Origin: Candidatus Zhuqueibacterota bacterium
GTDB taxonomy: Bacteria; Zhuqueibacterota; Zhuqueibacteria; Thermofontimicrobiales; Thiofontviventaceae
Assembly: GCA_016931935.1 (NCBI GenBank)
Contig: JAFGDW010000237.1
Location: forward strand, 35,745 to 99,744
Length of the DNA: 64,000 nt
Reading direction: 5' to 3'
Positions within the stretch are counted from its first letter, which is position 1, and every line of letters begins with the position of its first letter. Both the position numbers and the translations under genes were made by a program. Positions 1-64,000 of this stretch are shown here, piece by piece. The notes under the pieces are model-generated. The model worked only from the letters and a program-made list of their open reading frames with translations, searched no databases and was not told the DNA's origin.

Positions 1-1
1 G

Positions 2-661
2 AACCGTTGCGAGCGTTATGTTCAGGCCGCGGTATGGTTCACGCTGTTCGAACGCTTATGGATGCTGCGTGGGTTTGAAAACCTGCTCATGGATCCTTAC
101 GCCAATGAACATGAATTCTATTTACTGAGAGACAGGATCGTCGAATACAATCTGCAAATTATCGACCTGTGGCTTGAACGGGGTGTAAATGCAGTCTTCT
201 TTTCTGACGATTGGGGCAGTCAGCATGGCTTGTTAATCAATCCTGATGATTGGCGCAGATTCTACAAACCATCATACAAACGGATGTTTGAACGTGTGCA
301 TTCTGGTAACGCCCATGTCTGGATGCACCTCTGCGGCAATATTACAGCGATTCTGCCGGATCTTATCGATATCGGATTAAATGTCTTGAATCCCGTCCAG
401 CCGCAAGCCATGGATGTAAAGGAGCTTTCCCGGGAATTTGGTGGTAAGGTATGTTTCAATGGCGGCGTCGATGTACAGGGTACCCTGATTCTCGGACGCC
501 CTGATGATGTCAAACGAGAAGTACATCAACTAGTCAATTTGTTTGGCAGATTCAACGGAGGGTACATCGGAGAAACCAGCCATTCCATTATGCCCGAAAC
601 GCCTTTGGATAATATAATTGCAGTGTACGAAGCGTTTTTAGAGTATCAAACTGATGCATAA
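2..661 (+). CDS. Uroporphyrinogen-decarboxylase (URO-D) family protein, MtaA/CmuA-like methyltransferase fold; C-terminal part, 5' end lies outside the window
   Basis: The open reading frame is open to the window edge. The C-terminal region (…HLCGNITAILPDLIDIGLNVLNPVQP…NGGYIGETSHSIMPETPLDNI…) is typical of the URO-D/MtaA family. It aligns with the 2785-3801 paralog. Confidence 0.65.
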   Translation, partial: NRCERYVQAAVWFTLFERLWMLRGFENLLMDPYANEHEFYLLRDRIVEYNLQIIDLWLERGVNAVFFSDDWGSQHGLLINPDDWRRFYKPSYKRMFERVHSGNAHVWMHLCGNITAILPDLIDIGLNVLNPVQPQAMDVKELSREFGGKVCFNGGVDVQGTLILGRPDDVKREVHQLVNLFGRFNGGYIGETSHSIMPETPLDNIIAVYEAFLEYQTDA

Positions 662-929
662 AAACTTCGTCCTGTTGATGATGGCAGTTATTTAAAATTT
701 AAAAATCTAAAATGAGAATCAAGTTAACCACTGAAGTCACGGAAAACACTGAAGACGATAGATATTTTAGTAAGTGATTTCTGTGTATTCCATAGTTTGA
801 AATAACTTAAACATTATTTAAATTTTATTGATGAAAATCTTACGTCCATTTTAGAAATTCAGGTAAAATATAAAACACCGATTATCGGGAATTGTTCAAA
901 ATCAAAACTAAACGAAACATACTAATCCT

Positions 930-2735
930 ATGAAATCTATCATAAAACGGACAATCTTTGCTCTTTTTTGCATGGCCACGTTAGCCCGTGCCCAGGGAAA
1001 ATATAAGAATACCTGGGATTACTACACCCAATTGGAACAGCGACGGCAGGTCATGCTTGCGGCGATTGCCGGTAAAACCTGGATGGAAGGACAAGATTAT
1101 CGCGATCGCATTTATTTGGGTGTTGTGAAATTGTATACTGGCATTGATGAAAAGGCCGGATTACAATATCTGATCGATGCAGTGGACGATTCTGTGCATT
1201 GGTGGTGTTTTGATGTCTATTCGTTCATGGATGCGGTGTTACGTGTCGGGGATAAAATGCCACCTGAACTAATTGAAACGGCAAAATTTCGCCTCGCAGA
1301 AAATTTCAAAGAGGATAAGGGATTCACACAAAATCATAAATTGTTATTCCGAACTGCACGCTACTTGTTTGGGCAAACCTGGCCGGATGGACCGAATTTA
1401 GCCGATGGCATGACACCGCAGCAAGCAAAAGCAGAGGCGGAAGAGTGGATTAATGGATTAATTGATCGCACCGTGACATTAGGTATGTATGAATTCGATT
1501 CGGTAAATTATTGTCAGCTTTATTTAATCTGTTTTACATCATTGTATGATTTTACGCATGATCCGCTGATGCGACAAAAAGCCTGGATGATGATGAACCT
1601 GCTGCTGGCCGATTGGGCGCCGGAATACCTGAGTGGCAACTGGATTGGCGCACACAGCCGTGAAAAATTCAATCAGGTGACCCACACAGTGTTGAACAGC
1701 GGCGTGGCGATGCCGTTTGGCTACATGTTTTTCGGAGATTCTCAATTTCATCCCGAATTACCGGAAGCGATTTTAGCAGGCATTGGTGCGGTGCAAGGTT
1801 TCAGACCGATGCCACTTGTCGGAAATATTGCCACCGACCGCTCTCAGCCGTATGTCCATCGCGAAACCAAATCACCACGCAGAGGACTGGGAATTTGCCA
1901 AGGTGAAATTCCCATCTGGAAATATGATTATGTGACAAAGAATTATGCCCTGGGTTCTTCATATGGGGATATTTCAGCCGTTGAAAATCATCGCTGGGAT
2001 CTGACATGGGTTTCTGAAAAGGATGGCTCAACCTGTTTCTTTATCAATCCATCGTACTCCGCAGAACGATTGCGTTATTTTTTTGATGTTGCGCCGGAGG
2101 GAATACTTCAGGAGATAACGCGGCAGCGTCCTTATTATAGCGATCCCAATAAATGGATCGAAGGCTCAGTTTATGAAGAACTGTGCCAATACAAAAACAC
2201 GATTATCGCACTTTATAATATCCCGGAAAACACCCGAAATGGTCATGTTAATGGATTTTTCCCGAAAATAATTGAAGAACGCAACGAAGACAGTGATGGC
2301 TGGATTTTCTGTAAATCGGATTCAATTTACTTCGCTGTAAAACTGCTGACGAAAGGCACATGGCACGAAGAACCGGATCATTTCCGGCTGACATTGAATG
2401 ACCGCCGGACAGGCGTCATTATGGAGGTGGCTCAGATTTCTGAATACCCGTCATTTGAGGCTTTTAAACAACAGATCGAAAGCAATGCTTTGAAAATCGA
2501 TCTGACAAATCTTCATATCACCTACACCAATTCTCACAGTGATAAGCTTAATTTTACCTATGGAAAAGAACGAATCATAAATGGGAAAAAAGTAAATTTT
2601 AAAGCGTGGCCTTTATTCAGTGGGCCGTTTGTAAATTCAAAAATGGGAAGTAAAATAATCAATATCCAATATGGTAAAGAGAAATTTATTTTAGATTTCA
2701 ATGATTTTAGTGTTCATCGCGAAATGGTTTATTGA
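930..2735 (+). CDS. Secreted hypothetical protein with alpha-helix-rich toroid-like N-terminal region; possibly a polysaccharide lyase/glycosidase-like fold
   Basis: It has a cleavable signal peptide (MKSIIKRTIFALFCMATLARAQG). The ORF is 601 aa and ATG-initiated. I recognised no diagnostic catalytic motif. Confidence 0.45.
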   Translation: MKSIIKRTIFALFCMATLARAQGKYKNTWDYYTQLEQRRQVMLAAIAGKTWMEGQDYRDRIYLGVVKLYTGIDEKAGLQYLIDAVDDSVHWWCFDVYSFMDAVLRVGDKMPPELIETAKFRLAENFKEDKGFTQNHKLLFRTARYLFGQTWPDGPNLADGMTPQQAKAEAEEWINGLIDRTVTLGMYEFDSVNYCQLYLICFTSLYDFTHDPLMRQKAWMMMNLLLADWAPEYLSGNWIGAHSREKFNQVTHTVLNSGVAMPFGYMFFGDSQFHPELPEAILAGIGAVQGFRPMPLVGNIATDRSQPYVHRETKSPRRGLGICQGEIPIWKYDYVTKNYALGSSYGDISAVENHRWDLTWVSEKDGSTCFFINPSYSAERLRYFFDVAPEGILQEITRQRPYYSDPNKWIEGSVYEELCQYKNTIIALYNIPENTRNGHVNGFFPKIIEERNEDSDGWIFCKSDSIYFAVKLLTKGTWHEEPDHFRLTLNDRRTGVIMEVAQISEYPSFEAFKQQIESNALKIDLTNLHITYTNSHSDKLNFTYGKERIINGKKVNFKAWPLFSGPFVNSKMGSKIINIQYGKEKFILDFNDFSVHREMVY

Positions 2736-2784
2736 TTTAAATAATGTTAGCCATCAGACACAAAGGTACGAAGAATACGTAAAT

Positions 2785-3801
2785 ATGACCACACGTGAAC
2801 GATTTAAAGCCGTCGTGAATTTTCAACATTTTGACAGATTGCCTATTATCGAGTGGGCTGAATGGTGGGATAAAACGATCGAGCGCTGGCATCAGGAAGG
2901 ATTACCAGCAACCATAACAGATCGTTATGATATCTGCCGGCACTTTGGCCTGGATATCTACAAGCAACACTGGTTCTCCCCACTGGGACACGGGTGTCCA
3001 GAGCCACCATCTCATGGCGCGGCAATTATTAATTCGATAGTCGAATATGAAGATATTACCGAATTTTTGTTTCCTGAAGCTGTAATTGATGATGATAAAT
3101 GGACACAATGGGCGAGAGAGCAACAACGCGGGGATGTTGTGTTATGGTTCACACTTGAAGGTTTTTTCTGGTTTCCCAGAACACTATTAGGCATTGAAAA
3201 ACATCTCTATGCATTTTATGAACAACCTGAACTTTTACATCGCATCAACAGCGATCTAGTTCAATGGATGATTAAAGTAGTTGAAGAACTCTGCACTATA
3301 TGTCAGCCGGATTTTATGACGTTCGCTGAAGATATGAGTTACAATAACGGGCCGATGCTGTCGAAAGAGCATTTTGATGTTTACATGCGGCCGTATTATG
3401 ATGCAATTATTCCGGTTCTGAAAAAATATGATATTATTCCAATTGTGGATTCGGATGGCGATATTTCGATGCCATTACAGTGGTTCGAAGACGCCGGCAT
3501 TAAAGGGATACTTCCACTTGAACGGCAAGCAGGTGTTGATATTGCGGAGTTGCGCCGACATTGCCCGAACACAATATTTATCGGTCATTTCAATAAAATG
3601 ACAATGGATAAGGGCGAATCATGCATGCGTTCAGAATTCGAACGTCTTCTACCCACAGCAGCACATGGCGGATTCATGGTCAGTTGCGACCATCAAACAC
3701 CTCCTGGTGTCTCGTATTGCGATTATCAACTTTATCTTCAGCTTTTCAGGGAATATGCAGAAAAAGCAGGGCAATTATCCCACTGTGAATTATTAAAATA
3801 G
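2785..3801 (+). CDS. URO-D family protein (MtaA/CmuA-like methyltransferase fold), paralog 2
   Basis: I moved the start to the first ATG after the upstream stop (MTTRERFKAVVNFQHFDRLPIIEW…). The URO-D-like core and the C-terminal HGGFMVSCDHQTPP motif parallel ORF 2-661. Confidence 0.7.
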   Translation: MTTRERFKAVVNFQHFDRLPIIEWAEWWDKTIERWHQEGLPATITDRYDICRHFGLDIYKQHWFSPLGHGCPEPPSHGAAIINSIVEYEDITEFLFPEAVIDDDKWTQWAREQQRGDVVLWFTLEGFFWFPRTLLGIEKHLYAFYEQPELLHRINSDLVQWMIKVVEELCTICQPDFMTFAEDMSYNNGPMLSKEHFDVYMRPYYDAIIPVLKKYDIIPIVDSDGDISMPLQWFEDAGIKGILPLERQAGVDIAELRRHCPNTIFIGHFNKMTMDKGESCMRSEFERLLPTAAHGGFMVSCDHQTPPGVSYCDYQLYLQLFREYAEKAGQLSHCELLK

Positions 3802-3813
3802 AGAAAGCATACA

Positions 3814-5007
3814 ATGGAAAAAATTTACGATATTACTGTCGCTGGTCACATCTGCCTGGATATTATTCCTGAATTTCCTGACACTGGTATACGGGAAATC
3901 AGTGCATTATTCAAACCCGGAAAGTTAATACGAGTCGAAGGCGCAAAAATAAGTACCGGTGGACCTGTATCGAATACAGGTATTGCACTTTCAAAATTAG
4001 GATTAAACGTCGCTTTTATGGCGCGAGTTGGTGATGATTATTTCGGTAAGTTAGTCATTGATTTGCTCAATCGTCAGGGGTATGCGGCAGGGATTTCGAT
4101 TGCCCAAAGTAATCGTACATCATATTCGGTGGCGATTGCGCCTCCGGGGATTGACCGGATTTTTCTACACGATTCCGGTGCTAACGATTTTTTTTCCAGC
4201 GCAAATTTAAATGAAGAAATTATTCATCAATCAAAAATATTCCATTTCGGCTATCCACCGATTATGGCAACATGTTATGAAAATGAAGGGGCAGAACTGT
4301 TTCAAATTTTCAAGATTGCGAAGTCTGCCGGTGTGGTCACGTCATTGGATATGGCGCTACCCGATCCCAACAGTGACAGCGGCAAAACGTCATGGCAGAA
4401 AATTCTGACAAAGGTGCTGCCATACGTTGATATTTTTTTACCGAGTATCGAAGAAGTCTATTTTATGCTTGATCAGCAAAAGTATTTTGAAATAAAAGAA
4501 CAGGCGGGTGATTCCGATATTATCGAATTTATTCATCCCAATGACTATCAGCGATTGGCGCAAAAGTGTTTGGATATGGGATGCAAAATTGTAGCGTTAA
4601 AAACAGCGTACCGTGGCTACTACATATTAACAAATAAAATTACCAGTAATGACATTCCGGTGCTCTCCGATTCTAAAAATTGGTCATACCGGGAACTTTG
4701 GTGTCCGGCGTTCCGGGTAGAACGAATCGCAAGTGCTACAGGATCTGGAGATTCATCAATTGCCGGCTTTTTAGCAGCGTTAGTTAAAGGATATCCTGTT
4801 GAAAAAGTACTGAAGTATGCCAATTGCGTGGGACATCAAAACCTGCATGAACTGGATGCCGTCAGTGGTATTAAAAACTGGGAGGAAACAACAGCCAGCC
4901 TGGAACAAAACAAATTGGAAATGATTGATATGCCGCTGGAAAAATTCGGTTGGCAATTGAACAACGATTTCAAAGTTTGGACAAGTTCGCGAAATAAACA
5001 TTTTTGA
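3814..5007 (+). CDS. PfkB-family carbohydrate kinase (ribokinase/fructokinase-like) with C-terminal extension
   Basis: It carries the N-terminal GG motif region (STGGPVSNTGIAL…) and a C-terminal anion-hole/ATP motif (SATGSGDSSIAGFLAAL). Confidence 0.8.
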   Translation: MEKIYDITVAGHICLDIIPEFPDTGIREISALFKPGKLIRVEGAKISTGGPVSNTGIALSKLGLNVAFMARVGDDYFGKLVIDLLNRQGYAAGISIAQSNRTSYSVAIAPPGIDRIFLHDSGANDFFSSANLNEEIIHQSKIFHFGYPPIMATCYENEGAELFQIFKIAKSAGVVTSLDMALPDPNSDSGKTSWQKILTKVLPYVDIFLPSIEEVYFMLDQQKYFEIKEQAGDSDIIEFIHPNDYQRLAQKCLDMGCKIVALKTAYRGYYILTNKITSNDIPVLSDSKNWSYRELWCPAFRVERIASATGSGDSSIAGFLAALVKGYPVEKVLKYANCVGHQNLHELDAVSGIKNWEETTASLEQNKLEMIDMPLEKFGWQLNNDFKVWTSSRNKHF

Positions 5008-5052
5008 TATTTGGTGATTATAAGTCGCTTATGAGATTTGAGAAAGTACTAT

Positions 5053-5949
5053 ATGGCATTCGGATTGGTACTGATTTTTTTGACTGGCATTTTATGGTGC
5101 GCAAACGGGATTGTTTTGAGTTACATTACCAGAAAGTCGATGGATTTTATTTCATATATCAGTGTTCAGGCAGCATTAAATATGGTAGGAGCATGGTTGT
5201 TCATCGGAGACATTCGGTTAGTAATGTGCGGAAATATTGATCGCTTGGCTCAACTTAATATCCTGATGTTAGGCTCCGGATTTACTGGCATTATTGGTAC
5301 AATTTTCATGCAGAAGGCGATGCGAACCGGGCATCATGGAATTATTTACACCATAGCGCAATCTGCGATGATTATCCCGTTCATCACCGGGGTTGTTTTA
5401 TTTAGCGAACGTTTTCAATTGCTTAACATGATCGGGATGGTATTAGTCGTTGTGAGCATTATGGCATTCGGTATGGAGCGAACAAATTCGAAACAGCAAT
5501 CACACGGCATGACATCAAATGCGTGGTTTTATCTGGCGTTGCTTTCATTGTTGGCTATCGGACTAACACAAACGCTTACAACCGTACCATCTTATTGGAT
5601 AAATTGGAGTGATGAAGCAAATTTACGAGTTCCCCTATTGATGACCGGTTCAGCCCTTGTGTTGTTCATAATTGCGATAATCCAAAAAACACAGTTTACC
5701 AAAAAATCGATCCTGATCGGAACATCATCATCATTCTTTGTTTTGCCTTCGACATTTATATTCTTTAAAGCGATGGATGTACTGGCCCAACACAATAAGG
5801 TTGCGCTTGCTTATCCATTGGCGGTGGGAATAAATATTTTATCGTTTGCCATTTACAGTATGTTCATGATAAAAGAAAAAACAACACTGATGCACATTTT
5901 AGGGATTGTTACCGGATTTACCGGATTGATGTTGATTTCGATTTACTAA
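5053..5949 (+). CDS. Polytopic membrane transporter, DMT/EamA-like (possible sugar uptake protein)
   Basis: There are about 10 predicted hydrophobic helices. I moved the start to the first in-frame ATG; the track start at 5038 is TTG. Confidence 0.45.
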   Translation: MAFGLVLIFLTGILWCANGIVLSYITRKSMDFISYISVQAALNMVGAWLFIGDIRLVMCGNIDRLAQLNILMLGSGFTGIIGTIFMQKAMRTGHHGIIYTIAQSAMIIPFITGVVLFSERFQLLNMIGMVLVVVSIMAFGMERTNSKQQSHGMTSNAWFYLALLSLLAIGLTQTLTTVPSYWINWSDEANLRVPLLMTGSALVLFIIAIIQKTQFTKKSILIGTSSSFFVLPSTFIFFKAMDVLAQHNKVALAYPLAVGINILSFAIYSMFMIKEKTTLMHILGIVTGFTGLMLISIY

Positions 5950-5970
5950 TCGTAGATGAGTGGAAAAAAA

Positions 5971-6121
5971 AAGGCGCAGGCTCAGCCGAAGGTAGAAATG
6001 GCATGGTGCTTTGCTCATGTCGGCGTTTCACAAGTATTTGTAGTGTTCGCTGCGAAACTTCTTGGATAATGCAAAAATTTATCAAATGGTATTCTTAGCC
6101 TTAGCCTTCAACTTCGCCTTT
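5971..6121. repeat. Intergenic GC-rich palindromic element of the GGCTNAGCC / GCCTTAGCC word family, long version
   Basis: AAGGCGCAGGCTCAGCCGAAGG and CTTAGCCTTAGCCTTCAACTTCGCCTT flank about 100 bp. The words are shared with the elements at 10433 and 25566. Confidence 0.4.
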
Positions 6122-6152
6122 CTTCAATCATCAACTATTGCAGGAGGAATAA

Positions 6153-7430
6153 ATGAAATTCAGAATGCTAATAATTCTAATGACGCTGTTTCTCTGCTGT
6201 GCAAAAAAGGATGATGTTCAAAAAGTTCAGTTCTGGGCGTTTGGCGGGATGCCAAATTATATGCAATGGACAAAAGACATGGTTACGAAATTCAATGCAG
6301 CCCATCCTGATATTAAAGTTATCCAAAGTCAAAAAAGCTGGCATATGATACGCGAGCTTTTATATACCAATTATAGCGCCGGCACTGGACCGGATGTGAT
6401 GCGGGTGCATGGAAATTACGCTGCTGAATTTGGTGAAGGCGGCTACTTTCTTCCGATTAACACGTTTCCGGATTTTGAAGAAGTAAAAAGGTGGTACTTG
6501 CCCATTTTATTTGAATCAACGCGTTATAAAGATAATTACTATGGATTGCCTGGCCCGTCCATTGCCTTCACGCTGGTATGTAATAAAAAATTGTTCGATG
6601 AAGCCGGTTTAACCTCACCGAAAACCTGGTCACAATTCAGGGAAGCTGCCCAAAAACTTACAAAGGATACAAATGGCGATGGCATTGTCGATCAGCATGG
6701 TCTGGTGTTATTAGGCGGTGAGAAAGGCGGATTTAGCTATCGGCTGGCAGCATTCATGTATAAAGCCGGAGTGAACTTCTTATCGGACGATTTATCAAAT
6801 GCAATCTTTAATTCACCGGAGGCAGTGGCGACTGTCAAATTATTTGCCGATATGTACCAGGTCGATAAATCTATCACGCCTGGGTTCCTGGCCTACACAA
6901 TATCGGAAATTAATGATCTGTTTTGCAGTGATAAAGTAGCGATGAGCATCGAAGGACCGTGGTTTGCCACTTCGGTGAATGATAAATTGCCGGGTAAGCA
7001 ATTTTACACAGTGCCAGTGCCGGTGCCCGATGATAAAATTGATCAGTACGATACAGCACCAACACTTCAAGACATGGTGATGCTGTCAATAAGTGCAAAT
7101 GCCAAACATCCGGAGGCGGCATGGGAATTTGTGAAATTCATGCGCGGCAATGAAGCGGATATTATCTGGCTCAAACAAGAAATGGGTGGTTTTCCCACGA
7201 CGTTAAATGCGTTGAATAGTCCTGAATCTTCGGATTACACCGATTTTGCTGTGTATCGGCACGAACTTGAACATGCGCGACCCTGGCCGTCACATCCCAA
7301 AATGATTGCCATAGTACGGAATATCATTTCAATCTACGGCCAGAAAGCCATTGTTGGAGAATTAAGCCCACAGGAGGCGATGGATAAAGCGGTCGTTGAA
7401 GCACAAAATATGATTGATGAAAATAAATAG
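6153..7430 (+). CDS. ABC transporter substrate-binding lipoprotein (family-1 sugar/oligosaccharide-binding protein)
   Basis: AGGAGG lies 5 nt upstream. It has a lipoprotein signal (…LFLCCAKKDD) and family-1 solute-binding-protein length and composition. Confidence 0.8.
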   Translation: MKFRMLIILMTLFLCCAKKDDVQKVQFWAFGGMPNYMQWTKDMVTKFNAAHPDIKVIQSQKSWHMIRELLYTNYSAGTGPDVMRVHGNYAAEFGEGGYFLPINTFPDFEEVKRWYLPILFESTRYKDNYYGLPGPSIAFTLVCNKKLFDEAGLTSPKTWSQFREAAQKLTKDTNGDGIVDQHGLVLLGGEKGGFSYRLAAFMYKAGVNFLSDDLSNAIFNSPEAVATVKLFADMYQVDKSITPGFLAYTISEINDLFCSDKVAMSIEGPWFATSVNDKLPGKQFYTVPVPVPDDKIDQYDTAPTLQDMVMLSISANAKHPEAAWEFVKFMRGNEADIIWLKQEMGGFPTTLNALNSPESSDYTDFAVYRHELEHARPWPSHPKMIAIVRNIISIYGQKAIVGELSPQEAMDKAVVEAQNMIDENK

Positions 7431-7570
7431 CTGTGCACAAGCGATTCCATCACTGTAAGAGAAAGTATCAATCAGCTTAATACTTTTAATGGAATTCATC
7501 ACATTTATTCATGTTGAAGTTATTAGAACTGATGAGGAATAAGTTTGAATTAAATTATGGATAATTAAAA

Positions 7571-10417
7571 ATGGAAAAAGTTTTTTTCAGCACCCGTTTA
7601 TTGTTCTGCTTCCTTTTTGCACTATCTCAAATTCAAGCGCAAGATAAGCAACCTTTGGATCACAGTGTCTATGATAACTGGAAAAATCTGAATGGCGCCA
7701 GTATTTCCAATAATGGCGAATACGTCTCGTTCGAAATTAATCCCCAGGATGGTGATGGCTGGTTGTATATTAAAAATCTATCCACCCAGAGCAGTGATTC
7801 CATTCGCAGGGGCTACAATGCAGCGTTTTCGCCACAATCGAATTTTATTGTATGTAATATCAAGGCGCCAAAAGACAGTACCCGCAATGCCAAACTTGCA
7901 AAAAAGAAGGATGATCAGCTTCCCAAAGATTCGTTGGGAATATGGTTACTTGAGAAAGATTCGCTGATAAAAGCGGCGAATTTAAAATCATATAAACTTT
8001 CCAAAGATACGTCTCCGTGGTTTGCTTATCATTTGGAAAAACAGGCGGAAAAAAAAGATACAGCAGAAGTTAAGGAAGAAGAAAAAATCAAAAGTGAGAA
8101 AAAGAGAACAGGCAAAAAGAAGGATGATGAAATAAAGACCGGTGATCTTTTTATATGTAATCCTGTCGCATCCAAAAAATATATATTTAATGATGTTTCG
8201 GATTATGCTGTGTCTGAAAATGGCGACCTGATAAGCTTTATTACAGCAAAAAGCGATTCAGTTGATTCCGCGGCGGTCTATGTTTTCAAACCCAGTATTG
8301 AACAGGCTGACAAAATTTTTGAAATGCAGGGACGCGCTAAAAATATTTCCGTTGATAAATTGGGACAGCAAGTCGCTTTTATTTCAACAACAGATACATC
8401 CAAAGCCAAAGTGTACAATTTGCTTTGCTGGATGACGAAATTAAATCAGGCAGAGATGATTATAGATACGCTCACACAAGGCATGCCGGGAAAATGGAGT
8501 GTGAGTGAACATGCCGGGATAACTTTTTCAGACGATTGTTCAAAACTCTATTTCAGAACAGCACCCAAACCGAAACCAGTTCCTAAAGACACGTTAACAG
8601 ATGATGATAAAGTAAAGGTGGATATCTGGAACTGGAAAGATACACGTTTGCAGTCGCAGCAATTAGTCGAGTGTGAAAACGATATGAAACGATCGTATCA
8701 GGCAATTTATCATATTCGGGAAAAAAGAATGGCGCAACTTGGCGATAACGTTGTCCATGACGTGACAATTTTAAAAGATAATCCCCGGATCGCTCTTGGT
8801 ATCGACACTAGGTCGTACGAAAAACTGATTTCCTGGGAATACCCTGAATACAGGGATGCATATGTAATTGATTGTAATAGTGGCGCAAATAAAATTATCC
8901 TTAAAAAGAAACAATTTGGCGTTTCTATTTCTCCATTCGGAAAATATGTGTTGTGGTTTGAAAATGCGGATAGTTTATGGTATGCATATTCCGTAAAAAA
9001 CAATCAGTACATACCTCTTACAAAAAATATCCCGGTTCAATTTTATAATGAGCAGCATGATGAACCTTGTCCGCCAACGCCTTATGGTATTGGCGGATGG
9101 GCAAAGAATGATGAATGTGTCATGATTTATGATCGTTTCGATATCTGGAAAATTGATCCCGAAGGCAGGAAAGCGCCGGTAAATCTCACACGAGCGTATG
9201 GGCGAAACCATAAGATCAGGCTGCGCGTGGTTGATCTGGATAAAGAACAAGAATATTTCGAATTAAAAGAGTCTTTGCTGTTGAGTGGTTTTAATGAAAC
9301 ATCCAAACAAGACGGATTTTATTCAACCCGATTGAGTTCAAAAAATGATCCCGCTATATTAATTGTAAAGGATAATCGGTTTGAACATGTGGTTAAGGCG
9401 AAACAGGCAAATAGACTCATTTGGACAAAAAGTTCGTTTATCGAATATCCTGATTTATGGGAAAGTAATCTGACATTTGAAAATCCTATCAGATTATCTG
9501 ATGCCAATCCGCAGCAACAGCATTATTTGTGGGGAAGTGTGGAGTTAATAAAGTGGAAAGATTATAACGGCAACGAGCTTGAAGGATTGGTGTATAAGCC
9601 GGAAAACTTCAATCCAAACAAAAAGTACCCGATGCTTGTGTATTTTTATGAGCGAAGTTCATTTATCAAATATTGGCATTTTGTTCCAAAGCCATCGCCT
9701 TCGACGATAAATTTTTCTTATTATGTTAGCAATGGCTATGTTGTTTTTGTTCCGGATATTGTTTACGGAACCGGCCACCCCGGCAACGATGCATATAACG
9801 CAGTCGTGAGTGGAACGATGAATTTGCTGAAAAGTGGCTATATTGATGAGAAGAAAATCGGTATACAGGGCCAAAGTTGGGGCGGATACCAGGTTGCATA
9901 TCTGGTCACTCGAACAAATCTGTATGCTGCAGCGATGGCCGGTGCACCGGTGAGTAACATGACCAGCGCTTATGGCGGCATCCGCTGGAAGAGCGGATTG
10001 AGTCGAATGTTTCAGTACGAACAAGACCAAAGCAGGATCGGTGCAAACCTATGGGAACGGCCAGAGCTCTATATTGAAAATTCCCCGGTATTTCATGCCC
10101 CGGAAGTTCAAACACCACTGCTGATTATGCATAATGATAACGATGGCGCTGTCCCCTGGTACCAGGGAATCGAATTATTCGTGGCATTACGTCGACTCAA
10201 TAAGCCAGTGTGGATGCTGACATATAACGGTGATGAGCACAATTTAAAACGGCGCGCCAATCAAAAAGATTTGAGTATTCGTATGCAACAGTTCTTTGAT
10301 CACTACTTAAAATATGCTCCTGCACCCGAGTGGATGGAGAACGGGATACCTGCAGTCGACAAAGGTGAAAAAATGGGATATGATTTGATAGAAGACACTG
10401 GTTTGGGTAGGAAATAA
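7571..10417 (+). CDS. S9 family serine peptidase (prolyl oligopeptidase / dipeptidyl-peptidase-like), secreted
   Basis: It has a signal peptide, an N-terminal beta-propeller-like region and a C-terminal alpha/beta hydrolase with GQSWGGYQ (GxSxGG). Downstream Asp and His motifs are NDNDGAVPW and DEHNL. Confidence 0.85.
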   Translation: MEKVFFSTRLLFCFLFALSQIQAQDKQPLDHSVYDNWKNLNGASISNNGEYVSFEINPQDGDGWLYIKNLSTQSSDSIRRGYNAAFSPQSNFIVCNIKAPKDSTRNAKLAKKKDDQLPKDSLGIWLLEKDSLIKAANLKSYKLSKDTSPWFAYHLEKQAEKKDTAEVKEEEKIKSEKKRTGKKKDDEIKTGDLFICNPVASKKYIFNDVSDYAVSENGDLISFITAKSDSVDSAAVYVFKPSIEQADKIFEMQGRAKNISVDKLGQQVAFISTTDTSKAKVYNLLCWMTKLNQAEMIIDTLTQGMPGKWSVSEHAGITFSDDCSKLYFRTAPKPKPVPKDTLTDDDKVKVDIWNWKDTRLQSQQLVECENDMKRSYQAIYHIREKRMAQLGDNVVHDVTILKDNPRIALGIDTRSYEKLISWEYPEYRDAYVIDCNSGANKIILKKKQFGVSISPFGKYVLWFENADSLWYAYSVKNNQYIPLTKNIPVQFYNEQHDEPCPPTPYGIGGWAKNDECVMIYDRFDIWKIDPEGRKAPVNLTRAYGRNHKIRLRVVDLDKEQEYFELKESLLLSGFNETSKQDGFYSTRLSSKNDPAILIVKDNRFEHVVKAKQANRLIWTKSSFIEYPDLWESNLTFENPIRLSDANPQQQHYLWGSVELIKWKDYNGNELEGLVYKPENFNPNKKYPMLVYFYERSSFIKYWHFVPKPSPSTINFSYYVSNGYVVFVPDIVYGTGHPGNDAYNAVVSGTMNLLKSGYIDEKKIGIQGQSWGGYQVAYLVTRTNLYAAAMAGAPVSNMTSAYGGIRWKSGLSRMFQYEQDQSRIGANLWERPELYIENSPVFHAPEVQTPLLIMHNDNDGAVPWYQGIELFVALRRLNKPVWMLTYNGDEHNLKRRANQKDLSIRMQQFFDHYLKYAPAPEWMENGIPAVDKGEKMGYDLIEDTGLGRK

Positions 10418-10432
10418 GTGTTTTAATAATTC

Positions 10433-10487
10433 AAGGCTGAGGCAAAGGCCAAGGAGATGTTTTTTGCTAAGCCTTCGCCTCAGCCTT
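10433..10487. repeat. Palindromic intergenic element: AAGGCTGAGGCAAAGGC - 21 nt - GCCTTCGCCTCAGCCTT
   Basis: It is a 17-bp inverted repeat with one mismatch, sitting directly after the peptidase stop codon. It is related to the elements at 5971 and 25566. Confidence 0.55.
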
Positions 10488-10580
10488 AGCCACAACCAAA
10501 TGATTAATTCGAAAATTAGTTCAACCACAACCTATAATCAGGATACACAACTATAACGAACAACAAGCAAAAAAGGTTAT

Positions 10581-11525
10581 ATGAGTAGCACAGCTTTAAT
10601 TTTTCACATCCAGCGATTTTCAATCCATGATGGTCCGGGAATTCGGACGACGGTTTTTTTTAAAGGTTGTTCATTAAGTTGTTTTTGGTGTCATAATCCG
10701 GAAGGCCGGCATGCTTATTCAGAAATTCAATTCGTCGCCTCCAATTGCATTGGCTGTGGTGAATGTGTCTACGTATGTGAGCATCATGCTCATCAGCTAA
10801 AAGATGGTGAACGATTTTACAGCCGTGCTCTCTGTGTAAATTGTGGTAAATGCGCCCAAAATTGTTTCTCCGGAACGCTTGAATTAATCGGCAAGCGAAT
10901 GACCGTGAAGCAGGTGATGGATGAAATACTCCGGGATAGCGCATTTTATGAATCATCGAATGGTGGTATTACGTTATCGGGTGGCGAGCCCTGTTTAAAA
11001 AGTGTATTCATCAGAACGCTGTTGGAACAATGTAAACAACAGAACATACATACAGCGCTTGAAACGTGTGGCAATTACAAATGGGATAAATTAAATTCAT
11101 TACTGCCGTTTACGGATTTGGTTATGATGGATATTAAATTAATGAATCCGGACAAGCACAAACAGGTGACCGGCGATTCTAACAAACGGATCATTACCAA
11201 TGCCCGACAACTGGTATTAACCGATAAACCGATTATTTTCCGCACGCCCATTGTCCCAACGGTTAATGACACGATTGAGGAATTTAGTGAGATTGTTGAC
11301 TTCATTGAAGAATTAATCGAATTACGCCTGAAACGGGGCAAAGCTTCAACAAATGATGCGAATATTCAACTGGAATTGCTGCCGTTTCATCAACTGGCAT
11401 CGGATAAGTACAAACATTTGGGACAGGACTACAAGGCAGCGCAACTGATCCCGCCGGCCAGTGAAAAGATGCATGAACTGGCTGAAATTGCTAAAAAGCA
11501 CGCAATTGATGTGAAAGTAAGGTGA
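10581..11525 (+). CDS. Glycyl-radical enzyme activating enzyme (radical SAM) with inserted two-cluster ferredoxin-like domain
   Basis: It has HDGPGIRTTVFFKGCSLSCFWCHNPE (CX3CX2C radical SAM) plus CIGCGECVYVCEHHA and CVNCGKCAQNC. This insertion is characteristic of non-PFL-type activases. Confidence 0.9.
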   Translation: MSSTALIFHIQRFSIHDGPGIRTTVFFKGCSLSCFWCHNPEGRHAYSEIQFVASNCIGCGECVYVCEHHAHQLKDGERFYSRALCVNCGKCAQNCFSGTLELIGKRMTVKQVMDEILRDSAFYESSNGGITLSGGEPCLKSVFIRTLLEQCKQQNIHTALETCGNYKWDKLNSLLPFTDLVMMDIKLMNPDKHKQVTGDSNKRIITNARQLVLTDKPIIFRTPIVPTVNDTIEEFSEIVDFIEELIELRLKRGKASTNDANIQLELLPFHQLASDKYKHLGQDYKAAQLIPPASEKMHELAEIAKKHAIDVKVR

Positions 11526-11544
11526 TCGTGAATTTGCTAAGACC

Positions 11545-11577
11545 ACCGATGCTATCGCTCGAAGCGCTGGCATCGGT
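11545..11577 (+). other. Branched hairpin with outer stem ACCGATGC/GCATCGGT enclosing a CGCTcgaAGCG mini-palindrome, between activase and GRE genes
   Basis: I read it directly from the sequence. The outer stem is identical to that of the hairpin at 15762-15796. Confidence 0.45.
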
Positions 11578-11618
11578 ACCTGGAAGCAAATAAACTTTAT
11601 TCATCTTAAAAATGAGAA

Positions 11619-13853
11619 ATGACTATGGAAAACAATACATACACATACCAACAGCGCATCGATGCACTACGCGCCACGAAACTGAAACATACGCAGGAAA
11701 AATGGGATTATATCGGAGTGTTAGATTATGACGATTACGCGCTCATCCTTCCCCCGGTTGAATATAGAGAGAAAAAGCATTTGGTCAGCGCCTCCGGCCT
11801 GGAAATAACAGATGTGTTGTATACGAAATTTGTACCGAAAACGAACCATCCCGGCGGTGGATTTTTTGGCGCGCGCATCTGTGGCGAGAATTTTGGAAAG
11901 ATGCTGGAAATACATCCTGTTTATATTGATCCCTTCAGTTCGTTAGCCGGATCATTTATGATGATTTTGCTATCATATCGCGATCCGTATTGGAATCCTG
12001 ATTTCAACTTTTCTCATTTGGAAAACGAACATAAAAAATATAAAATTACATTGCATGGAATTGGAGCAGCTCAACATTTTTGCCATGATATGACAATCGG
12101 TTTTGAACTTGGCTGGAAAGGCATTCTCGACAAGATTCGCCATTATCGCACACTAAACACCGATGAAGAGGCAACCGAATTATACGATGGCCTGGAAGAT
12201 ATAGTATCGGGATTCCAAAACTGGATCGGACGCCATGCTGTTGCAGCCCGGGAAATGGCGGCCGCGGAAAAGAATCGGTTACTAAAACAAAATCTGTTGG
12301 AGATTGCTGAAATTAACGAGAAGCTGGTTTCCGAACCCCCAACCACATTTCGGGAAGCCTGCCAATGGATGCTGTGGTACCAGATAGCAGGCAAAATGTA
12401 TAACGCAGGCGGCTCGCTTGGCAGAATCGATCAGTTTCTGCTTCCATTCTATGAACGCGATATTACTGCCGGAATCCTTACGGATGAAGAAGCTATTTTT
12501 CATATCGCGTGTCATTTCATTCATGATACAAGTTACATTCAACTGGGCGGGCCCGATGAAAACGGACATGATGCTACAAATAAATTGTCCTATCTTGTGC
12601 TTGAAGCTGCGCACCGGTTAAAAATTCCCATGAATGTAGGTGTCTGTGTCGGAGAGAAACTGGATACTCAATTGTTAAGGCGTGGTGTTGAAATTTTGTT
12701 TGAGGACAAAACCGGGATTCCAAAATTTCTTGGTATTGATGTAACAAGCAAGGATTTTACGAAAAACGGTTATCCGATTGAATTGGGACGAGACCGTGTA
12801 TATTGCGGCTGCAACTGGCATGCAATACCCGGACGGGAATATACAATGAATGATTGTGTTAAACTAAACCTTGGCGTCGTTTTTGAAGTTGCCTTCTATG
12901 ACATGATGGATGATAAGAATACCCATCCATCCGTCGCTGAATTATGGAAACGCTACGAATACCATATGTCGCGCGCTGTTGATATTATTGCGCAGAGTAT
13001 GGATTTTCATCTCGATCACATGTTTCAAGTATTCCCGGAACTCCATCTGGATTTGTTATGTCACGGCCCAATTGAAAGAGGGCGAGATGCATCACATGGC
13101 GGTGTTGAATTTTATAATCTGGGTTTGGATGCCGCAGGGCTGGCCACTGTCGCTGATTCATTTGCTGCGCTTGAGCAGCGTATCGAAATTGAAAAGCGTT
13201 TGACCTGGCAGGAATTAACGGATTACTTGAAGTCGGATTGGGCGGGCACCGATGGCGAGCGCGCCCGGCTAATGATGAAGAAAGCGCCTAAATTTGGCAG
13301 CGGCGGCAGTCTGGCCGATGATTACGCAATACGGGTATCACGTTTATTTACGAATTATGTCATCGAACATCCGACACCCAAAGGTTTCAAAATTCTTCCG
13401 GGTATCTTTTCGTGGGCGCTCACGGTTCAATTGGGAAAAGATGTAGGCGCAACACCCAATGGACGTCACGCCTACGCTTCAATTACACACGGCCCGAATC
13501 CCGAGCCTGGCTTTCGCAAAGATAGCGCGCCATCCGCATTGGCAGTGGCGGTCGCAAAAGTGCAACCAGGCTACGGCAACACTGCCCCAATGCAAATCGA
13601 ATTGGATCCCGGCCTTTCCAGAGATGAAGAAAACATTGAAAAATTAATGAGTCTGATAAAAACCCATTTCGAGTTGGGTGGCACACAAATTAATATGAAT
13701 ATTTTGGACAAGCAGAAAATAGTGGAAGCGCATGAAGATCCATCTCGACATCCGGATTTAGTGGTGCGTGTTACAGGATTCAGCGCCTATTTTGCCAGCC
13801 TGTCACCGGAACTGAGGCAGGTGGTGGTGGACAGGATAGTAACAAGTGAGTAA
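11619..13853 (+). CDS. Glycyl radical enzyme (PFL-fold), divergent; non-canonical Cys loop
   Basis: It carries the C-terminal glycyl radical motif RVTGFSAYF. It also has ATPNGR and REACQWMLWYQ…GGSLGRIDQF motifs that align with PFL landmarks. The Cys loop reads VYCGCNWH where PFL has CC and eliminases have GC[VI]E. Confidence 0.85.
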   Translation: MTMENNTYTYQQRIDALRATKLKHTQEKWDYIGVLDYDDYALILPPVEYREKKHLVSASGLEITDVLYTKFVPKTNHPGGGFFGARICGENFGKMLEIHPVYIDPFSSLAGSFMMILLSYRDPYWNPDFNFSHLENEHKKYKITLHGIGAAQHFCHDMTIGFELGWKGILDKIRHYRTLNTDEEATELYDGLEDIVSGFQNWIGRHAVAAREMAAAEKNRLLKQNLLEIAEINEKLVSEPPTTFREACQWMLWYQIAGKMYNAGGSLGRIDQFLLPFYERDITAGILTDEEAIFHIACHFIHDTSYIQLGGPDENGHDATNKLSYLVLEAAHRLKIPMNVGVCVGEKLDTQLLRRGVEILFEDKTGIPKFLGIDVTSKDFTKNGYPIELGRDRVYCGCNWHAIPGREYTMNDCVKLNLGVVFEVAFYDMMDDKNTHPSVAELWKRYEYHMSRAVDIIAQSMDFHLDHMFQVFPELHLDLLCHGPIERGRDASHGGVEFYNLGLDAAGLATVADSFAALEQRIEIEKRLTWQELTDYLKSDWAGTDGERARLMMKKAPKFGSGGSLADDYAIRVSRLFTNYVIEHPTPKGFKILPGIFSWALTVQLGKDVGATPNGRHAYASITHGPNPEPGFRKDSAPSALAVAVAKVQPGYGNTAPMQIELDPGLSRDEENIEKLMSLIKTHFELGGTQINMNILDKQKIVEAHEDPSRHPDLVVRVTGFSAYFASLSPELRQVVVDRIVTSE

Positions 13854-14064
13854 TTAAATGGTAGTAAAATGTTTTGTAATTACATCGTTCCGCCAGTCAT
13901 CTGGCGGAATGCAGTCTCGTCGCTCTGCGACGACTCCGCAAACAATATGGCACATATTCGTTTTTGATTAAAAATACAAGTGGAAACAGGGTCCGCACTG
14001 AATTCCGCTCCCACAAGGGGACCGGCGGAACTATGTAATAATAGTCTTTCATCAAAGGAAATAC

Positions 14065-14934
14065 ATGAAAAAGTATACACCATACATACTGCTCTTTCCG
14101 GCATTGGCGCTCACCATTTTTGTGCTTGTTTATCCACTCATCCAAAATCTGATCAACAGTTTTATGGATGTGAGCTTAATTAAAGGATGTAAGGGATGGA
14201 ACGGTTTTCGGAATTATTTTAACATAATTCATGATGGTGTGTTCTGGCTTGCGTTCAAAAATACATGCATATATGCGGTATTGGGTACCATTCTATCGTT
14301 GATAACAGGACTTGGAATCGCATTATTGCTCAATCAGGAACTTGGGAAAATAAACAGTGTGTTGAAGTTTTTGTACACGATTCCCTGGGTGATTTCACCA
14401 GTGGTTGCCGGATTTGCCTGGAAATGGTTACTCAACGATAACTTTGGTATCATCAATCATTGGTTGCAAAGCGCGGGTATAATTAAAGAAGGCATTACAT
14501 GGCTGGGAAGCGCGGACACAGCGCTGATATGCGTGATTCTAGCCCGGGTTTGGCAATTTTACCCATTCGCCATGGTGATGTTTCTTGCCGGACTCCAGGC
14601 AATTCCACAGGAGCAATACGAGGCCGCATCCATTGATGGCGCGAATTGCATCCGGAAATTTTTCCACATTACTTTGCCCAATTTAGGCTCGGTTATCAAC
14701 GTCCTGTTACTGCTGGGACTGATTTGGAGTTTTAACGATTTTAATATGGTGTTCGTTATGACTCGCGGGGGTCCCATTAACTCATCCATGGTGTTGCCGG
14801 TTTTGGTTCGCGAATATTCATTCGTGCACTTCGATCTTGGCAAAGGTTCGGCATTATCGATTTTAATTTTTAGCTTGCTACTCACCCTGTCATTCATTTA
14901 TCTGAAAGTAATTTCCCAGCGGGAAAGTATATGA
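14065..14934 (+). CDS. ABC transporter permease (MalF/UgpA-like, sugar)
   Basis: It has 6 TM helices and the EAA-loop region (…EAASIDGANCIRKFFHITLP…). Confidence 0.85.
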   Translation: MKKYTPYILLFPALALTIFVLVYPLIQNLINSFMDVSLIKGCKGWNGFRNYFNIIHDGVFWLAFKNTCIYAVLGTILSLITGLGIALLLNQELGKINSVLKFLYTIPWVISPVVAGFAWKWLLNDNFGIINHWLQSAGIIKEGITWLGSADTALICVILARVWQFYPFAMVMFLAGLQAIPQEQYEAASIDGANCIRKFFHITLPNLGSVINVLLLLGLIWSFNDFNMVFVMTRGGPINSSMVLPVLVREYSFVHFDLGKGSALSILIFSLLLTLSFIYLKVISQRESI

Positions 14935-15743
14935 GAAAGCTGCTGCTAAACATTATCACGTTCTCTCTGATTCTGATTATCCTCATTCCATTCTTTTGGA
15001 TGTTTTCCACTTCGCTAAAGCCATTGCCGGAAGTGAATAAAATACCACCACAGTGGACGTGCAAGGGTATGAGTTTCAAATCGTACTGCGATATGTTCAT
15101 GTATCTTCCGTTTACGACCTATGCTATAAACAGTTTTATCATTGCGCTGTCAACAACATTCCTGACACTTCTCATCGGGAGTCTGGCAGGTTTTGCATTT
15201 GCCCGTTGTCAGTTTAAGGGAAAAGAATTTATCCTGATCGTGTTCCTGCTTTCCCAAATGTTGCCTGGCGCATCGATTATCATTCCACTGTTTCAGCTAA
15301 TTCGCAAAGCTGGGATTTATGATACTCCTGTCGGCTTGATCCTTGTGCATACGTCAGTTTTACTGCCATTTGTAATTTGGCTACTGTATGGTTTCTTCAA
15401 AACAATACCCCAGGAAGTAGAAGACGCTGCGCTAATCGATGGCTGCTCCAAACTTGATGTCCTGCTGAAAGTACTGCTGCCGCTTTCTTTGCCAGGATTG
15501 GGGGCCACAGCTCTGTTTGCCTTTCTCGGCTCATGGAATGAATTTTTCTTTGCATTAATTCTTACAGAATCTGATACATCACGAACTATACCGGTGGGAA
15601 TCGGACTTTTTGTTGGCGAATATCGCGACGTATGGAATCAGATGTCCGCAGCCGCTGTTCTTTTCAGCATTCCACCATTGGTGCTGTTTTTAATGCTACA
15701 AAAAACGTTTGTGAAAGGATTGACAGCAGGGGCATTAAAATAG
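14931..15743 (+). CDS. ABC transporter permease (MalG/UgpE-like, sugar)
   Basis: Its start overlaps the previous stop by 4 bp. It has the EAA motif (…EDAALIDGCSKLDVLLKVLLP…). Confidence 0.85.
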   Translation: MRKLLLNIITFSLILIILIPFFWMFSTSLKPLPEVNKIPPQWTCKGMSFKSYCDMFMYLPFTTYAINSFIIALSTTFLTLLIGSLAGFAFARCQFKGKEFILIVFLLSQMLPGASIIIPLFQLIRKAGIYDTPVGLILVHTSVLLPFVIWLLYGFFKTIPQEVEDAALIDGCSKLDVLLKVLLPLSLPGLGATALFAFLGSWNEFFFALILTESDTSRTIPVGIGLFVGEYRDVWNQMSAAAVLFSIPPLVLFLMLQKTFVKGLTAGALK

Positions 15744-15761
15744 TTTGTCATTTGTTACGAG

Positions 15762-15796
15762 ACCGATGCCATCTCTTAGAGAGATGGCATCGGTGG
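15762..15796 (+). terminator. Perfect 14-15 bp hairpin ACCGATGCCATCTCT-tag-AGAGATGGCATCGGT (putative terminator/processing site; no U-tract)
   Basis: I read it directly from the sequence. It lies 19 nt after the permease stop. Confidence 0.4.
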
Positions 15797-15837
15797 CTAT
15801 GAATAGGAGCGGCTAATAAAATTTTGAAAGGAAATAT

Positions 15838-16518
15838 ATGAACCGTTCGGAGATTAATCAGCTTCAACGGGAAGCTGTGGAATTTTTCAAACAACAAAAA
15901 TTTTATCTCCCCCACTGGCTCTATTGGCAAAAACACGATTGGTTGAAAAATAAAAAAAATACAACGGAAATTATCGAGAATAAACTTGGCTGGGATTTAA
16001 CGGATTTTGGTTCAGGATATTTTTATCAACAAGGTTTACTTTTAATCACATTGCGAAACGGAAAACCGGGCGTTAAATCCGGGAAAAATTATGCTGAAAA
16101 AATAATGATTGTCCGTGAGAATCAGGTAACGCCCTGGCATTTTCATTGGAGTAAAATGGAAGACATTATCAATCGCGGCGGCGGTAATCTGGTGATCGAA
16201 TTGTGCAATTCAACAGCAGATGAAACACTTGCGGATACTCAAGTTTCCGTGCAGATTGATGGCATTACTCACACTGTTGATGCGTATGGTACAATTGTGC
16301 TTAAACCGGGTGAAAGCATTACATTTCCGTCGTATTTATATCATCAGTTTTATGGCGAAACCGGCAAGGGTCAGGTGCTTGTTGGTGAAGTATCCCAGGT
16401 GAATGATGATGAACGTGATAATCGTTTTCTAAATCCGGTTGGACGATTTCCTGAAATAATTGAAGACGAAGCGCCATTGTACTACTTGTGCAATGAATAT
16501 CCGGTATCGACAGTTTAA
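15838..16518 (+). CDS. Cupin-type D-lyxose/D-mannose ketol-isomerase (YdaE-like)
   Basis: It is about 226 aa. The cupin core contains …VTPWHFHWSKMEDIINRGGG…YHQFYGE…, resembling the D-lyxose isomerase family. Confidence 0.55.
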   Translation: MNRSEINQLQREAVEFFKQQKFYLPHWLYWQKHDWLKNKKNTTEIIENKLGWDLTDFGSGYFYQQGLLLITLRNGKPGVKSGKNYAEKIMIVRENQVTPWHFHWSKMEDIINRGGGNLVIELCNSTADETLADTQVSVQIDGITHTVDAYGTIVLKPGESITFPSYLYHQFYGETGKGQVLVGEVSQVNDDERDNRFLNPVGRFPEIIEDEAPLYYLCNEYPVSTV

Positions 16519-16539
16519 TGCGTTGATGTTTAACTTGTT

Positions 16540-17158
16540 CCGTCACGACAGGTCGCGGACGATTTATATTTCGGTTTTGCCACCGGATGGGAAGATATTT
16601 GTTGCAAAAACGAACCGTTGGTTCCCATGGATTTTTTCAAGAGTGTGGTCGTACCGCGTTATAGACGAATTCGTGTCCGTCCCGAAATGGTTCGAAATCA
16701 TCTTGATTGCAAGTTAAATATTTAAATTATATAAGAAAGTATGACAAGCTGGAAGCTTATCGTACTTTACCGGACAGACACGAATTAGCATGAAACTTCA
16801 CACTGCCGGAATTGACAAATGGTATACCGGTTGCAATTGCGATGTCCGGCTGCTGTTGCCGCATTTCCTGGAAGCCGGTATTAATTGCCTGTTTCCGCAT
16901 GAAGTCAATAGTTGTATTCATCCCGCGCAGTTGCTAAATGAATACGGCAAAGACCTGAGAATAATGGGGGGTTTCGATAAATTGGAAATGATTAAGGGCA
17001 AAGAAGCGATTTAAAAATACATGGAAAGCCTGGCGCCATTGGTCGAGTGTGGGGGATATATTCCATTTTGCAACCACCGGTGCCCGCCGGATGTAAAGCC
17101 GGAGAATTTTTTGTATTATCTGAATTTGAAAGAGCAGATGTTCGGGGTAAAAATGTAA
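16540..17158 (+). pseudogene. Decayed third URO-D/MtaA-like paralog (N-terminal third missing, in-frame stops)
   Basis: Pieces in one frame (16460-16717, 16790-17014, 17021-17158) align with the C-terminal two-thirds of the 2-661 and 2785-3801 paralogs (…NRWFPWIFSRV… / …GGYIPFCNHRCPPDVKPENF…). They are interrupted by TAA at 16718 and 17012, and by TGA. Confidence 0.55.
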
Positions 17159-17203
17159 TTTTTAATAATGGATAACAAAATTACGGTCACCAAAGGAGAA
17201 TAA

Positions 17204-17980
17204 GTGAATATCAACACCGGAAAAACGATTCGGTTGAGCGATTTTATTCATCCAAAGGATAAACGCTGTTTAATGGTAGATACAACAATCACATCTACGC
17301 TGGGCGCAATCACAGGATTGGAAGATTTCGGTACTGTACTGAAAAGTATTAATGAGTTGGTGGATGGAATAATAATTAATCCGGGACAACTTGAACATCA
17401 GGCGGAGCAACTCGGCGGCAAACGTCGCGCAACTCCGATTGTGCGCGTCGACTGGACGAATGCCTATCGTCACAACGATTTCTGCCTGCCCGTTTCTAAT
17501 GTGAAACGATTGATGATTTCAAACGGCGATGACGCATTCCAGCTTGGCGCTTCTGCAGTAATCGCCAGTCTACTGCTGGGATTTAACGACGAGTTCGAAG
17601 CCAATAATATCAAGGAGCTTTCGCTATTGGCCAGAGAATGTCATCCGATTTCCATGCCTGTTATCATCGATATTCGCCCGATTGGTCCCAAAGTATCACT
17701 CGGTAATTTTAGTGAAAGTATTAAACTGGGAGTGTCGTTCATGCTGGAGCTTGGCGCTGATGCCTTAATTATTCCCACCTGCGATTCGGAGACATATCAA
17801 ACAATTGCCCGGTGGATAAGTGTGCCTGTACTGCTCAGACTAAACGAATTTCCGCCCGAAAGTAACATGAAGCAAATGTTTGACGCCGGTGTTGCCGGGA
17901 TCGTTTTAGCGGAAGATATTTTTGCTGTATCCGATTATGCACAAAAAATTGAAAATCTGAAAACAATCATACATCAGTAA
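17204..17980 (+). CDS. DhnA-type class I aldolase paralog (archaeal FBA / ADH-synthase / LsrF family), apparently lacking the Schiff-base lysine
   Basis: It has a GTG start with AAGGAG 8 nt upstream. It aligns along its length with the N-terminal domain of the next gene. It has …DTTITS… where the paralog has AADHG, and GADALIIPT where the paralog has GADALKIPY. Confidence 0.65.
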   Translation: MNINTGKTIRLSDFIHPKDKRCLMVDTTITSTLGAITGLEDFGTVLKSINELVDGIIINPGQLEHQAEQLGGKRRATPIVRVDWTNAYRHNDFCLPVSNVKRLMISNGDDAFQLGASAVIASLLLGFNDEFEANNIKELSLLARECHPISMPVIIDIRPIGPKVSLGNFSESIKLGVSFMLELGADALIIPTCDSETYQTIARWISVPVLLRLNEFPPESNMKQMFDAGVAGIVLAEDIFAVSDYAQKIENLKTIIHQ

Positions 17981-17989
17981 AGGAATACA

Positions 17990-19276
17990 ATGTCAGTATC
18001 AGCAGGTAAATCAGTCAGATTAAATCGGTTATTCAATCCGAAAGATGGCAAAGCTGTATGTGTGGCAGCAGATCATGGCTGGATGTCCGACCCGACTGCA
18101 AATGTCATGGAACTGGAGAGCATTTTACATAAAGTCGTGCAAGGTGGCGCGGATGGTATTCTCATCAGCTTCGGCACAGCGCTGCGGCTTGGCCACATTA
18201 TACAGGGGAAAAATTCACCGGCCATGTTGATCCGTGCCGATTGGATGAATTTGCCACGGTTAGGCGGCGCCAATGTTAGCAATATCCTGCCGGTTGTTAA
18301 TTTTAAAAAAATGGCAACTTCGTTTGCCAAAGATGCGCTGTTGGTTGGCGCATCGGCAATTACTATTTATTACTTTATTGGCTATAATGATGAATTTGAA
18401 ACCATAAATATAGAACAATCTGCAATGTTTGCCCGCGAATGCCGCAAAATTGGCTTGCCGTTAATCATAGAGCCGATGGCAATCGGTGGCATGGTTTCCG
18501 GTGTCAACATTGCTGAAATCTTGATTGCTTCAGCGCGTATTGCGGTGGAAATTGGCGCCGATGCCTTAAAGATACCCTACACCGGTGATGTCAAAACGTT
18601 CAAACTGTTAGTAGATCAATCGAGAGTCCCTGTGTTAGTTCTCGGTGGTGCAAAATCGGATGTGCCGCGCGATGCACTGGAACTGGTGGATGAAGCGTTG
18701 CAGGCAGGCGCTAGCGGCACTGTCTTCGGACGCAATGTCACCAAGGCCACAGATCCGCAAAAGATGGTTGCCGACCTGTGTGCTTTGGTTCATGAAAATA
18801 AATCGCTCGATGAAATTTTTGGAGAAACAAGCAAATCAGGTTACCGGCTGAAAGCCATTCCTGAAAATTGTACCGGCTGCCAATTATGTGAAATTGTCTG
18901 TACACAATTCCATGAAAAAAACTATGGCATAAAAAGCGCGCGAATTAAAATCCACGCAAAAGGAAGTGAACCGGCTTTCAAACCATCCGTTTGTACACTT
19001 TGCGGGAAATGTGTCAACGCATGTGAACCGGGCGCGCTGACAATAGGAGATAAAGGCTATCTTGTGCTTGATAAATCACGTTGCAACGGCTGCGCCCATT
19101 GTATGGTAGCCTGTCCGTTTGGCGTTATTACCATGAATGCGGAAACGAATACACCAATCTTTTGTGATTTGTGTTTGGGCGATCCGCAATGTGTAAAATG
19201 GTGCAAACGTGATGCGTTAACGTTGGTGAAACGAAAAGAAAATGATGTAGCTAACAAGCTTGGGAATGAGAATTAA
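17990..19276 (+). CDS. DhnA-type class I aldolase fused to C-terminal four-[4Fe-4S] ferredoxin domain (AorA/YdhY-like)
   Basis: The N-terminal domain has GKSVRLNRLFNPKDGKAV…AADHG…GADALKIPYTG…GGAKSD…GRNV. The C-terminal 150 aa carry CTGCQLCEIVC, CTLCGKCVNAC, CNGCAHCMVAC and CDLCLGDPQCVKWC. Confidence 0.8.
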   Translation: MSVSAGKSVRLNRLFNPKDGKAVCVAADHGWMSDPTANVMELESILHKVVQGGADGILISFGTALRLGHIIQGKNSPAMLIRADWMNLPRLGGANVSNILPVVNFKKMATSFAKDALLVGASAITIYYFIGYNDEFETINIEQSAMFARECRKIGLPLIIEPMAIGGMVSGVNIAEILIASARIAVEIGADALKIPYTGDVKTFKLLVDQSRVPVLVLGGAKSDVPRDALELVDEALQAGASGTVFGRNVTKATDPQKMVADLCALVHENKSLDEIFGETSKSGYRLKAIPENCTGCQLCEIVCTQFHEKNYGIKSARIKIHAKGSEPAFKPSVCTLCGKCVNACEPGALTIGDKGYLVLDKSRCNGCAHCMVACPFGVITMNAETNTPIFCDLCLGDPQCVKWCKRDALTLVKRKENDVANKLGNEN

Positions 19277-19370
19277 ATAACACCGTCTGTGTTCATGAAT
19301 ATCTCTTAATTATGATAACGTTACATAGGCCTGGCCGTGTGTTGATTATTAGTGAGCTTAAACTTTGTTT

Positions 19371-19417
19371 GACATCCCCCTGAATCCGCCTTTGAAAGGG
19401 CGGCAAAGGGGGATGTC
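19371..19417 (+). promoter_or_regulatory. Long bulged hairpin GACATCCCCC…GGGGGATGTC with inner CCGCCTTT-gaa-AGGGCGG stem, in the 226-bp spacer before AOR
   Basis: I read it directly from the sequence. There is no flanking U-tract on either strand. Confidence 0.35.
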
Positions 19418-19502
19418 AAAAGTTGAACAAGTTATTTAATTCAGAAATTTAAATAATTCATCATCAAAGATACTCTCTCTACAATTATAAGGAGCAACTT
19501 GC

Positions 19503-21311
19503 ATGTTACTTGAACAGCGAGGATATAAAAATAAAATTTTGTACGTTGATTTAACGACCGAAAAAATTTGGACAGAAACGCTTGATGAAAAAGTGATGCG
19601 ACTTCTGCTCGGAGGGAAAGGATTGGGCTCATGGCTCTTATACAAGCATATGAAACCCAAAATCGATCCACTCTCACCGGAAAACGTTCTCATCTTTGTC
19701 GTTGGTCCATTGACTGGTACAACGGCGCCAACTTCCAGCCGGTTTGGTATTGTTTCGAAAAGTCCGGCATCGCATACATTTCTTGATTCTTATTGCGGCG
19801 GTTTCTTCGGTCAAATGATCAAGTACGCCGGTTATGATGCAATCGTTATTAACGGCGCTGCAAATAGTCCAAAAGTCCTCGTCATTAATGATGATGACAT
19901 CAGCATCGACGATGGCAGTGAAGTCTGGAACAAAAATACACATGAATCTACCGAGTATCTGACATCAAAATATGGCGCTGATATGAAGACGGCCGTAATT
20001 GGCCCCCCGGGTGAGCGATGCGTGCCGATTGCGGGCATTTTTTGCGATGTGAGAACGCTTGGACGAGGCGGCGCCGGCGCTGTCATGGGTTCCAAAAAAT
20101 TGAAAGCGATAGCCATTAAAGGCAGCGGCACTGTTGAAATAACGAACCAGAAAGAATTTGAGAATGCTGTTTGGGTGACTCATCGAATGTTGCGTATGAG
20201 TTCGCAGGTAACTCGTCTATCGAACGATGGCACCGTGAATATTCTGGATTTGGTAAATGCATCCGGAGCCTTGCCCACGCGAAATTTTCAATCCGGTGAA
20301 TTTGAAGAAGCCGATAAACTGACCAGCAAGAACTGGAAAAAAGACTACTGGATAAAAAGCGCGGCTTGCTTCGGTTGCCCGATGGCCTGTACGAAAATAT
20401 CACGGTCGAAAAAACATGGTATCGTTCTGGATGGCCCTGAATATGAAACCATTTTTGCAATGGGCTCCAACTGCGGCGTGACCGATCATGAAGCGATTAT
20501 TTATGCCAATTATTTGTGCGATCTATATGGTATTGATACGATGAGCACCGGAGCTATTATTGCCTTTGTCATGGAACTGTATCAGAAAAAAATGATCTCC
20601 ACAGATGATTTGAGCGGCATTAAAGCGACGTGGGGGAGTGGCGATACACTAATACGCCTGACGGAAATAATTGCGACCGGTGAAGGTATCGGTGAACTGC
20701 TGAGCAAAGGCGTCAGAGAAATATCCAAACATTTTCCGGGCAGTGAAGAATTTTCGATGCATGTTAAAGGCCTGGAAATGCCTGGCTATCTTGCTCGCGC
20801 TGCCAAGGGGATCGGATTAAGCTACGCGATTTCTGAACGGGGGGCATGCCATTTGAAAGGCTCACCATTGACAGAAATTCTTGGCGGCGCTGATCCGTTA
20901 ACGGCTGACGGCAAAGCCGCCCTGTTCAAATCAAATCAGTTAGATGTTGCTGTTGTTGACTCAGCGATTTTATGCTACTTTGTAAAATTCGGCATCACAT
21001 TAAAAGAAATTTTTCAGATAATAAATCCATGCACCGGATTCGAATATAAAAACCCCAAAGAATTGGAAGAAGTGGGCGAACGAATAATTACACTGACCCG
21101 ATTGTTTAATACACGCGAAGGATTCTCCAAAAAGGATGATATCCTTCCCAAACGCTCGCTTGCAGAACCAATACCATCCGGCAATGCGAAGGGACATGTT
21201 GTTGAACTGGATACGCTGCGGTCAGAATATTATAATTTGATGGGATGGAATGACGACGGTATTCCCACTGAGGCTACCATTCAGAGATTGGCTTTAAACG
21301 ACATTTTGTAG
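19503..21311 (+). CDS. Aldehyde:ferredoxin oxidoreductase family (tungsten/molybdopterin AOR)
   Basis: AAGGAG lies upstream. It has the AOR N-terminal domain (KILYVDLTTEKIW…) and the EYETIFAMGSNCGV cluster-binding region. At 602 aa it is typical AOR length. Confidence 0.9.
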   Translation: MLLEQRGYKNKILYVDLTTEKIWTETLDEKVMRLLLGGKGLGSWLLYKHMKPKIDPLSPENVLIFVVGPLTGTTAPTSSRFGIVSKSPASHTFLDSYCGGFFGQMIKYAGYDAIVINGAANSPKVLVINDDDISIDDGSEVWNKNTHESTEYLTSKYGADMKTAVIGPPGERCVPIAGIFCDVRTLGRGGAGAVMGSKKLKAIAIKGSGTVEITNQKEFENAVWVTHRMLRMSSQVTRLSNDGTVNILDLVNASGALPTRNFQSGEFEEADKLTSKNWKKDYWIKSAACFGCPMACTKISRSKKHGIVLDGPEYETIFAMGSNCGVTDHEAIIYANYLCDLYGIDTMSTGAIIAFVMELYQKKMISTDDLSGIKATWGSGDTLIRLTEIIATGEGIGELLSKGVREISKHFPGSEEFSMHVKGLEMPGYLARAAKGIGLSYAISERGACHLKGSPLTEILGGADPLTADGKAALFKSNQLDVAVVDSAILCYFVKFGITLKEIFQIINPCTGFEYKNPKELEEVGERIITLTRLFNTREGFSKKDDILPKRSLAEPIPSGNAKGHVVELDTLRSEYYNLMGWNDDGIPTEATIQRLALNDIL

Positions 21312-21321
21312 AAAGGTAATT

Positions 21322-22326
21322 ATGCCAAAAATTCAATTTATAAAGCACAAACTGAATCCGATTATTCCACGCACTCCCAATACATTCTATTCAAAATATT
21401 CGGCAAATCCTGATCTGCTTGAATTCCAGGGAAAGTATTTCTTCTATTTCAGAGGTCAGAATGAAAAAGGCGCCGATCAAATTGGTGTTGGCTATACGCA
21501 TATCGACAAATTTGATGGCATAAACTGGATAGTTCCTGATGAAAACCCAATTATTCCCATCTCATCCGATCCGTCAGCATTCGATTCCGGTTATATTCTT
21601 GATCCTGCTGCCATTGTCATAAACGGCAAGGTGCATCTCTACTATACTGCCCATCGCAGCGATTGGCAAAGCTGGAACATTCCATCGCACATCGGGCTTG
21701 CAATTTCCGACGATGGTTTCCATTTTAAAAAGAGCACTCACAATCCATTAATCGTAGGAATGGCTCCGGAAATTGTCTTCCATAATAACCGTTTTTACCT
21801 CTTTTTTCAGAAATTTGAGTCTGACGGTCGGCTGCATATTTTTTGTTGTCCCAGTGATGATGGATTGCATTTCAACGAAAAAAATCAGCAGAAAGTTTTC
21901 AGTCCATTTGTTGTTCCGAACTCCTTTGATTGCTATAGCATTTCGACAGTACGGATTTGGAGAGAAAAAGATAGGTATTTTATGACCTACGGTGGCTGTA
22001 ACCGCTACATTGATTACCCTATTGCGTTTGGATTGGCCAGATCGAAAGATTTAATGCATTGGGAGCGTTACCCGCATAATCCAATTTTGGAACGCGGTAC
22101 TGCGGGAGAATGGGATGAAGGCGCCATTTGGTTTGCCACGGTATTTAAAAAAGATGATGTACATTATCTCTGGTATGAGGGTAATGGTACTGGCCTGGGT
22201 GTATCGGATGAACATGCTCGTCAAGCTTCGAGTGAATGCCGGGATCAGGATTACGGAGGCTATGGAATTAATTCATTCTCGCAAATAGGACTGGCAACTT
22301 TTATGGGCGATATATGTCAATGGTAA
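21322..22326 (+). CDS. Five-bladed beta-propeller glycosylase-like protein (GH130 / GH43-like; possible mannoside phosphorylase)
   Basis: It has repeated hydrophobic-NPI(I/L) blade motifs (NPIIPR, NPIIPIS, NPLIVG, NPILERG). It is about 334 aa and has no signal peptide. Confidence 0.4.
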   Translation: MPKIQFIKHKLNPIIPRTPNTFYSKYSANPDLLEFQGKYFFYFRGQNEKGADQIGVGYTHIDKFDGINWIVPDENPIIPISSDPSAFDSGYILDPAAIVINGKVHLYYTAHRSDWQSWNIPSHIGLAISDDGFHFKKSTHNPLIVGMAPEIVFHNNRFYLFFQKFESDGRLHIFCCPSDDGLHFNEKNQQKVFSPFVVPNSFDCYSISTVRIWREKDRYFMTYGGCNRYIDYPIAFGLARSKDLMHWERYPHNPILERGTAGEWDEGAIWFATVFKKDDVHYLWYEGNGTGLGVSDEHARQASSECRDQDYGGYGINSFSQIGLATFMGDICQW

Positions 22327-22409
22327 TTGTAAATCAGTTAGCTTAATTTTCATTGAATCATTCACATTGTACAAACTATTCCTGAAATAACTAAAATGCG
22401 GAGGAATAA

Positions 22410-24467
22410 ATGCGTGATCGAATACTTGTTTTTATAACGTTCATTGTCGTTTTCTCATCAATTTTGTCTTCAAAAGGAATGGGACAGGGTGATCCTGCCT
22501 TTAATGGTGAATGGGTAATGATTCCCGAACAGAGCAGTGAAATTAGTATGATGGGAAAGTTTTCGATTGAAATCAAAATGAATGGTGCGGATGTGAAGAT
22601 ACTTCAGCCCAGATTTAAAGATGAACTCGTCTTAAGGACAGGCGGAGAAGAAAATAAAATTCCCATCACAAATCGTATTTTTCCAACAAATGTATTTATG
22701 GGACTCTCGATGCCGGTTGGCGAAGATCGTAAAATTAAAGCATATTGGGAACGTAATGGCATGGAACTGCGGCTTGAAGAATCATACGACATATTATGCT
22801 CGCAGGGACGATCTCCAATTTCAGCCACTCACATATTAGCAGTTTCTGATGGTAAGGAAATTATGACATACCAGATTCAACGTTCCACACGCTCAACTGG
22901 TCCTGAAATAAAATATATCCTGAAAAAAGCTGGTGTCCGAAATGCGTATTACATGGAACTTGAAGACGGCTGGGAAATTGATGGTAAGTTGCCGGAGAAG
23001 GCGTTACTAATTAGTTTGCAGGGTGTTGTTGATATGGCTGGGCCTAATTTATATTTCATTTATCAGGAGAGCTATCCATTTACCTATACCCGATCCGTAT
23101 TCGAATTTTACAAAAAACGATATTATACATTTGAAAAATTGGAAACAGCCAAACAGGCAGTGGAAACGTTTAAGGAGTACGTAAATGGCTACGTTGTCTG
23201 GGATAAAGATGTACGCACGTCGTTGATTGTAGCATTTACCGTATGCGGGCTGGAAAAAGCCATTGCTGTGACCGAAGACATGATTCCGATGATGGAAAAT
23301 GCTGGACTAAAAAAGATTGCCGATTTTCGCGGCCAATTCGCCGGACAAAACGACGCGGAGATTTATGACTGGGCGTATAATGAATATTGGGATCGATGCA
23401 GTCGGGATTTCATTATCTGGATGGGCGGCCCGCATGGCAACGTCATGCAACCCGGTGTTGCCGATTGGGGGATTTACAAAAAAGCGTTCTTTAGTGATTT
23501 ATCCACCGTTCCCAGCGATACTGCAGAATATGCGCTCGCCAACAAATTACTCAGTCAGATGAATCCCATGTCCATGGTCATGGGTTGGCATTCGTATGTA
23601 AAAGACAAGGAGCGTGATCATGTAAAACTGGTATCGAGCTATGGATTGCGGGTGGAAGGATTGCACACGCTTCCTAATGTCAGTTTCAGCCACCAGATAA
23701 TTCCCACACCCGGATTTGAATTTAAAAATCATCATAATTTAGTTGTCGGCAAAGATTACACACCGAAGAAGAAAGTCTATATTGCGTGTGTTCAAACCGA
23801 TGGATTAGGGATTGGCGCCTGGTTAAAACCGGGGCGAGGCGAAATCCCTTATGCCTGGGAGGTGATTATGAATCTGTCGTGGATGATGCCATCAATGCAG
23901 GAATATTTTTACAGTATGGCAACGCCAAATGACTATTTCATTGGATGTCTATCCGGTCCCGGTTATATCTATCCCAAAGCTGTACCGCATGACAAGCTAC
24001 CCGGTCTGATTAATATGGCAAAATGCTTTATGGAGAACCTTGATTTGAATGTATTTGAAATCATGGACTATTCTGAAGGAGCAACGATAGACGGAAACAC
24101 CGAACTTACGAAAGAAGTTGTTGATGCTTATTATGAAAACATGCCCAATGCCATTGGTTTTCTGAACGGTTATGCGCCTGCCTTCACATTCACATCACGG
24201 AATGGCCGGCCGCTTATTTCGTATGATTACTATCTGTCACCAACTCGAACCGAGGATGATGCGGTTGCTGATTTGCAGGAATTGGCAACGATTAATTCAA
24301 AACGTCCGTATTTTCTGCTGATGCATGTGCGTGAATCGAGTGATGTGAAACGTGTAAAGGGTATTATTGATAGGCTGGAATCGCAGTTTGAGCTGGTGCC
24401 GCTGGATGTGTTTATCACGATGGCTGGTAAAAATCCAACGTTTAAGGAGCGCTATTTACAAAAGTAA
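22410..24467 (+). CDS. Secreted hypothetical protein (685 aa)
   Basis: GGAGG is upstream and it has a signal peptide. I recognised no motif. Confidence 0.5.
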   Translation: MRDRILVFITFIVVFSSILSSKGMGQGDPAFNGEWVMIPEQSSEISMMGKFSIEIKMNGADVKILQPRFKDELVLRTGGEENKIPITNRIFPTNVFMGLSMPVGEDRKIKAYWERNGMELRLEESYDILCSQGRSPISATHILAVSDGKEIMTYQIQRSTRSTGPEIKYILKKAGVRNAYYMELEDGWEIDGKLPEKALLISLQGVVDMAGPNLYFIYQESYPFTYTRSVFEFYKKRYYTFEKLETAKQAVETFKEYVNGYVVWDKDVRTSLIVAFTVCGLEKAIAVTEDMIPMMENAGLKKIADFRGQFAGQNDAEIYDWAYNEYWDRCSRDFIIWMGGPHGNVMQPGVADWGIYKKAFFSDLSTVPSDTAEYALANKLLSQMNPMSMVMGWHSYVKDKERDHVKLVSSYGLRVEGLHTLPNVSFSHQIIPTPGFEFKNHHNLVVGKDYTPKKKVYIACVQTDGLGIGAWLKPGRGEIPYAWEVIMNLSWMMPSMQEYFYSMATPNDYFIGCLSGPGYIYPKAVPHDKLPGLINMAKCFMENLDLNVFEIMDYSEGATIDGNTELTKEVVDAYYENMPNAIGFLNGYAPAFTFTSRNGRPLISYDYYLSPTRTEDDAVADLQELATINSKRPYFLLMHVRESSDVKRVKGIIDRLESQFELVPLDVFITMAGKNPTFKERYLQK

Positions 24468-24500
24468 TAGAGTGGAGATTGAAATTCATAAGGGTACTAA

Positions 24501-25553
24501 ATGCACATATACGGTCGAAACTGGAAACGGCGTGAGCTTGAAGCGCGTGTTGGTAAAATAGAAACGATTGGTGGCGTTCGCAGATTCAGGATTGAAGATG
24601 GTCCCGAACATGGCGTGGAATTGATCCAGGTACGCAACGGCGCAGGGTTAACCTATTATTTGAACGCGTCCCGGGCGTTGGATATTTCACTGGCCGAGTA
24701 TCGAGGTGTTCCGCTTAGCTGGCATTCGGTTAATGGCGATGTCCACCCGGCATACTACAATCCCGATGGTACGGAATGGTCGCGAACCGCCGCCGGTGGC
24801 TTGTTGATGACCTGTGGGTTGACGCAGGTTGGTTCGCCATGTCAAGATGGTGAAGATAAGTTGGGGATTCATGGCAGAATTCATCATACACCGACGCGGG
24901 ATGTTTCAGCATACGGTTTTTGGGATGGCGACGACTATCATATGCAAATACGCGGAATAATGCAGGAATCCAGAATCTTTGCTGAAAATATGCAATTAAC
25001 GCGGGAGATCAAAACCCGGTTGGGCGAAAATAAAATTGTAATTCACGATACGGTTGAAAATATCGGATTTCAAACTACACCCTTCATGATATTATACCAT
25101 TTCAATTTTGGCTTCCCGCTTATGACCGAAAATACAATAATCGAATTCCCGTCGCATCAAGTTATTCCACGCGATCAGCATATTCCGGTCGACGGATTTG
25201 ATCGATGGCAAACACCGGAAGTGAACTATCAGGAACGGGTATATTATCATCAAATCGATCAGGCAAAAGTAAACGACAATTTGGCAACGGTTTATATTCG
25301 AAATTCCAGCTTCCCAATTGAGGCTGGAAATGGTAAAATACCTGTAACCGTACGTCTGGCTTGGAATATCGATAACCTGCCAAATCTGATTCAATGGAAA
25401 ATGCCTGCTGCCGGTGTGTACGCCTTGGGAATTGAACCGGCAAACTGTCATGTTGAAGGCCGTGTTGCAGAGCGTAATAATAAAACATTGATTATGCTTG
25501 AGCCGGGTGAAAGTAAGCATTATTATTTGGAGTTGGAAATTGTTGAAGAATAG
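24501..25553 (+). CDS. DUF4432-like / aldose-1-epimerase (galactose-mutarotase fold) family protein
   Basis: It is about 350 aa with a beta-rich composition. …GIHGRIHHTPTRDV… is reminiscent of the mutarotase family. The assignment is tentative. Confidence 0.35.
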   Translation: MHIYGRNWKRRELEARVGKIETIGGVRRFRIEDGPEHGVELIQVRNGAGLTYYLNASRALDISLAEYRGVPLSWHSVNGDVHPAYYNPDGTEWSRTAAGGLLMTCGLTQVGSPCQDGEDKLGIHGRIHHTPTRDVSAYGFWDGDDYHMQIRGIMQESRIFAENMQLTREIKTRLGENKIVIHDTVENIGFQTTPFMILYHFNFGFPLMTENTIIEFPSHQVIPRDQHIPVDGFDRWQTPEVNYQERVYYHQIDQAKVNDNLATVYIRNSSFPIEAGNGKIPVTVRLAWNIDNLPNLIQWKMPAAGVYALGIEPANCHVEGRVAERNNKTLIMLEPGESKHYYLELEIVEE

Positions 25554-25565
25554 TGAGGGTTGATA

Positions 25566-25623
25566 AAGGCTAAGACTCAGGCTTAGGCGAAGGAAAAAGC
25601 TTATACACAGCCTTAGCCTTCGC
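25566..25623. repeat. Palindromic intergenic element AAGGCTAAG…CTTAGCCTT with internal GGCTTAGGCGAAGG
   Basis: I read it directly from the sequence. It is a member of the same word family as 10433-10487. Confidence 0.5.
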
Positions 25624-25694
25624 ATCTGCATCCAGAGAGCAATCAATCGGAAGTTAAAACGGTACTTGATTCATTATCAAAGGGAAAAAATTGA

Positions 25695-27800
25695 ATGCAC
25701 ATTTTGGGGCTTCACATTATTGACTTTAGTATCATTCTAATTTATATAGTCTTCATTCTCTGGCTGGGAAAACGTGCAGCAGATAAAACGAAAGATACCA
25801 GTGATTTTTATCTTGCCGGCCGTAAGCTGGGTAAATTCTATCAATTTTTTCTCAATTTTGGAAATTCCACCAATGCCGACCAGGCCATGGCAGTTTCTCG
25901 TGAGATTTATCGCCAGGGCATCGGTGGCATGTGGATTCAGTATTTGGTACTATTCCTGACACCGTTTTATTGGTTCACAACTATGCTTTTCCGCCGATCG
26001 CGGCTTGTTACCATCGGCGATTTTTTTACCGAACGATTCCACAGCAAATTTCTCGGCGGCGCGTATGCTGTGTTCACGTTGTTAATGGCTTTTCTTGGTG
26101 GCGGAGTTGGATTTATGGTCGCTGGAAAAACAATGATGGTGCTTTCACCGAAACCTGCAATACAGTATACGGTTGAAGAAGCTCAAAGCGTCGCGATGTT
26201 TGAAGAATATCAGCTATTAAAAAAGAAAGCAGATCTGGGATTAACGAATGAAGAACAGGCACGTTATGATGAGTTAGTTGAGCGCAATAAAAAAGGTGAA
26301 TTATGCGCTGTCATTTCCTATACGAATGAAATTGCATTTTATTTTATCTACGCGGTAATCGTAGGAGTTTATACGATGTTGGGAGGTTTTCTCGCCGCAG
26401 CAATCACTGACGCTATTCAGGGAGTGCTCATTATTACGTTCTCAATGTTGCTTATCCCGATCGGATTGAATAAAATTGGTGGCTTTGCCGGACTTCACGC
26501 CTCGGTGCCGGATTATATGTTTGAGCTGTTCGGATCGGCATCGATGAGTGAGTATGCCTGGTATACTATTCTCGCAATGGTGATTGCCAATCTGGTTTCA
26601 ATAGTTGCCAGCGCGCCGATGATGGCAACCGCCGGTTCAGCCAAAGACGAAAATACCGCTCGCTTTGGCATGATCGGCGGTATGTTCTTCAAACGTTTTT
26701 TAATGATTTTGTGGGCACTTACAGGACTTTTAGCAATTGGCCTCTATACAGGCAAGCTTCATGATCCGGATTTGATTTGGGGATTTATGACCAATGATTT
26801 ACTTTTCCCTGGCGCAATTGGATTAATGCTATCCGGAATTTTAGCAGCGAATATGTCATCGCTGGATGCCGCTTCAGTCACAAATTCCGCTTTATTTATA
26901 AAAAACATCTACCAACCATTTGTAACGAACAAATCAGAAACGCATTATATTAACGTGGGGCGAATTGTTATCGCCGTTACTCTGCTTGGCGGTATTTGGG
27001 CAGCTGTTTTCATTGGCAATCTGCTTGATTTATTTAAATATTTTATTTCCATACCGGCTATTTTCGGTGCGCCTATCTGGCTTGCATTTCTGTGGCGCCG
27101 TCTCACAAAAACGGCAGTTATTATTCAGGTGTTCGTCTGTTTCACTATTTATGCTATTATTCCCAATGTATTTCAGAGCATCGATGCCATTAAATCAAAT
27201 GAACATTTTCTGCTTCAGACAAAGCCGAAAACAGTCACTATTTCGACTGGCGCTTTGAAGGAAGATGTTGAAGCGGGACGGGCGCAAAAAGTTGGTGACA
27301 GTATAAAAAAAGAGCATACGATTCAACCTGCAGGCATATTTTTTGACAAGGTAGCGTTATCTAATCCGGAAGATAGCAATTCCCCCCAACTTGGTCTCGG
27401 GCGATTTCACGCAGAAATCTGGATTTTAAGCTGGTTTGGCATCGATTTTACAGAATTCACCAAAGCACAGCTTGTTACGACGCGCTTTCTATTCGATGCA
27501 TTATTTCCATTTTTACTGCTTTTCATATTAAGCTATCTAACGCGACCAACTCCCATTGAAAATCTCAATCGATTTTATGGAAAATTACATACACCTGTGA
27601 AACCGAACGCGGAAGAGGAAAATAAAGCTCTGGAATATGCATTTAGTCATCCCGATTTGTTTGAACATGAGAAAATATTTCCCCGTTCACAGTGGGAAAT
27701 TTTGAAACCCTCAAAGCAGGACTTATATGGATTCGGGGGAAGCTGGTTGTTGGTTTTCTTTATTTTATTTTTATTATGGCTGATGATATCGATAAAATAG
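25695..27800 (+). CDS. Sodium:solute symporter (SSF) family transporter with long C-terminal extension
   Basis: It has at least 13 TM segments. The N-terminus is typical of the solute:sodium symporter (SSS) family (…ILWLGKRAADKTKDTSDFYLAGRKLG…). Confidence 0.8.
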   Translation: MHILGLHIIDFSIILIYIVFILWLGKRAADKTKDTSDFYLAGRKLGKFYQFFLNFGNSTNADQAMAVSREIYRQGIGGMWIQYLVLFLTPFYWFTTMLFRRSRLVTIGDFFTERFHSKFLGGAYAVFTLLMAFLGGGVGFMVAGKTMMVLSPKPAIQYTVEEAQSVAMFEEYQLLKKKADLGLTNEEQARYDELVERNKKGELCAVISYTNEIAFYFIYAVIVGVYTMLGGFLAAAITDAIQGVLIITFSMLLIPIGLNKIGGFAGLHASVPDYMFELFGSASMSEYAWYTILAMVIANLVSIVASAPMMATAGSAKDENTARFGMIGGMFFKRFLMILWALTGLLAIGLYTGKLHDPDLIWGFMTNDLLFPGAIGLMLSGILAANMSSLDAASVTNSALFIKNIYQPFVTNKSETHYINVGRIVIAVTLLGGIWAAVFIGNLLDLFKYFISIPAIFGAPIWLAFLWRRLTKTAVIIQVFVCFTIYAIIPNVFQSIDAIKSNEHFLLQTKPKTVTISTGALKEDVEAGRAQKVGDSIKKEHTIQPAGIFFDKVALSNPEDSNSPQLGLGRFHAEIWILSWFGIDFTEFTKAQLVTTRFLFDALFPFLLLFILSYLTRPTPIENLNRFYGKLHTPVKPNAEEENKALEYAFSHPDLFEHEKIFPRSQWEILKPSKQDLYGFGGSWLLVFFILFLLWLMISIK

Positions 27801-27826
27801 ATTTTCTGAACAAGAAAGAATTAATC

Positions 27827-28858
27827 ATGGAATATAGTGGAAAGTATTCAATATTCAATTCCAATACGATCAAAACATATCCGCTTCGCACGCGGCAGAA
27901 CAAAGTCAAGAAAGATCAGCTTATTTTTCCTGAACAGATAAAGCAGTGGAATTTGAGTCTCTCTGAGCATATTACTTCTAAAATAAATTTATTGGCAAAA
28001 TCAGTTGTTGATTGTCGGCAAACCAACAAACCAGTCGTTTTATTTTCAGGCGCGCATTTAATAAAAAGTGGAATGGGACCGTTGATTATTGACCTTGCTA
28101 AACATCAATTACTAACACTTGTGGCAGGAAATGGCGCCACAGCCATTCATGATTTTGAGCTGGCATTAATAGGGGAGACAAGCGAATATGTGCCTGACGC
28201 TTTGGGTAAAGGACAATTTGGCATGGCATACGAATTTGCCTATATTAATGAAGCGTTATCGTTAGGTAATAAGTACAAACTCGGCTATGGTGAATTATTG
28301 GGTAAAATGATTTGTGATGCAGGATTTAGATCAGACATTTTGTGGGAAGTAGTACGTGATTCCTCCCCCGGGAATTTCAGCTGTCGGGAAATCAGTGTAC
28401 TTGCAGCGTGTTATGAAAACAGTGTACCGTTTACTGTACATGCGGGAATTGGCGTGGATGTTATCGATCAACATCCGTCTTTCGATGGTCAGGCTAAAGG
28501 TGGTTGTTCCGGTCGTGATTTCCTTATTTTCACGAATGAAATTTGCAAATTCACAAATGGCGGTGTAGTGATAAATATCGGCAGTGCGGTTCAGGGCCCT
28601 GAGGTACTTCTCAAAGCGATATCAATGGCAGCTAACGCTGGAAACACTCCACATGATATTTTAACCGCTGATTTTGATTTGCGGAATTACGATTCGGAAA
28701 AGATGACAGATGAGTCTTTCCATGGTTATTATTTTCGTGATCAAAAAAGTATTGTAACACGAATTCCACTGGCGTTTAACGGTAATGGTTTGTATATTCA
28801 GGGAGACATTAAGCAGACAGTGCCATTGCTGTATAAAACGATTATGGAATTGATCTGA
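27827..28858 (+). CDS. Deoxyhypusine-synthase-like (DHS-like NAD/FAD-binding domain) protein
   Basis: I moved the start to the first ATG after the upstream stop. The core …VVLFSGAHLIKSGMGPLIIDLAKHQLLTLVAGNGATAIHDFE… matches the DHS pattern (SNLISSG…VDVLVTTAGG..ED). The assignment is tentative. Confidence 0.4.
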   Translation: MEYSGKYSIFNSNTIKTYPLRTRQNKVKKDQLIFPEQIKQWNLSLSEHITSKINLLAKSVVDCRQTNKPVVLFSGAHLIKSGMGPLIIDLAKHQLLTLVAGNGATAIHDFELALIGETSEYVPDALGKGQFGMAYEFAYINEALSLGNKYKLGYGELLGKMICDAGFRSDILWEVVRDSSPGNFSCREISVLAACYENSVPFTVHAGIGVDVIDQHPSFDGQAKGGCSGRDFLIFTNEICKFTNGGVVINIGSAVQGPEVLLKAISMAANAGNTPHDILTADFDLRNYDSEKMTDESFHGYYFRDQKSIVTRIPLAFNGNGLYIQGDIKQTVPLLYKTIMELI

Positions 28859-28898
28859 TTCCACGCCCCCTTTCCAACTCAAATCAACGGAGGACATT

Positions 28899-29887
28899 AT
28901 GAAGATACGTAATATCGGAATTTCTTTCGGTATGTATTTGGTGATAGTGCTCGGATTTGTCGTATTAGCCAATGGAGCTGACCCCTGTGATCGTGCTTGT
29001 CTTGAAAAACTTATTGACGACCTACTCGAAGCAATGATCGCGCATAATCCCAGTCAACTCATGCTTGCCAGAGATGTCCGCTATACTGAAAACGGCGTGG
29101 AGTTGCGGCTTGGCGATGGCATGTGGGGCACACTCAGCACACGCGGAAAATACAGTATTTATGTGTCCGATCCTGAGACCGGACAGGTTGGATTCTATGG
29201 AACGGTCGACGAGAACGGTGGGATGAATTATATTGCACTCCGGCTGAAAGTATTTGAGTTGTTGATTGAAGAAATCGAGGCAATTGTTGTACGGCCCAGC
29301 GGAATGAATATTACACCGGATCAAAAACCGGCACGACCAACCGGACAAGTTATGGATGAGAAGAAACACCGGCCTCAGTTTTTACAGACAGTACCGTCGA
29401 CAGAGCAGATGACTCGGACACGTTTGACCGAAATCGCCAACTCCTATTTTACCGGTTTAGCCAATCAAACAGGCAACTTTACGGCGCCGTTTGCCAAAAC
29501 ATGTGAGCGCTGGGAAAATGGTTATCCACGACAAACCAGAAACCGAATCCCGATACTCCCAAAAACATGCCCGATATTCTCTGCATGAATTGTGAACAGC
29601 AACAAAAAAGTGGCTGGTTTGCATTCGTGACAGATATTCGGAACCGACGCTTTCCGATTGTCGATATAGAGCGCGGGTTGGTGATGTCATTCGGATTTTT
29701 CGATCATAATGCTGCCGTCCGTGAATATACGTTCCCGGATGGTACAATGACTCCAAACATTCTGACATATCCACAAACTATCGAAATCTCGGAGCTTTTC
29801 CAGATCAGGGATGGTAAGATCGATCAGATTGAAGCAGTGATAAATTCAATACCGTATCGCATGAAATCGGATGTTTGGGACGATTAG
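28899..29887 (+). CDS. Hypothetical secreted protein, reading frame interrupted (pieces 28899-29588 and 29567-29887)
   Basis: The two ORFs overlap by 22 nt in different frames at CCCAAAAAC (an A5 run at 29561-29565). GGAGG is upstream and it has a signal peptide. Confidence 0.4.
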
Positions 29888-30010
29888 TTCGGAGTATATC
29901 AGCTCTCGTTTCATATGACTATTAACACTCGAATCATGCAATTGACACTGCAAGAGACGGTTCATACTGTAATTCTACGGCGATTGCACCTATTAGACAG
30001 GCAATGAAAA

Positions 30011-31909
30011 ATGAAAATTGAACGGATAAAGGTGATTCTGGAAAAAATTAAGAGAGTGAAAATAGCAGTTTTGGGTGATTTCTGCCTTGATGCCTATTGG
30101 ATGTTGGATTCATGGGGATCTGAAATTTCACTGGAAACAGGGCTAAGAGGTGAAGCAGTAGAAAAACAAAAATATTCACTTGGAGGTGCATCAAATATTG
30201 CCGCGAACCTGGCAGCATTAAATCCAGCAAGTATTCAGGCAATCGGCGTGATCGGAGATGACCTGTTTGGCAATGAACTCGTTCGTCAATTAATAGATTT
30301 GGGTGTCAATACCGACGGATTAATTATTCAAAAAGAGAACTTCAATACGGTTACTTATTGTAAACAAATTAAAGATGGCGTTGAACAACCACGTATTGAT
30401 TTCGGTATTTTTAATCGACGGACGAATGCTACGGATAAAATTCTGCTTCAAACATTGCGGACTGCGCTTGCAAGAACAGATGTTCTCATTATCAATCAGC
30501 AAGTGCCAGGCAGTATCACAAATGATATGTTTTTAGACGGTATCAACGATTTGATCAATGAATTTCCGGATAAAACAGTTTTGGTTGATTCGCGGCATTA
30601 TAGCCATTGTTTCAAGAATGTCTATCTAAAAGTTAATGAATTCGAAGCAGCGCGAATGAATAATGTGGATATTGCAGTTAATGATAAGCTATCATTAAAG
30701 GACGTTCATAATTATGCAGATCAGCTCTTTGAAAAATATCATAAACCAGTGTTTCTTACCAGAGGGTTTAGAGGTATCTTTGTTCGTGACAGCAATAGTT
30801 CCTTTGAAATCCCGGGAATTCAACTGATCAAAGAAATTGACTCAGTTGGAGCCGGGGATACAACAGTGAGTGCACTATCGTGTTGTTTGGGTGCAGGTGT
30901 TTCTCCACTTGAAGCTGCTAAATTCGCAAATTTTGCTGCGGCAGTCACTGTACAGAAATTATATCAAACAGGTACCGCTTCAGCGCAAGAAATATTGGAA
31001 ATTGCTGCAGATCCAGACTATATCTATCAATCGGAATTAGCAGAAGATATCCGCCAAGTGAGGTATTATAATTTCTCGGAAATAGAAATTTGCTATGAAC
31101 TGCAATCGATTGCTTTAGGGAAAATTCAACATATTGTTTTTGATCATGACGGGACGATCAGTACGCTAAGGCAGGGATGGGAAGCAATTATGGAGCTGGT
31201 TATGATTAAAGCCATTCTTGATCAGCAATATGAGAACGCTGATGAAACACTCTATCATAGAGTGCGAAATCGTGTCCGTGAATATATAGATAAGTCCACC
31301 GGAATTCAAACAATACTCCAGATGGAAGCTCTCGTTGGAATAGTGAAAGAGTTTGGAATTGTACCAGTCGAAAATGTTTTGGATAAATTTGCCTATAAAG
31401 AGATCTTCAATAATGCACTGATGGAAATGGTTAATAAGCGAAGAAAAAAAATAGAGCGCGGGGAACTCGATGTCACGGATTATACTATGAAAGGCGCCGT
31501 GATATTTTTAAAGCAATTAAGAGAGATGGGGAAAACACTTTATCTCGCTAGTGGTACAGATGAAAATGATGTTATTGCTGAAGCTAAAATATTGGGTTAT
31601 GACTTTCTATTTAATGGCGGCATTTACGGAGCAACCGGTGATGTTAAGAAATATTCAAAGAAAATTGTCATCGAGAAAATTCTAAAAGAGAACAATTTGA
31701 ACGGTGCGGAATTGGCTTGTTTTGGTGATGGGCCAGTGGAAATACGCGAATGCCGAAAAAAAAATGGAATTGCAATCGGAATTGCCAGCGATGAAATTAG
31801 AAGGCATGGGATAAATATTGATAAGCGTGCTCGATTAATCAAAGCAGGTGCCCATTTGATAATTCCGGATTTTTCTCAGATGAATAACCTGTTGGAAATA
31901 CTATTTTGA
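30011..31909 (+). CDS. Bifunctional PfkB-family sugar kinase (RfaE/HldE domain-I-like) / HAD-superfamily phosphatase fusion
   Basis: The N-terminal domain has KIAVLGDFCLDAYWM…GGASNIAANLAALN…DSVGAGDT. The C-terminal domain has HAD motif I, IVFDHDGTIS, and GDG near the end. Confidence 0.7.
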   Translation: MKIERIKVILEKIKRVKIAVLGDFCLDAYWMLDSWGSEISLETGLRGEAVEKQKYSLGGASNIAANLAALNPASIQAIGVIGDDLFGNELVRQLIDLGVNTDGLIIQKENFNTVTYCKQIKDGVEQPRIDFGIFNRRTNATDKILLQTLRTALARTDVLIINQQVPGSITNDMFLDGINDLINEFPDKTVLVDSRHYSHCFKNVYLKVNEFEAARMNNVDIAVNDKLSLKDVHNYADQLFEKYHKPVFLTRGFRGIFVRDSNSSFEIPGIQLIKEIDSVGAGDTTVSALSCCLGAGVSPLEAAKFANFAAAVTVQKLYQTGTASAQEILEIAADPDYIYQSELAEDIRQVRYYNFSEIEICYELQSIALGKIQHIVFDHDGTISTLRQGWEAIMELVMIKAILDQQYENADETLYHRVRNRVREYIDKSTGIQTILQMEALVGIVKEFGIVPVENVLDKFAYKEIFNNALMEMVNKRRKKIERGELDVTDYTMKGAVIFLKQLREMGKTLYLASGTDENDVIAEAKILGYDFLFNGGIYGATGDVKKYSKKIVIEKILKENNLNGAELACFGDGPVEIRECRKKNGIAIGIASDEIRRHGINIDKRARLIKAGAHLIIPDFSQMNNLLEILF

Positions 31910-31930
31910 AATTTTGTTTATACGGTACTA

Positions 31931-34294
31931 CTAACGATGTTGATTGATGCTTTCTACGCGAAGGACTTCAGCTTTTCCGGATAATACATTTCGTATTGTT
32001 TCACCAATTTTATGAGAAACCAATGGTTTCAGAATAATCGCATCCACATTATATTTATTTTTAAATTCTGGTCCATCCACATCCCCAAACCCAGTAATTA
32101 AAATAACTGGAATATCAGCCCGGATTTCCTTTACTTTTTTAGCAATTTGCAATCCATTCATTTTAGGCATCGTCAAATCAGTGATGATGATGTCGTAATC
32201 CAGCGAATTGTTTTGAAACAAGTCAAATGCTTCGACACTATCTGATATAATCGTAATTTGATAGCCAAGTCGGGTCAACATGCGTTCTGCCATTTTAATG
32301 ATTGCTGTTTCATCATCGATGAACAAAATTCGTTCGGAGTTTCCCTTTAAAGTTGTTACTTCTTCTGTCAGTTCATCCTGGCAGGAATCATGCACTGGTA
32401 AGTAAACATTGAAAATTGTCCCCCTTCCATTTGTACTTGAAACCGTAATTTCGCCGCCATGATTACGTACGATTCCATGTACCACTGAAAGTCCAAGACC
32501 TGTCCCTTCACCAACTTTTTTTGTGGTAAAGAATGGTTCAAATATGCGATGAATATCGGTGGATTTAATTCCAATTCCTGTATCTTTTATCGATAACCGT
32601 ACAAGTTGTTTGTGATGTAAATGTGCAAAATGATGTAATAGCTTTTTCGTTACTTTAAATGGTTTTAATTTAATCTCCAAAATCCCGTCAATACCGCGCA
32701 TCGAGTGAAAAGCATTGGTACAGAGATTGAGCAAAATTTGTTGCATTTGAGTTGGATCGGCAAGTACGGGACCACAGTTGGGATCAAGCGACAACTTCAT
32801 CTCAATGGTTGATGGTAACGATGAACGCAGCAGGTTAATGGTTTCTTGATAAATCTCCTGAAGCTTGACTGGTTTTCGTTCCTGTTCAATTTGTCGACTG
32901 AATGTTAGAATTTGTTTGATTAAATCTTTTGCTCGTTCAGCACCTTTAATAATTCGGTTTAAATCTTCACGTGCATATCCTTCTGTTGTTAGAGAGTCTT
33001 TCATCATTCCCGCGTAGCCAAGAATCGGCGTCAAAATGTTATTGAAATCATGTGCAATTCCACCAGCAAGCGTTCCGATGGCTTCCATTTTTTGTGCCTG
33101 TCGTAGCTGCTGTTCCAGTTTTTCTTTCTCCCGTTCATCCTGTTTACGTTTTGTGATGTCCTTCGTAATGTGAACGGCGCCTTCATAATTATGATCATCA
33201 TCAAATAACGGGTCGAGAATGACTTCAAAATATTTATCCATGCTTTGAAATTCATATACGACACGCTTTTTTATTTGGTGTAATCGCTTTAACGGACATT
33301 TTTCTTTGCTTTCGATAGAATGGTGGATTATGTCGTGACAATGTTTGCCAGCCATTTGATTATTATTCTTTCCTGTCATATCCATCATTGCACGGTTGCC
33401 ACAAACGATCAAATTGTGGTCGTCCAGAACACAAATGGCTTCTTCCACACTATCAAATGTCGATTGCCAGTGATTTGCTGCGCTGCGTAAATTCTCTTCT
33501 GCCAATCTATTTTTTGTAACATCATTAAACACAACGGCAAATTGCCCTTTTTGCGGACTATACGCCGTTACTTCATAATATTTGTTAAGTTCGCCGGAAT
33601 AATTTTCGAAATGAAGGGGTTCACCCGTTAATGCAACCCGACCATAATTTTCGATCCAATGTTTTTCCGTACCAGGCATAACATTCAAAACTGTTTTGCC
33701 AACGAGCTGTTCTTTTTTAAGGCCGGTTAATTTTTCGAAAGCCGGATTTACATCAAGAAAACGATAGTCAACGGGAGTCCCGTTTTCATTACAAATTATT
33801 TCATGCAACGCTACACCCGACGTCATTTCCGAAAACAATAGACGGAATTCTTTCTCTCGTTTTTTGAGGGCCTGTTCCGCATAAATTCGTTCAGTGATAT
33901 TATCAAATACAACAGCAACGCAATTATTGGGCAGTGGAATTGCCTTAACACTGAAATCGCTATTCCTAATTCTATCGTCAGCATAACTGATATGTTCAAT
34001 TTCTATGGATTTCCCGGTCCTTATAACTTCTGCATATTTTTGTGGAATACCAAGCTCACGCAAACCTGGAAAATTTTCATCGAGTGTCCGTCCGATCATG
34101 GATTCGATTGATACACCAGTATATTGGGATGCAGCGTCGTTTGCAGCGGTCATGCGCAGTGTCCGATCATTGTTCACATCTTCAAGGTGGTAGACATGCA
34201 AACCAACCGGCATGGCGTTAATAATTTTCTTATAGAGCTCTGGTGGAGTTTCACTAAGCTTCATTATGAATTTCCTGGTATTGGTCCTGGTCAT
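31931..34294 (-). CDS. Soluble multi-PAS hybrid sensor histidine kinase with C-terminal receiver domain
   Basis: It has the H-box IAHDFNNILTPILGY, HATPase G-boxes (GTGLGLSVV) and a REC domain with …DIIITDLTMPKMNG…. There is no TM segment. Confidence 0.9.
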   Translation of the reverse strand: MTRTNTRKFIMKLSETPPELYKKIINAMPVGLHVYHLEDVNNDRTLRMTAANDAASQYTGVSIESMIGRTLDENFPGLRELGIPQKYAEVIRTGKSIEIEHISYADDRIRNSDFSVKAIPLPNNCVAVVFDNITERIYAEQALKKREKEFRLLFSEMTSGVALHEIICNENGTPVDYRFLDVNPAFEKLTGLKKEQLVGKTVLNVMPGTEKHWIENYGRVALTGEPLHFENYSGELNKYYEVTAYSPQKGQFAVVFNDVTKNRLAEENLRSAANHWQSTFDSVEEAICVLDDHNLIVCGNRAMMDMTGKNNNQMAGKHCHDIIHHSIESKEKCPLKRLHQIKKRVVYEFQSMDKYFEVILDPLFDDDHNYEGAVHITKDITKRKQDEREKEKLEQQLRQAQKMEAIGTLAGGIAHDFNNILTPILGYAGMMKDSLTTEGYAREDLNRIIKGAERAKDLIKQILTFSRQIEQERKPVKLQEIYQETINLLRSSLPSTIEMKLSLDPNCGPVLADPTQMQQILLNLCTNAFHSMRGIDGILEIKLKPFKVTKKLLHHFAHLHHKQLVRLSIKDTGIGIKSTDIHRIFEPFFTTKKVGEGTGLGLSVVHGIVRNHGGEITVSSTNGRGTIFNVYLPVHDSCQDELTEEVTTLKGNSERILFIDDETAIIKMAERMLTRLGYQITIISDSVEAFDLFQNNSLDYDIIITDLTMPKMNGLQIAKKVKEIRADIPVILITGFGDVDGPEFKNKYNVDAIILKPLVSHKIGETIRNVLSGKAEVLRVESINQHR

Positions 34295-34604
34295 AAGATA
34301 GGCAGTTATGTGTATTCAATAATTGTCAGAATTATTTTAGTTATCGGCTGTATAAGTTATTAAATAATTATCTAAACGGATTATCTGTAAATTTTCAATT
34401 AAAAATATGCATCGCTCCGATGTGTATATTCGTTGTTCCGCAATCGTGTAAGATCGATTTTGATGTTCAAATAGTTTTAACGTTGGCCCATACAATTGCT
34501 TGTTCATTACTATCTAATGCTTGATTTTTTGTGCTAATTATTCTATATTTAACAGTCCGATTAATGGTTTTATTTAAAATAACGTCCAGTGACTAAATTA
34601 TAAT

Positions 34605-35252
34605 ATGAATCGTACAGCAGTAATTATTCTAATAATTCTATTCATTTTTTCCAATCGATCAACGGCTCAGCCTAAATATGCTATTGATTTTTTATTCGGT
34701 GATGCAAGGTGCCTGCCGTCATTTTTAAAAATAGAGCAAGCCGGGTTTGATAATATCCAGCTTACGGCACATTATAAGACAAATTCATTTCAACAGCCAT
34801 ATTATTATAGTTTTCGAGTTTCATACCGGGCGAACAAAATGGCCTGGGAAATCGAAATGGTGCATTTAAAAATTGAATTACTTAATAATCCTTCTCCAGT
34901 GCAGCATTTCGAAATTTCCCATGGTTACAATCTTATAACCCTAAATCGGATTCATAAAGTACAACAGTTTGCTGTGAGAATCGGTGGGGGAATAGTGCTT
35001 GCTCATCCGGAAAACAGTGTTAGAAAACAAACATTAGATGAAACCAACGGATTGATTGGGCTCGGATATTATATTGCCGGCCCCACCGCGCAATTCTGTA
35101 TTGAAAAATGTATCGGAAAAGCCAAAAATTTTGAATTTTCCGTTGAAGGGAAGTGTTCAGCATCGTATGCATCTGTTCCGGTTGTTGATGGGAGGGCACA
35201 CGTGCCTTTATTTGTATTGCATGGTCTACTTGGGATTCGCTATTGTTTTTAA
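34605..35252 (+). CDS. Small secreted protein, probable outer-membrane beta-barrel
   Basis: It has a signal peptide, alternating hydrophobic beta-strand pattern and a C-terminal aromatic (…IRYCF). Confidence 0.4.
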   Translation: MNRTAVIILIILFIFSNRSTAQPKYAIDFLFGDARCLPSFLKIEQAGFDNIQLTAHYKTNSFQQPYYYSFRVSYRANKMAWEIEMVHLKIELLNNPSPVQHFEISHGYNLITLNRIHKVQQFAVRIGGGIVLAHPENSVRKQTLDETNGLIGLGYYIAGPTAQFCIEKCIGKAKNFEFSVEGKCSASYASVPVVDGRAHVPLFVLHGLLGIRYCF

Positions 35253-35332
35253 GGTTGTACGAATTTCGTATTCTGAAAAGTCTTTCAATGAATAATAGAA
35301 GTTGTGTTTGAGCCAAAAGTGCGAGCGTTAAC

Positions 35333-36988
35333 ATGAAAGTTACCAAGTTTCAGCTATCAAATCTATTCCAATTGCACAAAATCCGACGTTTTTCCCAGAT
35401 CGTCTTTTTTTTACTATTTCTTTATCTGATTATTCTTTCAGTAACACCACAGGATGCCATATTACCAATTGATTTTTTCATCCGGATGGATTTTCTTGCG
35501 GCGATATCAACGTCGCTCGCTGCACGTTCATTGGATATGATTTTCACAACCTTTATTCCTGCTTGCATAATTGTTGTAATGACGATTGTCTTAGGACGCG
35601 TCTTTTGTGGCTGGATCTGTCCGATGGGGACAGTGCTCGACTTATGGGATCGTGTAATTCGTGGACGTAAAAAGCATGTACGTAATTCAAGATTGCCGCA
35701 CAGTGTATCGATGAGAAATATCAAATATTATTTGTTGGGATTTTTTCTGGTAGCAGCAATGTTCAGTACTCAGCTTTCCTGGCTTATGGACCCGATCCCA
35801 ATAGTGACACGAAGCGTAGCTCTGCCCATTTATTCCTATTTTACTTACGTAACAACATCGATTCTCGCACCACTCTGGCAAGTACCAATTATTCATCATG
35901 TTTCGGAGCCATTGTACTCATTTTTGAAAGCACACATTTTTTTGAATAATCCGAATATCGGTTACCAGGCGATGTCGATGTACCATTATCTTATATTTTT
36001 AGTGTTCATAGGAATTCTCGCATTGTCTGTATTTCAAGCGCGATTTTGGTGCCGGTATCTGTGTCCCCTCGGCGCGCTCTATGGACTGATTTCCAAATTA
36101 AGCATTTTACGTTGGATCGTCGATCCTGAACTGTGCAACGCATGCAATCGCTGCGTCCGACAATGCAAAACAGCAGCCATTATTGATAAGGGAACTGGTT
36201 ATTATGTACAGGAATGTGTCGATTGTTTTTCATGTCAATATGAATGCCCGCAACAGGCAATTCGTTTCGTTTTTCAATCACCTTTAAAAAGTATTCGCGT
36301 TGAGCAGACCGTGTTACATGAGGGTCTGGCACTGTCGCGACGAACATTTTTAAAATCAGCCATCGCTGCCGGTGTTGTCGTCCCGATGATAAAATTAAAA
36401 ACCAGTGAACGGAATCCCAATCCATGGCTGATTCGACCGCCAGGAGCAGTTGCGGAAGAAGAATTTCTCGATAAATGTATTCGCTGTGGCGAGTGTGTGG
36501 AGGTCTGTCTGACGAATGCCTTGCATCCGGCACTATTTGAAGCCGACATTGAAGGCATCTGGACACCGCGACTTATTCCGATGCTCGGCTATTGTGATTA
36601 TGAATGCAATGCATGCTCCCAGGTATGCTCTACCGGAGCTATCCGAAACATTTCGTTGCCGGATAAAAAACAACTAAAAATCGGCCTTGCCTATTTTAAT
36701 AAAAATAAATGCATTCCGTGGAATGAAAATAAAAATTGTCTGGTATGTGAAGAACATTGTCCGGTACCGGATAAAGCTATAAAATTCGTAGATGAACAAG
36801 TGCCTGAACAACGAACAAATAGATTAGTAACGGTCAAGCGTCCATATGTGGTTACGGAATTATGTATCGGCTGCGGCATCTGTGAATACAAATGTCCATT
36901 AAAGGATGAACCCGGCATTCGCGTAACTGCACGTAACGAAGCGCGCCACCCGCAACGTTATTCAGGTAGCGGAGAAAATACATTATAG
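35333..36988 (+). CDS. Fused NapH/MauN-like membrane ferredoxin + NapG/MauM-like polyferredoxin (internal twin-arginine motif)
   Basis: The N-terminal half has TM helices with two CX3CP motifs (CGWICPMG, CRYLCPLG) and two 4Fe-4S motifs. The mid-protein SRRTFLKSAIAAGVVVP is followed by IRPPGAVAEEEFLDKCIRCGECVEVC and three further Cys clusters. Confidence 0.7.
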   Translation: MKVTKFQLSNLFQLHKIRRFSQIVFFLLFLYLIILSVTPQDAILPIDFFIRMDFLAAISTSLAARSLDMIFTTFIPACIIVVMTIVLGRVFCGWICPMGTVLDLWDRVIRGRKKHVRNSRLPHSVSMRNIKYYLLGFFLVAAMFSTQLSWLMDPIPIVTRSVALPIYSYFTYVTTSILAPLWQVPIIHHVSEPLYSFLKAHIFLNNPNIGYQAMSMYHYLIFLVFIGILALSVFQARFWCRYLCPLGALYGLISKLSILRWIVDPELCNACNRCVRQCKTAAIIDKGTGYYVQECVDCFSCQYECPQQAIRFVFQSPLKSIRVEQTVLHEGLALSRRTFLKSAIAAGVVVPMIKLKTSERNPNPWLIRPPGAVAEEEFLDKCIRCGECVEVCLTNALHPALFEADIEGIWTPRLIPMLGYCDYECNACSQVCSTGAIRNISLPDKKQLKIGLAYFNKNKCIPWNENKNCLVCEEHCPVPDKAIKFVDEQVPEQRTNRLVTVKRPYVVTELCIGCGICEYKCPLKDEPGIRVTARNEARHPQRYSGSGENTL

Positions 36989-37007
36989 ATTTAATTCAGG
37001 ATTTTTT

Positions 37008-37967
37008 ATGAAAGAACAGTCTTTATTCCTACGAATGGCCATTATTATAATTATCTGCATTTTAGCAGGATTAAATTGTAATTCAACCGGGCCTGACAAT
37101 TCAGTCAAATTGCTGTTTCCCCAGCCGAAGGAAATTGGCTCCGATTATAAACAGACAAAAATGAAAATTTATCGTGACAAAGGATTATATGAATTTCTGA
37201 ATGGTGGAGCGGAAATTTATTTCGATTATGGTATTGTTCAAGTTGTTTCGACTGAATACCAGGTAAATTCCGATCTTGGCATTGAAGTCAGTGTCTATGA
37301 TATGGGCGATTCATCAGGTGCATTTGGCATATACAGTTCAAAACGCTATCCGGCAGCGGATTTTATCGATATTGGCAATAACGGATTTCGGACTTCAGCT
37401 TCACTTGAGTTCTGGAAAGGGCAATATTATTGCAAATTGATTAATTATGAAACCAGCGCGGAATCGGATAATGCAATGCTAAAAATTGGAAAATTTATTG
37501 CTGAACGAATAAAAGAAACCGGACAGCCCCCGGCAATTGTATCGTTACTTGCCCAAAATGATGGTATTAAAAACACTGAAAAATATTTTCGTACCCAACT
37601 GGGTTTAAATAACATCCACTACATCAGTCATGATAATGTCCTGATGTTATCTGATTCAACACAAGGAGCTGTGGTTGGATATGGCGATACAAATCCTATA
37701 GCTCTGGATTTTGTAATTCAATATTGTGATTCAGTACATTCAAAATCTGCAATTGAATCATACATCCAATTTTTAAAAGAGCAGGGGAGAGTAGACTCCA
37801 GCGGAAATTTCTATAAATCCATTGGGAAAAATCACAAATGGACATGGATTGGTTCGGAGAAGCAATACCTATTTGGTTTGTGGAACGCCGAAGATGAATC
37901 AGAGTCTCTTGAGATAATGACAATGATTTCAAAAAATATCCAAAACAAAATTAAGTGCAAATACTGA
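37008..37967 (+). CDS. Hypothetical exported/lipoprotein
   Basis: It has an N-terminal hydrophobic signal with Cys (…ILAGLNCNS). I saw no motifs. Confidence 0.45.
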   Translation: MKEQSLFLRMAIIIIICILAGLNCNSTGPDNSVKLLFPQPKEIGSDYKQTKMKIYRDKGLYEFLNGGAEIYFDYGIVQVVSTEYQVNSDLGIEVSVYDMGDSSGAFGIYSSKRYPAADFIDIGNNGFRTSASLEFWKGQYYCKLINYETSAESDNAMLKIGKFIAERIKETGQPPAIVSLLAQNDGIKNTEKYFRTQLGLNNIHYISHDNVLMLSDSTQGAVVGYGDTNPIALDFVIQYCDSVHSKSAIESYIQFLKEQGRVDSSGNFYKSIGKNHKWTWIGSEKQYLFGLWNAEDESESLEIMTMISKNIQNKIKCKY

Positions 37968-38010
37968 AAGTTTCTCAACCTTTTCAGAATTATAAATGTG
38001 GAGCAATATC

Positions 38011-38976
38011 ATGAGCTGCCAACACTATAATCGTCGTCAATTTTTAAAGCAGGCAGTAGTAACAGGACTATCTGCGACTGTACTGCCATGGATTGATTGC
38101 ATTAAAACACAAACTAAAGAAATGCAGATGAAAGGAAGTGTTCCAACAATTACAGGGTTAGCAATAGCTCGAGGTGCTGATGATCCCACGTTGCTTGTAC
38201 GCGAAGCAATAAAGGCTGCCGGTGGAATTCAGAAATTCATCAGTAAGGGAGATATTGTCATAATCAAACCCAATATCGGCTGGAGCCGAACTCCGGAACA
38301 GGCCGCGAACACCAACCCGGAAATCGTTGAGACTGTTATTGAGCTGTGTATGGAAGCTGGCGCCAAAAAGGTGAAGGTGTTTGATTTGCCTTGCAATCCT
38401 ACGCCGCGCGCATATCGAATGAGCGGGATTGAAACAACGGCCAAAAAAGCCGGCGCGGATATTTATTTTATGGATGATCGTAAATTTCGTGACATTACTA
38501 TCCCTATGGGTGAAGCCGTAAAAAGCTGGCGTATGTACACAGAAATTTTTGAAGCGGATAAATTGATCAATATTCCAATCTTGAAACATCATAGCATGGC
38601 GCGCCTGACCATGGGGATGAAAAATAACATGGGATTGATTGGTGGCAACCGCGAAAGTATTCACACACAATTCGATCAGAAACTGGTGGATTTATGTACG
38701 GTTATTAAACCACATTTGACAATTATGGATGCCTATCGGGTGTTAACAGCCAATGGCCCGAATTCCGGTACACCGGATGATGTGGTTTTAGCTAAACACG
38801 TTATTGTCGGAACAGATCCAATAGCGGTCGATTCCTATGGTGTGCAATTGTTTGGAACAATAACGAATCAGCCACTCACCGCTCATGATATTGAATATAT
38901 CCGCCTGGGAAATCTGGCAGGTCTTGGAGAAATTGACCTTTCAAAAATTTCAGTAAATGAAATTGATTTATCATAA
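38011..38976 (+). CDS. Tat-exported DUF362-like protein
   Basis: GGAG lies 8 nt upstream of the ATG at 38011. The twin-arginine signal is MSCQHYNRRQFLKQAVVTGLSA. It is about 320 aa. Confidence 0.45.
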   Translation: MSCQHYNRRQFLKQAVVTGLSATVLPWIDCIKTQTKEMQMKGSVPTITGLAIARGADDPTLLVREAIKAAGGIQKFISKGDIVIIKPNIGWSRTPEQAANTNPEIVETVIELCMEAGAKKVKVFDLPCNPTPRAYRMSGIETTAKKAGADIYFMDDRKFRDITIPMGEAVKSWRMYTEIFEADKLINIPILKHHSMARLTMGMKNNMGLIGGNRESIHTQFDQKLVDLCTVIKPHLTIMDAYRVLTANGPNSGTPDDVVLAKHVIVGTDPIAVDSYGVQLFGTITNQPLTAHDIEYIRLGNLAGLGEIDLSKISVNEIDLS

Positions 38977-38995
38977 TAGTGATAGGTTATTGTAA

Positions 38996-39855
38996 ATGAT
39001 GCTGAAACTTAGACAATATGGACTCCTAATTTTGGCTTTGTTGGGAATTACTGTATCCGCAGCTTCCCAGGAATTGAACTATCCATGGATCAACTTCTCC
39101 AATAATCAGATTAATCGACATATAGCCGATATTTCCACTCCCGAAGGTTACAAACGTATTGAATTAGGAGAAAATTCGTTTGGAAACTGGTTGCAGCATC
39201 TTCCCTTATTGCATAATGGAAGTCCGATGCGATTGTTCAATGGACAATTAAAGCAAAATCAAAATGCCCATCATGCTATTGTTGATATTGATGTCGGTAC
39301 CACTGATCTACAGCAATGCGCCGATGCAGTTATCCGTTTATATGCAGAATATCTTTACTCCTGCAATTTGCAGGACAAGATTGCATTTCATTTTACGAAT
39401 GGCGATCTGGCATCCTATTCAAACTGGCTTTCAGGGTGCCGTCCGAAAGTAAATGGCAATCGAGTCGCATGGATTCATGGCGATTCGGTAAACGATTCAC
39501 ATAACGTTTTCCGGCAATATTTGAATATGATTTTCACGTACGCCGGAAGTTTTCGCTGGCGAGCGAACTGCAACCGATCTCAATTTCGGACGTCAAAATA
39601 GGAGACGTGTTTATTCAGGGCGGATTTCCCGGGCATGCCATAATTGTAGTCGATCAGGCTATAAATACACGAACTAACGAAATCGCCCTTTTGCTGGCGC
39701 AAAGTTATATGCCAGCTCAACAAATACATGTTCTTCGAAATAACCACAATTACGATTTGAGTCCCTGGTTTGTTGTCAAAGCAACTGATAAATTTTATAC
39801 TCCGGAGTGGACATTTGAGTGGTCCGACATCCGTAGATTTAGACAGCAGCCGTAA
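38996..39855 (+). CDS. DUF4846-like exported protein, frame interrupted (pieces 38996-39601 and 39607-39855)
   Basis: It has a signal peptide. Frame switching within GTTTTC (39549-39554) restores a continuous reading …IFTYAGS/FSLASELQPISISDVKIGDVFIQGGFPGHAIIVVD. Confidence 0.5.
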
Positions 39856-39958
39856 TAACAGGGTGGAAACCGATTTAATGAACTGTTAAGAAGATGGATT
39901 ATCTCATGCATTCATCCACACTGAAAAATAAACCAAAGAACCAATTCGCAGGAAGGGC

Positions 39959-41367
39959 ATGAAAAATACCCAGCAATTTATACAGAAACCACCCAGAGGT
40001 CTCGCAATTTTGGCGATTGTCGGACTATCTTTTATTTGGTGCGCCGAATATATCGGATCCGGTGAAGTCATTCTGGCAACACGCACCGGGGCAATTTTAG
40101 GAACGTCTGTTATTTGGGCGGTTGTATTCGGAATTTTCCTAAAATACTGGATCGGCATGAGCGGCGCTCGCTATACTGCCTGTACGGGCGAAGGTATGGT
40201 TGATATGTTCTCCCGTATGCCCGGACCCAAAAATTGGGCGGTTTGGTTAGTCTTGGTTGCTCAGCTAATTGCCGGGGCAATATCGATTAGATCGATTGCT
40301 TCAGCAGCAGGTGTGTTTATCAACAATATTGTTCCGATTTCATCGTATATTGCGGGATGGCTTATTACAATCTTTGCGGTGTTCGTAGTCTGGTCCGGTA
40401 CGTTTGAGTGGCTAAAGATCGTGATGAGTATTTTCGTTGTGATTAACATTATTGGTGTCGCGTATGTTGCCGCTCGTGTTTTCCCGGGAATTACGGCTTT
40501 TCTAAATGGCTTAATACCACGAACGATTGAGGTTCCCGCATGGGCACGGTTAGTTGGCGTTAGCAATAATCCCTGGCAGGAAATTTTGCCATTGCTTGGT
40601 TGGGGCGCAGGTGGTTTTGCCAGTCAAGTATGGTATACTTATTAGGTACAGGGAGCTGGATATGGCGCGGCAAACGGCAAAAAATATGGTGTGGCGGCTG
40701 ATGAAGTAACGCTAAAAAAGCTTTCAAAACTAGAAGCACTGCACATTAAAGGCTGGTTTCGTGTTGTTTATACGGATGCAACCATTGCCATGCTTATTGG
40801 TATTATTGTTACGGTCAGTTTTTTAATCGCTGGCGCCGATGTGCTTGGGCCTCAACACTTAGCGCCCAGGGAACCCGATGTCGCTATTACACTCTCAACA
40901 CTGTTTTCTTCACACTGGGGGAAATTCAGTGGGATATTATTTATGATTGGTGGCGCTGCAGCGCTGATATCAACACAAATCGGACAGCTTGCCGGCTGGC
41001 CGCGTTTATTGGCGGATTCATTTCGTATATGTTTGCCGGGTTTTAAAGAACGCTTTGTATGGAAAACTCAATTACTCAATTTCGCATGTTTTTAATATTC
41101 TTTTTATTTACGAATATGATCATTGTATTTACGCTTGGTTTGAAACCAGTTGTGCTAGTGAAAATTGGAGCGATTCTTGATGGATTGTTACTCACACCGT
41201 TTCAGGCTTTATGGGTTGGAATTGGCCTCTATTGGGTAATACCGAAATTATTTCAACCGGATATTGCCAAACTGTTTCGACCACACTGGATATTTGCTGT
41301 CGGTTTATTTATTGCTTTTATTGTGTTTGGATATTTTTGTCTTGTTCAGATTTCAAGTGTCTTATAG
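39959..41367 (+). pseudogene. NRAMP-related polytopic transporter, disrupted (in-frame TAG at 40646 and frameshift at T5 run 41089-41093)
   Basis: Three collinear ORF pieces are present. TM1 reads AEYIGSGEVILATRTGA where canonical NRAMP has DPGN. Confidence 0.45.
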
Positions 41368-41553
41368 CCATTTAAAAGCATTCTTTTGCTTATCGAAAAA
41401 AGAATTGGTATTCAGGATGACAATTCCATAACTTGCGGATAAATCTGGATAATATAAATGATTTCCAGCTAGTATTATATTTTGTGTTGCATTTAAACAG
41501 ATTATTTCGTACATTTGAGACAATATTTTTCAAAATTTAATCTGATTTCCATT

Positions 41554-43281
41554 ATGAAAACATACTCATACATTAATTTTTTCATTTTACTATTGTTATC
41601 TGCCAGTATCAATGTTTCTGCCCAGCCGGAGCAAACTGTTCCGAGCATACCTGGAACGGACGGTCCCGTTCTTGTTCAACCTGCCGCCAGAAGTTTACTC
41701 CATACAAAAACACCCGAGTTTAAATGGAAACCCCTTAATAAGAAAGATATCGAATATCGTCTGCGAATTGCCGAATGGAATGGTAAAATTGTTTTTGACG
41801 AATGGGTGGGTACAAATACGCATTTTGTTATGCCAAGGACAGATCTGTTCGATGACTTGAAAATTTATCTCTGGAGTGTGTTCGCATACCAGGGGCAGGA
41901 TGTCTGGCAAAGTGATACGTATTCATTTTGTGTAGATTTGGATGTAAGCGTTGATTTGGAAGTATTGCAAATACGGCAAATTGATCCAACAGTAAACTAT
42001 TCTGCAGGCCAATTGATCAATTTTGAAGCGGACGTCCTAAATTGCGGCCCTGTGCAATGCAGAGATATCCATGTGCTGTTAAGTAATGGAAATCCGAACA
42101 TCAATTATAAAATTACCCATCGTCAGAGCGTCGAACAGGATTCGGTAATTATTGAGAAACTTAATCCGAATGAAGTGGTGACAGTTCATCTTAAAGGACA
42201 ATTGCGAGATGGCTTAAATCACTTTTTTGCCCAAATTAAAACCAGAGGAAATTTCTCCGATATTTATTTAGCCAACAACGTGAAAAACGGACCGTTACTG
42301 CAAACTTACGATGATCGGATTCAATTAAAAGGACTATTTGTTTTTTATCCCGCTACTTCCTGGGTTGATGACCAAAGATTTATATTAAGCAAAGAGGCAA
42401 AAGATCAACTCTTTGATAATATTCAACAATTAGATTCGTTTTTATGGGAACATACGCACCTGTTGACACTAAAAATCGATACCGTTTATGCAAGCAGTAA
42501 TTTAGTACCTACTGATTTTACTCTGCTCGATGAGAAATCCGGTTATCTACTTTCACCGGCTCATTTGGACAGGATTAAACAATCGCAGAACGTTAATCCG
42601 GCAATGTACGATTTTATTTTCACATATTACCCATGGAATAATTCGCTAAAACACTGGGTTGGTTATCACGGCTATGTTTTTCAGGAAAGTAGAAATTCAT
42701 CGACGGACCGTCCCCTCGCAGCACAGCCTGTCGCTGGAAACATTACCTTAGGATTTCAGGTTACAGTGCATGAATTTATGCACATTATCGAGTCGCTCGT
42801 TCCTGATAACAGTGAATCCACATGGCCATCGCCGGATGAAATGGAAATGAATACCACGTTTGTAAACGAGTTGGATTATTATGCGTGGATGTTGGAATCA
42901 TGGCCAGCGAATCGCTGGTTCGATATGAAATCAGCAAACACGACAACTGTGTACGCTCAACCCAATCTTGTAGATAGTGACGTACCAGGCGAATTTATGC
43001 TTATGCAAAACTATCCGAACCCATTTAATTCATCGACGATTATTCAATATCGAATCCCTGATCGGTTAAATAGTGATCAACATCAAGTATCGCTTAAAAT
43101 TTACAGTTTACTCGGTGAATGTGTTAAAACGCTGGTATTTGAATCTCAGGCAGCGGGGGAATATGCGGTACGCTGGGATGGTACAAATGAAGAAAATTAT
43201 GCAGTGCCAACAGGAATGTACTTCTATCGGCTGAGTTTTTATAATCAAAATCAAGTACGAAAGCTTTTATTCCTGAAATAA
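41554..43281 (+). CDS. T9SS-secreted putative zinc metallopeptidase (HExxH) with CARDB-like domain and type-A C-terminal sorting domain
   Basis: I moved the start to the ATG (MKTYSYINFFILLLLSASINVSAQ), giving a signal peptide. It has HEFMHIIE. The last 85 aa read …LMQNYPNPFNSSTIIQYRIP…YFYRL…. Confidence 0.7.
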   Translation: MKTYSYINFFILLLLSASINVSAQPEQTVPSIPGTDGPVLVQPAARSLLHTKTPEFKWKPLNKKDIEYRLRIAEWNGKIVFDEWVGTNTHFVMPRTDLFDDLKIYLWSVFAYQGQDVWQSDTYSFCVDLDVSVDLEVLQIRQIDPTVNYSAGQLINFEADVLNCGPVQCRDIHVLLSNGNPNINYKITHRQSVEQDSVIIEKLNPNEVVTVHLKGQLRDGLNHFFAQIKTRGNFSDIYLANNVKNGPLLQTYDDRIQLKGLFVFYPATSWVDDQRFILSKEAKDQLFDNIQQLDSFLWEHTHLLTLKIDTVYASSNLVPTDFTLLDEKSGYLLSPAHLDRIKQSQNVNPAMYDFIFTYYPWNNSLKHWVGYHGYVFQESRNSSTDRPLAAQPVAGNITLGFQVTVHEFMHIIESLVPDNSESTWPSPDEMEMNTTFVNELDYYAWMLESWPANRWFDMKSANTTTVYAQPNLVDSDVPGEFMLMQNYPNPFNSSTIIQYRIPDRLNSDQHQVSLKIYSLLGECVKTLVFESQAAGEYAVRWDGTNEENYAVPTGMYFYRLSFYNQNQVRKLLFLK

Positions 43282-43299
43282 ATCGGAAAGAATATTGGA

Positions 43300-43656
43300 A
43301 TGGAACCGAAATTATATCAATACAATGCGTATGTAACAGAAGTTTATGATGGGGACACATGTACTGTGGACATTGATTTGGGCCTACATACATGGTTGAA
43401 AGATGAGAAAATTCGGCTTGCCCGAATTAATGCTCCCGAACTGCGCGGAGATGAACGTGACGCCGGCTTTGTATCACGGGATTTCTTGCGCAGCTTAATT
43501 TTGAAAAAATCTGTTATCCTCGAGACCATCAAAGATCAAAAAGGTAAGTATGGACGTTATCTCGGTGAGTTGTGGATAATTGATGACAATGGCAACTATT
43601 TCAACATTAACGATCACCTGGTCGATAATGGATATGCCGTTTATCAATCCTACTAG
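43300..43656 (+). CDS. Staphylococcal-nuclease-like (thermonuclease fold) protein, no signal peptide
   Basis: …VYDGDTCTVDIDLG…IRLARINAPE… matches the SNase catalytic region. Confidence 0.65.
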   Translation: MEPKLYQYNAYVTEVYDGDTCTVDIDLGLHTWLKDEKIRLARINAPELRGDERDAGFVSRDFLRSLILKKSVILETIKDQKGKYGRYLGELWIIDDNGNYFNINDHLVDNGYAVYQSY

Positions 43657-43673
43657 ATTTTCCGATGTATCTC

Positions 43674-44528
43674 TCAGTGATTCAAATCCTTTAAAAACTG
43701 ACGTAAATTATCAACAACAAGTGAGCTGTGGGTATTAGAATTCGTCTCCATATCCACATATTTGGCATTCGGCATTTGTGAGACTATCTTCTGCAAATTA
43801 TCCGGTTCATGGAGTGTGTCAGATTTTCCGCCAACTATCAGCGTTGGTGTTTGAATTGTTGGTAGCCGTTCCCATATTTCGTATTTGGATAGTTTTAACA
43901 TCGCCTTTTTAAGTTTCCAGGGATCAGCTGCATCCAATGCATTTGCGTATTTTTTATATTGTGCCACGTCTTTGTCAAGCTTCATCCGAAATGTGCGCAA
44001 ATACCATTTAACAATTTCTTTTACGACGATATAAAGGGCGGGATGGGTTAACCAGACCATTAATTTTCCCAGGAAGGGAACCCGAAAGACGGCATTTGGC
44101 CCAACGAGTAACTGGCAGCATGGGATGGCAGAAAGTAAGTGGTTGGCTTCCAAAATGGCGCTGGCCCCAAGAGAGCTGCCGAATAAAATATAATTCCCGG
44201 CTTCCAGGTGCAAGTGCTGCACCAGTACTGTCAAATCTTTCGCCAAATCTTCGACACCATATTCTACATTTCCTTTAACACGAGATGATTTTTTCTCCCG
44301 TGTTTCGAGATAATAGATAACGAAGTCCTTGCACATATCCGACAAAACATATTGCCAACTTTCAATTTGCGATATCCAGCCAGCGACAAATAAAACCGGT
44401 GGATTCGATGTAGGTATTTTGGGGCGAAATGTACGAAGCAAAAGTGTCACATTCGAATTAATTGGAACGAATTCGATTTGCTCAGTTGTATTCGGAAAAA
44501 TAAGATAAACTGGTTCGTCCTGCTTCAT
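43674..44528 (-). CDS. Alpha/beta-hydrolase fold protein
   Basis: It has the GxSxG nucleophile elbow (FGSSLGASA) and a downstream His. Confidence 0.7.
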   Translation of the reverse strand: MKQDEPVYLIFPNTTEQIEFVPINSNVTLLLRTFRPKIPTSNPPVLFVAGWISQIESWQYVLSDMCKDFVIYYLETREKKSSRVKGNVEYGVEDLAKDLTVLVQHLHLEAGNYILFGSSLGASAILEANHLLSAIPCCQLLVGPNAVFRVPFLGKLMVWLTHPALYIVVKEIVKWYLRTFRMKLDKDVAQYKKYANALDAADPWKLKKAMLKLSKYEIWERLPTIQTPTLIVGGKSDTLHEPDNLQKIVSQMPNAKYVDMETNSNTHSSLVVDNLRQFLKDLNH

Positions 44529-44535
44529 GCTGTTC

Positions 44536-46128
44536 CTATTCGTTTTGCGTTCCGGTGTTCTTGTTCATCCGTTTATACCAGGTTTTATTCTGGCGATAAA
44601 TATTTTTAAATTCCTGAAATAATCGATCATATAAAGCACGATGTTCAGGATTTGGATGATATGTTTGTTTTATTTGAATGTAGGTTTTAATGTCATCAAA
44701 GGTCGGAATAAAACCCAATGCGACACTGGCAAGCAATGCCATCCCTTTTGCTCCTGCTAATTGTGGATGTTCAATTTGATGAATTGTGCGATCCATGACA
44801 TCTGCCATAATTTGGCACCAAATAGCACTCTTTGCACCGCCGCCAATTATACTTAGTTCCTTAACATTCTGATATAGATTTTCGAGCGTATTCATTGCCC
44901 AGCGTGTATTAAAAGCAATACCTTCAAAAACTGCTCGAAGTAAATGTGCCTGCGTATGCCTTAAGCTTAGGTTATGAAATCCGGACCGAACATAATCGTC
45001 ATCCAATGGACAGCGTTCACCGAATAGCCAGGGAGTAAAAACCATTCCGTCAGCGCCTGCTGGTACTTTAGCTACCATCTCATCAAATACTTTAAACATA
45101 TAGTCTGCATCATCATCAGCGTCGGAGGTAGTATCTGAATTAATAAGCAATTTCCGAATCCATTCGAGACATGCGCCCGCAGTTTCCTGATGCGCCATTC
45201 CCATATATAGCTGTTCAGGGTGAGCGCTGCCGATACAGCCAGTATAGTGAGGAATATCAATTTTACGTTTGCTAAAATGGCCGGCGACCCATCCGCTTGT
45301 TCCGATACTGATATGTAATTCCCCTTCGTGAATAGCTCCGGAGCCGATACCTGCTGAACTTAAATCACCAGCGCCGTTAATAACGGACGTACCCGGAGCG
45401 AGCCCGATCTCTGAAGCGGCAGATGGATTGATTTTTCCGGCAATTGCATTGCTTAGATCGATTTTTGCAAGTTTTTCAGGGGTAACTCCCGCCAGCTTGC
45501 AAAGCCCGGGATGCCATTGGTTTCGGTTATTACGAGTGTCGCACAGCCACCATACGACAGCAATATCAACAGACGTGGTGAAATTGCCGGTTAGCCGATG
45601 AATGAGATAATCTTTGATGTCGAGAAATTTATGCGTCTGTTCGAAAACATCAGGAAGGTTTTCCTTGATCCACAGAAGTTTACCAATAATGTCTTTGCCA
45701 GCCTGCCCGGGGCTGCCACCTGTAAATCGTAGAAATTTAAGGAGGTTGAAAATATTATAGCCGAGAATACGTGGTGGTTTCCAGAGAGTCTTGTGAATGA
45801 TTTCGGAACCTCGAGAGTCGAGCCATGTAATACCGCGCATCAAAGGTTGCCCCTTGTGATCAACAGCGACAAGTCCTTGCATTTGAGCTGAAAATGTTAG
45901 TCCGACAACATCTTCTGGATTTACGCCCGTTCGTTTGATTACATCGCGTGTTGTCGTGCAGATGGCACACCACCAGTCTTCAGGATCCTGTTCTGCAAAT
46001 CCGGGATTAGGATGATAAATAGGGTAGGATTGTTTAGAAACACCAATAACGTTACCAAAAACACTCACGAGAACAGCTTTGTTGCTGCTTGTACCTAAGT
46101 CATGGGCAACAATGTACTTATCAGTCAT
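44536..46128 (-). CDS. FGGY-family carbohydrate kinase (xylulokinase/rhamnulokinase-like)
   Basis: The N-terminus is …IVAHDLGTSSNKAVL…FAEQDPEDWW… and it is 530 aa. Confidence 0.85.
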   Translation of the reverse strand: MTDKYIVAHDLGTSSNKAVLVSVFGNVIGVSKQSYPIYHPNPGFAEQDPEDWWCAICTTTRDVIKRTGVNPEDVVGLTFSAQMQGLVAVDHKGQPLMRGITWLDSRGSEIIHKTLWKPPRILGYNIFNLLKFLRFTGGSPGQAGKDIIGKLLWIKENLPDVFEQTHKFLDIKDYLIHRLTGNFTTSVDIAVVWWLCDTRNNRNQWHPGLCKLAGVTPEKLAKIDLSNAIAGKINPSAASEIGLAPGTSVINGAGDLSSAGIGSGAIHEGELHISIGTSGWVAGHFSKRKIDIPHYTGCIGSAHPEQLYMGMAHQETAGACLEWIRKLLINSDTTSDADDDADYMFKVFDEMVAKVPAGADGMVFTPWLFGERCPLDDDYVRSGFHNLSLRHTQAHLLRAVFEGIAFNTRWAMNTLENLYQNVKELSIIGGGAKSAIWCQIMADVMDRTIHQIEHPQLAGAKGMALLASVALGFIPTFDDIKTYIQIKQTYHPNPEHRALYDRLFQEFKNIYRQNKTWYKRMNKNTGTQNE

Positions 46129-46372
46129 GAGTACCCCAAATTGTTAAGGATGTGTAATGTAATAGACAATTTAAAAAAAATTAACAAATGTGCAAGTTGA
46201 TTTTTAAAAATTTATAAAATTGATAAAAAAATTGTCCTGATCGGATAATTTCTACTTTGATTCTATTTCCAAATAGTATATATTTACATAAAGTTCCACT
46301 ATATTTTTCGGAAAAAAATGTTGCATAAAAAAAAAATAATGCTTATCTTGTATTCCCATAATTTAAACTAGT

Positions 46373-47038
46373 ATGCGCTTAGGTATTATAATTCCGGCGT
46401 TTAATGCCGGTTCTCGATTGCACTCAGTATTAACCGGTGTAAAAAAATACACGAAAAATATTGTTGTTATCAATGATGGATCTACTGATAATACCCAAAA
46501 AATAGCACTTAATGACAAAGTGCCTGTTCTTTCTCACTTACAAAATCTTGGTAAGGGTGGCGCGTTAAAAAGTGGTTTTGCTTACGCATTAAATGCCAAG
46601 TGGGAACTCGTAATTACACTGGATGCTGATGGTCAACACGATCCATCGTTTATCCCATACTTTATAGATGCTTATCGGATAACAAATGATGCGATTATTA
46701 TTGGCTCGCGAATGACATCACTTGAATCGATGCCTTTTCACAGGATTTTAAGCAATAAAATAACATCCGGATTAGTCGGTCTGCTATCAGGAATACGTGT
46801 TCTGGACAGCCAATCGGGGTATCGATTGATTCACTCGGATGTTTTGAAAACAATTAAATTGCATACTTCACGCTATGAAACCGAAACCGAAATTTTAATA
46901 AAGAGTGGTTTAAAAGGTTTTCGCTGTAGTGCAATCAATATCAGTACGATATATAACGGTGAGCCAAGCTCAATGCACCTTGTAAAAGATACATTGAGAT
47001 TTATCAAGCTTTACTTTAAATGCTTATATGAGTACTAA
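46373..47038 (+). CDS. GT2-family glycosyltransferase (polyprenol-phosphate sugar transferase-like)
   Basis: It has IIIPAFNAGSRL…INDGSTDNT…DADGQHDP. Confidence 0.8.
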   Translation: MRLGIIIPAFNAGSRLHSVLTGVKKYTKNIVVINDGSTDNTQKIALNDKVPVLSHLQNLGKGGALKSGFAYALNAKWELVITLDADGQHDPSFIPYFIDAYRITNDAIIIGSRMTSLESMPFHRILSNKITSGLVGLLSGIRVLDSQSGYRLIHSDVLKTIKLHTSRYETETEILIKSGLKGFRCSAINISTIYNGEPSSMHLVKDTLRFIKLYFKCLYEY

Positions 47039-47040
47039 TC

Positions 47041-47691
47041 ATGATCGATTTCCAGGAAGCACGTATCCGTATGGTGCGTGAACAGTTGGTTGCTCGTGGA
47101 ATTAGAGATCAGAGTGTTCTCATGGCTATGCAGAAAGTTGAGCGCCATCGTTTTGTATCGTGTGAGAATCAGTCACGTGCATATGATGATATGCCGTTAC
47201 CAATACCGTCATACCAGACAATTTCGCAGCCTTACATTGTTGCACTTATGACGGAGCTTCTTAAACTAAAACCAGATGATTGTGTTCTGGAAATTGGTAC
47301 TGGTTCCGGTTATCAAACAGCTATCCTGGCAGAGTTAAGTCGGCTGGTCTATTCAATTGAACGTAATCCCGTGTTGGCAGCATTAGCTCAAGATTTATTG
47401 ATTGATCAGTTGGAATATTCGAATATTCAAATACAGGTTGGTGACGGTACAATCGGATGGATTGAAAAATCACCCTTTCAAGCGATAATTATTACCGCCG
47501 GCGCACCTGCAATTCCTGAAAATTTAGTTGATTCACTGGCGAATTATGGTAATATGGTAGTACCAGTCGGTAGCCATGACTATCAGGAACTTATGGTAGT
47601 ATCAAAACGCGGCGATTCTTATATATCAAAAAAGATATGCAATTGTGTTTTTGTTCCACTCATCGGTAAAGAAGGATGGCCTGAAGAATGA
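47041..47691 (+). CDS. pcm: Protein-L-isoaspartate O-methyltransferase
   Basis: It has VLEIGTGSGYQTAILAEL and flanking PIMT motifs. Confidence 0.9.
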   Translation: MIDFQEARIRMVREQLVARGIRDQSVLMAMQKVERHRFVSCENQSRAYDDMPLPIPSYQTISQPYIVALMTELLKLKPDDCVLEIGTGSGYQTAILAELSRLVYSIERNPVLAALAQDLLIDQLEYSNIQIQVGDGTIGWIEKSPFQAIIITAGAPAIPENLVDSLANYGNMVVPVGSHDYQELMVVSKRGDSYISKKICNCVFVPLIGKEGWPEE

Positions 47692-48323
47692 ATAACAACA
47701 ATAGCGCTGCAGCAATCGACACAAAAATTGTAAAGAAAAATATTATTCGTAGCACCTATGATTGGGTGCTTCACTGGGCAGAAACTCCATATGGAACGAT
47801 TGCCCTGGTTATACTTGCGTTTGCTGAATCGTCGTTCTTTCCAGTTCCACCGGATGTTCTTTTAATTGCCTTGGCAATTTCAATTCCCAAACGATCGTTT
47901 TTCTTTGCGCTTATGGCATCAATTGCATCGGTAACCGGAGGTATGCTTGGGTACTATATTGGTGTTGGTCTTATGGATGTCATCGGCTGGAAAATAATTA
48001 ATTTTTATCATGCCGAGCAGCTTTTTCGACAGCTTTTTGAAACGTTTAACAAATACAATTTCTGGGCAGTACTTACTGCAGCAGTAACACCAATACCATA
48101 TAAAGTTTTTACAATCTCCGCAGGTGCTGCAAAAGCAAATTTTTTAACATTTATGGCAGCTTCGATTATTGGCCGTAGTTTGCGGTTCTTTGCAGTGAGT
48201 GGCTTAATTTTCTTTTTCGGAGAAAAAATTAAGGGATTTATTGAAAAGTATTTTAATCTTCTTTCTATTGTTTTTATTATCCTCCTTATTGGCGGATTTA
48301 TTCTGATAAAATATGTGTTCTAA
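47688..48323 (+). CDS. DedA/YqaA-family membrane protein
   Basis: Its start overlaps the previous stop. It has …ESSFFPVPPDVLLIALA… and 4-5 TM helices. Confidence 0.6.
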   Translation: MNNNNSAAAIDTKIVKKNIIRSTYDWVLHWAETPYGTIALVILAFAESSFFPVPPDVLLIALAISIPKRSFFFALMASIASVTGGMLGYYIGVGLMDVIGWKIINFYHAEQLFRQLFETFNKYNFWAVLTAAVTPIPYKVFTISAGAAKANFLTFMAASIIGRSLRFFAVSGLIFFFGEKIKGFIEKYFNLLSIVFIILLIGGFILIKYVF

Positions 48324-48332
48324 AAATTATGT

Positions 48333-48409
<77 letters not shown>

Positions 48410-48534
48410 ATGAATTTCAAATCCAAACCATATGAATCAGATCAATCGTAACACACCCAAATTGCACACCCATCGTTTTACCCCATATCAGTTTATACCC
48501 CATATTTTCTACATATTGATTAAGGAGAGCGTAT

Positions 48535-50166
48535 ATGAACAATGGAATGGTAAATGTTCCGATTCCAGCTAATGAGCCTATACTTGAATATAGGCCAGGG
48601 AGTCAGGAGCGAAAGCGGATCAAGTCAAGATTATCCGAACTTAAAGGACAACAACTTGATATCCCCATTATTATTGGCGGCCGTGAAGTAAGAAATGGTG
48701 AGCTTGCGGAATGCTGCATGCCCCATAATCACAAGCACGTCCTGGCGCATTATCACAAAGCCGGTCAAAAAGAAGTTAACATGGCCATAGATGCTGCGCT
48801 GGCAGCACGTCCTGAATGGGCGGCAATGTCCTGGGATGCACGGGCAGCAGTATTTCTGAAAGCTGCAGAATTACTATCCACGACGTACCGCGACACGTTA
48901 AATGCCGCTACAATGCTTGGCCAAAGTAAAACCATTCACCAAGCTGAAATTGACTCAGCGTGTGAATTGATTGATTTTTGGCGTTTTAATCCGCACTATA
49001 TGCAGATGATTTATCATCAACAACCTCAATCATCTCGCGGCTGTTGGAATATGGTTGAACATCGGTCACTTGAAGGATTCGTTTTTGCAGTGACGCCATT
49101 TAATTTTACGTCCATCGCTGGCAATTTACCTACATCCCCGGCAATGATGGGGAATGTTGTGATTTGGAAGCCAGCATCTTCAGCGGTATACTCAGCATAT
49201 CATATAATGGAAGTCTTAAAAATTGCTGGCTTACCCGATGGAGTTATAAATATGGTTCCCGGGCCGGGAGGCGCTGTTGGTAATCCGGTGATGGCCAGTC
49301 CACATCTTGCCGGAATACATTTTACTGGCTCTACTCCCGTCTTCCAGAATATGTGGCGTACTGTTGGTAATAACATTGAAAAATATAAAACCTATCCACG
49401 AATTGTTGGCGAAACAGGTGGTAAGGATTTTGTTTTTGTTCATCCTTCTGCGAACAGTGAAGAGGTCATAACTGCACTTGTTCGTGGGGCCTTTGAATAT
49501 CAAGGACAAAAATGTTCGGCTGCTTCACGCGGTTATATACCTGAAAGTTTGTGGTCGACTATGCGGGAAAGTTTGGTTGAGACATTGAAACGCGTCAAAA
49601 TGGGCGACCCGGAAGATTTTACCAATTTTATGGGTGCGATTATTGACAGGTCGGCTTACAATACAATTACCGATTATATAAAATTCGCTGCGGACTCGCC
49701 TGAAGCAGAAATTGTCGCTGGCGGCAATTATAGCGATAGCAAAGGCTTCTTCATTGAACCAACGATTATCCTTACAAATAATCCGCGCTTCAAAACAATG
49801 AAAGAAGAAATATTTGGACCAGTTCTGACAATTTATATTTATGCAGATAAGGAGTACGAGCAGGCACTGACACTCTGTGATAGTACATCGCCGTACGCAT
49901 TGACCGGTTCCATCTTTGCGCAAGATCGTAATGCGATTAATAAAGCACGGCAAATTTTAGTCAATGCTGCGGGAAATTTTTATATTAATGACAAACCGAC
50001 GGGAGCCGTTGTCGGACAACAGCCGTTCGGTGGGTCCCGTGCTTCAGGAACAAATGATAAGGCCGGTAGCATGATTAACTTACAACGCTGGGTTTCACCT
50101 CGGACAATAAAGGAGAAATTTGTACCGCCGACGGATTTTACTTATCCTTTTATGTCAGAGAAATAA
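48535..50166 (+). CDS. L-glutamate gamma-semialdehyde (delta-1-pyrroline-5-carboxylate) dehydrogenase, ALDH superfamily
   Basis: AAGGAGA is upstream. It has EYQGQKCSAASR and EIFGPV ALDH motifs. At 543 aa it is typical of RocA/PruA-type P5CDH. Confidence 0.8.
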   Translation: MNNGMVNVPIPANEPILEYRPGSQERKRIKSRLSELKGQQLDIPIIIGGREVRNGELAECCMPHNHKHVLAHYHKAGQKEVNMAIDAALAARPEWAAMSWDARAAVFLKAAELLSTTYRDTLNAATMLGQSKTIHQAEIDSACELIDFWRFNPHYMQMIYHQQPQSSRGCWNMVEHRSLEGFVFAVTPFNFTSIAGNLPTSPAMMGNVVIWKPASSAVYSAYHIMEVLKIAGLPDGVINMVPGPGGAVGNPVMASPHLAGIHFTGSTPVFQNMWRTVGNNIEKYKTYPRIVGETGGKDFVFVHPSANSEEVITALVRGAFEYQGQKCSAASRGYIPESLWSTMRESLVETLKRVKMGDPEDFTNFMGAIIDRSAYNTITDYIKFAADSPEAEIVAGGNYSDSKGFFIEPTIILTNNPRFKTMKEEIFGPVLTIYIYADKEYEQALTLCDSTSPYALTGSIFAQDRNAINKARQILVNAAGNFYINDKPTGAVVGQQPFGGSRASGTNDKAGSMINLQRWVSPRTIKEKFVPPTDFTYPFMSEK

Positions 50167-50251
50167 CTCAGCCATGTTGAGCGATCGCATTACTTGAAGT
50201 AATGCGGTTACAGCGCAAAGGTAATAAAACGTTAACGATTTAGTTTAATTG

Positions 50252-50285
50252 AAAAAGGGTCTACCAATATTGGAAGACCCTTTTT
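50252..50285. terminator. Bidirectional intrinsic terminator between convergent genes
   Basis: It reads AAAAAGGGTCTACCAATATTGGAAGACCCTTTTT: an A-tract, a GC stem with one mismatch, and a T-tract. An additional 8-bp hairpin lies at 50186-50206. Confidence 0.7.
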
Positions 50286-50321
50286 ATTTAAGTTCATTTA
50301 TATTCGAGACGTAAAGAAAAA

Positions 50322-50873
50322 TTACACGGGACGTAATTTTTCCAAAAGCAGATTTATCTTTTGATAGAATTCATCAATCGTTCCATCATTGTATAGATGG
50401 TAATCCGCCATTTTCATGCATTCACTCAAATTTTGGGCAGTCGAAACCTGACTTTTTTCCAAATCCTCAATTCGCCGAAAACTCTCAAGATCAACAGCAT
50501 TTTCATTTCTGCCTCTCTGGTTCGCACGTTTAAATCGTTCTTCTATGGGTGCATCAATTGAAATCAGGTTAAAATTCTCCAGTGCGCGTAATGAATTCAC
50601 TTCGTAAACATTACGAATACTATCAATTACGACATCCGAATTTGCAGGTAGGTTCTCTTTAATCCTGTCAGCCAGTACTGATGCGCCGAATGTTTCCCGT
50701 AGATCGTTTCCGATCAATCTAAGATTTTCCCTGCTATGCTCCATGCCACGGCGAGTTAATTCATCGCGAATGCTGTCAGATAGCGAGAAATAAGAAAAGC
50801 CGGTATCTTTTAATAATCGCACGACACACGTTTTTCCAGATGCATTCGTTCCAGTCAATCCTAAAATTAGCAT
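50322..50873 (-). CDS. P-loop nucleotide kinase (dephospho-CoA-kinase / NMP-kinase-like)
   Basis: It has the Walker A motif GLTGTNASGKT near the N-terminus and is 183 aa. Confidence 0.4.
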   Translation of the reverse strand: MLILGLTGTNASGKTCVVRLLKDTGFSYFSLSDSIRDELTRRGMEHSRENLRLIGNDLRETFGASVLADRIKENLPANSDVVIDSIRNVYEVNSLRALENFNLISIDAPIEERFKRANQRGRNENAVDLESFRRIEDLEKSQVSTAQNLSECMKMADYHLYNDGTIDEFYQKINLLLEKLRPV

Positions 50874-51292
50874 GGCCTAAACATAAGAAAAAAAAATCGT
50901 GCAGTCAAGTAAAATATCGATCAGCAGCAATAAAGATGTTTCAAAATATTTATGAAGGTTTTAATAATTTAATAACATGTGGCTTACTGCGTATTTACTT
51001 AGCATCCTTTAAAAATAACGGATTATACTAACCTGTAACTATCTAATCATTTGATATTTAGTAATCTTATGTCCATTTATTTGGAATAATATTTGCAAAT
51101 AACAAATTCTTTCGAATCCTATTTTTATTATTTTTAGCGCAATTTGTCAGAAATTGTCCGATGTAAATGGATTAACACTATTAAAAACAATGTTTGATAC
51201 TAATGTGGAAACTTCATGTGTTACAGTGAACCATCCACAATATGCTGTTCCATTTCCAGCCACCCCTATGTATCAGAAAGGATATTCAAGTG

Positions 51293-52636
51293 ATGTACAG
51301 ATTTAGCCTCATTATCAGCGTACTTTTTTGCATCGTGGTACATGCATATGCTGCAAGCAAGTACGATCTTGCTGACAGCTATCTGCGTAATGGCGATTAT
51401 GAAATGGCGGTCGAGGAATATCAGAAAATATTAGAATCTGAGGGACCAGCCGCTTTATCCAACGATGTTCGCGCAATGGTCGGAAAAATAATTGGTCTTC
51501 ACCAATTGAAAAATTACACCCAATCATTTGCAATTTGTAAGCGTGTATTGAAACTGGACAAATTTAATAGTACAGCTATTTTTTACGCTGGACGCAATCT
51601 GGAATCCCTGCAAAATGATGAGCTGGCTTTGAAATTGTATCAATACTATGAACAAATTAAACCAAGTGATCCATATCGCTTCTATATCCGTGCCCGCTAC
51701 ACTTATCTGCAGGAGAAAGCAATTCAAACCCGAGTCAATAATGCCATTCAAGTTGAGGGGACATTAACAAATCAAAAATTACCTGATAATGCCGTTGCTG
51801 TTCTTTATCCGGTAAACGTCGGCATGGATGCTTCGTGGGATGTTCTGTCAAAAGGATTAACACAACTGATAATTACAGATATGGATAATATCCGCGCGCT
51901 ATCGGTAACCAGTCGAATTGAACTGCAACTTCTCATTGAAAAACTAAAATTCAATCCGATTGAATTAAGAAATGAAAATATTATTCCACGTTTTGGCAGG
52001 CTATTAAATGCAAAATATATTGTAAACGGAACATTTGAAGTTCAAAATAACAATCATATCAATTTACAGCTCGGAATACTAAATTTAAGTCAGCCGGATA
52101 TGATTCAAACTGTAGAATTTAAAGGTGATTTGAAAGACATATTTTCACTTGAAAAGCAGATTGCACAACATGTTTGGGAGCATATGGGCATAACTCCTCG
52201 CTCAAGCGAGCTAAACAAAATTCAGAATTACCAAACTAAAAATTTTGATGCTTTTATGTCCTATTGTCGCGGCCTTGATCTTTTGGATTACGGCAATCCT
52301 GATGGTGCGTATTCAAGTTTTACATTAGCTAGTCGTCAGGATGGCCATTTCATGTTGGCAGTAGACATGAAAGAAACTATCGATGCAATGATTACCATGC
52401 AAACAACCGATCTGGCTCTAAAGCATTTTGATATTATAAAACGTTCCGGCAGAAGTGCTTTTGCCGGCGGACAATTATCACTAAAGCGAACACGATTAAA
52501 CAGTGTGCTTTATAATTTGGATTTGGGTTATTTACCTGGTAATGAATCCCGCAAAGGACCGGTAGGATTTGATCCGATTGATGTAATTACTATCGAGCGA
52601 AAACTTCCGGAACCTCCAACACCACCATCAAACTAA
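51293..52636 (+). CDS. Secreted TPR-containing protein with Pro-rich C-terminus
   Basis: The ATG at 51293 (GTG at 51290) gives the signal peptide MYRFSLIISVLFCIVVHAYA. It has TPR-like helices (…YLRNGDYEMAVEEYQKILE…). Confidence 0.55.
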   Translation: MYRFSLIISVLFCIVVHAYAASKYDLADSYLRNGDYEMAVEEYQKILESEGPAALSNDVRAMVGKIIGLHQLKNYTQSFAICKRVLKLDKFNSTAIFYAGRNLESLQNDELALKLYQYYEQIKPSDPYRFYIRARYTYLQEKAIQTRVNNAIQVEGTLTNQKLPDNAVAVLYPVNVGMDASWDVLSKGLTQLIITDMDNIRALSVTSRIELQLLIEKLKFNPIELRNENIIPRFGRLLNAKYIVNGTFEVQNNNHINLQLGILNLSQPDMIQTVEFKGDLKDIFSLEKQIAQHVWEHMGITPRSSELNKIQNYQTKNFDAFMSYCRGLDLLDYGNPDGAYSSFTLASRQDGHFMLAVDMKETIDAMITMQTTDLALKHFDIIKRSGRSAFAGGQLSLKRTRLNSVLYNLDLGYLPGNESRKGPVGFDPIDVITIERKLPEPPTPPSN

Positions 52637-52661
52637 TGATTTGAATCAGCGGAGAATAAAA

Positions 52662-55600
52662 ATGAAATATCGCTTCTTATTTATAGCTTTAATGCTGTGT
52701 TTTATAATTAATCCGGCTTTCGGACAAGCGCCAGTAATCAGCAATATCTCAGTGCAGCAACGAGGCGGAGAAGATATCGTCGACATTTCCTATGATTTAT
52801 CTGCGTCATCGGAGATAATTGTCCGAGTCTCGATTTTTAATGACAATGAGGATATAAACGCAAATAGTATTACCGGTAACGGGAAAGGCTTCGTTTCGCC
52901 AGGTGAAGAAAAAACGTTGGTATGGAATGCAGGCGAAGATTTTCCAAATCAATATAGTGAAGAAATGACAGTAAAATTTGAAGCAATTGATGTGGATTAT
53001 AATGTCGTTTTCACTAGTGAACTGTTCACAGTTGATACACGTGTGAATAAGCCGCCGGTAGATGGTTGGCAAACAATTTCCAATAATGGAAATACCTTTA
53101 ATGAACAAATACTTATAGATAATAAAGGGAAAATTTGGTGCTTCTATCTAAAATCGACTGGCACTCGCCCCGATTACTGCCTGAAAGTGCTTGATGAAGA
53201 AGGATATATTTATAAAACCGAACGCGTTGTTGCTCATGGATCGGCGCTTGTTACAGGCAAACATCAGACAATTCGGGCTGCAGTAAACAAATTGACAGGC
53301 AATGTATGGGCAGTATTTCAGGGAAGCCATGCTGAAAATCAAACCGGCTTTTTTGTGATTTTTAATGATACAGCGGGAATTAAGCAGGATTCAACGGCAC
53401 TTACTTCAACCACAGATGCAGTAAACGCTCCGAAAGTCGCCGCTGCTCTCAATGGTGACATGTGGTTTAGTTGGCATGGTGGTATTCCTCGAACTGCCAA
53501 TGCAATCGGTGAATATATTCGCTATACCAACTATGGCGAACCAGTGGGATCCACGAGCACTTTTCTGAATGATGCTGATAACGGATTGTTCAATACTGAC
53601 ATTGCCGTCGATAAAAACAATCGCATTTGGTTGCTTGTTGAACGTTCCGAAGATGATTATAAATCACAGTATTATATTTCCAATACTGAAAAAGTGATTA
53701 TCAGCTCCGGAGATATCTCATCCGATAATTTTTATTTTGATCCTCGAATGTCAATCTATGCTGATACATATAACGATCGGATTTGGGTTCTGCAAAAGAA
53801 TATTGACTCCACCTACTATCGAATAAATGGCTATTATTTAGTCGATGAAGCTGTGAACACGACCACCCCGATTTTATCGACGGGTATTTGTTCCTTTATA
53901 ATGAATGAAAACAGAAATCTTGAAGTTGTACGATATAATCCAACGAATCAACGATACCAATTTCGCGAATATAATGGAACTACGGGAGCCATTATCGGAA
54001 TTGATCAGTGGCAAACTCTGTTTTCAGGATTACCTAATCCCGGGCCAGTAGATAATTATGTTGCTTATAACGAGAAGTACTCAACGCGGAAAGTATATCT
54101 GGCTCATACAGACACTGAATTACTTAAAGTAAAACTAAAAGATGCTGTCCTTCGAACTGCCGCAATCGCTGCAATTCCGGATACGATCCGATTTGGTAGT
54201 GTCGGAACTGATACTATCAAGACATCAACATTTCGTATTAAAAATATTGGCACCGAGATAGTTAATATTCAAAATATTTCATCTTCAAACGCACGCTTCA
54301 CCGTAAATAAAACAGAAATAGAATTGAATCCAGGTGATTCGACAACCGTTACTGTAACATTCTCGCCAAATGCAGTCGGGGATATAAGTGGTATAATCAC
54401 AATTACAAGTAATGCGGATAGCGGAACTGAAACAGTATATGCTACCGGTTCCGGATACATTCGTACCTGGTCTCTCACGACAAATCCCACCGCTTTGAAT
54501 TTCGGGGAAGTATCCACAATCTCTGTTAAACGGGATTCATTCTATGTGCGAAATATTGGGAATCAGCGATTAACAATCACAAATATTACATCCAGCAATG
54601 ATCGCTTCACGATTCTGCAACAGGATCGAAATTTCTCGTTAAGCGTAGGCGATTCTCATATTGTCCGCATTGATTTCACTCCGAACGCTGAATCAATTTT
54701 CAACGGAACAGCTAATATTTACAGCAATGCCGGCGTGGAACCGCATCAAGTAAGTTTAACCGGCCGTGGATACGTTTATACTGCCGCTAATTTTTTCCTT
54801 GAACCGACCTCCATTGATTTTGATAGTGTTCTGGTTGGTGAATCCAGTACAGATTCTTTCATTGTAAAAAATACAGGCAATCTGAAACTCGAAGTACGAA
54901 GTGTTGTTTCTAATGACGCACGATTTGCTGTTTTAAAAGAAGATTCTGTATTTAATGTCAGCCCGGGTGATTCACATACCGTGGAAATTGTTTTTACGCC
55001 GACTTCAACCAAAACGTATGAGGGCACGATCACATTTATAAATAATGATCCGGAAACCCCGGAAATATTCGCAACAGTTACAGGACGGGGTTTTTCATAT
55101 GGAACGCCACATATCGTTGTAAGTAAGCAATCGGTGACATTTCAAGATGTGATTGTCGGTCAATCAGATACTAATTTTGTAGACATAATAAATACTGGAA
55201 CCAATGTACTTAAAATAGAGAGCATATCACTAAAGGATTCCTTCTATATAGCCTACTTTGATACTGCAAAATGGGGCACAAAACCAGAATTACACCCAAA
55301 CGATAGTGAAAAACCATTTATGAGAGTTAACGTTATTTTTACTCCAACACGTTTGGGAGATATGGATGCTACATTATATATCCTAAGCAATGATCCGGAG
55401 TTTCCACAAAAATCAATTTCAGTTGTCGGTTCTTCAAGGAATGCAGCACCTCCTGAAATATCTCTTCCACCATCGCTTGCATTTGAAAATGCCATTGTCA
55501 GCCGTAAATATTCGACACAATTTTATATGGGTAATACAGGTGAACAAAATTTAATGATTTCAGGCTATCGTTTAAATTCTTCACAATTTAGTTTAAGCGG

Positions 55601-58600
55601 TGATTCAACCAGAACCTTAGCGCCTAAACAGTATTTAGAGTATACTCTGAAATTCAATCCGACGCAAACAGGTACGATTCAGGATACATTAACATTTTTA
55701 ACTAATGATCCCAATAATCCACAGGCAAAAATATCATTGATCGCTAATAATGTGCGTGAATTGTACGATCAAAAGATTTATGTAAATCTCTTATCATTGG
55801 AATTTGAAACTACTGCATTGGGCAAATCAACGTATAAATATATCAGGATTTACAATCAGGGTGAAAAAAACCTGAAAGTGACCAGTCTGTCCACAAACGA
55901 ATCTCAATTTATTGTCGACCTTGATAGTTTTACAGTATACCCTGGCAGCTATAAACCGGTCCCGATTCGATTTGAACCAATCAACGCAACGGAAATTTCC
56001 GGACAACTAACGATTTTAAGCAATGATCCTAAAAATGGAGAGGTAAATGTTTCATTAAGCGGGATGGGCAGAAATCTTGGTCCGGCTAATATCACTTCAA
56101 ATTTGACAACATTAAACTTCCAGACGGTTGCTGTCAATCATTCTGTGTCAAAATATATTCAAATAAAAAACACAGGTGAGAGTATTTTATCAGTTAGTAA
56201 CATCGAACTTATTAATGATAACTCAAATGTGTTTACCGTTAGTCCGAAATCGTTTCAACTCAATCCAGGATCATATCGGTGGGTAAATGTTATTTATACA
56301 CCGGTTGCAGTCGAAGTTTCGCAGGCCCAAATGGTTGTAAAAAGTAATGATGATGATCTTTCGATAAATCTGGTGGGTATTGGCCGGGAATTATTGGCTG
56401 CAGATATTTCAGTCAGTCATGAATTGTATAATTTTGAAGATGTGGGACTAAATCAGCAATCATCCTTCTATCTACAAATTCGAAACTATGGGGAGACAAC
56501 ATTAAGTGGAGCCATTGCTCTCTCTGATACTACGAATTACACCATATCTGCTTCAAGTTTTACTATAAATGGCGGTCAGTACAGAAATATTCTTGTGATA
56601 TTCCAACCAACAACAATTGGTCAATTAAATTGTCAGCTTAATATTTCTTCAAATGATCCGGAAACTCCAAAATATACAGTTAATTTAAATGGGCAGGGAC
56701 GCGAGCTGCAGCTACAAAATATTGTAATCCAGCCAACATCGATCGACTTCGGATCAGTCGCGATCGAGCGATCAGTCGTCCATTATTTTTTGGTGAACAA
56801 TTCGGGTGAAGCTGATTTACTAATCAATGGAATAACGAGTACAAATGCAAATATTTTTCAGGTTAAAAATGAATCCTTTACAGTAATGGCCGGGCGGTCA
56901 CGATATATTGCTGTTACATTTGAACCCGTCGAAAAAAGGGTTTATGAAGCTGCTATTCAAATTTCAAGCAACGATCCGGACCGACCATATTATGAATTGC
57001 CTGTTCAGGGCGAAGGCCGTGAATTGCTGGGTCCGATAGCGACGCTTAATCCCGATAGCCTTAATTTTGGTGGCGTTGCAGTAAACGATACGCTCAGTCT
57101 GCCCGTGATCATCCAAAATACTGGCGAAGAAGTGTTACAGATAAGTTCTGTTAATCGTGGTGAAACAGATAATTATTGGGTGAGCAAAGACAATTTCGAA
57201 ATTGAGCCGGGCCATTATGATATGTATTATGTCACGTTCAATCCAACTTCTTTGGACACATTTCCTGCACTGATTGAATTTGTAGATAATAGTGATAGTG
57301 CAACAATCCTGAAAGTAACCGGTTTTGGCCGTGATTCAATAGCTGCTCAACTGGTTTATAATGATGATGGAGTAAATTTCGGTAAAGTTGCGATCGGCAA
57401 TTCTTTCGTCAGAGAATTTACTGTTTCCAATGGTGGAGAGCTCCCGTTATCAATCCAACAAATCTCGATTGATAGTAGTGCGTTCACCGTAGATACAACA
57501 TCCTTCACATTATTGAAGCATCAACAAGAAACATTGGAAATTCAGTTTCAACCTGTAAAGGAAGATACTATTATCGCCAGTCTAAAATTCATAGCAAACG
57601 GTGAAATGGTGAGCGTACCATTGTATGCGCGAGGCAGAGAATTCGTCGCACAAACAATTGGTGTGCTTGCTGACACCTTGAGTTTTGGAAAGACAAAAAT
57701 TGCCTCAGCCAAGTCGTTACCTGTTACTGTTTACAATTATGGCGATGCAACATTACAGGTTTCCAATGTACTGACCAGTGATACCCAATTCACGCCGAAT
57801 ACGGATGGATTCAGCGTAGCACCGGGTCTGAGTTATTCCTTTAACGTGAGTTTTGTTCCTCAACAGGCAGACAGTATTTCCGCATTTCTCTATATTCAGA
57901 GTAATGATCCTGTACGATCCACCTATTCTATTTTCCTGAGTGGAACAGGCGTAGAGCCAGATATTCAGAAAATTGATGTTACACCGAATCCTGTGAAATT
58001 TCCACTCGTCTCCGTTAATGCCACCGGGCGACAATCTTTATGGATAAGCAATATTGGAGAAGACACGTTGAAAGTTACTAATATTATTAGTAATAATTCT
58101 GTATTTTCAACGTCGTTTTCAACGCCATTCAATATTTTGGCCGGTGAATACGAACAGGTGTATATTTATTTTTCACCAACTGAGGTAAAAACGTATGAGG
58201 CGAATATTCAAATAATAAATAATGATCCTTTGAATGATACATTGGCTGTGAGAGTTGAAGGAACAGCAAGGGTACTTGGCCCGCCACAAATAGCCATCGC
58301 TACGGATACTTTAAAATTTGAAGCAACACCAGTATCAAATTTGTACCAGCGCAATATATTAATTCAAAACATCGGTGAATCCACGCTTCACGTAAAGAAT
58401 GTTTCCACCTCAACAAATAGTCGTTTTTCAGCACAGGTAAATGAGTTTTCTGTTTTATCGCAAAACAGCTATTATTTATCAATTGGCTTTAAGCCGGATA
58501 GCATCGGAACTTTTTATGATTCACTGAAAATATCAAGCGATGATCCGACAGATAGTACTGTAACAATATATCTATATGGTATTGGTCGGAAGAATTATCC

Positions 58601-61600
58601 ACAAAAAATCGAAGTTTCAACAACAGAACTAAATTTTGGCACAACTGTTATCAATCGTCCTGTCACAAAATCATTCAGGATTTCTAACACAGGCGAGAGC
58701 AAGCTTACTGTGCTAAATATTGGCTTACAGGAATCATTTGCAAAAGAATTTCAATTCAGCTCTTCCTGGATGGTGCTTGAACCCGGTACGTATCAGGATA
58801 TTAATGTGACATACAATCCGACTACTAAAGATACGATTGGAATTGAATTTGAAATAAGAAGCAATGATCCTGACCATCCCAATAATTATGTAAAATTAAC
58901 TGCGAGGTGTTTGAATTACTTTGGCCCACAGTTAAGCATTTCACATTCATTCCTTAACTTTGGTTCGCTTATCGTTGGCGGACATAAAGAACAACGGTTT
59001 TACATTTCAAATTTGTCGTCTCAACAGGCGTTACAAATTGATAGTATTAGCGTCAATGCTCAATACCGCACCATTTATCAAATTTCACCTGCTTCATTTT
59101 CAGTGCCGCCACTTGGGCAAAGAGAAGTTATTGTTGAATTTTCTCCGGAGTTAGCTCAATATTATAATGCAAATCTTACAGTACATCATAATGACCAGTA
59201 TCCGGGCAGGGAAACTATTGACATTTATGCTCGCGGAACTCAATCGAGCGGAAGCTATGTGCTTAATCAGATTAGTGGTTGGACTGTAAATACACCACCA
59301 TATCCTTATACTAATATTTTTTCCAGTACTACCGGTACAGTGTATTTCGTCAAAGATATTTATATTACCGACATTATTTCATCGGCGCACTTATTTCTAT
59401 TTTTTGCCGATTCAATTGACTTTTACATAAATGGTTCATTAGTACTTTCCGCAAAAACAACGCGGGCGGATACAAGTTTCGTTTATGATATTCAAGATTA
59501 TGATGTATCTCCCTATCTTTTGTATGGTCGGAATAGAGTTGCTGCCAAGGTCTATTACAATGGCGGGTACGGCGCGTTCGATTGTGCGTTATTGGTAAAT
59601 GGCGAACCTGTAATTAAACACGGTCATAATTATTCTAGTGAACAATTATCATGGTGGAACTATTTCAATTATACGGGAAGTGGTTCAACGTCACCTATTA
59701 CTTTTGAAACCAGATATTGGTTTGATTTCGAATATGGCTGGTCCGGCGCGGATACGTTATTGACATCGTTTGAGTTTGAACCTGGTATTAATCCTTACTC
59801 AGTGTGGGATGCATCCTCATATGGACGACAGGCTACATTTAGTAATTTGACGTGGAAACGGGGAATTCGTGGTCAGGCACTTGAATTTACAGGAAATACA
59901 AATTCACATGTGTCATTTCAAGCGAGTTTAAACGGATTTCCACGCACATTTCAATTATGGTTCAACAATTATGGGAAACAATCCCATATTCAAACGATCT
60001 TAAGTAACAGTATGAACAATAGCAATGGCCGAGGTATGTATCTTGACACGAATAATATTTTGTATGTTTATTCGCGTAACGGGGCAATTTCTACTGGTTA
60101 TACGATTCTGCCTAACCGTTGGTATTTTGTGGCGCTACAATATCTTTCCGGACAAATTCGTGTTATTGTCGACCGAACAGTGGTAGCAACTTTTACCATA
60201 ACAGGGCAGGAAATAGGTGGTTCTGTAAATACATATCTAGGTGGCAATCCAATGCTTGACAGCGTTGAAAACGGCTTTTATGGTATGATAGATGATCTGG
60301 TTATTACGAATACTGCACCTGTAAACGTTCAAATACCGAATGTTATGACAGTCAGCTCGGCAGATACGATTACAAGCGCATCTGCCACAAATATTCCTGT
60401 TTCGTTGATTGTAAAACCAGCGCCGTTTGAAATGCAATCTGCCGAATTTCAATATGCAATTGGTGGAGAAAACAATTTTAAAACTATAAATGCGACTGTT
60501 ACCGATACGACGTCGGTGGATAGCATGCTTACATTCACCATTCCTGCCGTAGATGTGAATATTCGTGGTTTACGTTACAAATTACAACTTGAGACGAATT
60601 ATGGAACAATGCAATTCCCTGATGACGGCTCAAGTATTTGGGTACCAGTCTCAACAGTACAAGAAAGTGCACACGTCGTTCTGCGGGATACAATTTATCA
60701 GATGGTTTCAATTCCATACAATTTGGATAGTACATCCATTACCAGTATTTTCCAGGATAATTTTGGAGAATATGATCCCTATAATTGGCGGCTTTTCCGT
60801 TGGTTACCCAATCAAAAAATGTACGAAGAATATAATGATTCGAGTAGTGCAGGCTGGGAAAACATTGGCAGGGGAGAGGCTGTCTGGTTAGTAACAAAAG
60901 AACGGCCTTCTTTTAACGCAGGCGCAGGCTGGTCTGCATTAGATAATAATGATGTTCGCATTGAGTTGCAGCCAGGGTGGAATCAGATCGCAAATCCATT
61001 CCCATTTCCGGTACGTTGGACAGACATTCAATTAACCGCAAATGATGATCAGGTCTCCGACCCATTTTATTATCAAACCGCAGGTACAAGTATCGGATTC
61101 TTGAATTGGAGTGATTATAACCTGGAACCCTGGAAAGGCTATTTTGTAGAGAATCTTGATTCAACCTCGTCATTCCTGATTATTCCACCCGTTGCGGCGA
61201 CAAGTACTTCATTGGATAAGCAACAGGGATTGGTCAATATTCCGTCCAAATATCAGGATGCTGCGTTGCTGATTTCCTTAGATATTACTCGTGATAACTA
61301 TTCAGACAGGAATAATTTTATTGGTATAATCCATGGTGCCAGTGATAATCTCGATCGCTTTGATAATCATGAACCACCGCATATTAAAGATGGAATTTAT
61401 CTAAGCCTGCAAAACAATGTTGAAAAAAGCAAAAAATTTAGCGCAGATTTCCGATCATGGAATAATGATGGTCAGATCTGGATAGTCAATATTGAAAATG
61501 CAAAGCTGAAAAGGACAAGTTCAACATTTAATGTGAATCTTCACACCGAGCTACCTGCAGGCTGGTTATGCTATCTGTTTGATCTTAAGTCGGATGTCGC

Positions 61601-62003
61601 CTACAATCTATTAGAAAAAAATAGCTTCGTTCTCAACGATGGGAAAAAAGTTCATAATTACAAATTGATTGCAGGAACCGAATCATTCGTAAATTCCAAT
61701 AACGGTGGCATCCCATTAATTCCGTTGAGTTTTGAACTATTTAATAATTACCCGAATCCGTTCAATCCATCAACGACAATCAGTTTCAATATTTCTCAGC
61801 GAACACATGTTGAAATTCAATTGTACAACATTCTAGGTCAGCGCATACGAACACTTATAGATCAAACGATGCGTGGTGGCCATCATCAACTGGTATGGGA
61901 TGGGACAAATGAACGAGGCATTTCTGTTGCATCAGGCCTCTATTTTGTGCATTTGAAAGCAGAAGGTAAACACTCAGTTAAGAAAATGATGATCATTAAA
62001 TAA
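52662..62003 (+). CDS. Giant (3,113 aa) T9SS cargo protein: beta-propeller-like N-terminal region, ~16 tandem Ig-like (ASH / choice-of-anchor-D type) repeats, jelly-roll and LamG-like domains, type-A CTD
   Basis: GGAG is upstream of the ATG at 52662. It has a signal peptide. About 105-aa units recur, each ending I-x-SNDP-x-x-P…L-x-G-x-G. The LamG-like segment is …LTWKRGIRGQALEFTGNTNSHVSFQ…GMIDDLVITN. The last 85 aa read LFNNYPNPFNPSTTISFNI…YFVHL. Confidence 0.85.
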   Translation: MKYRFLFIALMLCFIINPAFGQAPVISNISVQQRGGEDIVDISYDLSASSEIIVRVSIFNDNEDINANSITGNGKGFVSPGEEKTLVWNAGEDFPNQYSEEMTVKFEAIDVDYNVVFTSELFTVDTRVNKPPVDGWQTISNNGNTFNEQILIDNKGKIWCFYLKSTGTRPDYCLKVLDEEGYIYKTERVVAHGSALVTGKHQTIRAAVNKLTGNVWAVFQGSHAENQTGFFVIFNDTAGIKQDSTALTSTTDAVNAPKVAAALNGDMWFSWHGGIPRTANAIGEYIRYTNYGEPVGSTSTFLNDADNGLFNTDIAVDKNNRIWLLVERSEDDYKSQYYISNTEKVIISSGDISSDNFYFDPRMSIYADTYNDRIWVLQKNIDSTYYRINGYYLVDEAVNTTTPILSTGICSFIMNENRNLEVVRYNPTNQRYQFREYNGTTGAIIGIDQWQTLFSGLPNPGPVDNYVAYNEKYSTRKVYLAHTDTELLKVKLKDAVLRTAAIAAIPDTIRFGSVGTDTIKTSTFRIKNIGTEIVNIQNISSSNARFTVNKTEIELNPGDSTTVTVTFSPNAVGDISGIITITSNADSGTETVYATGSGYIRTWSLTTNPTALNFGEVSTISVKRDSFYVRNIGNQRLTITNITSSNDRFTILQQDRNFSLSVGDSHIVRIDFTPNAESIFNGTANIYSNAGVEPHQVSLTGRGYVYTAANFFLEPTSIDFDSVLVGESSTDSFIVKNTGNLKLEVRSVVSNDARFAVLKEDSVFNVSPGDSHTVEIVFTPTSTKTYEGTITFINNDPETPEIFATVTGRGFSYGTPHIVVSKQSVTFQDVIVGQSDTNFVDIINTGTNVLKIESISLKDSFYIAYFDTAKWGTKPELHPNDSEKPFMRVNVIFTPTRLGDMDATLYILSNDPEFPQKSISVVGSSRNAAPPEISLPPSLAFENAIVSRKYSTQFYMGNTGEQNLMISGYRLNSSQFSLSGDSTRTLAPKQYLEYTLKFNPTQTGTIQDTLTFLTNDPNNPQAKISLIANNVRELYDQKIYVNLLSLEFETTALGKSTYKYIRIYNQGEKNLKVTSLSTNESQFIVDLDSFTVYPGSYKPVPIRFEPINATEISGQLTILSNDPKNGEVNVSLSGMGRNLGPANITSNLTTLNFQTVAVNHSVSKYIQIKNTGESILSVSNIELINDNSNVFTVSPKSFQLNPGSYRWVNVIYTPVAVEVSQAQMVVKSNDDDLSINLVGIGRELLAADISVSHELYNFEDVGLNQQSSFYLQIRNYGETTLSGAIALSDTTNYTISASSFTINGGQYRNILVIFQPTTIGQLNCQLNISSNDPETPKYTVNLNGQGRELQLQNIVIQPTSIDFGSVAIERSVVHYFLVNNSGEADLLINGITSTNANIFQVKNESFTVMAGRSRYIAVTFEPVEKRVYEAAIQISSNDPDRPYYELPVQGEGRELLGPIATLNPDSLNFGGVAVNDTLSLPVIIQNTGEEVLQISSVNRGETDNYWVSKDNFEIEPGHYDMYYVTFNPTSLDTFPALIEFVDNSDSATILKVTGFGRDSIAAQLVYNDDGVNFGKVAIGNSFVREFTVSNGGELPLSIQQISIDSSAFTVDTTSFTLLKHQQETLEIQFQPVKEDTIIASLKFIANGEMVSVPLYARGREFVAQTIGVLADTLSFGKTKIASAKSLPVTVYNYGDATLQVSNVLTSDTQFTPNTDGFSVAPGLSYSFNVSFVPQQADSISAFLYIQSNDPVRSTYSIFLSGTGVEPDIQKIDVTPNPVKFPLVSVNATGRQSLWISNIGEDTLKVTNIISNNSVFSTSFSTPFNILAGEYEQVYIYFSPTEVKTYEANIQIINNDPLNDTLAVRVEGTARVLGPPQIAIATDTLKFEATPVSNLYQRNILIQNIGESTLHVKNVSTSTNSRFSAQVNEFSVLSQNSYYLSIGFKPDSIGTFYDSLKISSDDPTDSTVTIYLYGIGRKNYPQKIEVSTTELNFGTTVINRPVTKSFRISNTGESKLTVLNIGLQESFAKEFQFSSSWMVLEPGTYQDINVTYNPTTKDTIGIEFEIRSNDPDHPNNYVKLTARCLNYFGPQLSISHSFLNFGSLIVGGHKEQRFYISNLSSQQALQIDSISVNAQYRTIYQISPASFSVPPLGQREVIVEFSPELAQYYNANLTVHHNDQYPGRETIDIYARGTQSSGSYVLNQISGWTVNTPPYPYTNIFSSTTGTVYFVKDIYITDIISSAHLFLFFADSIDFYINGSLVLSAKTTRADTSFVYDIQDYDVSPYLLYGRNRVAAKVYYNGGYGAFDCALLVNGEPVIKHGHNYSSEQLSWWNYFNYTGSGSTSPITFETRYWFDFEYGWSGADTLLTSFEFEPGINPYSVWDASSYGRQATFSNLTWKRGIRGQALEFTGNTNSHVSFQASLNGFPRTFQLWFNNYGKQSHIQTILSNSMNNSNGRGMYLDTNNILYVYSRNGAISTGYTILPNRWYFVALQYLSGQIRVIVDRTVVATFTITGQEIGGSVNTYLGGNPMLDSVENGFYGMIDDLVITNTAPVNVQIPNVMTVSSADTITSASATNIPVSLIVKPAPFEMQSAEFQYAIGGENNFKTINATVTDTTSVDSMLTFTIPAVDVNIRGLRYKLQLETNYGTMQFPDDGSSIWVPVSTVQESAHVVLRDTIYQMVSIPYNLDSTSITSIFQDNFGEYDPYNWRLFRWLPNQKMYEEYNDSSSAGWENIGRGEAVWLVTKERPSFNAGAGWSALDNNDVRIELQPGWNQIANPFPFPVRWTDIQLTANDDQVSDPFYYQTAGTSIGFLNWSDYNLEPWKGYFVENLDSTSSFLIIPPVAATSTSLDKQQGLVNIPSKYQDAALLISLDITRDNYSDRNNFIGIIHGASDNLDRFDNHEPPHIKDGIYLSLQNNVEKSKKFSADFRSWNNDGQIWIVNIENAKLKRTSSTFNVNLHTELPAGWLCYLFDLKSDVAYNLLEKNSFVLNDGKKVHNYKLIAGTESFVNSNNGGIPLIPLSFELFNNYPNPFNPSTTISFNISQRTHVEIQLYNILGQRIRTLIDQTMRGGHHQLVWDGTNERGISVASGLYFVHLKAEGKHSVKKMMIIK
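54160..59240 (+). repeat. Tandem in-frame array of ~16 diverged ~318-nt domain repeats inside the giant gene
   Basis: The recurring motif positions in the translation are ITSNADSGT, IYSNAGVEP, FINNDPETP, ILSNDPEFP, FLTNDPNNP, ILSNDPKNG, ISSNDPETP, ISSNDPDRP, IQSNDPVRS, IINNDPLND, ISSDDPTDS, IRSNDPDHP and VHHNDQYPG. Confidence 0.7.
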
Positions 62004-62027
62004 TATATAATCGCGGAGTAATTTCAC

Positions 62028-63146
62028 ATGAATAAATTGCTTATTGCCATTGTTACATTTACACTTGTCGGAAGTTGCTTTGGTCAAACAGAGTACTGGC
62101 CGTCACAACAACAAACGCGAACATTTCGCACTTCAATTGTAATTCAAAATTGGGGAATTGATGGTATTGATGAACGAATCGCTGAAGGCACATTTCCACT
62201 CAATCTATACTGGCCTGTCAACAATAAACTTAATCTTCAATTGACACATTCACCTGCAATGTCCCGGTTCGGTGATTTGCAATTAAGTGGCATGTCAGAT
62301 ACATGGATTAACGGATCCTACGCATTGTCTGATGATAAATACATTATATCAATGGGGATGGGATTGCCGACGGGAAAATCGAAATTAACGACTGAAGAAT
62401 ATGAACTTCAATCGAGTTTGAGCAATAATATGTTCCATTTTCGGCTTCCAGTGTATGGTCAGGGATTCACGCTGAATATGGGATTTGCTTCTGTTTATTC
62501 CATTAATGAGAAAACAGTTTTGGGTGGTGGCGCTAATTTTGTTTTTAAAGCGCCTTACCAAATAAGTGAGTCACTTGATAAGAGTTATGATCCGGGAAAT
62601 CAGCTTGGCTTGAATGCAGGAATAGATCATCAATTTTCGGATCAATTAAAATTGACGGTGGATTTATTGTACACTTATTATACGAACGATACTTTTGATG
62701 GTGCGGAAGTTTTCCATGCTGGTGGAAAAACAGGAGCCAAGCTCGGATTTACATACACAACAAATAAATATATTGCATGGGCAGTGGCTCGATATCGGTC
62801 ATCCGGAAAAAATGAAACATGGGATGGTCAAACGCGTGCGTTAATAACCGAACCTTTAAACACCAATATTACAGAACGAGAATTGAATGCTATATTTTGC
62901 TATATTTTGTCGGAGCTGTTTTCGATTGATGTACTATTTGAAGCGCGGTCTTATGTAGAAAACGAATACGGTGTCGGGCAGGCAGATGTTTTTGGTGGGG
63001 GAGTAGGAAATCACATTCAGCTACGTCCCAATATTTCATTAAAATCGTCATTTAAAATCTTTACGGGGGACGGCTACATTACAAATATGGGCGTCCCCGG
63101 AATTTCAGGTATTGAATTTACAATAGGAACTTCAGTCAAATTCTAA
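62028..63146 (+). CDS. Outer-membrane beta-barrel protein (possibly a T9SS/cargo-associated partner)
   Basis: GCGGAG is upstream. It has a signal peptide, amphipathic beta-strand periodicity and a C-terminal …TIGTSVKF. Confidence 0.45.
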   Translation: MNKLLIAIVTFTLVGSCFGQTEYWPSQQQTRTFRTSIVIQNWGIDGIDERIAEGTFPLNLYWPVNNKLNLQLTHSPAMSRFGDLQLSGMSDTWINGSYALSDDKYIISMGMGLPTGKSKLTTEEYELQSSLSNNMFHFRLPVYGQGFTLNMGFASVYSINEKTVLGGGANFVFKAPYQISESLDKSYDPGNQLGLNAGIDHQFSDQLKLTVDLLYTYYTNDTFDGAEVFHAGGKTGAKLGFTYTTNKYIAWAVARYRSSGKNETWDGQTRALITEPLNTNITERELNAIFCYILSELFSIDVLFEARSYVENEYGVGQADVFGGGVGNHIQLRPNISLKSSFKIFTGDGYITNMGVPGISGIEFTIGTSVKF

Positions 63147-63147
63147 A

Positions 63148-63375
63148 TTATTTGGCAATTGCTAATTGCATCCCATCCATGGACATTTGAAAATCAGTTT
63201 CACGAACCAGTGAGCCAACTGTAAAATAGCTGACAAGACTACGACCACAGTTATTTTCACAAACAAATTTATCCAAAATCCCGTCACAATCATTTTGAGA
63301 TTGGACCTGGAATCGTTTTACATTACCACAAGCTTCACAAGTAATAATCATTTCATCGATGTGGATGCTGCTCAT
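63148..63375 (-). CDS. Small Cys-rich (zinc-ribbon-like) hypothetical protein
   Basis: It has CEAC…CDG…CENNC spacing. It is 75 aa and ATG-initiated. Confidence 0.3.
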   Translation of the reverse strand: MSSIHIDEMIITCEACGNVKRFQVQSQNDCDGILDKFVCENNCGRSLVSYFTVGSLVRETDFQMSMDGMQLAIAK

Positions 63376-63553
63376 TTGGGCCTCAACTTTTATTATAGGT
63401 TCGTATAGAATTGCCTAAAGCTTTGCAACTTTTATACCATCTATTGAGATAATTTGTTATTATGGAAGTTAGCCAAAATGTAGGCGGTATAGCAATTACA
63501 CTCTTGTCTCAAAATGGACAATTTGTGAATTGAAACAAGACACAAAAAAACTC

Positions 63554-63582
63554 TTGACAATTTCATAATTTTTAAATATATT
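63554..63582 (+). promoter_or_regulatory. Consensus sigma-70-like promoter TTGACA-17 nt-TATATT
   Basis: It is an exact match to both hexamers with a 17-nt spacer. An ATG at 63588 opens a 43-codon ORF. A second, weaker TTGCAT-16-TTTATT pair lies at 63757-63784 just before tRNA-Gly. Confidence 0.35.
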
Positions 63583-63793
63583 GTGCCATGTTAAAATTGA
63601 CTATCATATGTATTTTGGTTGTGATAGCTTTTATTAGCAGTCGCATTTCGAGAAAACAAATAAAACGAGTCCGGCAGTACAGAGCAGCTGTCCTATCACG
63701 TTTAAAACATTACGAATAACACACCAAATTTGTCTAAAAATTTTTTAAAAAATACTTGCATAATTATAATTTTTTATTTATATTCCAAAGTCC

Positions 63794-63865
63794 GCGGGAG
63801 TAGTTCAGTGGTAGAACACCACCTTGCCAAGGTGGTTGTCGCGAGTTCAAGTCTCGTCTCCCGCT
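63794..63865 (+). tRNA. tRNA-Gly (anticodon GCC)
   Basis: It has GCGGGAG…CTTGCCAAG…CTCCCGC-T. The cloverleaf is near-identical to bacterial tRNA-Gly(GCC). Confidence 0.9.
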
Positions 63866-63877
63866 TTTTTTATTTGT

Positions 63878-63950
63878 GGCGGCGTAGCCAAGTGGCTAAG
63901 GCGGAGGTCTGCAAAACCTCTATTCATCGGTTCGACTCCGATCGCCGCCT
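63878..63950 (+). tRNA. tRNA-Cys (anticodon GCA)
   Basis: It has GGCGGCG…anticodon loop CTGCAAA…GGTTCGACTCCG…CGCCGCC-T. Confidence 0.9.
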
Positions 63951-63961
63951 TAACTATGTGC

Positions 63962-64000
63962 GCCGGGGTGGCGGAATTGGGAGACGCAAGGGACTTAAAA
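63962..64000 (+). tRNA. tRNA-Leu (anticodon TAA), 5' part only; runs off window end
   Basis: It begins GCCGGGGTGGCGGAATTGGGAGACGC… with anticodon loop CTTAAAA. Confidence 0.55.

Follow-up and report, generated by a model that had tools for sequence, protein, structure and literature searches.

A giant type-A T9SS cargo gene between genes for a TPR/TolB-N-like scaffold and an undescribed outer-membrane barrel: a candidate docking module in a KSB1 bacterium

Nearly all knowledge of the T9SS comes from two models in the Bacteroidota, in which type-A cargo is handled via PorV and type-B cargo via private PorP-like barrels. The locus described here lies in a 64,000-nt stretch of DNA (the window) from an uncultured bacterium of candidate division KSB1 and raises the question of whether a type-A cargo outside the Bacteroidota may be served by partners of its own: the cargo gene is locked in an operon with genes for a private, unrelated and unannotated barrel and a TolB-N-like TPR scaffold. 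Region 51293-63146 is one operon of three genes (TPR protein, giant and barrel), with 25 bp between gene 1 and the giant's ATG at 52662 and 24 bp between the giant and the barrel. Signal peptides were read from the sequence on all three proteins. The original prediction had described a three-gene adhesin or enzyme-display module secreted by the T9SS, and what it read directly from the sequence, the two gaps and the ~9.3-kb giant gene included, was recovered throughout at the same positions. The features of the locus are as follows.

50874..51292, + strand: AT-rich intergenic region, shared with a divergent kinase-like gene; probable promoter and ~185-nt 5′ UTR of gene 1
51082..51097, + strand: sigma-54-type -24/-12 element TGGAATAATATTTGCA, with GG and GC 10 nt apart, lying 211 nt upstream of the gene 1 ATG
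51293..52636, + strand: gene 1, secreted 447-aa scaffold (TPR_2; predicted structure with fold matches to the TolB N-domain)
52641..62003, + strand: giant ORF, 3,120 aa from the in-frame TTG at 52641 or 3,113 aa from the ATG at 52662
52641..52724, + strand: giant signal peptide, predicted cleavage AFG/Q, alignable with that of the FGE-like protein in relatives
52725..53000, + strand: N-terminal Ig-like domain, aa 29-120, a homologue of the N-terminal domain in the PorK/GldK-like FGE-sulfatase protein that relatives encode separately
53001..54122, + strand: head region, aa 121-494, ~53-aa repeat with GxIW-type motifs, length conserved in all relatives
54123..59201, + strand: stalk, aa 495-2187, 16 tandem choice-of-anchor-D/ASH-type Ig-like domains (NF012200, self-built profile)
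59202..59912, + strand: segment aa 2188-2424, possible jelly-roll or galactose-binding-like fold (weak Glyco_hydro_2_N match), conserved in relatives
59913..60317, + strand: LamG/concanavalin-A-like domain, aa 2425-2559 (PF13385 Laminin_G_3)
60411..61727, + strand: pre-CTD module, aa 2591-3029, undescribed family, proposed docking stem, with full-length matches in L009 and L010 cargo
61749..62003, + strand: type-A T9SS C-terminal sorting domain (CTD), aa 3037-3120, and stop codon (TIGR04183, PF18962, PF13860)
62028..63146, + strand: gene 3, 372-aa outer-membrane beta-barrel, ~16 strands, ending in Phe (AlphaFold2, structure matches)

The giant opens with a Sec signal peptide, MKYRFLFIALMLCFIINPAFG followed by QAPV, as read from the sequence. 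Beyond the Ig-like domain lies the head, for which about 480 aa of W-rich, propeller-like sequence had been proposed. A period of ~53 aa was indeed recovered, four of six segments being linked at 65-93% probability by hhalign, and the head may be a beta-propeller; the enrichment in tryptophan is only mild (2.1% vs 1.2%). No family in Pfam and no PDB sequence matched the head. The expected number of ~16 Ig-like repeats was obtained in two independent ways, from NF012200 (choice_anch_D, 590.6 bits, cutoff 45), which matched in 16 stretches, and from a self-built profile, which delineated 16 units of 100-111 aa each; PF22544 scored 437 bits. The likeness to choice-of-anchor D (NF012200), ASH and HYDIN-VesB domains concerns these stalk units, whereas the head, base, pre-CTD module and partner genes fall outside that family. 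As its name indicates, the choice-of-anchor D domain is one that precedes sorting signals of various kinds.

The stalk units are 17-38% identical to one another, and neither TRF nor a repeat finder detected a DNA-level repeat in the giant gene, which rules out a recent or recombination-prone array; the repeats are ancient. Clades carry 8, 14 or 16 units, and within clades both number and coordinates are fixed. The suggestion that the array is a site of length variation thus holds over deep time and fails within clades. In the base of the protein, the jelly-roll segment that had been proposed gave only a weak match to Glyco_hydro_2_N (E 0.0046, below cutoff), and the LamG segment was confirmed by PF13385 (39.0 bits, cutoff 27.6). 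No catalytic family was detected across the giant's 3,120 aa with Pfam or NCBIfam, which leaves the proposal of enzyme display unsupported.

The type-A CTD was borne out by both curated HMMs, which scored above cutoff at aa 3037-3118 (TIGR04183 type-A, 34.6 bits, cutoff 23; PF18962, 36.3 bits, cutoff 27), and this places the giant among T9SS type-A cargo. The same domain matched PF13860 (FlgD_ig, 31.2 bits) and did not match TIGR04131 (type-B); FlgD, for the CTD, was also the sole match when the PDB was searched with profiles of the head and tail. A second type-A CTD protein is encoded in the window at 41515-43281, an indirect argument that a T9SS is in use. No T9SS core gene (SprA/Sov, PorV, PorU, GldK-N) was found among the 34 window ORFs scanned, which are larger than the remaining ~12.

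Gene 1 had been described as a signal-peptide TPR protein, and the TPR_2 match (31.6 bits, cutoff 27) bears this out; its fuller identity is a protein with a TolB-N/LpoB/CsgG-like alpha/beta domain between TPR regions. The signal peptide, MYRFSLIISVLFCIVVHAYA followed by AS, carries a signal-peptidase-I site (AYA/A) and no lipobox, and is followed by TPRs (aa 24-160), the alpha/beta domain (aa 165-297) and a TPR-like region (aa 304-384). The C-terminal tail is disordered and contains conserved LDLGYLPGNxSRxG and LPxPPxPP motifs. In the structure model (pLDDT 83.5) the TPR arrays flank a TolB-N/LpoB-like core, which superposed on the TolB N-domain with an rmsd of 3.2-3.5 A over ~140 aa and also resembled LpoB and GNA1162. 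PF03783 (CsgG) did not match the window protein; homologues, both at 38-45% identity and distant, did match (for example 30.8 and 35.4 bits vs 20.8), over profile positions ~9-100 of 210 only. A CsgG-type channel was rejected for gene 1 on the absence of a lipobox and of channel hairpins, the model having a compact four-stranded alpha/beta domain between helices and no extra hairpins. A lipobox is present in some canonical-clade homologues.

The barrel assignment for gene 3 likewise held, AlphaFold2 predicting ~16 strands (pLDDT 74) and the structural matches consisting only of outer-membrane barrels. The best-conserved stretch, GLPTGK...LPVYGQGF (aa 112-147), lies in a loop/helix region. The original prediction had asked whether the barrel belongs to the PorP/SprF family; neither PF11751 (Pfam, E<=5) nor TIGR03519 (NCBIfam, E<=0.01) matched it, the gene beside it encodes type-A and not type-B (TIGR04131/CHU_C) cargo, and a PorP/SprF identity was ruled out. 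Among 57 members of the barrel family one reached PF11751 (E 1e-3), and a PDB profile search with the barrel gave PorV at a non-significant E of 0.2. Neither Pfam nor NCBIfam has a model for the family, which comprises 1,051 cluster representatives at E<=1e-3 and is, by these sequence models, undescribed. Its more than 1,000 sequence clusters span non-Bacteroidota lineages such as KSB1 and Gemmatimonadota.

The gene order of TPR protein, giant and barrel is kept at 33-51% identity in ~20 related loci, which come from metagenomes and MAGs independent of one another. The full module has five genes, the two further ones encoding a PorK/GldK-like protein of FGE fold and a small CsgG/LpoB-like one, and these loci show the window unit to be a reduced form of this module, not the three-gene invention that had been supposed. 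The FGE-like protein, encoded by the relatives' second gene, recalls the T9SS ring lipoprotein PorK/GldK, of FGE-sulfatase fold, and best matches TIGR03525 (GldK, E 7e-42), but its 144 bits fall short of the equivalog cutoff (350) and it has no lipobox; it is classed as a paralogue of PorK/GldK and not as PorK. The window clade, which is monophyletic, keeps of this protein just the signal peptide and the N-terminal Ig domain, fused to the giant (33% identity, E 1e-15, BLASTP), and the FGE profile matches nothing in the giant beyond that part. On this homology, the giant's N-terminal Ig-like domain is what remains of a gene fusion. Of the small CsgG-like gene, the fifth of the module, no remnant was found downstream of the barrel gene or anywhere else in the window, tblastn returning only the paralogous domain of gene 1. 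The PorK/GldK-like and small CsgG-like genes are thus both absent from the window, which suggests that their parts are dispensable or replaced.

The invariant core of the module is the TPR/TolB-N-like protein and the barrel. This pair recurs at 22-30% barrel identity, and in all seven such distant loci the barrel gene adjoins a TPR/CsgG-like gene, either directly or parted from it only by a CTD cargo. Together, the synteny in ~20 loci and the pairing in the distant ones show that the genes flanking the giant are not there incidentally. A narrow barrel scan of genome contigs gave only 2 loci.

On the cargo side stands the pre-CTD module of ~440 aa, which has no Pfam or PDB sequence match. Full-length matches (E 1e-54 to 1e-66) were found in the L009 and L010 cargo, and the module is present in every cargo encoded between the pair genes. 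Besides the giant, its full length is found in an ASH cargo of 1,542 aa, a NIDO cargo of 924 aa and a minimal 598-aa protein of L009 that consists of signal peptide, pre-CTD module and CTD; three other CTD proteins of the same loci lack it. The module travels with the pair across very different cargo, and that the pair and a matching 440-residue stem recur together in distant bacteria hints at a novel mode of docking for proteins secreted to the cell surface.

On balance we favour the reading that the giant is a T9SS-exported surface protein with a dedicated docking pair, an analogue of PorE, PorP and cargo built from different families. From tip to cell, the giant would consist of an Ig-like cap and repeat-built head, the likely binding end for an adhesin or ligand-binding role, a 16-unit stalk acting as a spacer whose length differs between clades, and a conserved base formed by the possible jelly-roll, the LamG domain and the ~440-aa pre-CTD module. 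The products of genes 1 and 3, a periplasmic TPR/TolB-N-like scaffold and a barrel, would make up a dedicated outer-membrane station that would receive or hold the cargo base through contact with the pre-CTD module. The arrangement would resemble the holding of type-B cargo by PorE, a TPR protein, and PorP, a barrel, although the families are unrelated. Weighing against this reading are the occurrence of the pair without adjacent T9SS cargo, the two module genes that the window lacks, the use of PorV by known type-A cargo, and the absence of T9SS core, rpoN and enhancer-binding protein genes from the 34 window ORFs scanned. That scaffold, ~16-strand barrel and 440-aa module amount to a third, undescribed route for targeting or anchoring T9SS cargo is a tentative proposal from gene content, to which we give limited credence.

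Precedent exists for a TPR protein, a barrel and cargo acting together (PMC9143113, PMC12618676): the PorE-PorP-PG1035 complex of Porphyromonas gingivalis joins a periplasmic TPR protein, an outer-membrane barrel and cargo (PMC9143113), and type-B CTD cargo is anchored by cognate PorP-like barrels, as with SprF-SprB of Flavobacterium johnsoniae (PMC9143113, PMC12618676). The window shares with these systems a T9SS cargo gene beside an outer-membrane barrel gene, a periplasmic TPR protein in the set, a cargo C-terminal region that goes with its own barrel, and a giant protein as client, giant adhesins such as SprB being typical clients. The SprB/SprF analogy that had been drawn therefore stands at the level of logic and not of families, the window barrel not being PorP/SprF by HMM and the CTD being type A, not type B. 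PorE has TPR, beta-propeller, carboxypeptidase-regulatory-like and OmpA_C domains, whereas the window partner combines TPRs with a TolB-N/LpoB-like domain. The specificity element also differs, appearing here to be the 440-aa pre-CTD module and not motifs inside the CTD. Literature searches on KSB1 with T9SS, on choice-of-anchor D and on T9SS with CsgG returned nothing on this module.

A different account, which we hold to be unlikely, is that the pair is a self-standing envelope machine, either a tether or a polymer exporter like AlgK-AlgE or PelB-PelC, into whose operon a cargo gene landed in some lineages. The pair occurs without adjacent T9SS cargo in L011, L012 and L032-L034, standing alone in L012 and L032-L034 and beside non-CTD neighbours in L011, and may thus have a function of its own. 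The exopolysaccharide exporters AlgK-AlgE, PelB-PelC, BcsC and PgaA likewise combine a periplasmic TPR scaffold with a 16-18-strand barrel; PelC has a TolB-N-like fold, and the fold group of TolB-N, LpoB and GNA1162 also includes the alpha/beta domain of gene 1. A Foldseek comparison of the barrel returned PelBC as one of its matches, the one of lowest rmsd (9h80_M, TM 0.48, 7.5 A), and one barrel-family member touches PF24604, the PelB_C barrel. Against this, the barrel matches are generic (TM ~0.5), a likeness at the level of fold only, and in none of ~30 loci does the pair have a polysaccharide synthase or glycosyltransferase as a conserved neighbour. In the window, moreover, the associated gene encodes a protein cargo, and TPR and TolB-N-like domain lie on one chain with the barrel separate. 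Chance insertion is also hard to invoke where three cargo architectures between the pair genes share a pre-CTD module that other CTD proteins lack. A literature search on PelB, PelC and TolB found nothing on the exporter analogy.

It is improbable, in our estimate, that the giant is instead an ordinary type-A adhesin, handled by PorV and PorU only and fixed to lipopolysaccharide, with gene 1 a periplasmic chaperone by which the very large precursor would stay competent for export and the barrel a co-transcribed porin that makes no contact with the cargo. The CTD is typical of type A, TPR proteins often act as chaperones or scaffolds, and general porins are no less like the barrel than its other matches. 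The Sec signal peptide and the TIGR04183/PF18962 matches are shared with PorV-dependent cargo such as the gingipains, which are attached to A-LPS by PorU, and no private barrel or scaffold is known to be needed there. Counting against a private barrel, the type-A cargo known so far depends on PorV as a general shuttle and on A-LPS for attachment (PMC9143113, PMC12618676), all known type-A CTDs being recognised by PorV (PMC12618676). The window differs in that its organism is a KSB1 bacterium and not a member of the Bacteroidota, and in that conserved partner genes flank the cargo gene on both sides. In 7/7 distant loci, moreover, the barrel has a tighter link with the TPR protein than with any cargo, and the pre-CTD module tracks the pair even in the 598-aa protein, which is too small to need a giant-protein chaperone. 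Display of an enzyme or capture of glycans, with LamG and jelly-roll binding polysaccharide, a catalytic head and a product uptake channel next door, is very improbable: the LamG domain, the weak galactose-binding-like match and a window rich in sugar-metabolism genes would suit it, but the giant has no recognised catalytic family, the head has no PDB sequence match, the sugar genes are not syntenic in relatives, and LamG and jelly-roll lie at the cell-proximal base, not the tip.

If the link between pair and pre-CTD module is physical, as the docking reading proposes, cargo-specific surface stations would have evolved more than once. The barrel family and the 440-aa domain, both now without a family model, would gain names and a testable role, and the combination of pre-CTD module and pair would provide a sequence rule for predicting surface-anchored giants in uncultured FCB-group bacteria.

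Transcription of the operon probably starts from a sigma-54-type promoter in the spacer upstream of gene 1. This spacer had been singled out as unusually long and AT-rich; it is AT-rich (29.4% GC vs 40.8% for the window) and, at 419 bp, long but not uniquely so, its length tying for third among ~40 intergenic gaps (685, 422, 419 and 419 bp). The -24/-12 element has its GG and GC doublets 10 nt apart, the spacing of the sigma-54 consensus TGGCAC-N5-TTGCW, and is conserved upstream of gene 1 in orthologous loci: of the 19 closest loci, counting the window, 15 have TGGnnnnnnnnTTG[CT] (TGG-N8-TTG[CT]) ahead of this gene, with TTGC in 14 of them and TTGT in L003. Three further loci of the 19 keep GG...TTGC, and L022, also among the 19, has just 135 bp of upstream sequence. 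The flanks of the element are not conserved. A conserved promoter of the sigma-54 type suggests that production of such giant surface proteins is triggered by a signal and is not constant. No rpoN or enhancer-binding protein gene was found among the 34 scanned window ORFs. A structured RNA or riboswitch in the leader was rejected, with no Rfam match at gathering score or E<=1 and a UTR fold z of -0.07, and no notable inverted repeat was found upstream. The generic pattern TGG-N8-TTGCW is not enriched in the window (8 vs 6.2 expected), and what is informative is the extended motif, together with its conservation from locus to locus; the extended form TGGWAT-N5-TTGCA occurs three times in the window against 0.29 expected, each time in an intergenic region and facing an ORF.

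The three genes were found to form an operon with the following layout, and the products of genes 1 and 3 (447 and 372 aa) were identical to JW960_18470 and JW960_18480, hypothetical proteins encoded by a candidate division KSB1 MAG.

50322-50873 (-), kinase-like gene
50874-51292, spacer of 419 bp, 29% GC
51293-52636, gene 1
52641-62003, giant gene, with an ATG at 52662 after a 25-bp gap from gene 1
62028-63146, barrel gene (gene 3), after a 24-bp gap
63147-63793, non-coding DNA, followed by tRNA-Gly and tRNA-Cys

Profile searches reproduced all of the domain calls made by eye in the original prediction and established the domain content of the giant cargo. The choice-of-anchor D repeats matched NF012200 with 590.6 bits in 16 stretches, an assignment backed by PF22544, ASH and Cep192-type Ig models, and a self-built repeat profile placed exactly 16 units, where about 16 had been claimed, at aa 495-2187. 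The LamG domain was recovered by Laminin_G_3 (39 bits, aa 2425-2559) and the type-A T9SS CTD by TIGR04183 (34.6 bits) and PF18962 (36.3 bits) at aa 3037-3118; these matches, like that to NF012200, were above the curated cutoffs. The presumed jelly-roll segment did match GH2_N, but below threshold. In the head described as propeller-like, a repeat of approximately 53 aa was backed by profile-profile comparison in four of six segments, and the propeller is a candidate fold.

Gene 1 proved to encode a secreted TPR protein as proposed, with a signal peptide and a TPR_2 match above cutoff. An AlphaFold2 model built from 15 sequences (pLDDT 83.5) divided the protein into TPR helices (aa 24-160), a compact alpha/beta domain (aa 165-297), a second TPR-like array (aa 304-384) and a disordered tail in which the motifs LDLGYLPGNxSRxG and LPxPPxPP are conserved. 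The alpha/beta domain superposed on the TolB N-terminal domain with an rmsd of 3.2-3.5 A over approximately 140 residues, and LpoB and GNA1162 were further structural matches. Matches to PF03783 (CsgG) were found in gene-1 homologues. The window protein carries no lipobox and its model contains no channel-forming hairpins, which rules out a CsgG pore and argues, as modelled, for a periplasmic scaffold. In relatives of the canonical clade, the scaffolds P0013-P0015 and P0017 (scaffold alignment A3) carry the lipoboxes LIAC, LVGC, AIGC and LVAC, whereas those of the clade containing the window, its own included, have a signal-peptidase-I site; the scaffold would therefore be membrane-tethered in the former and soluble in the latter.

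The barrel had no match in Pfam, even at E<=5, or in NCBIfam. Its AlphaFold2 model (pLDDT 74) is a barrel of approximately 16 strands, and its structural matches in the PDB were exclusively outer-membrane barrels (CymA, porins, OmpG, PelB and FadL; TM approximately 0.5). In a library of 1.84 billion proteins, the barrel profile recovered 1,051 cluster representatives at E<=1e-3, and 203 still matched at E<=1e-30. Testing 57 diverse members against Pfam gave no consistent family; scattered matches were to OMP_b-brl (four), Phenol_MetA_deg (three), PorP_SprF (one, E 1e-3) and the PelB_C barrel (one). Under the Q-rule of Bacteroidetes, Gln at +1 after cleavage yields an N-terminal pyroglutamate. 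A KSB1 lineage shows the same pattern here: the predicted signal-peptidase cleavage puts Gln at +1 of the giant (AFG|Q), as it does for >90% of the barrel family's closest members (alignment A5).

The barrel was accompanied by a TPR/CsgG-like gene in all seven distant contexts inspected, establishing this pair as the core of the system:

L009: 1,542-aa ASH and CTD cargo flanked by the pair genes
L010: 924-aa NIDO and CTD cargo flanked by the pair genes
L011 (Gemmatimonadaceae): adjacent pair, with three Big_2 proteins 3' of it
L012 and L032-L034: adjacent pair without cargo

A profile of the base region of the giant detected a module of approximately 440 aa before the CTD (window aa 2591-3029). 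This pre-CTD module was full-length in the L009 and L010 cargoes and in a 598-aa L009 protein that contains scarcely more than a signal peptide, the module and a CTD (E 1e-54 to 1e-66). It had no match in Pfam and no sequence match in the PDB, and it was absent from the L011 Big_2 proteins and from the other CTD proteins encoded on the same DNA, namely a 917-aa protein of the related locus L020, a 389-aa protein of L025 and a 588-aa protein of the window. The last (41515-43281 (+); type-A CTD, TIGR04183 29.1 bits; FlgD_ig) has no partner genes and is a handy internal negative control. The module is thus co-inherited with the pair, and unrelated passengers (ASH, NIDO and minimal) share one stem that tracks this pair.

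This result counts against two alternatives. It is unlikely that the TPR protein and barrel are a self-standing machine like AlgK-AlgE or PelBC that took in cargo genes, and a plain PorV-dependent adhesin with a chaperone and porin merely co-transcribed is somewhat less likely still. Display of an enzyme or of a glycan-capture protein is very improbable, as no catalytic domain was found. The favored model is that the cargo would be exported by Sec and then translocated by the T9SS via its type-A CTD, with the barrel and scaffold serving as its dedicated station, where the pre-CTD module would be received or held. On display, the cargo's C-terminal base would sit at the membrane, and some 16 Ig domains would separate it from the head. 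The nearest precedent for scaffold, barrel and cargo is the complex of the periplasmic TPR protein PorE, the barrel PorP and the type-B cargo PG1035, alongside SprF-SprB (PMC9143113); cognate PorP/SprF shuttles are described in F. johnsoniae (PMC12618676). Unlike these, the module in the window uses different families and a type-A CTD, and whereas PorV alone serves this CTD in known systems, here the cargo would have a dedicated pair.

The repeat array had been proposed as a site of length variation. Indeed, the head (approximately 365 aa) and base (approximately 940 aa) were constant across all relatives and the stalk alone varied: it counts 16 units in the window, eight in one subclade, three in a distant cargo and 14 in many independent samples, where the coordinates are identical. 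The eight-unit stalk corresponded in alignment to units 1, 2, 4 and 10-14 of the 14-unit stalk, which means that entire internal blocks have been gained or lost. An actively variable site was not borne out, however: the window units share 17-38% pairwise identity and the gene holds no tandem or dispersed DNA repeat of >30 nt, so the variation is an ancient difference between clades. In two nearly identical assemblies, the giant gene is intact in L003 (12603-21011, 2,803 aa) but is broken in L002 (12603-21027) into two ORFs (795 and 2,078 aa) that overlap, a split attributable to a frameshift or assembly error.

Conservation of the operon was established in approximately 20 related loci, which were collected by genomic-context look-ups and one metagenome scan and annotated with locally built profiles. 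Their common module comprises:

Gene 1: TPR/TolB-N-like scaffold, ~450 aa
Gene 2: FGE-sulfatase-fold protein, ~380 aa
Gene 3: giant choice-of-anchor-D cargo with CTD
Gene 4: barrel, 363-380 aa
Gene 5: small CsgG/LpoB/FlgO-like protein with one TPR, ~230 aa

PorK/GldK was the best match of the FGE-fold protein, but the score of 144 bits falls short of the equivalog cutoff (350), which makes the protein a paralogue. Genes 2 and 5 of this module are missing from the window, in which no gene-5 remnant was detected. The window giant begins with 120 aa, a signal peptide and an Ig-like domain, that share homology with the N-terminus of the free-standing FGE-fold protein (33% identity, E 1e-15). The same fusion occurs in L006, L013 and L026, and a separate FGE gene is missing from the P0006 contig too. 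The scaffolds of all these loci group in a single clade whose sister is the canonical clade, indicating that the fusion is old and inherited and not an assembly error.

The spacer matched no Rfam family, and the gene-1 5' UTR folded no better than shuffled sequences. Alignment of orthologous spacers revealed a single conserved block, TTTGGAATAATATTTGCA, with GG and GC 10 nt apart, the sigma-54 signature. TGG-N8-TTG[CT] was present 5' of gene 1 in 15 of the 19 closest loci, a set that includes the window (TTGC in 14, TTGT in L003); three others keep GG...TTGC, and the upstream sequence of L022 is limited to 135 bp. The start codon follows the element at a distance of 106-423 nt, and the element's flanks are not conserved. 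TGGWAT-N5-TTGCA occurred three times in the window (0.29 expected; none of 100 shuffles reached three), each time intergenic and facing an ORF; the bare TGG-N8-TTGCW pattern was not enriched there. Neither rpoN nor an enhancer-binding protein was among the 34 window ORFs scanned, and sigma-54 use at the spacer element is thus something we infer.

A second sigma-54-type element, TGGTATAAAAGTTGCA (63424-63439 (-)), lies 49 nt 5' of a 75-aa ORF with CxxC...CxxxC motifs (63148-63375 (-)) that converges on the barrel gene, the stops being 1 nt apart, and a third (16820-16835 (+)) lies in a 685-bp spacer 5' of an ORF at 17204. The motif was missing from the distant pair-only loci. Ser/Thr kinase genes lie near the distant pairs, with an FHA-PP2C-kinase(PEGA) directly 5' in L009 (1-4006) and a kinase adjoining an extra CsgG-like gene in L011 (10415-12730), which hints at phospho-signalling control there instead.

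A literature search found no description of the module or the barrel family, nor of T9SS cargo in KSB1. A giant Ig-repeat T9SS protein is in itself an ordinary kind of object; what appears new is the dedicated non-PorP pair, its specific pre-CTD module, the PorK-like paralogue with its fusion remnant, and the candidate sigma-54-type control.

The region's best sigma-70-like match, TTGACA-17-TATATT (11/12; 63554-63582 (+)), lies approximately 210 nt 5' of tRNA-Gly/tRNA-Cys (63794-63950) and is probably their promoter. The divergent neighbour of the module (L002/L003 8487-9506; L005 2857-3894; L006 152-1170; window 50322-50873 (-)) is conserved among relatives, where it joins an AAA_17 kinase-like domain and a dCMP/dCTP deaminase in one 339-345-aa protein, with weak likeness to the anti-phage dCTP deaminase NF041025. 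It is two separate genes in L006, and the P0006 contig and the window retain just the kinase-like part (183-186 aa). The window's first half (1-31909) is an anaerobic sugar-use island without synteny to the module in relatives. A glycyl-radical enzyme and its activase (10581-13853) are encoded there, as are an ABC sugar transporter, D-lyxose isomerase, aldehyde:ferredoxin oxidoreductase and a putative glycosidase (GxGYxYP), together with GH43/32-like and PfkB kinase genes.
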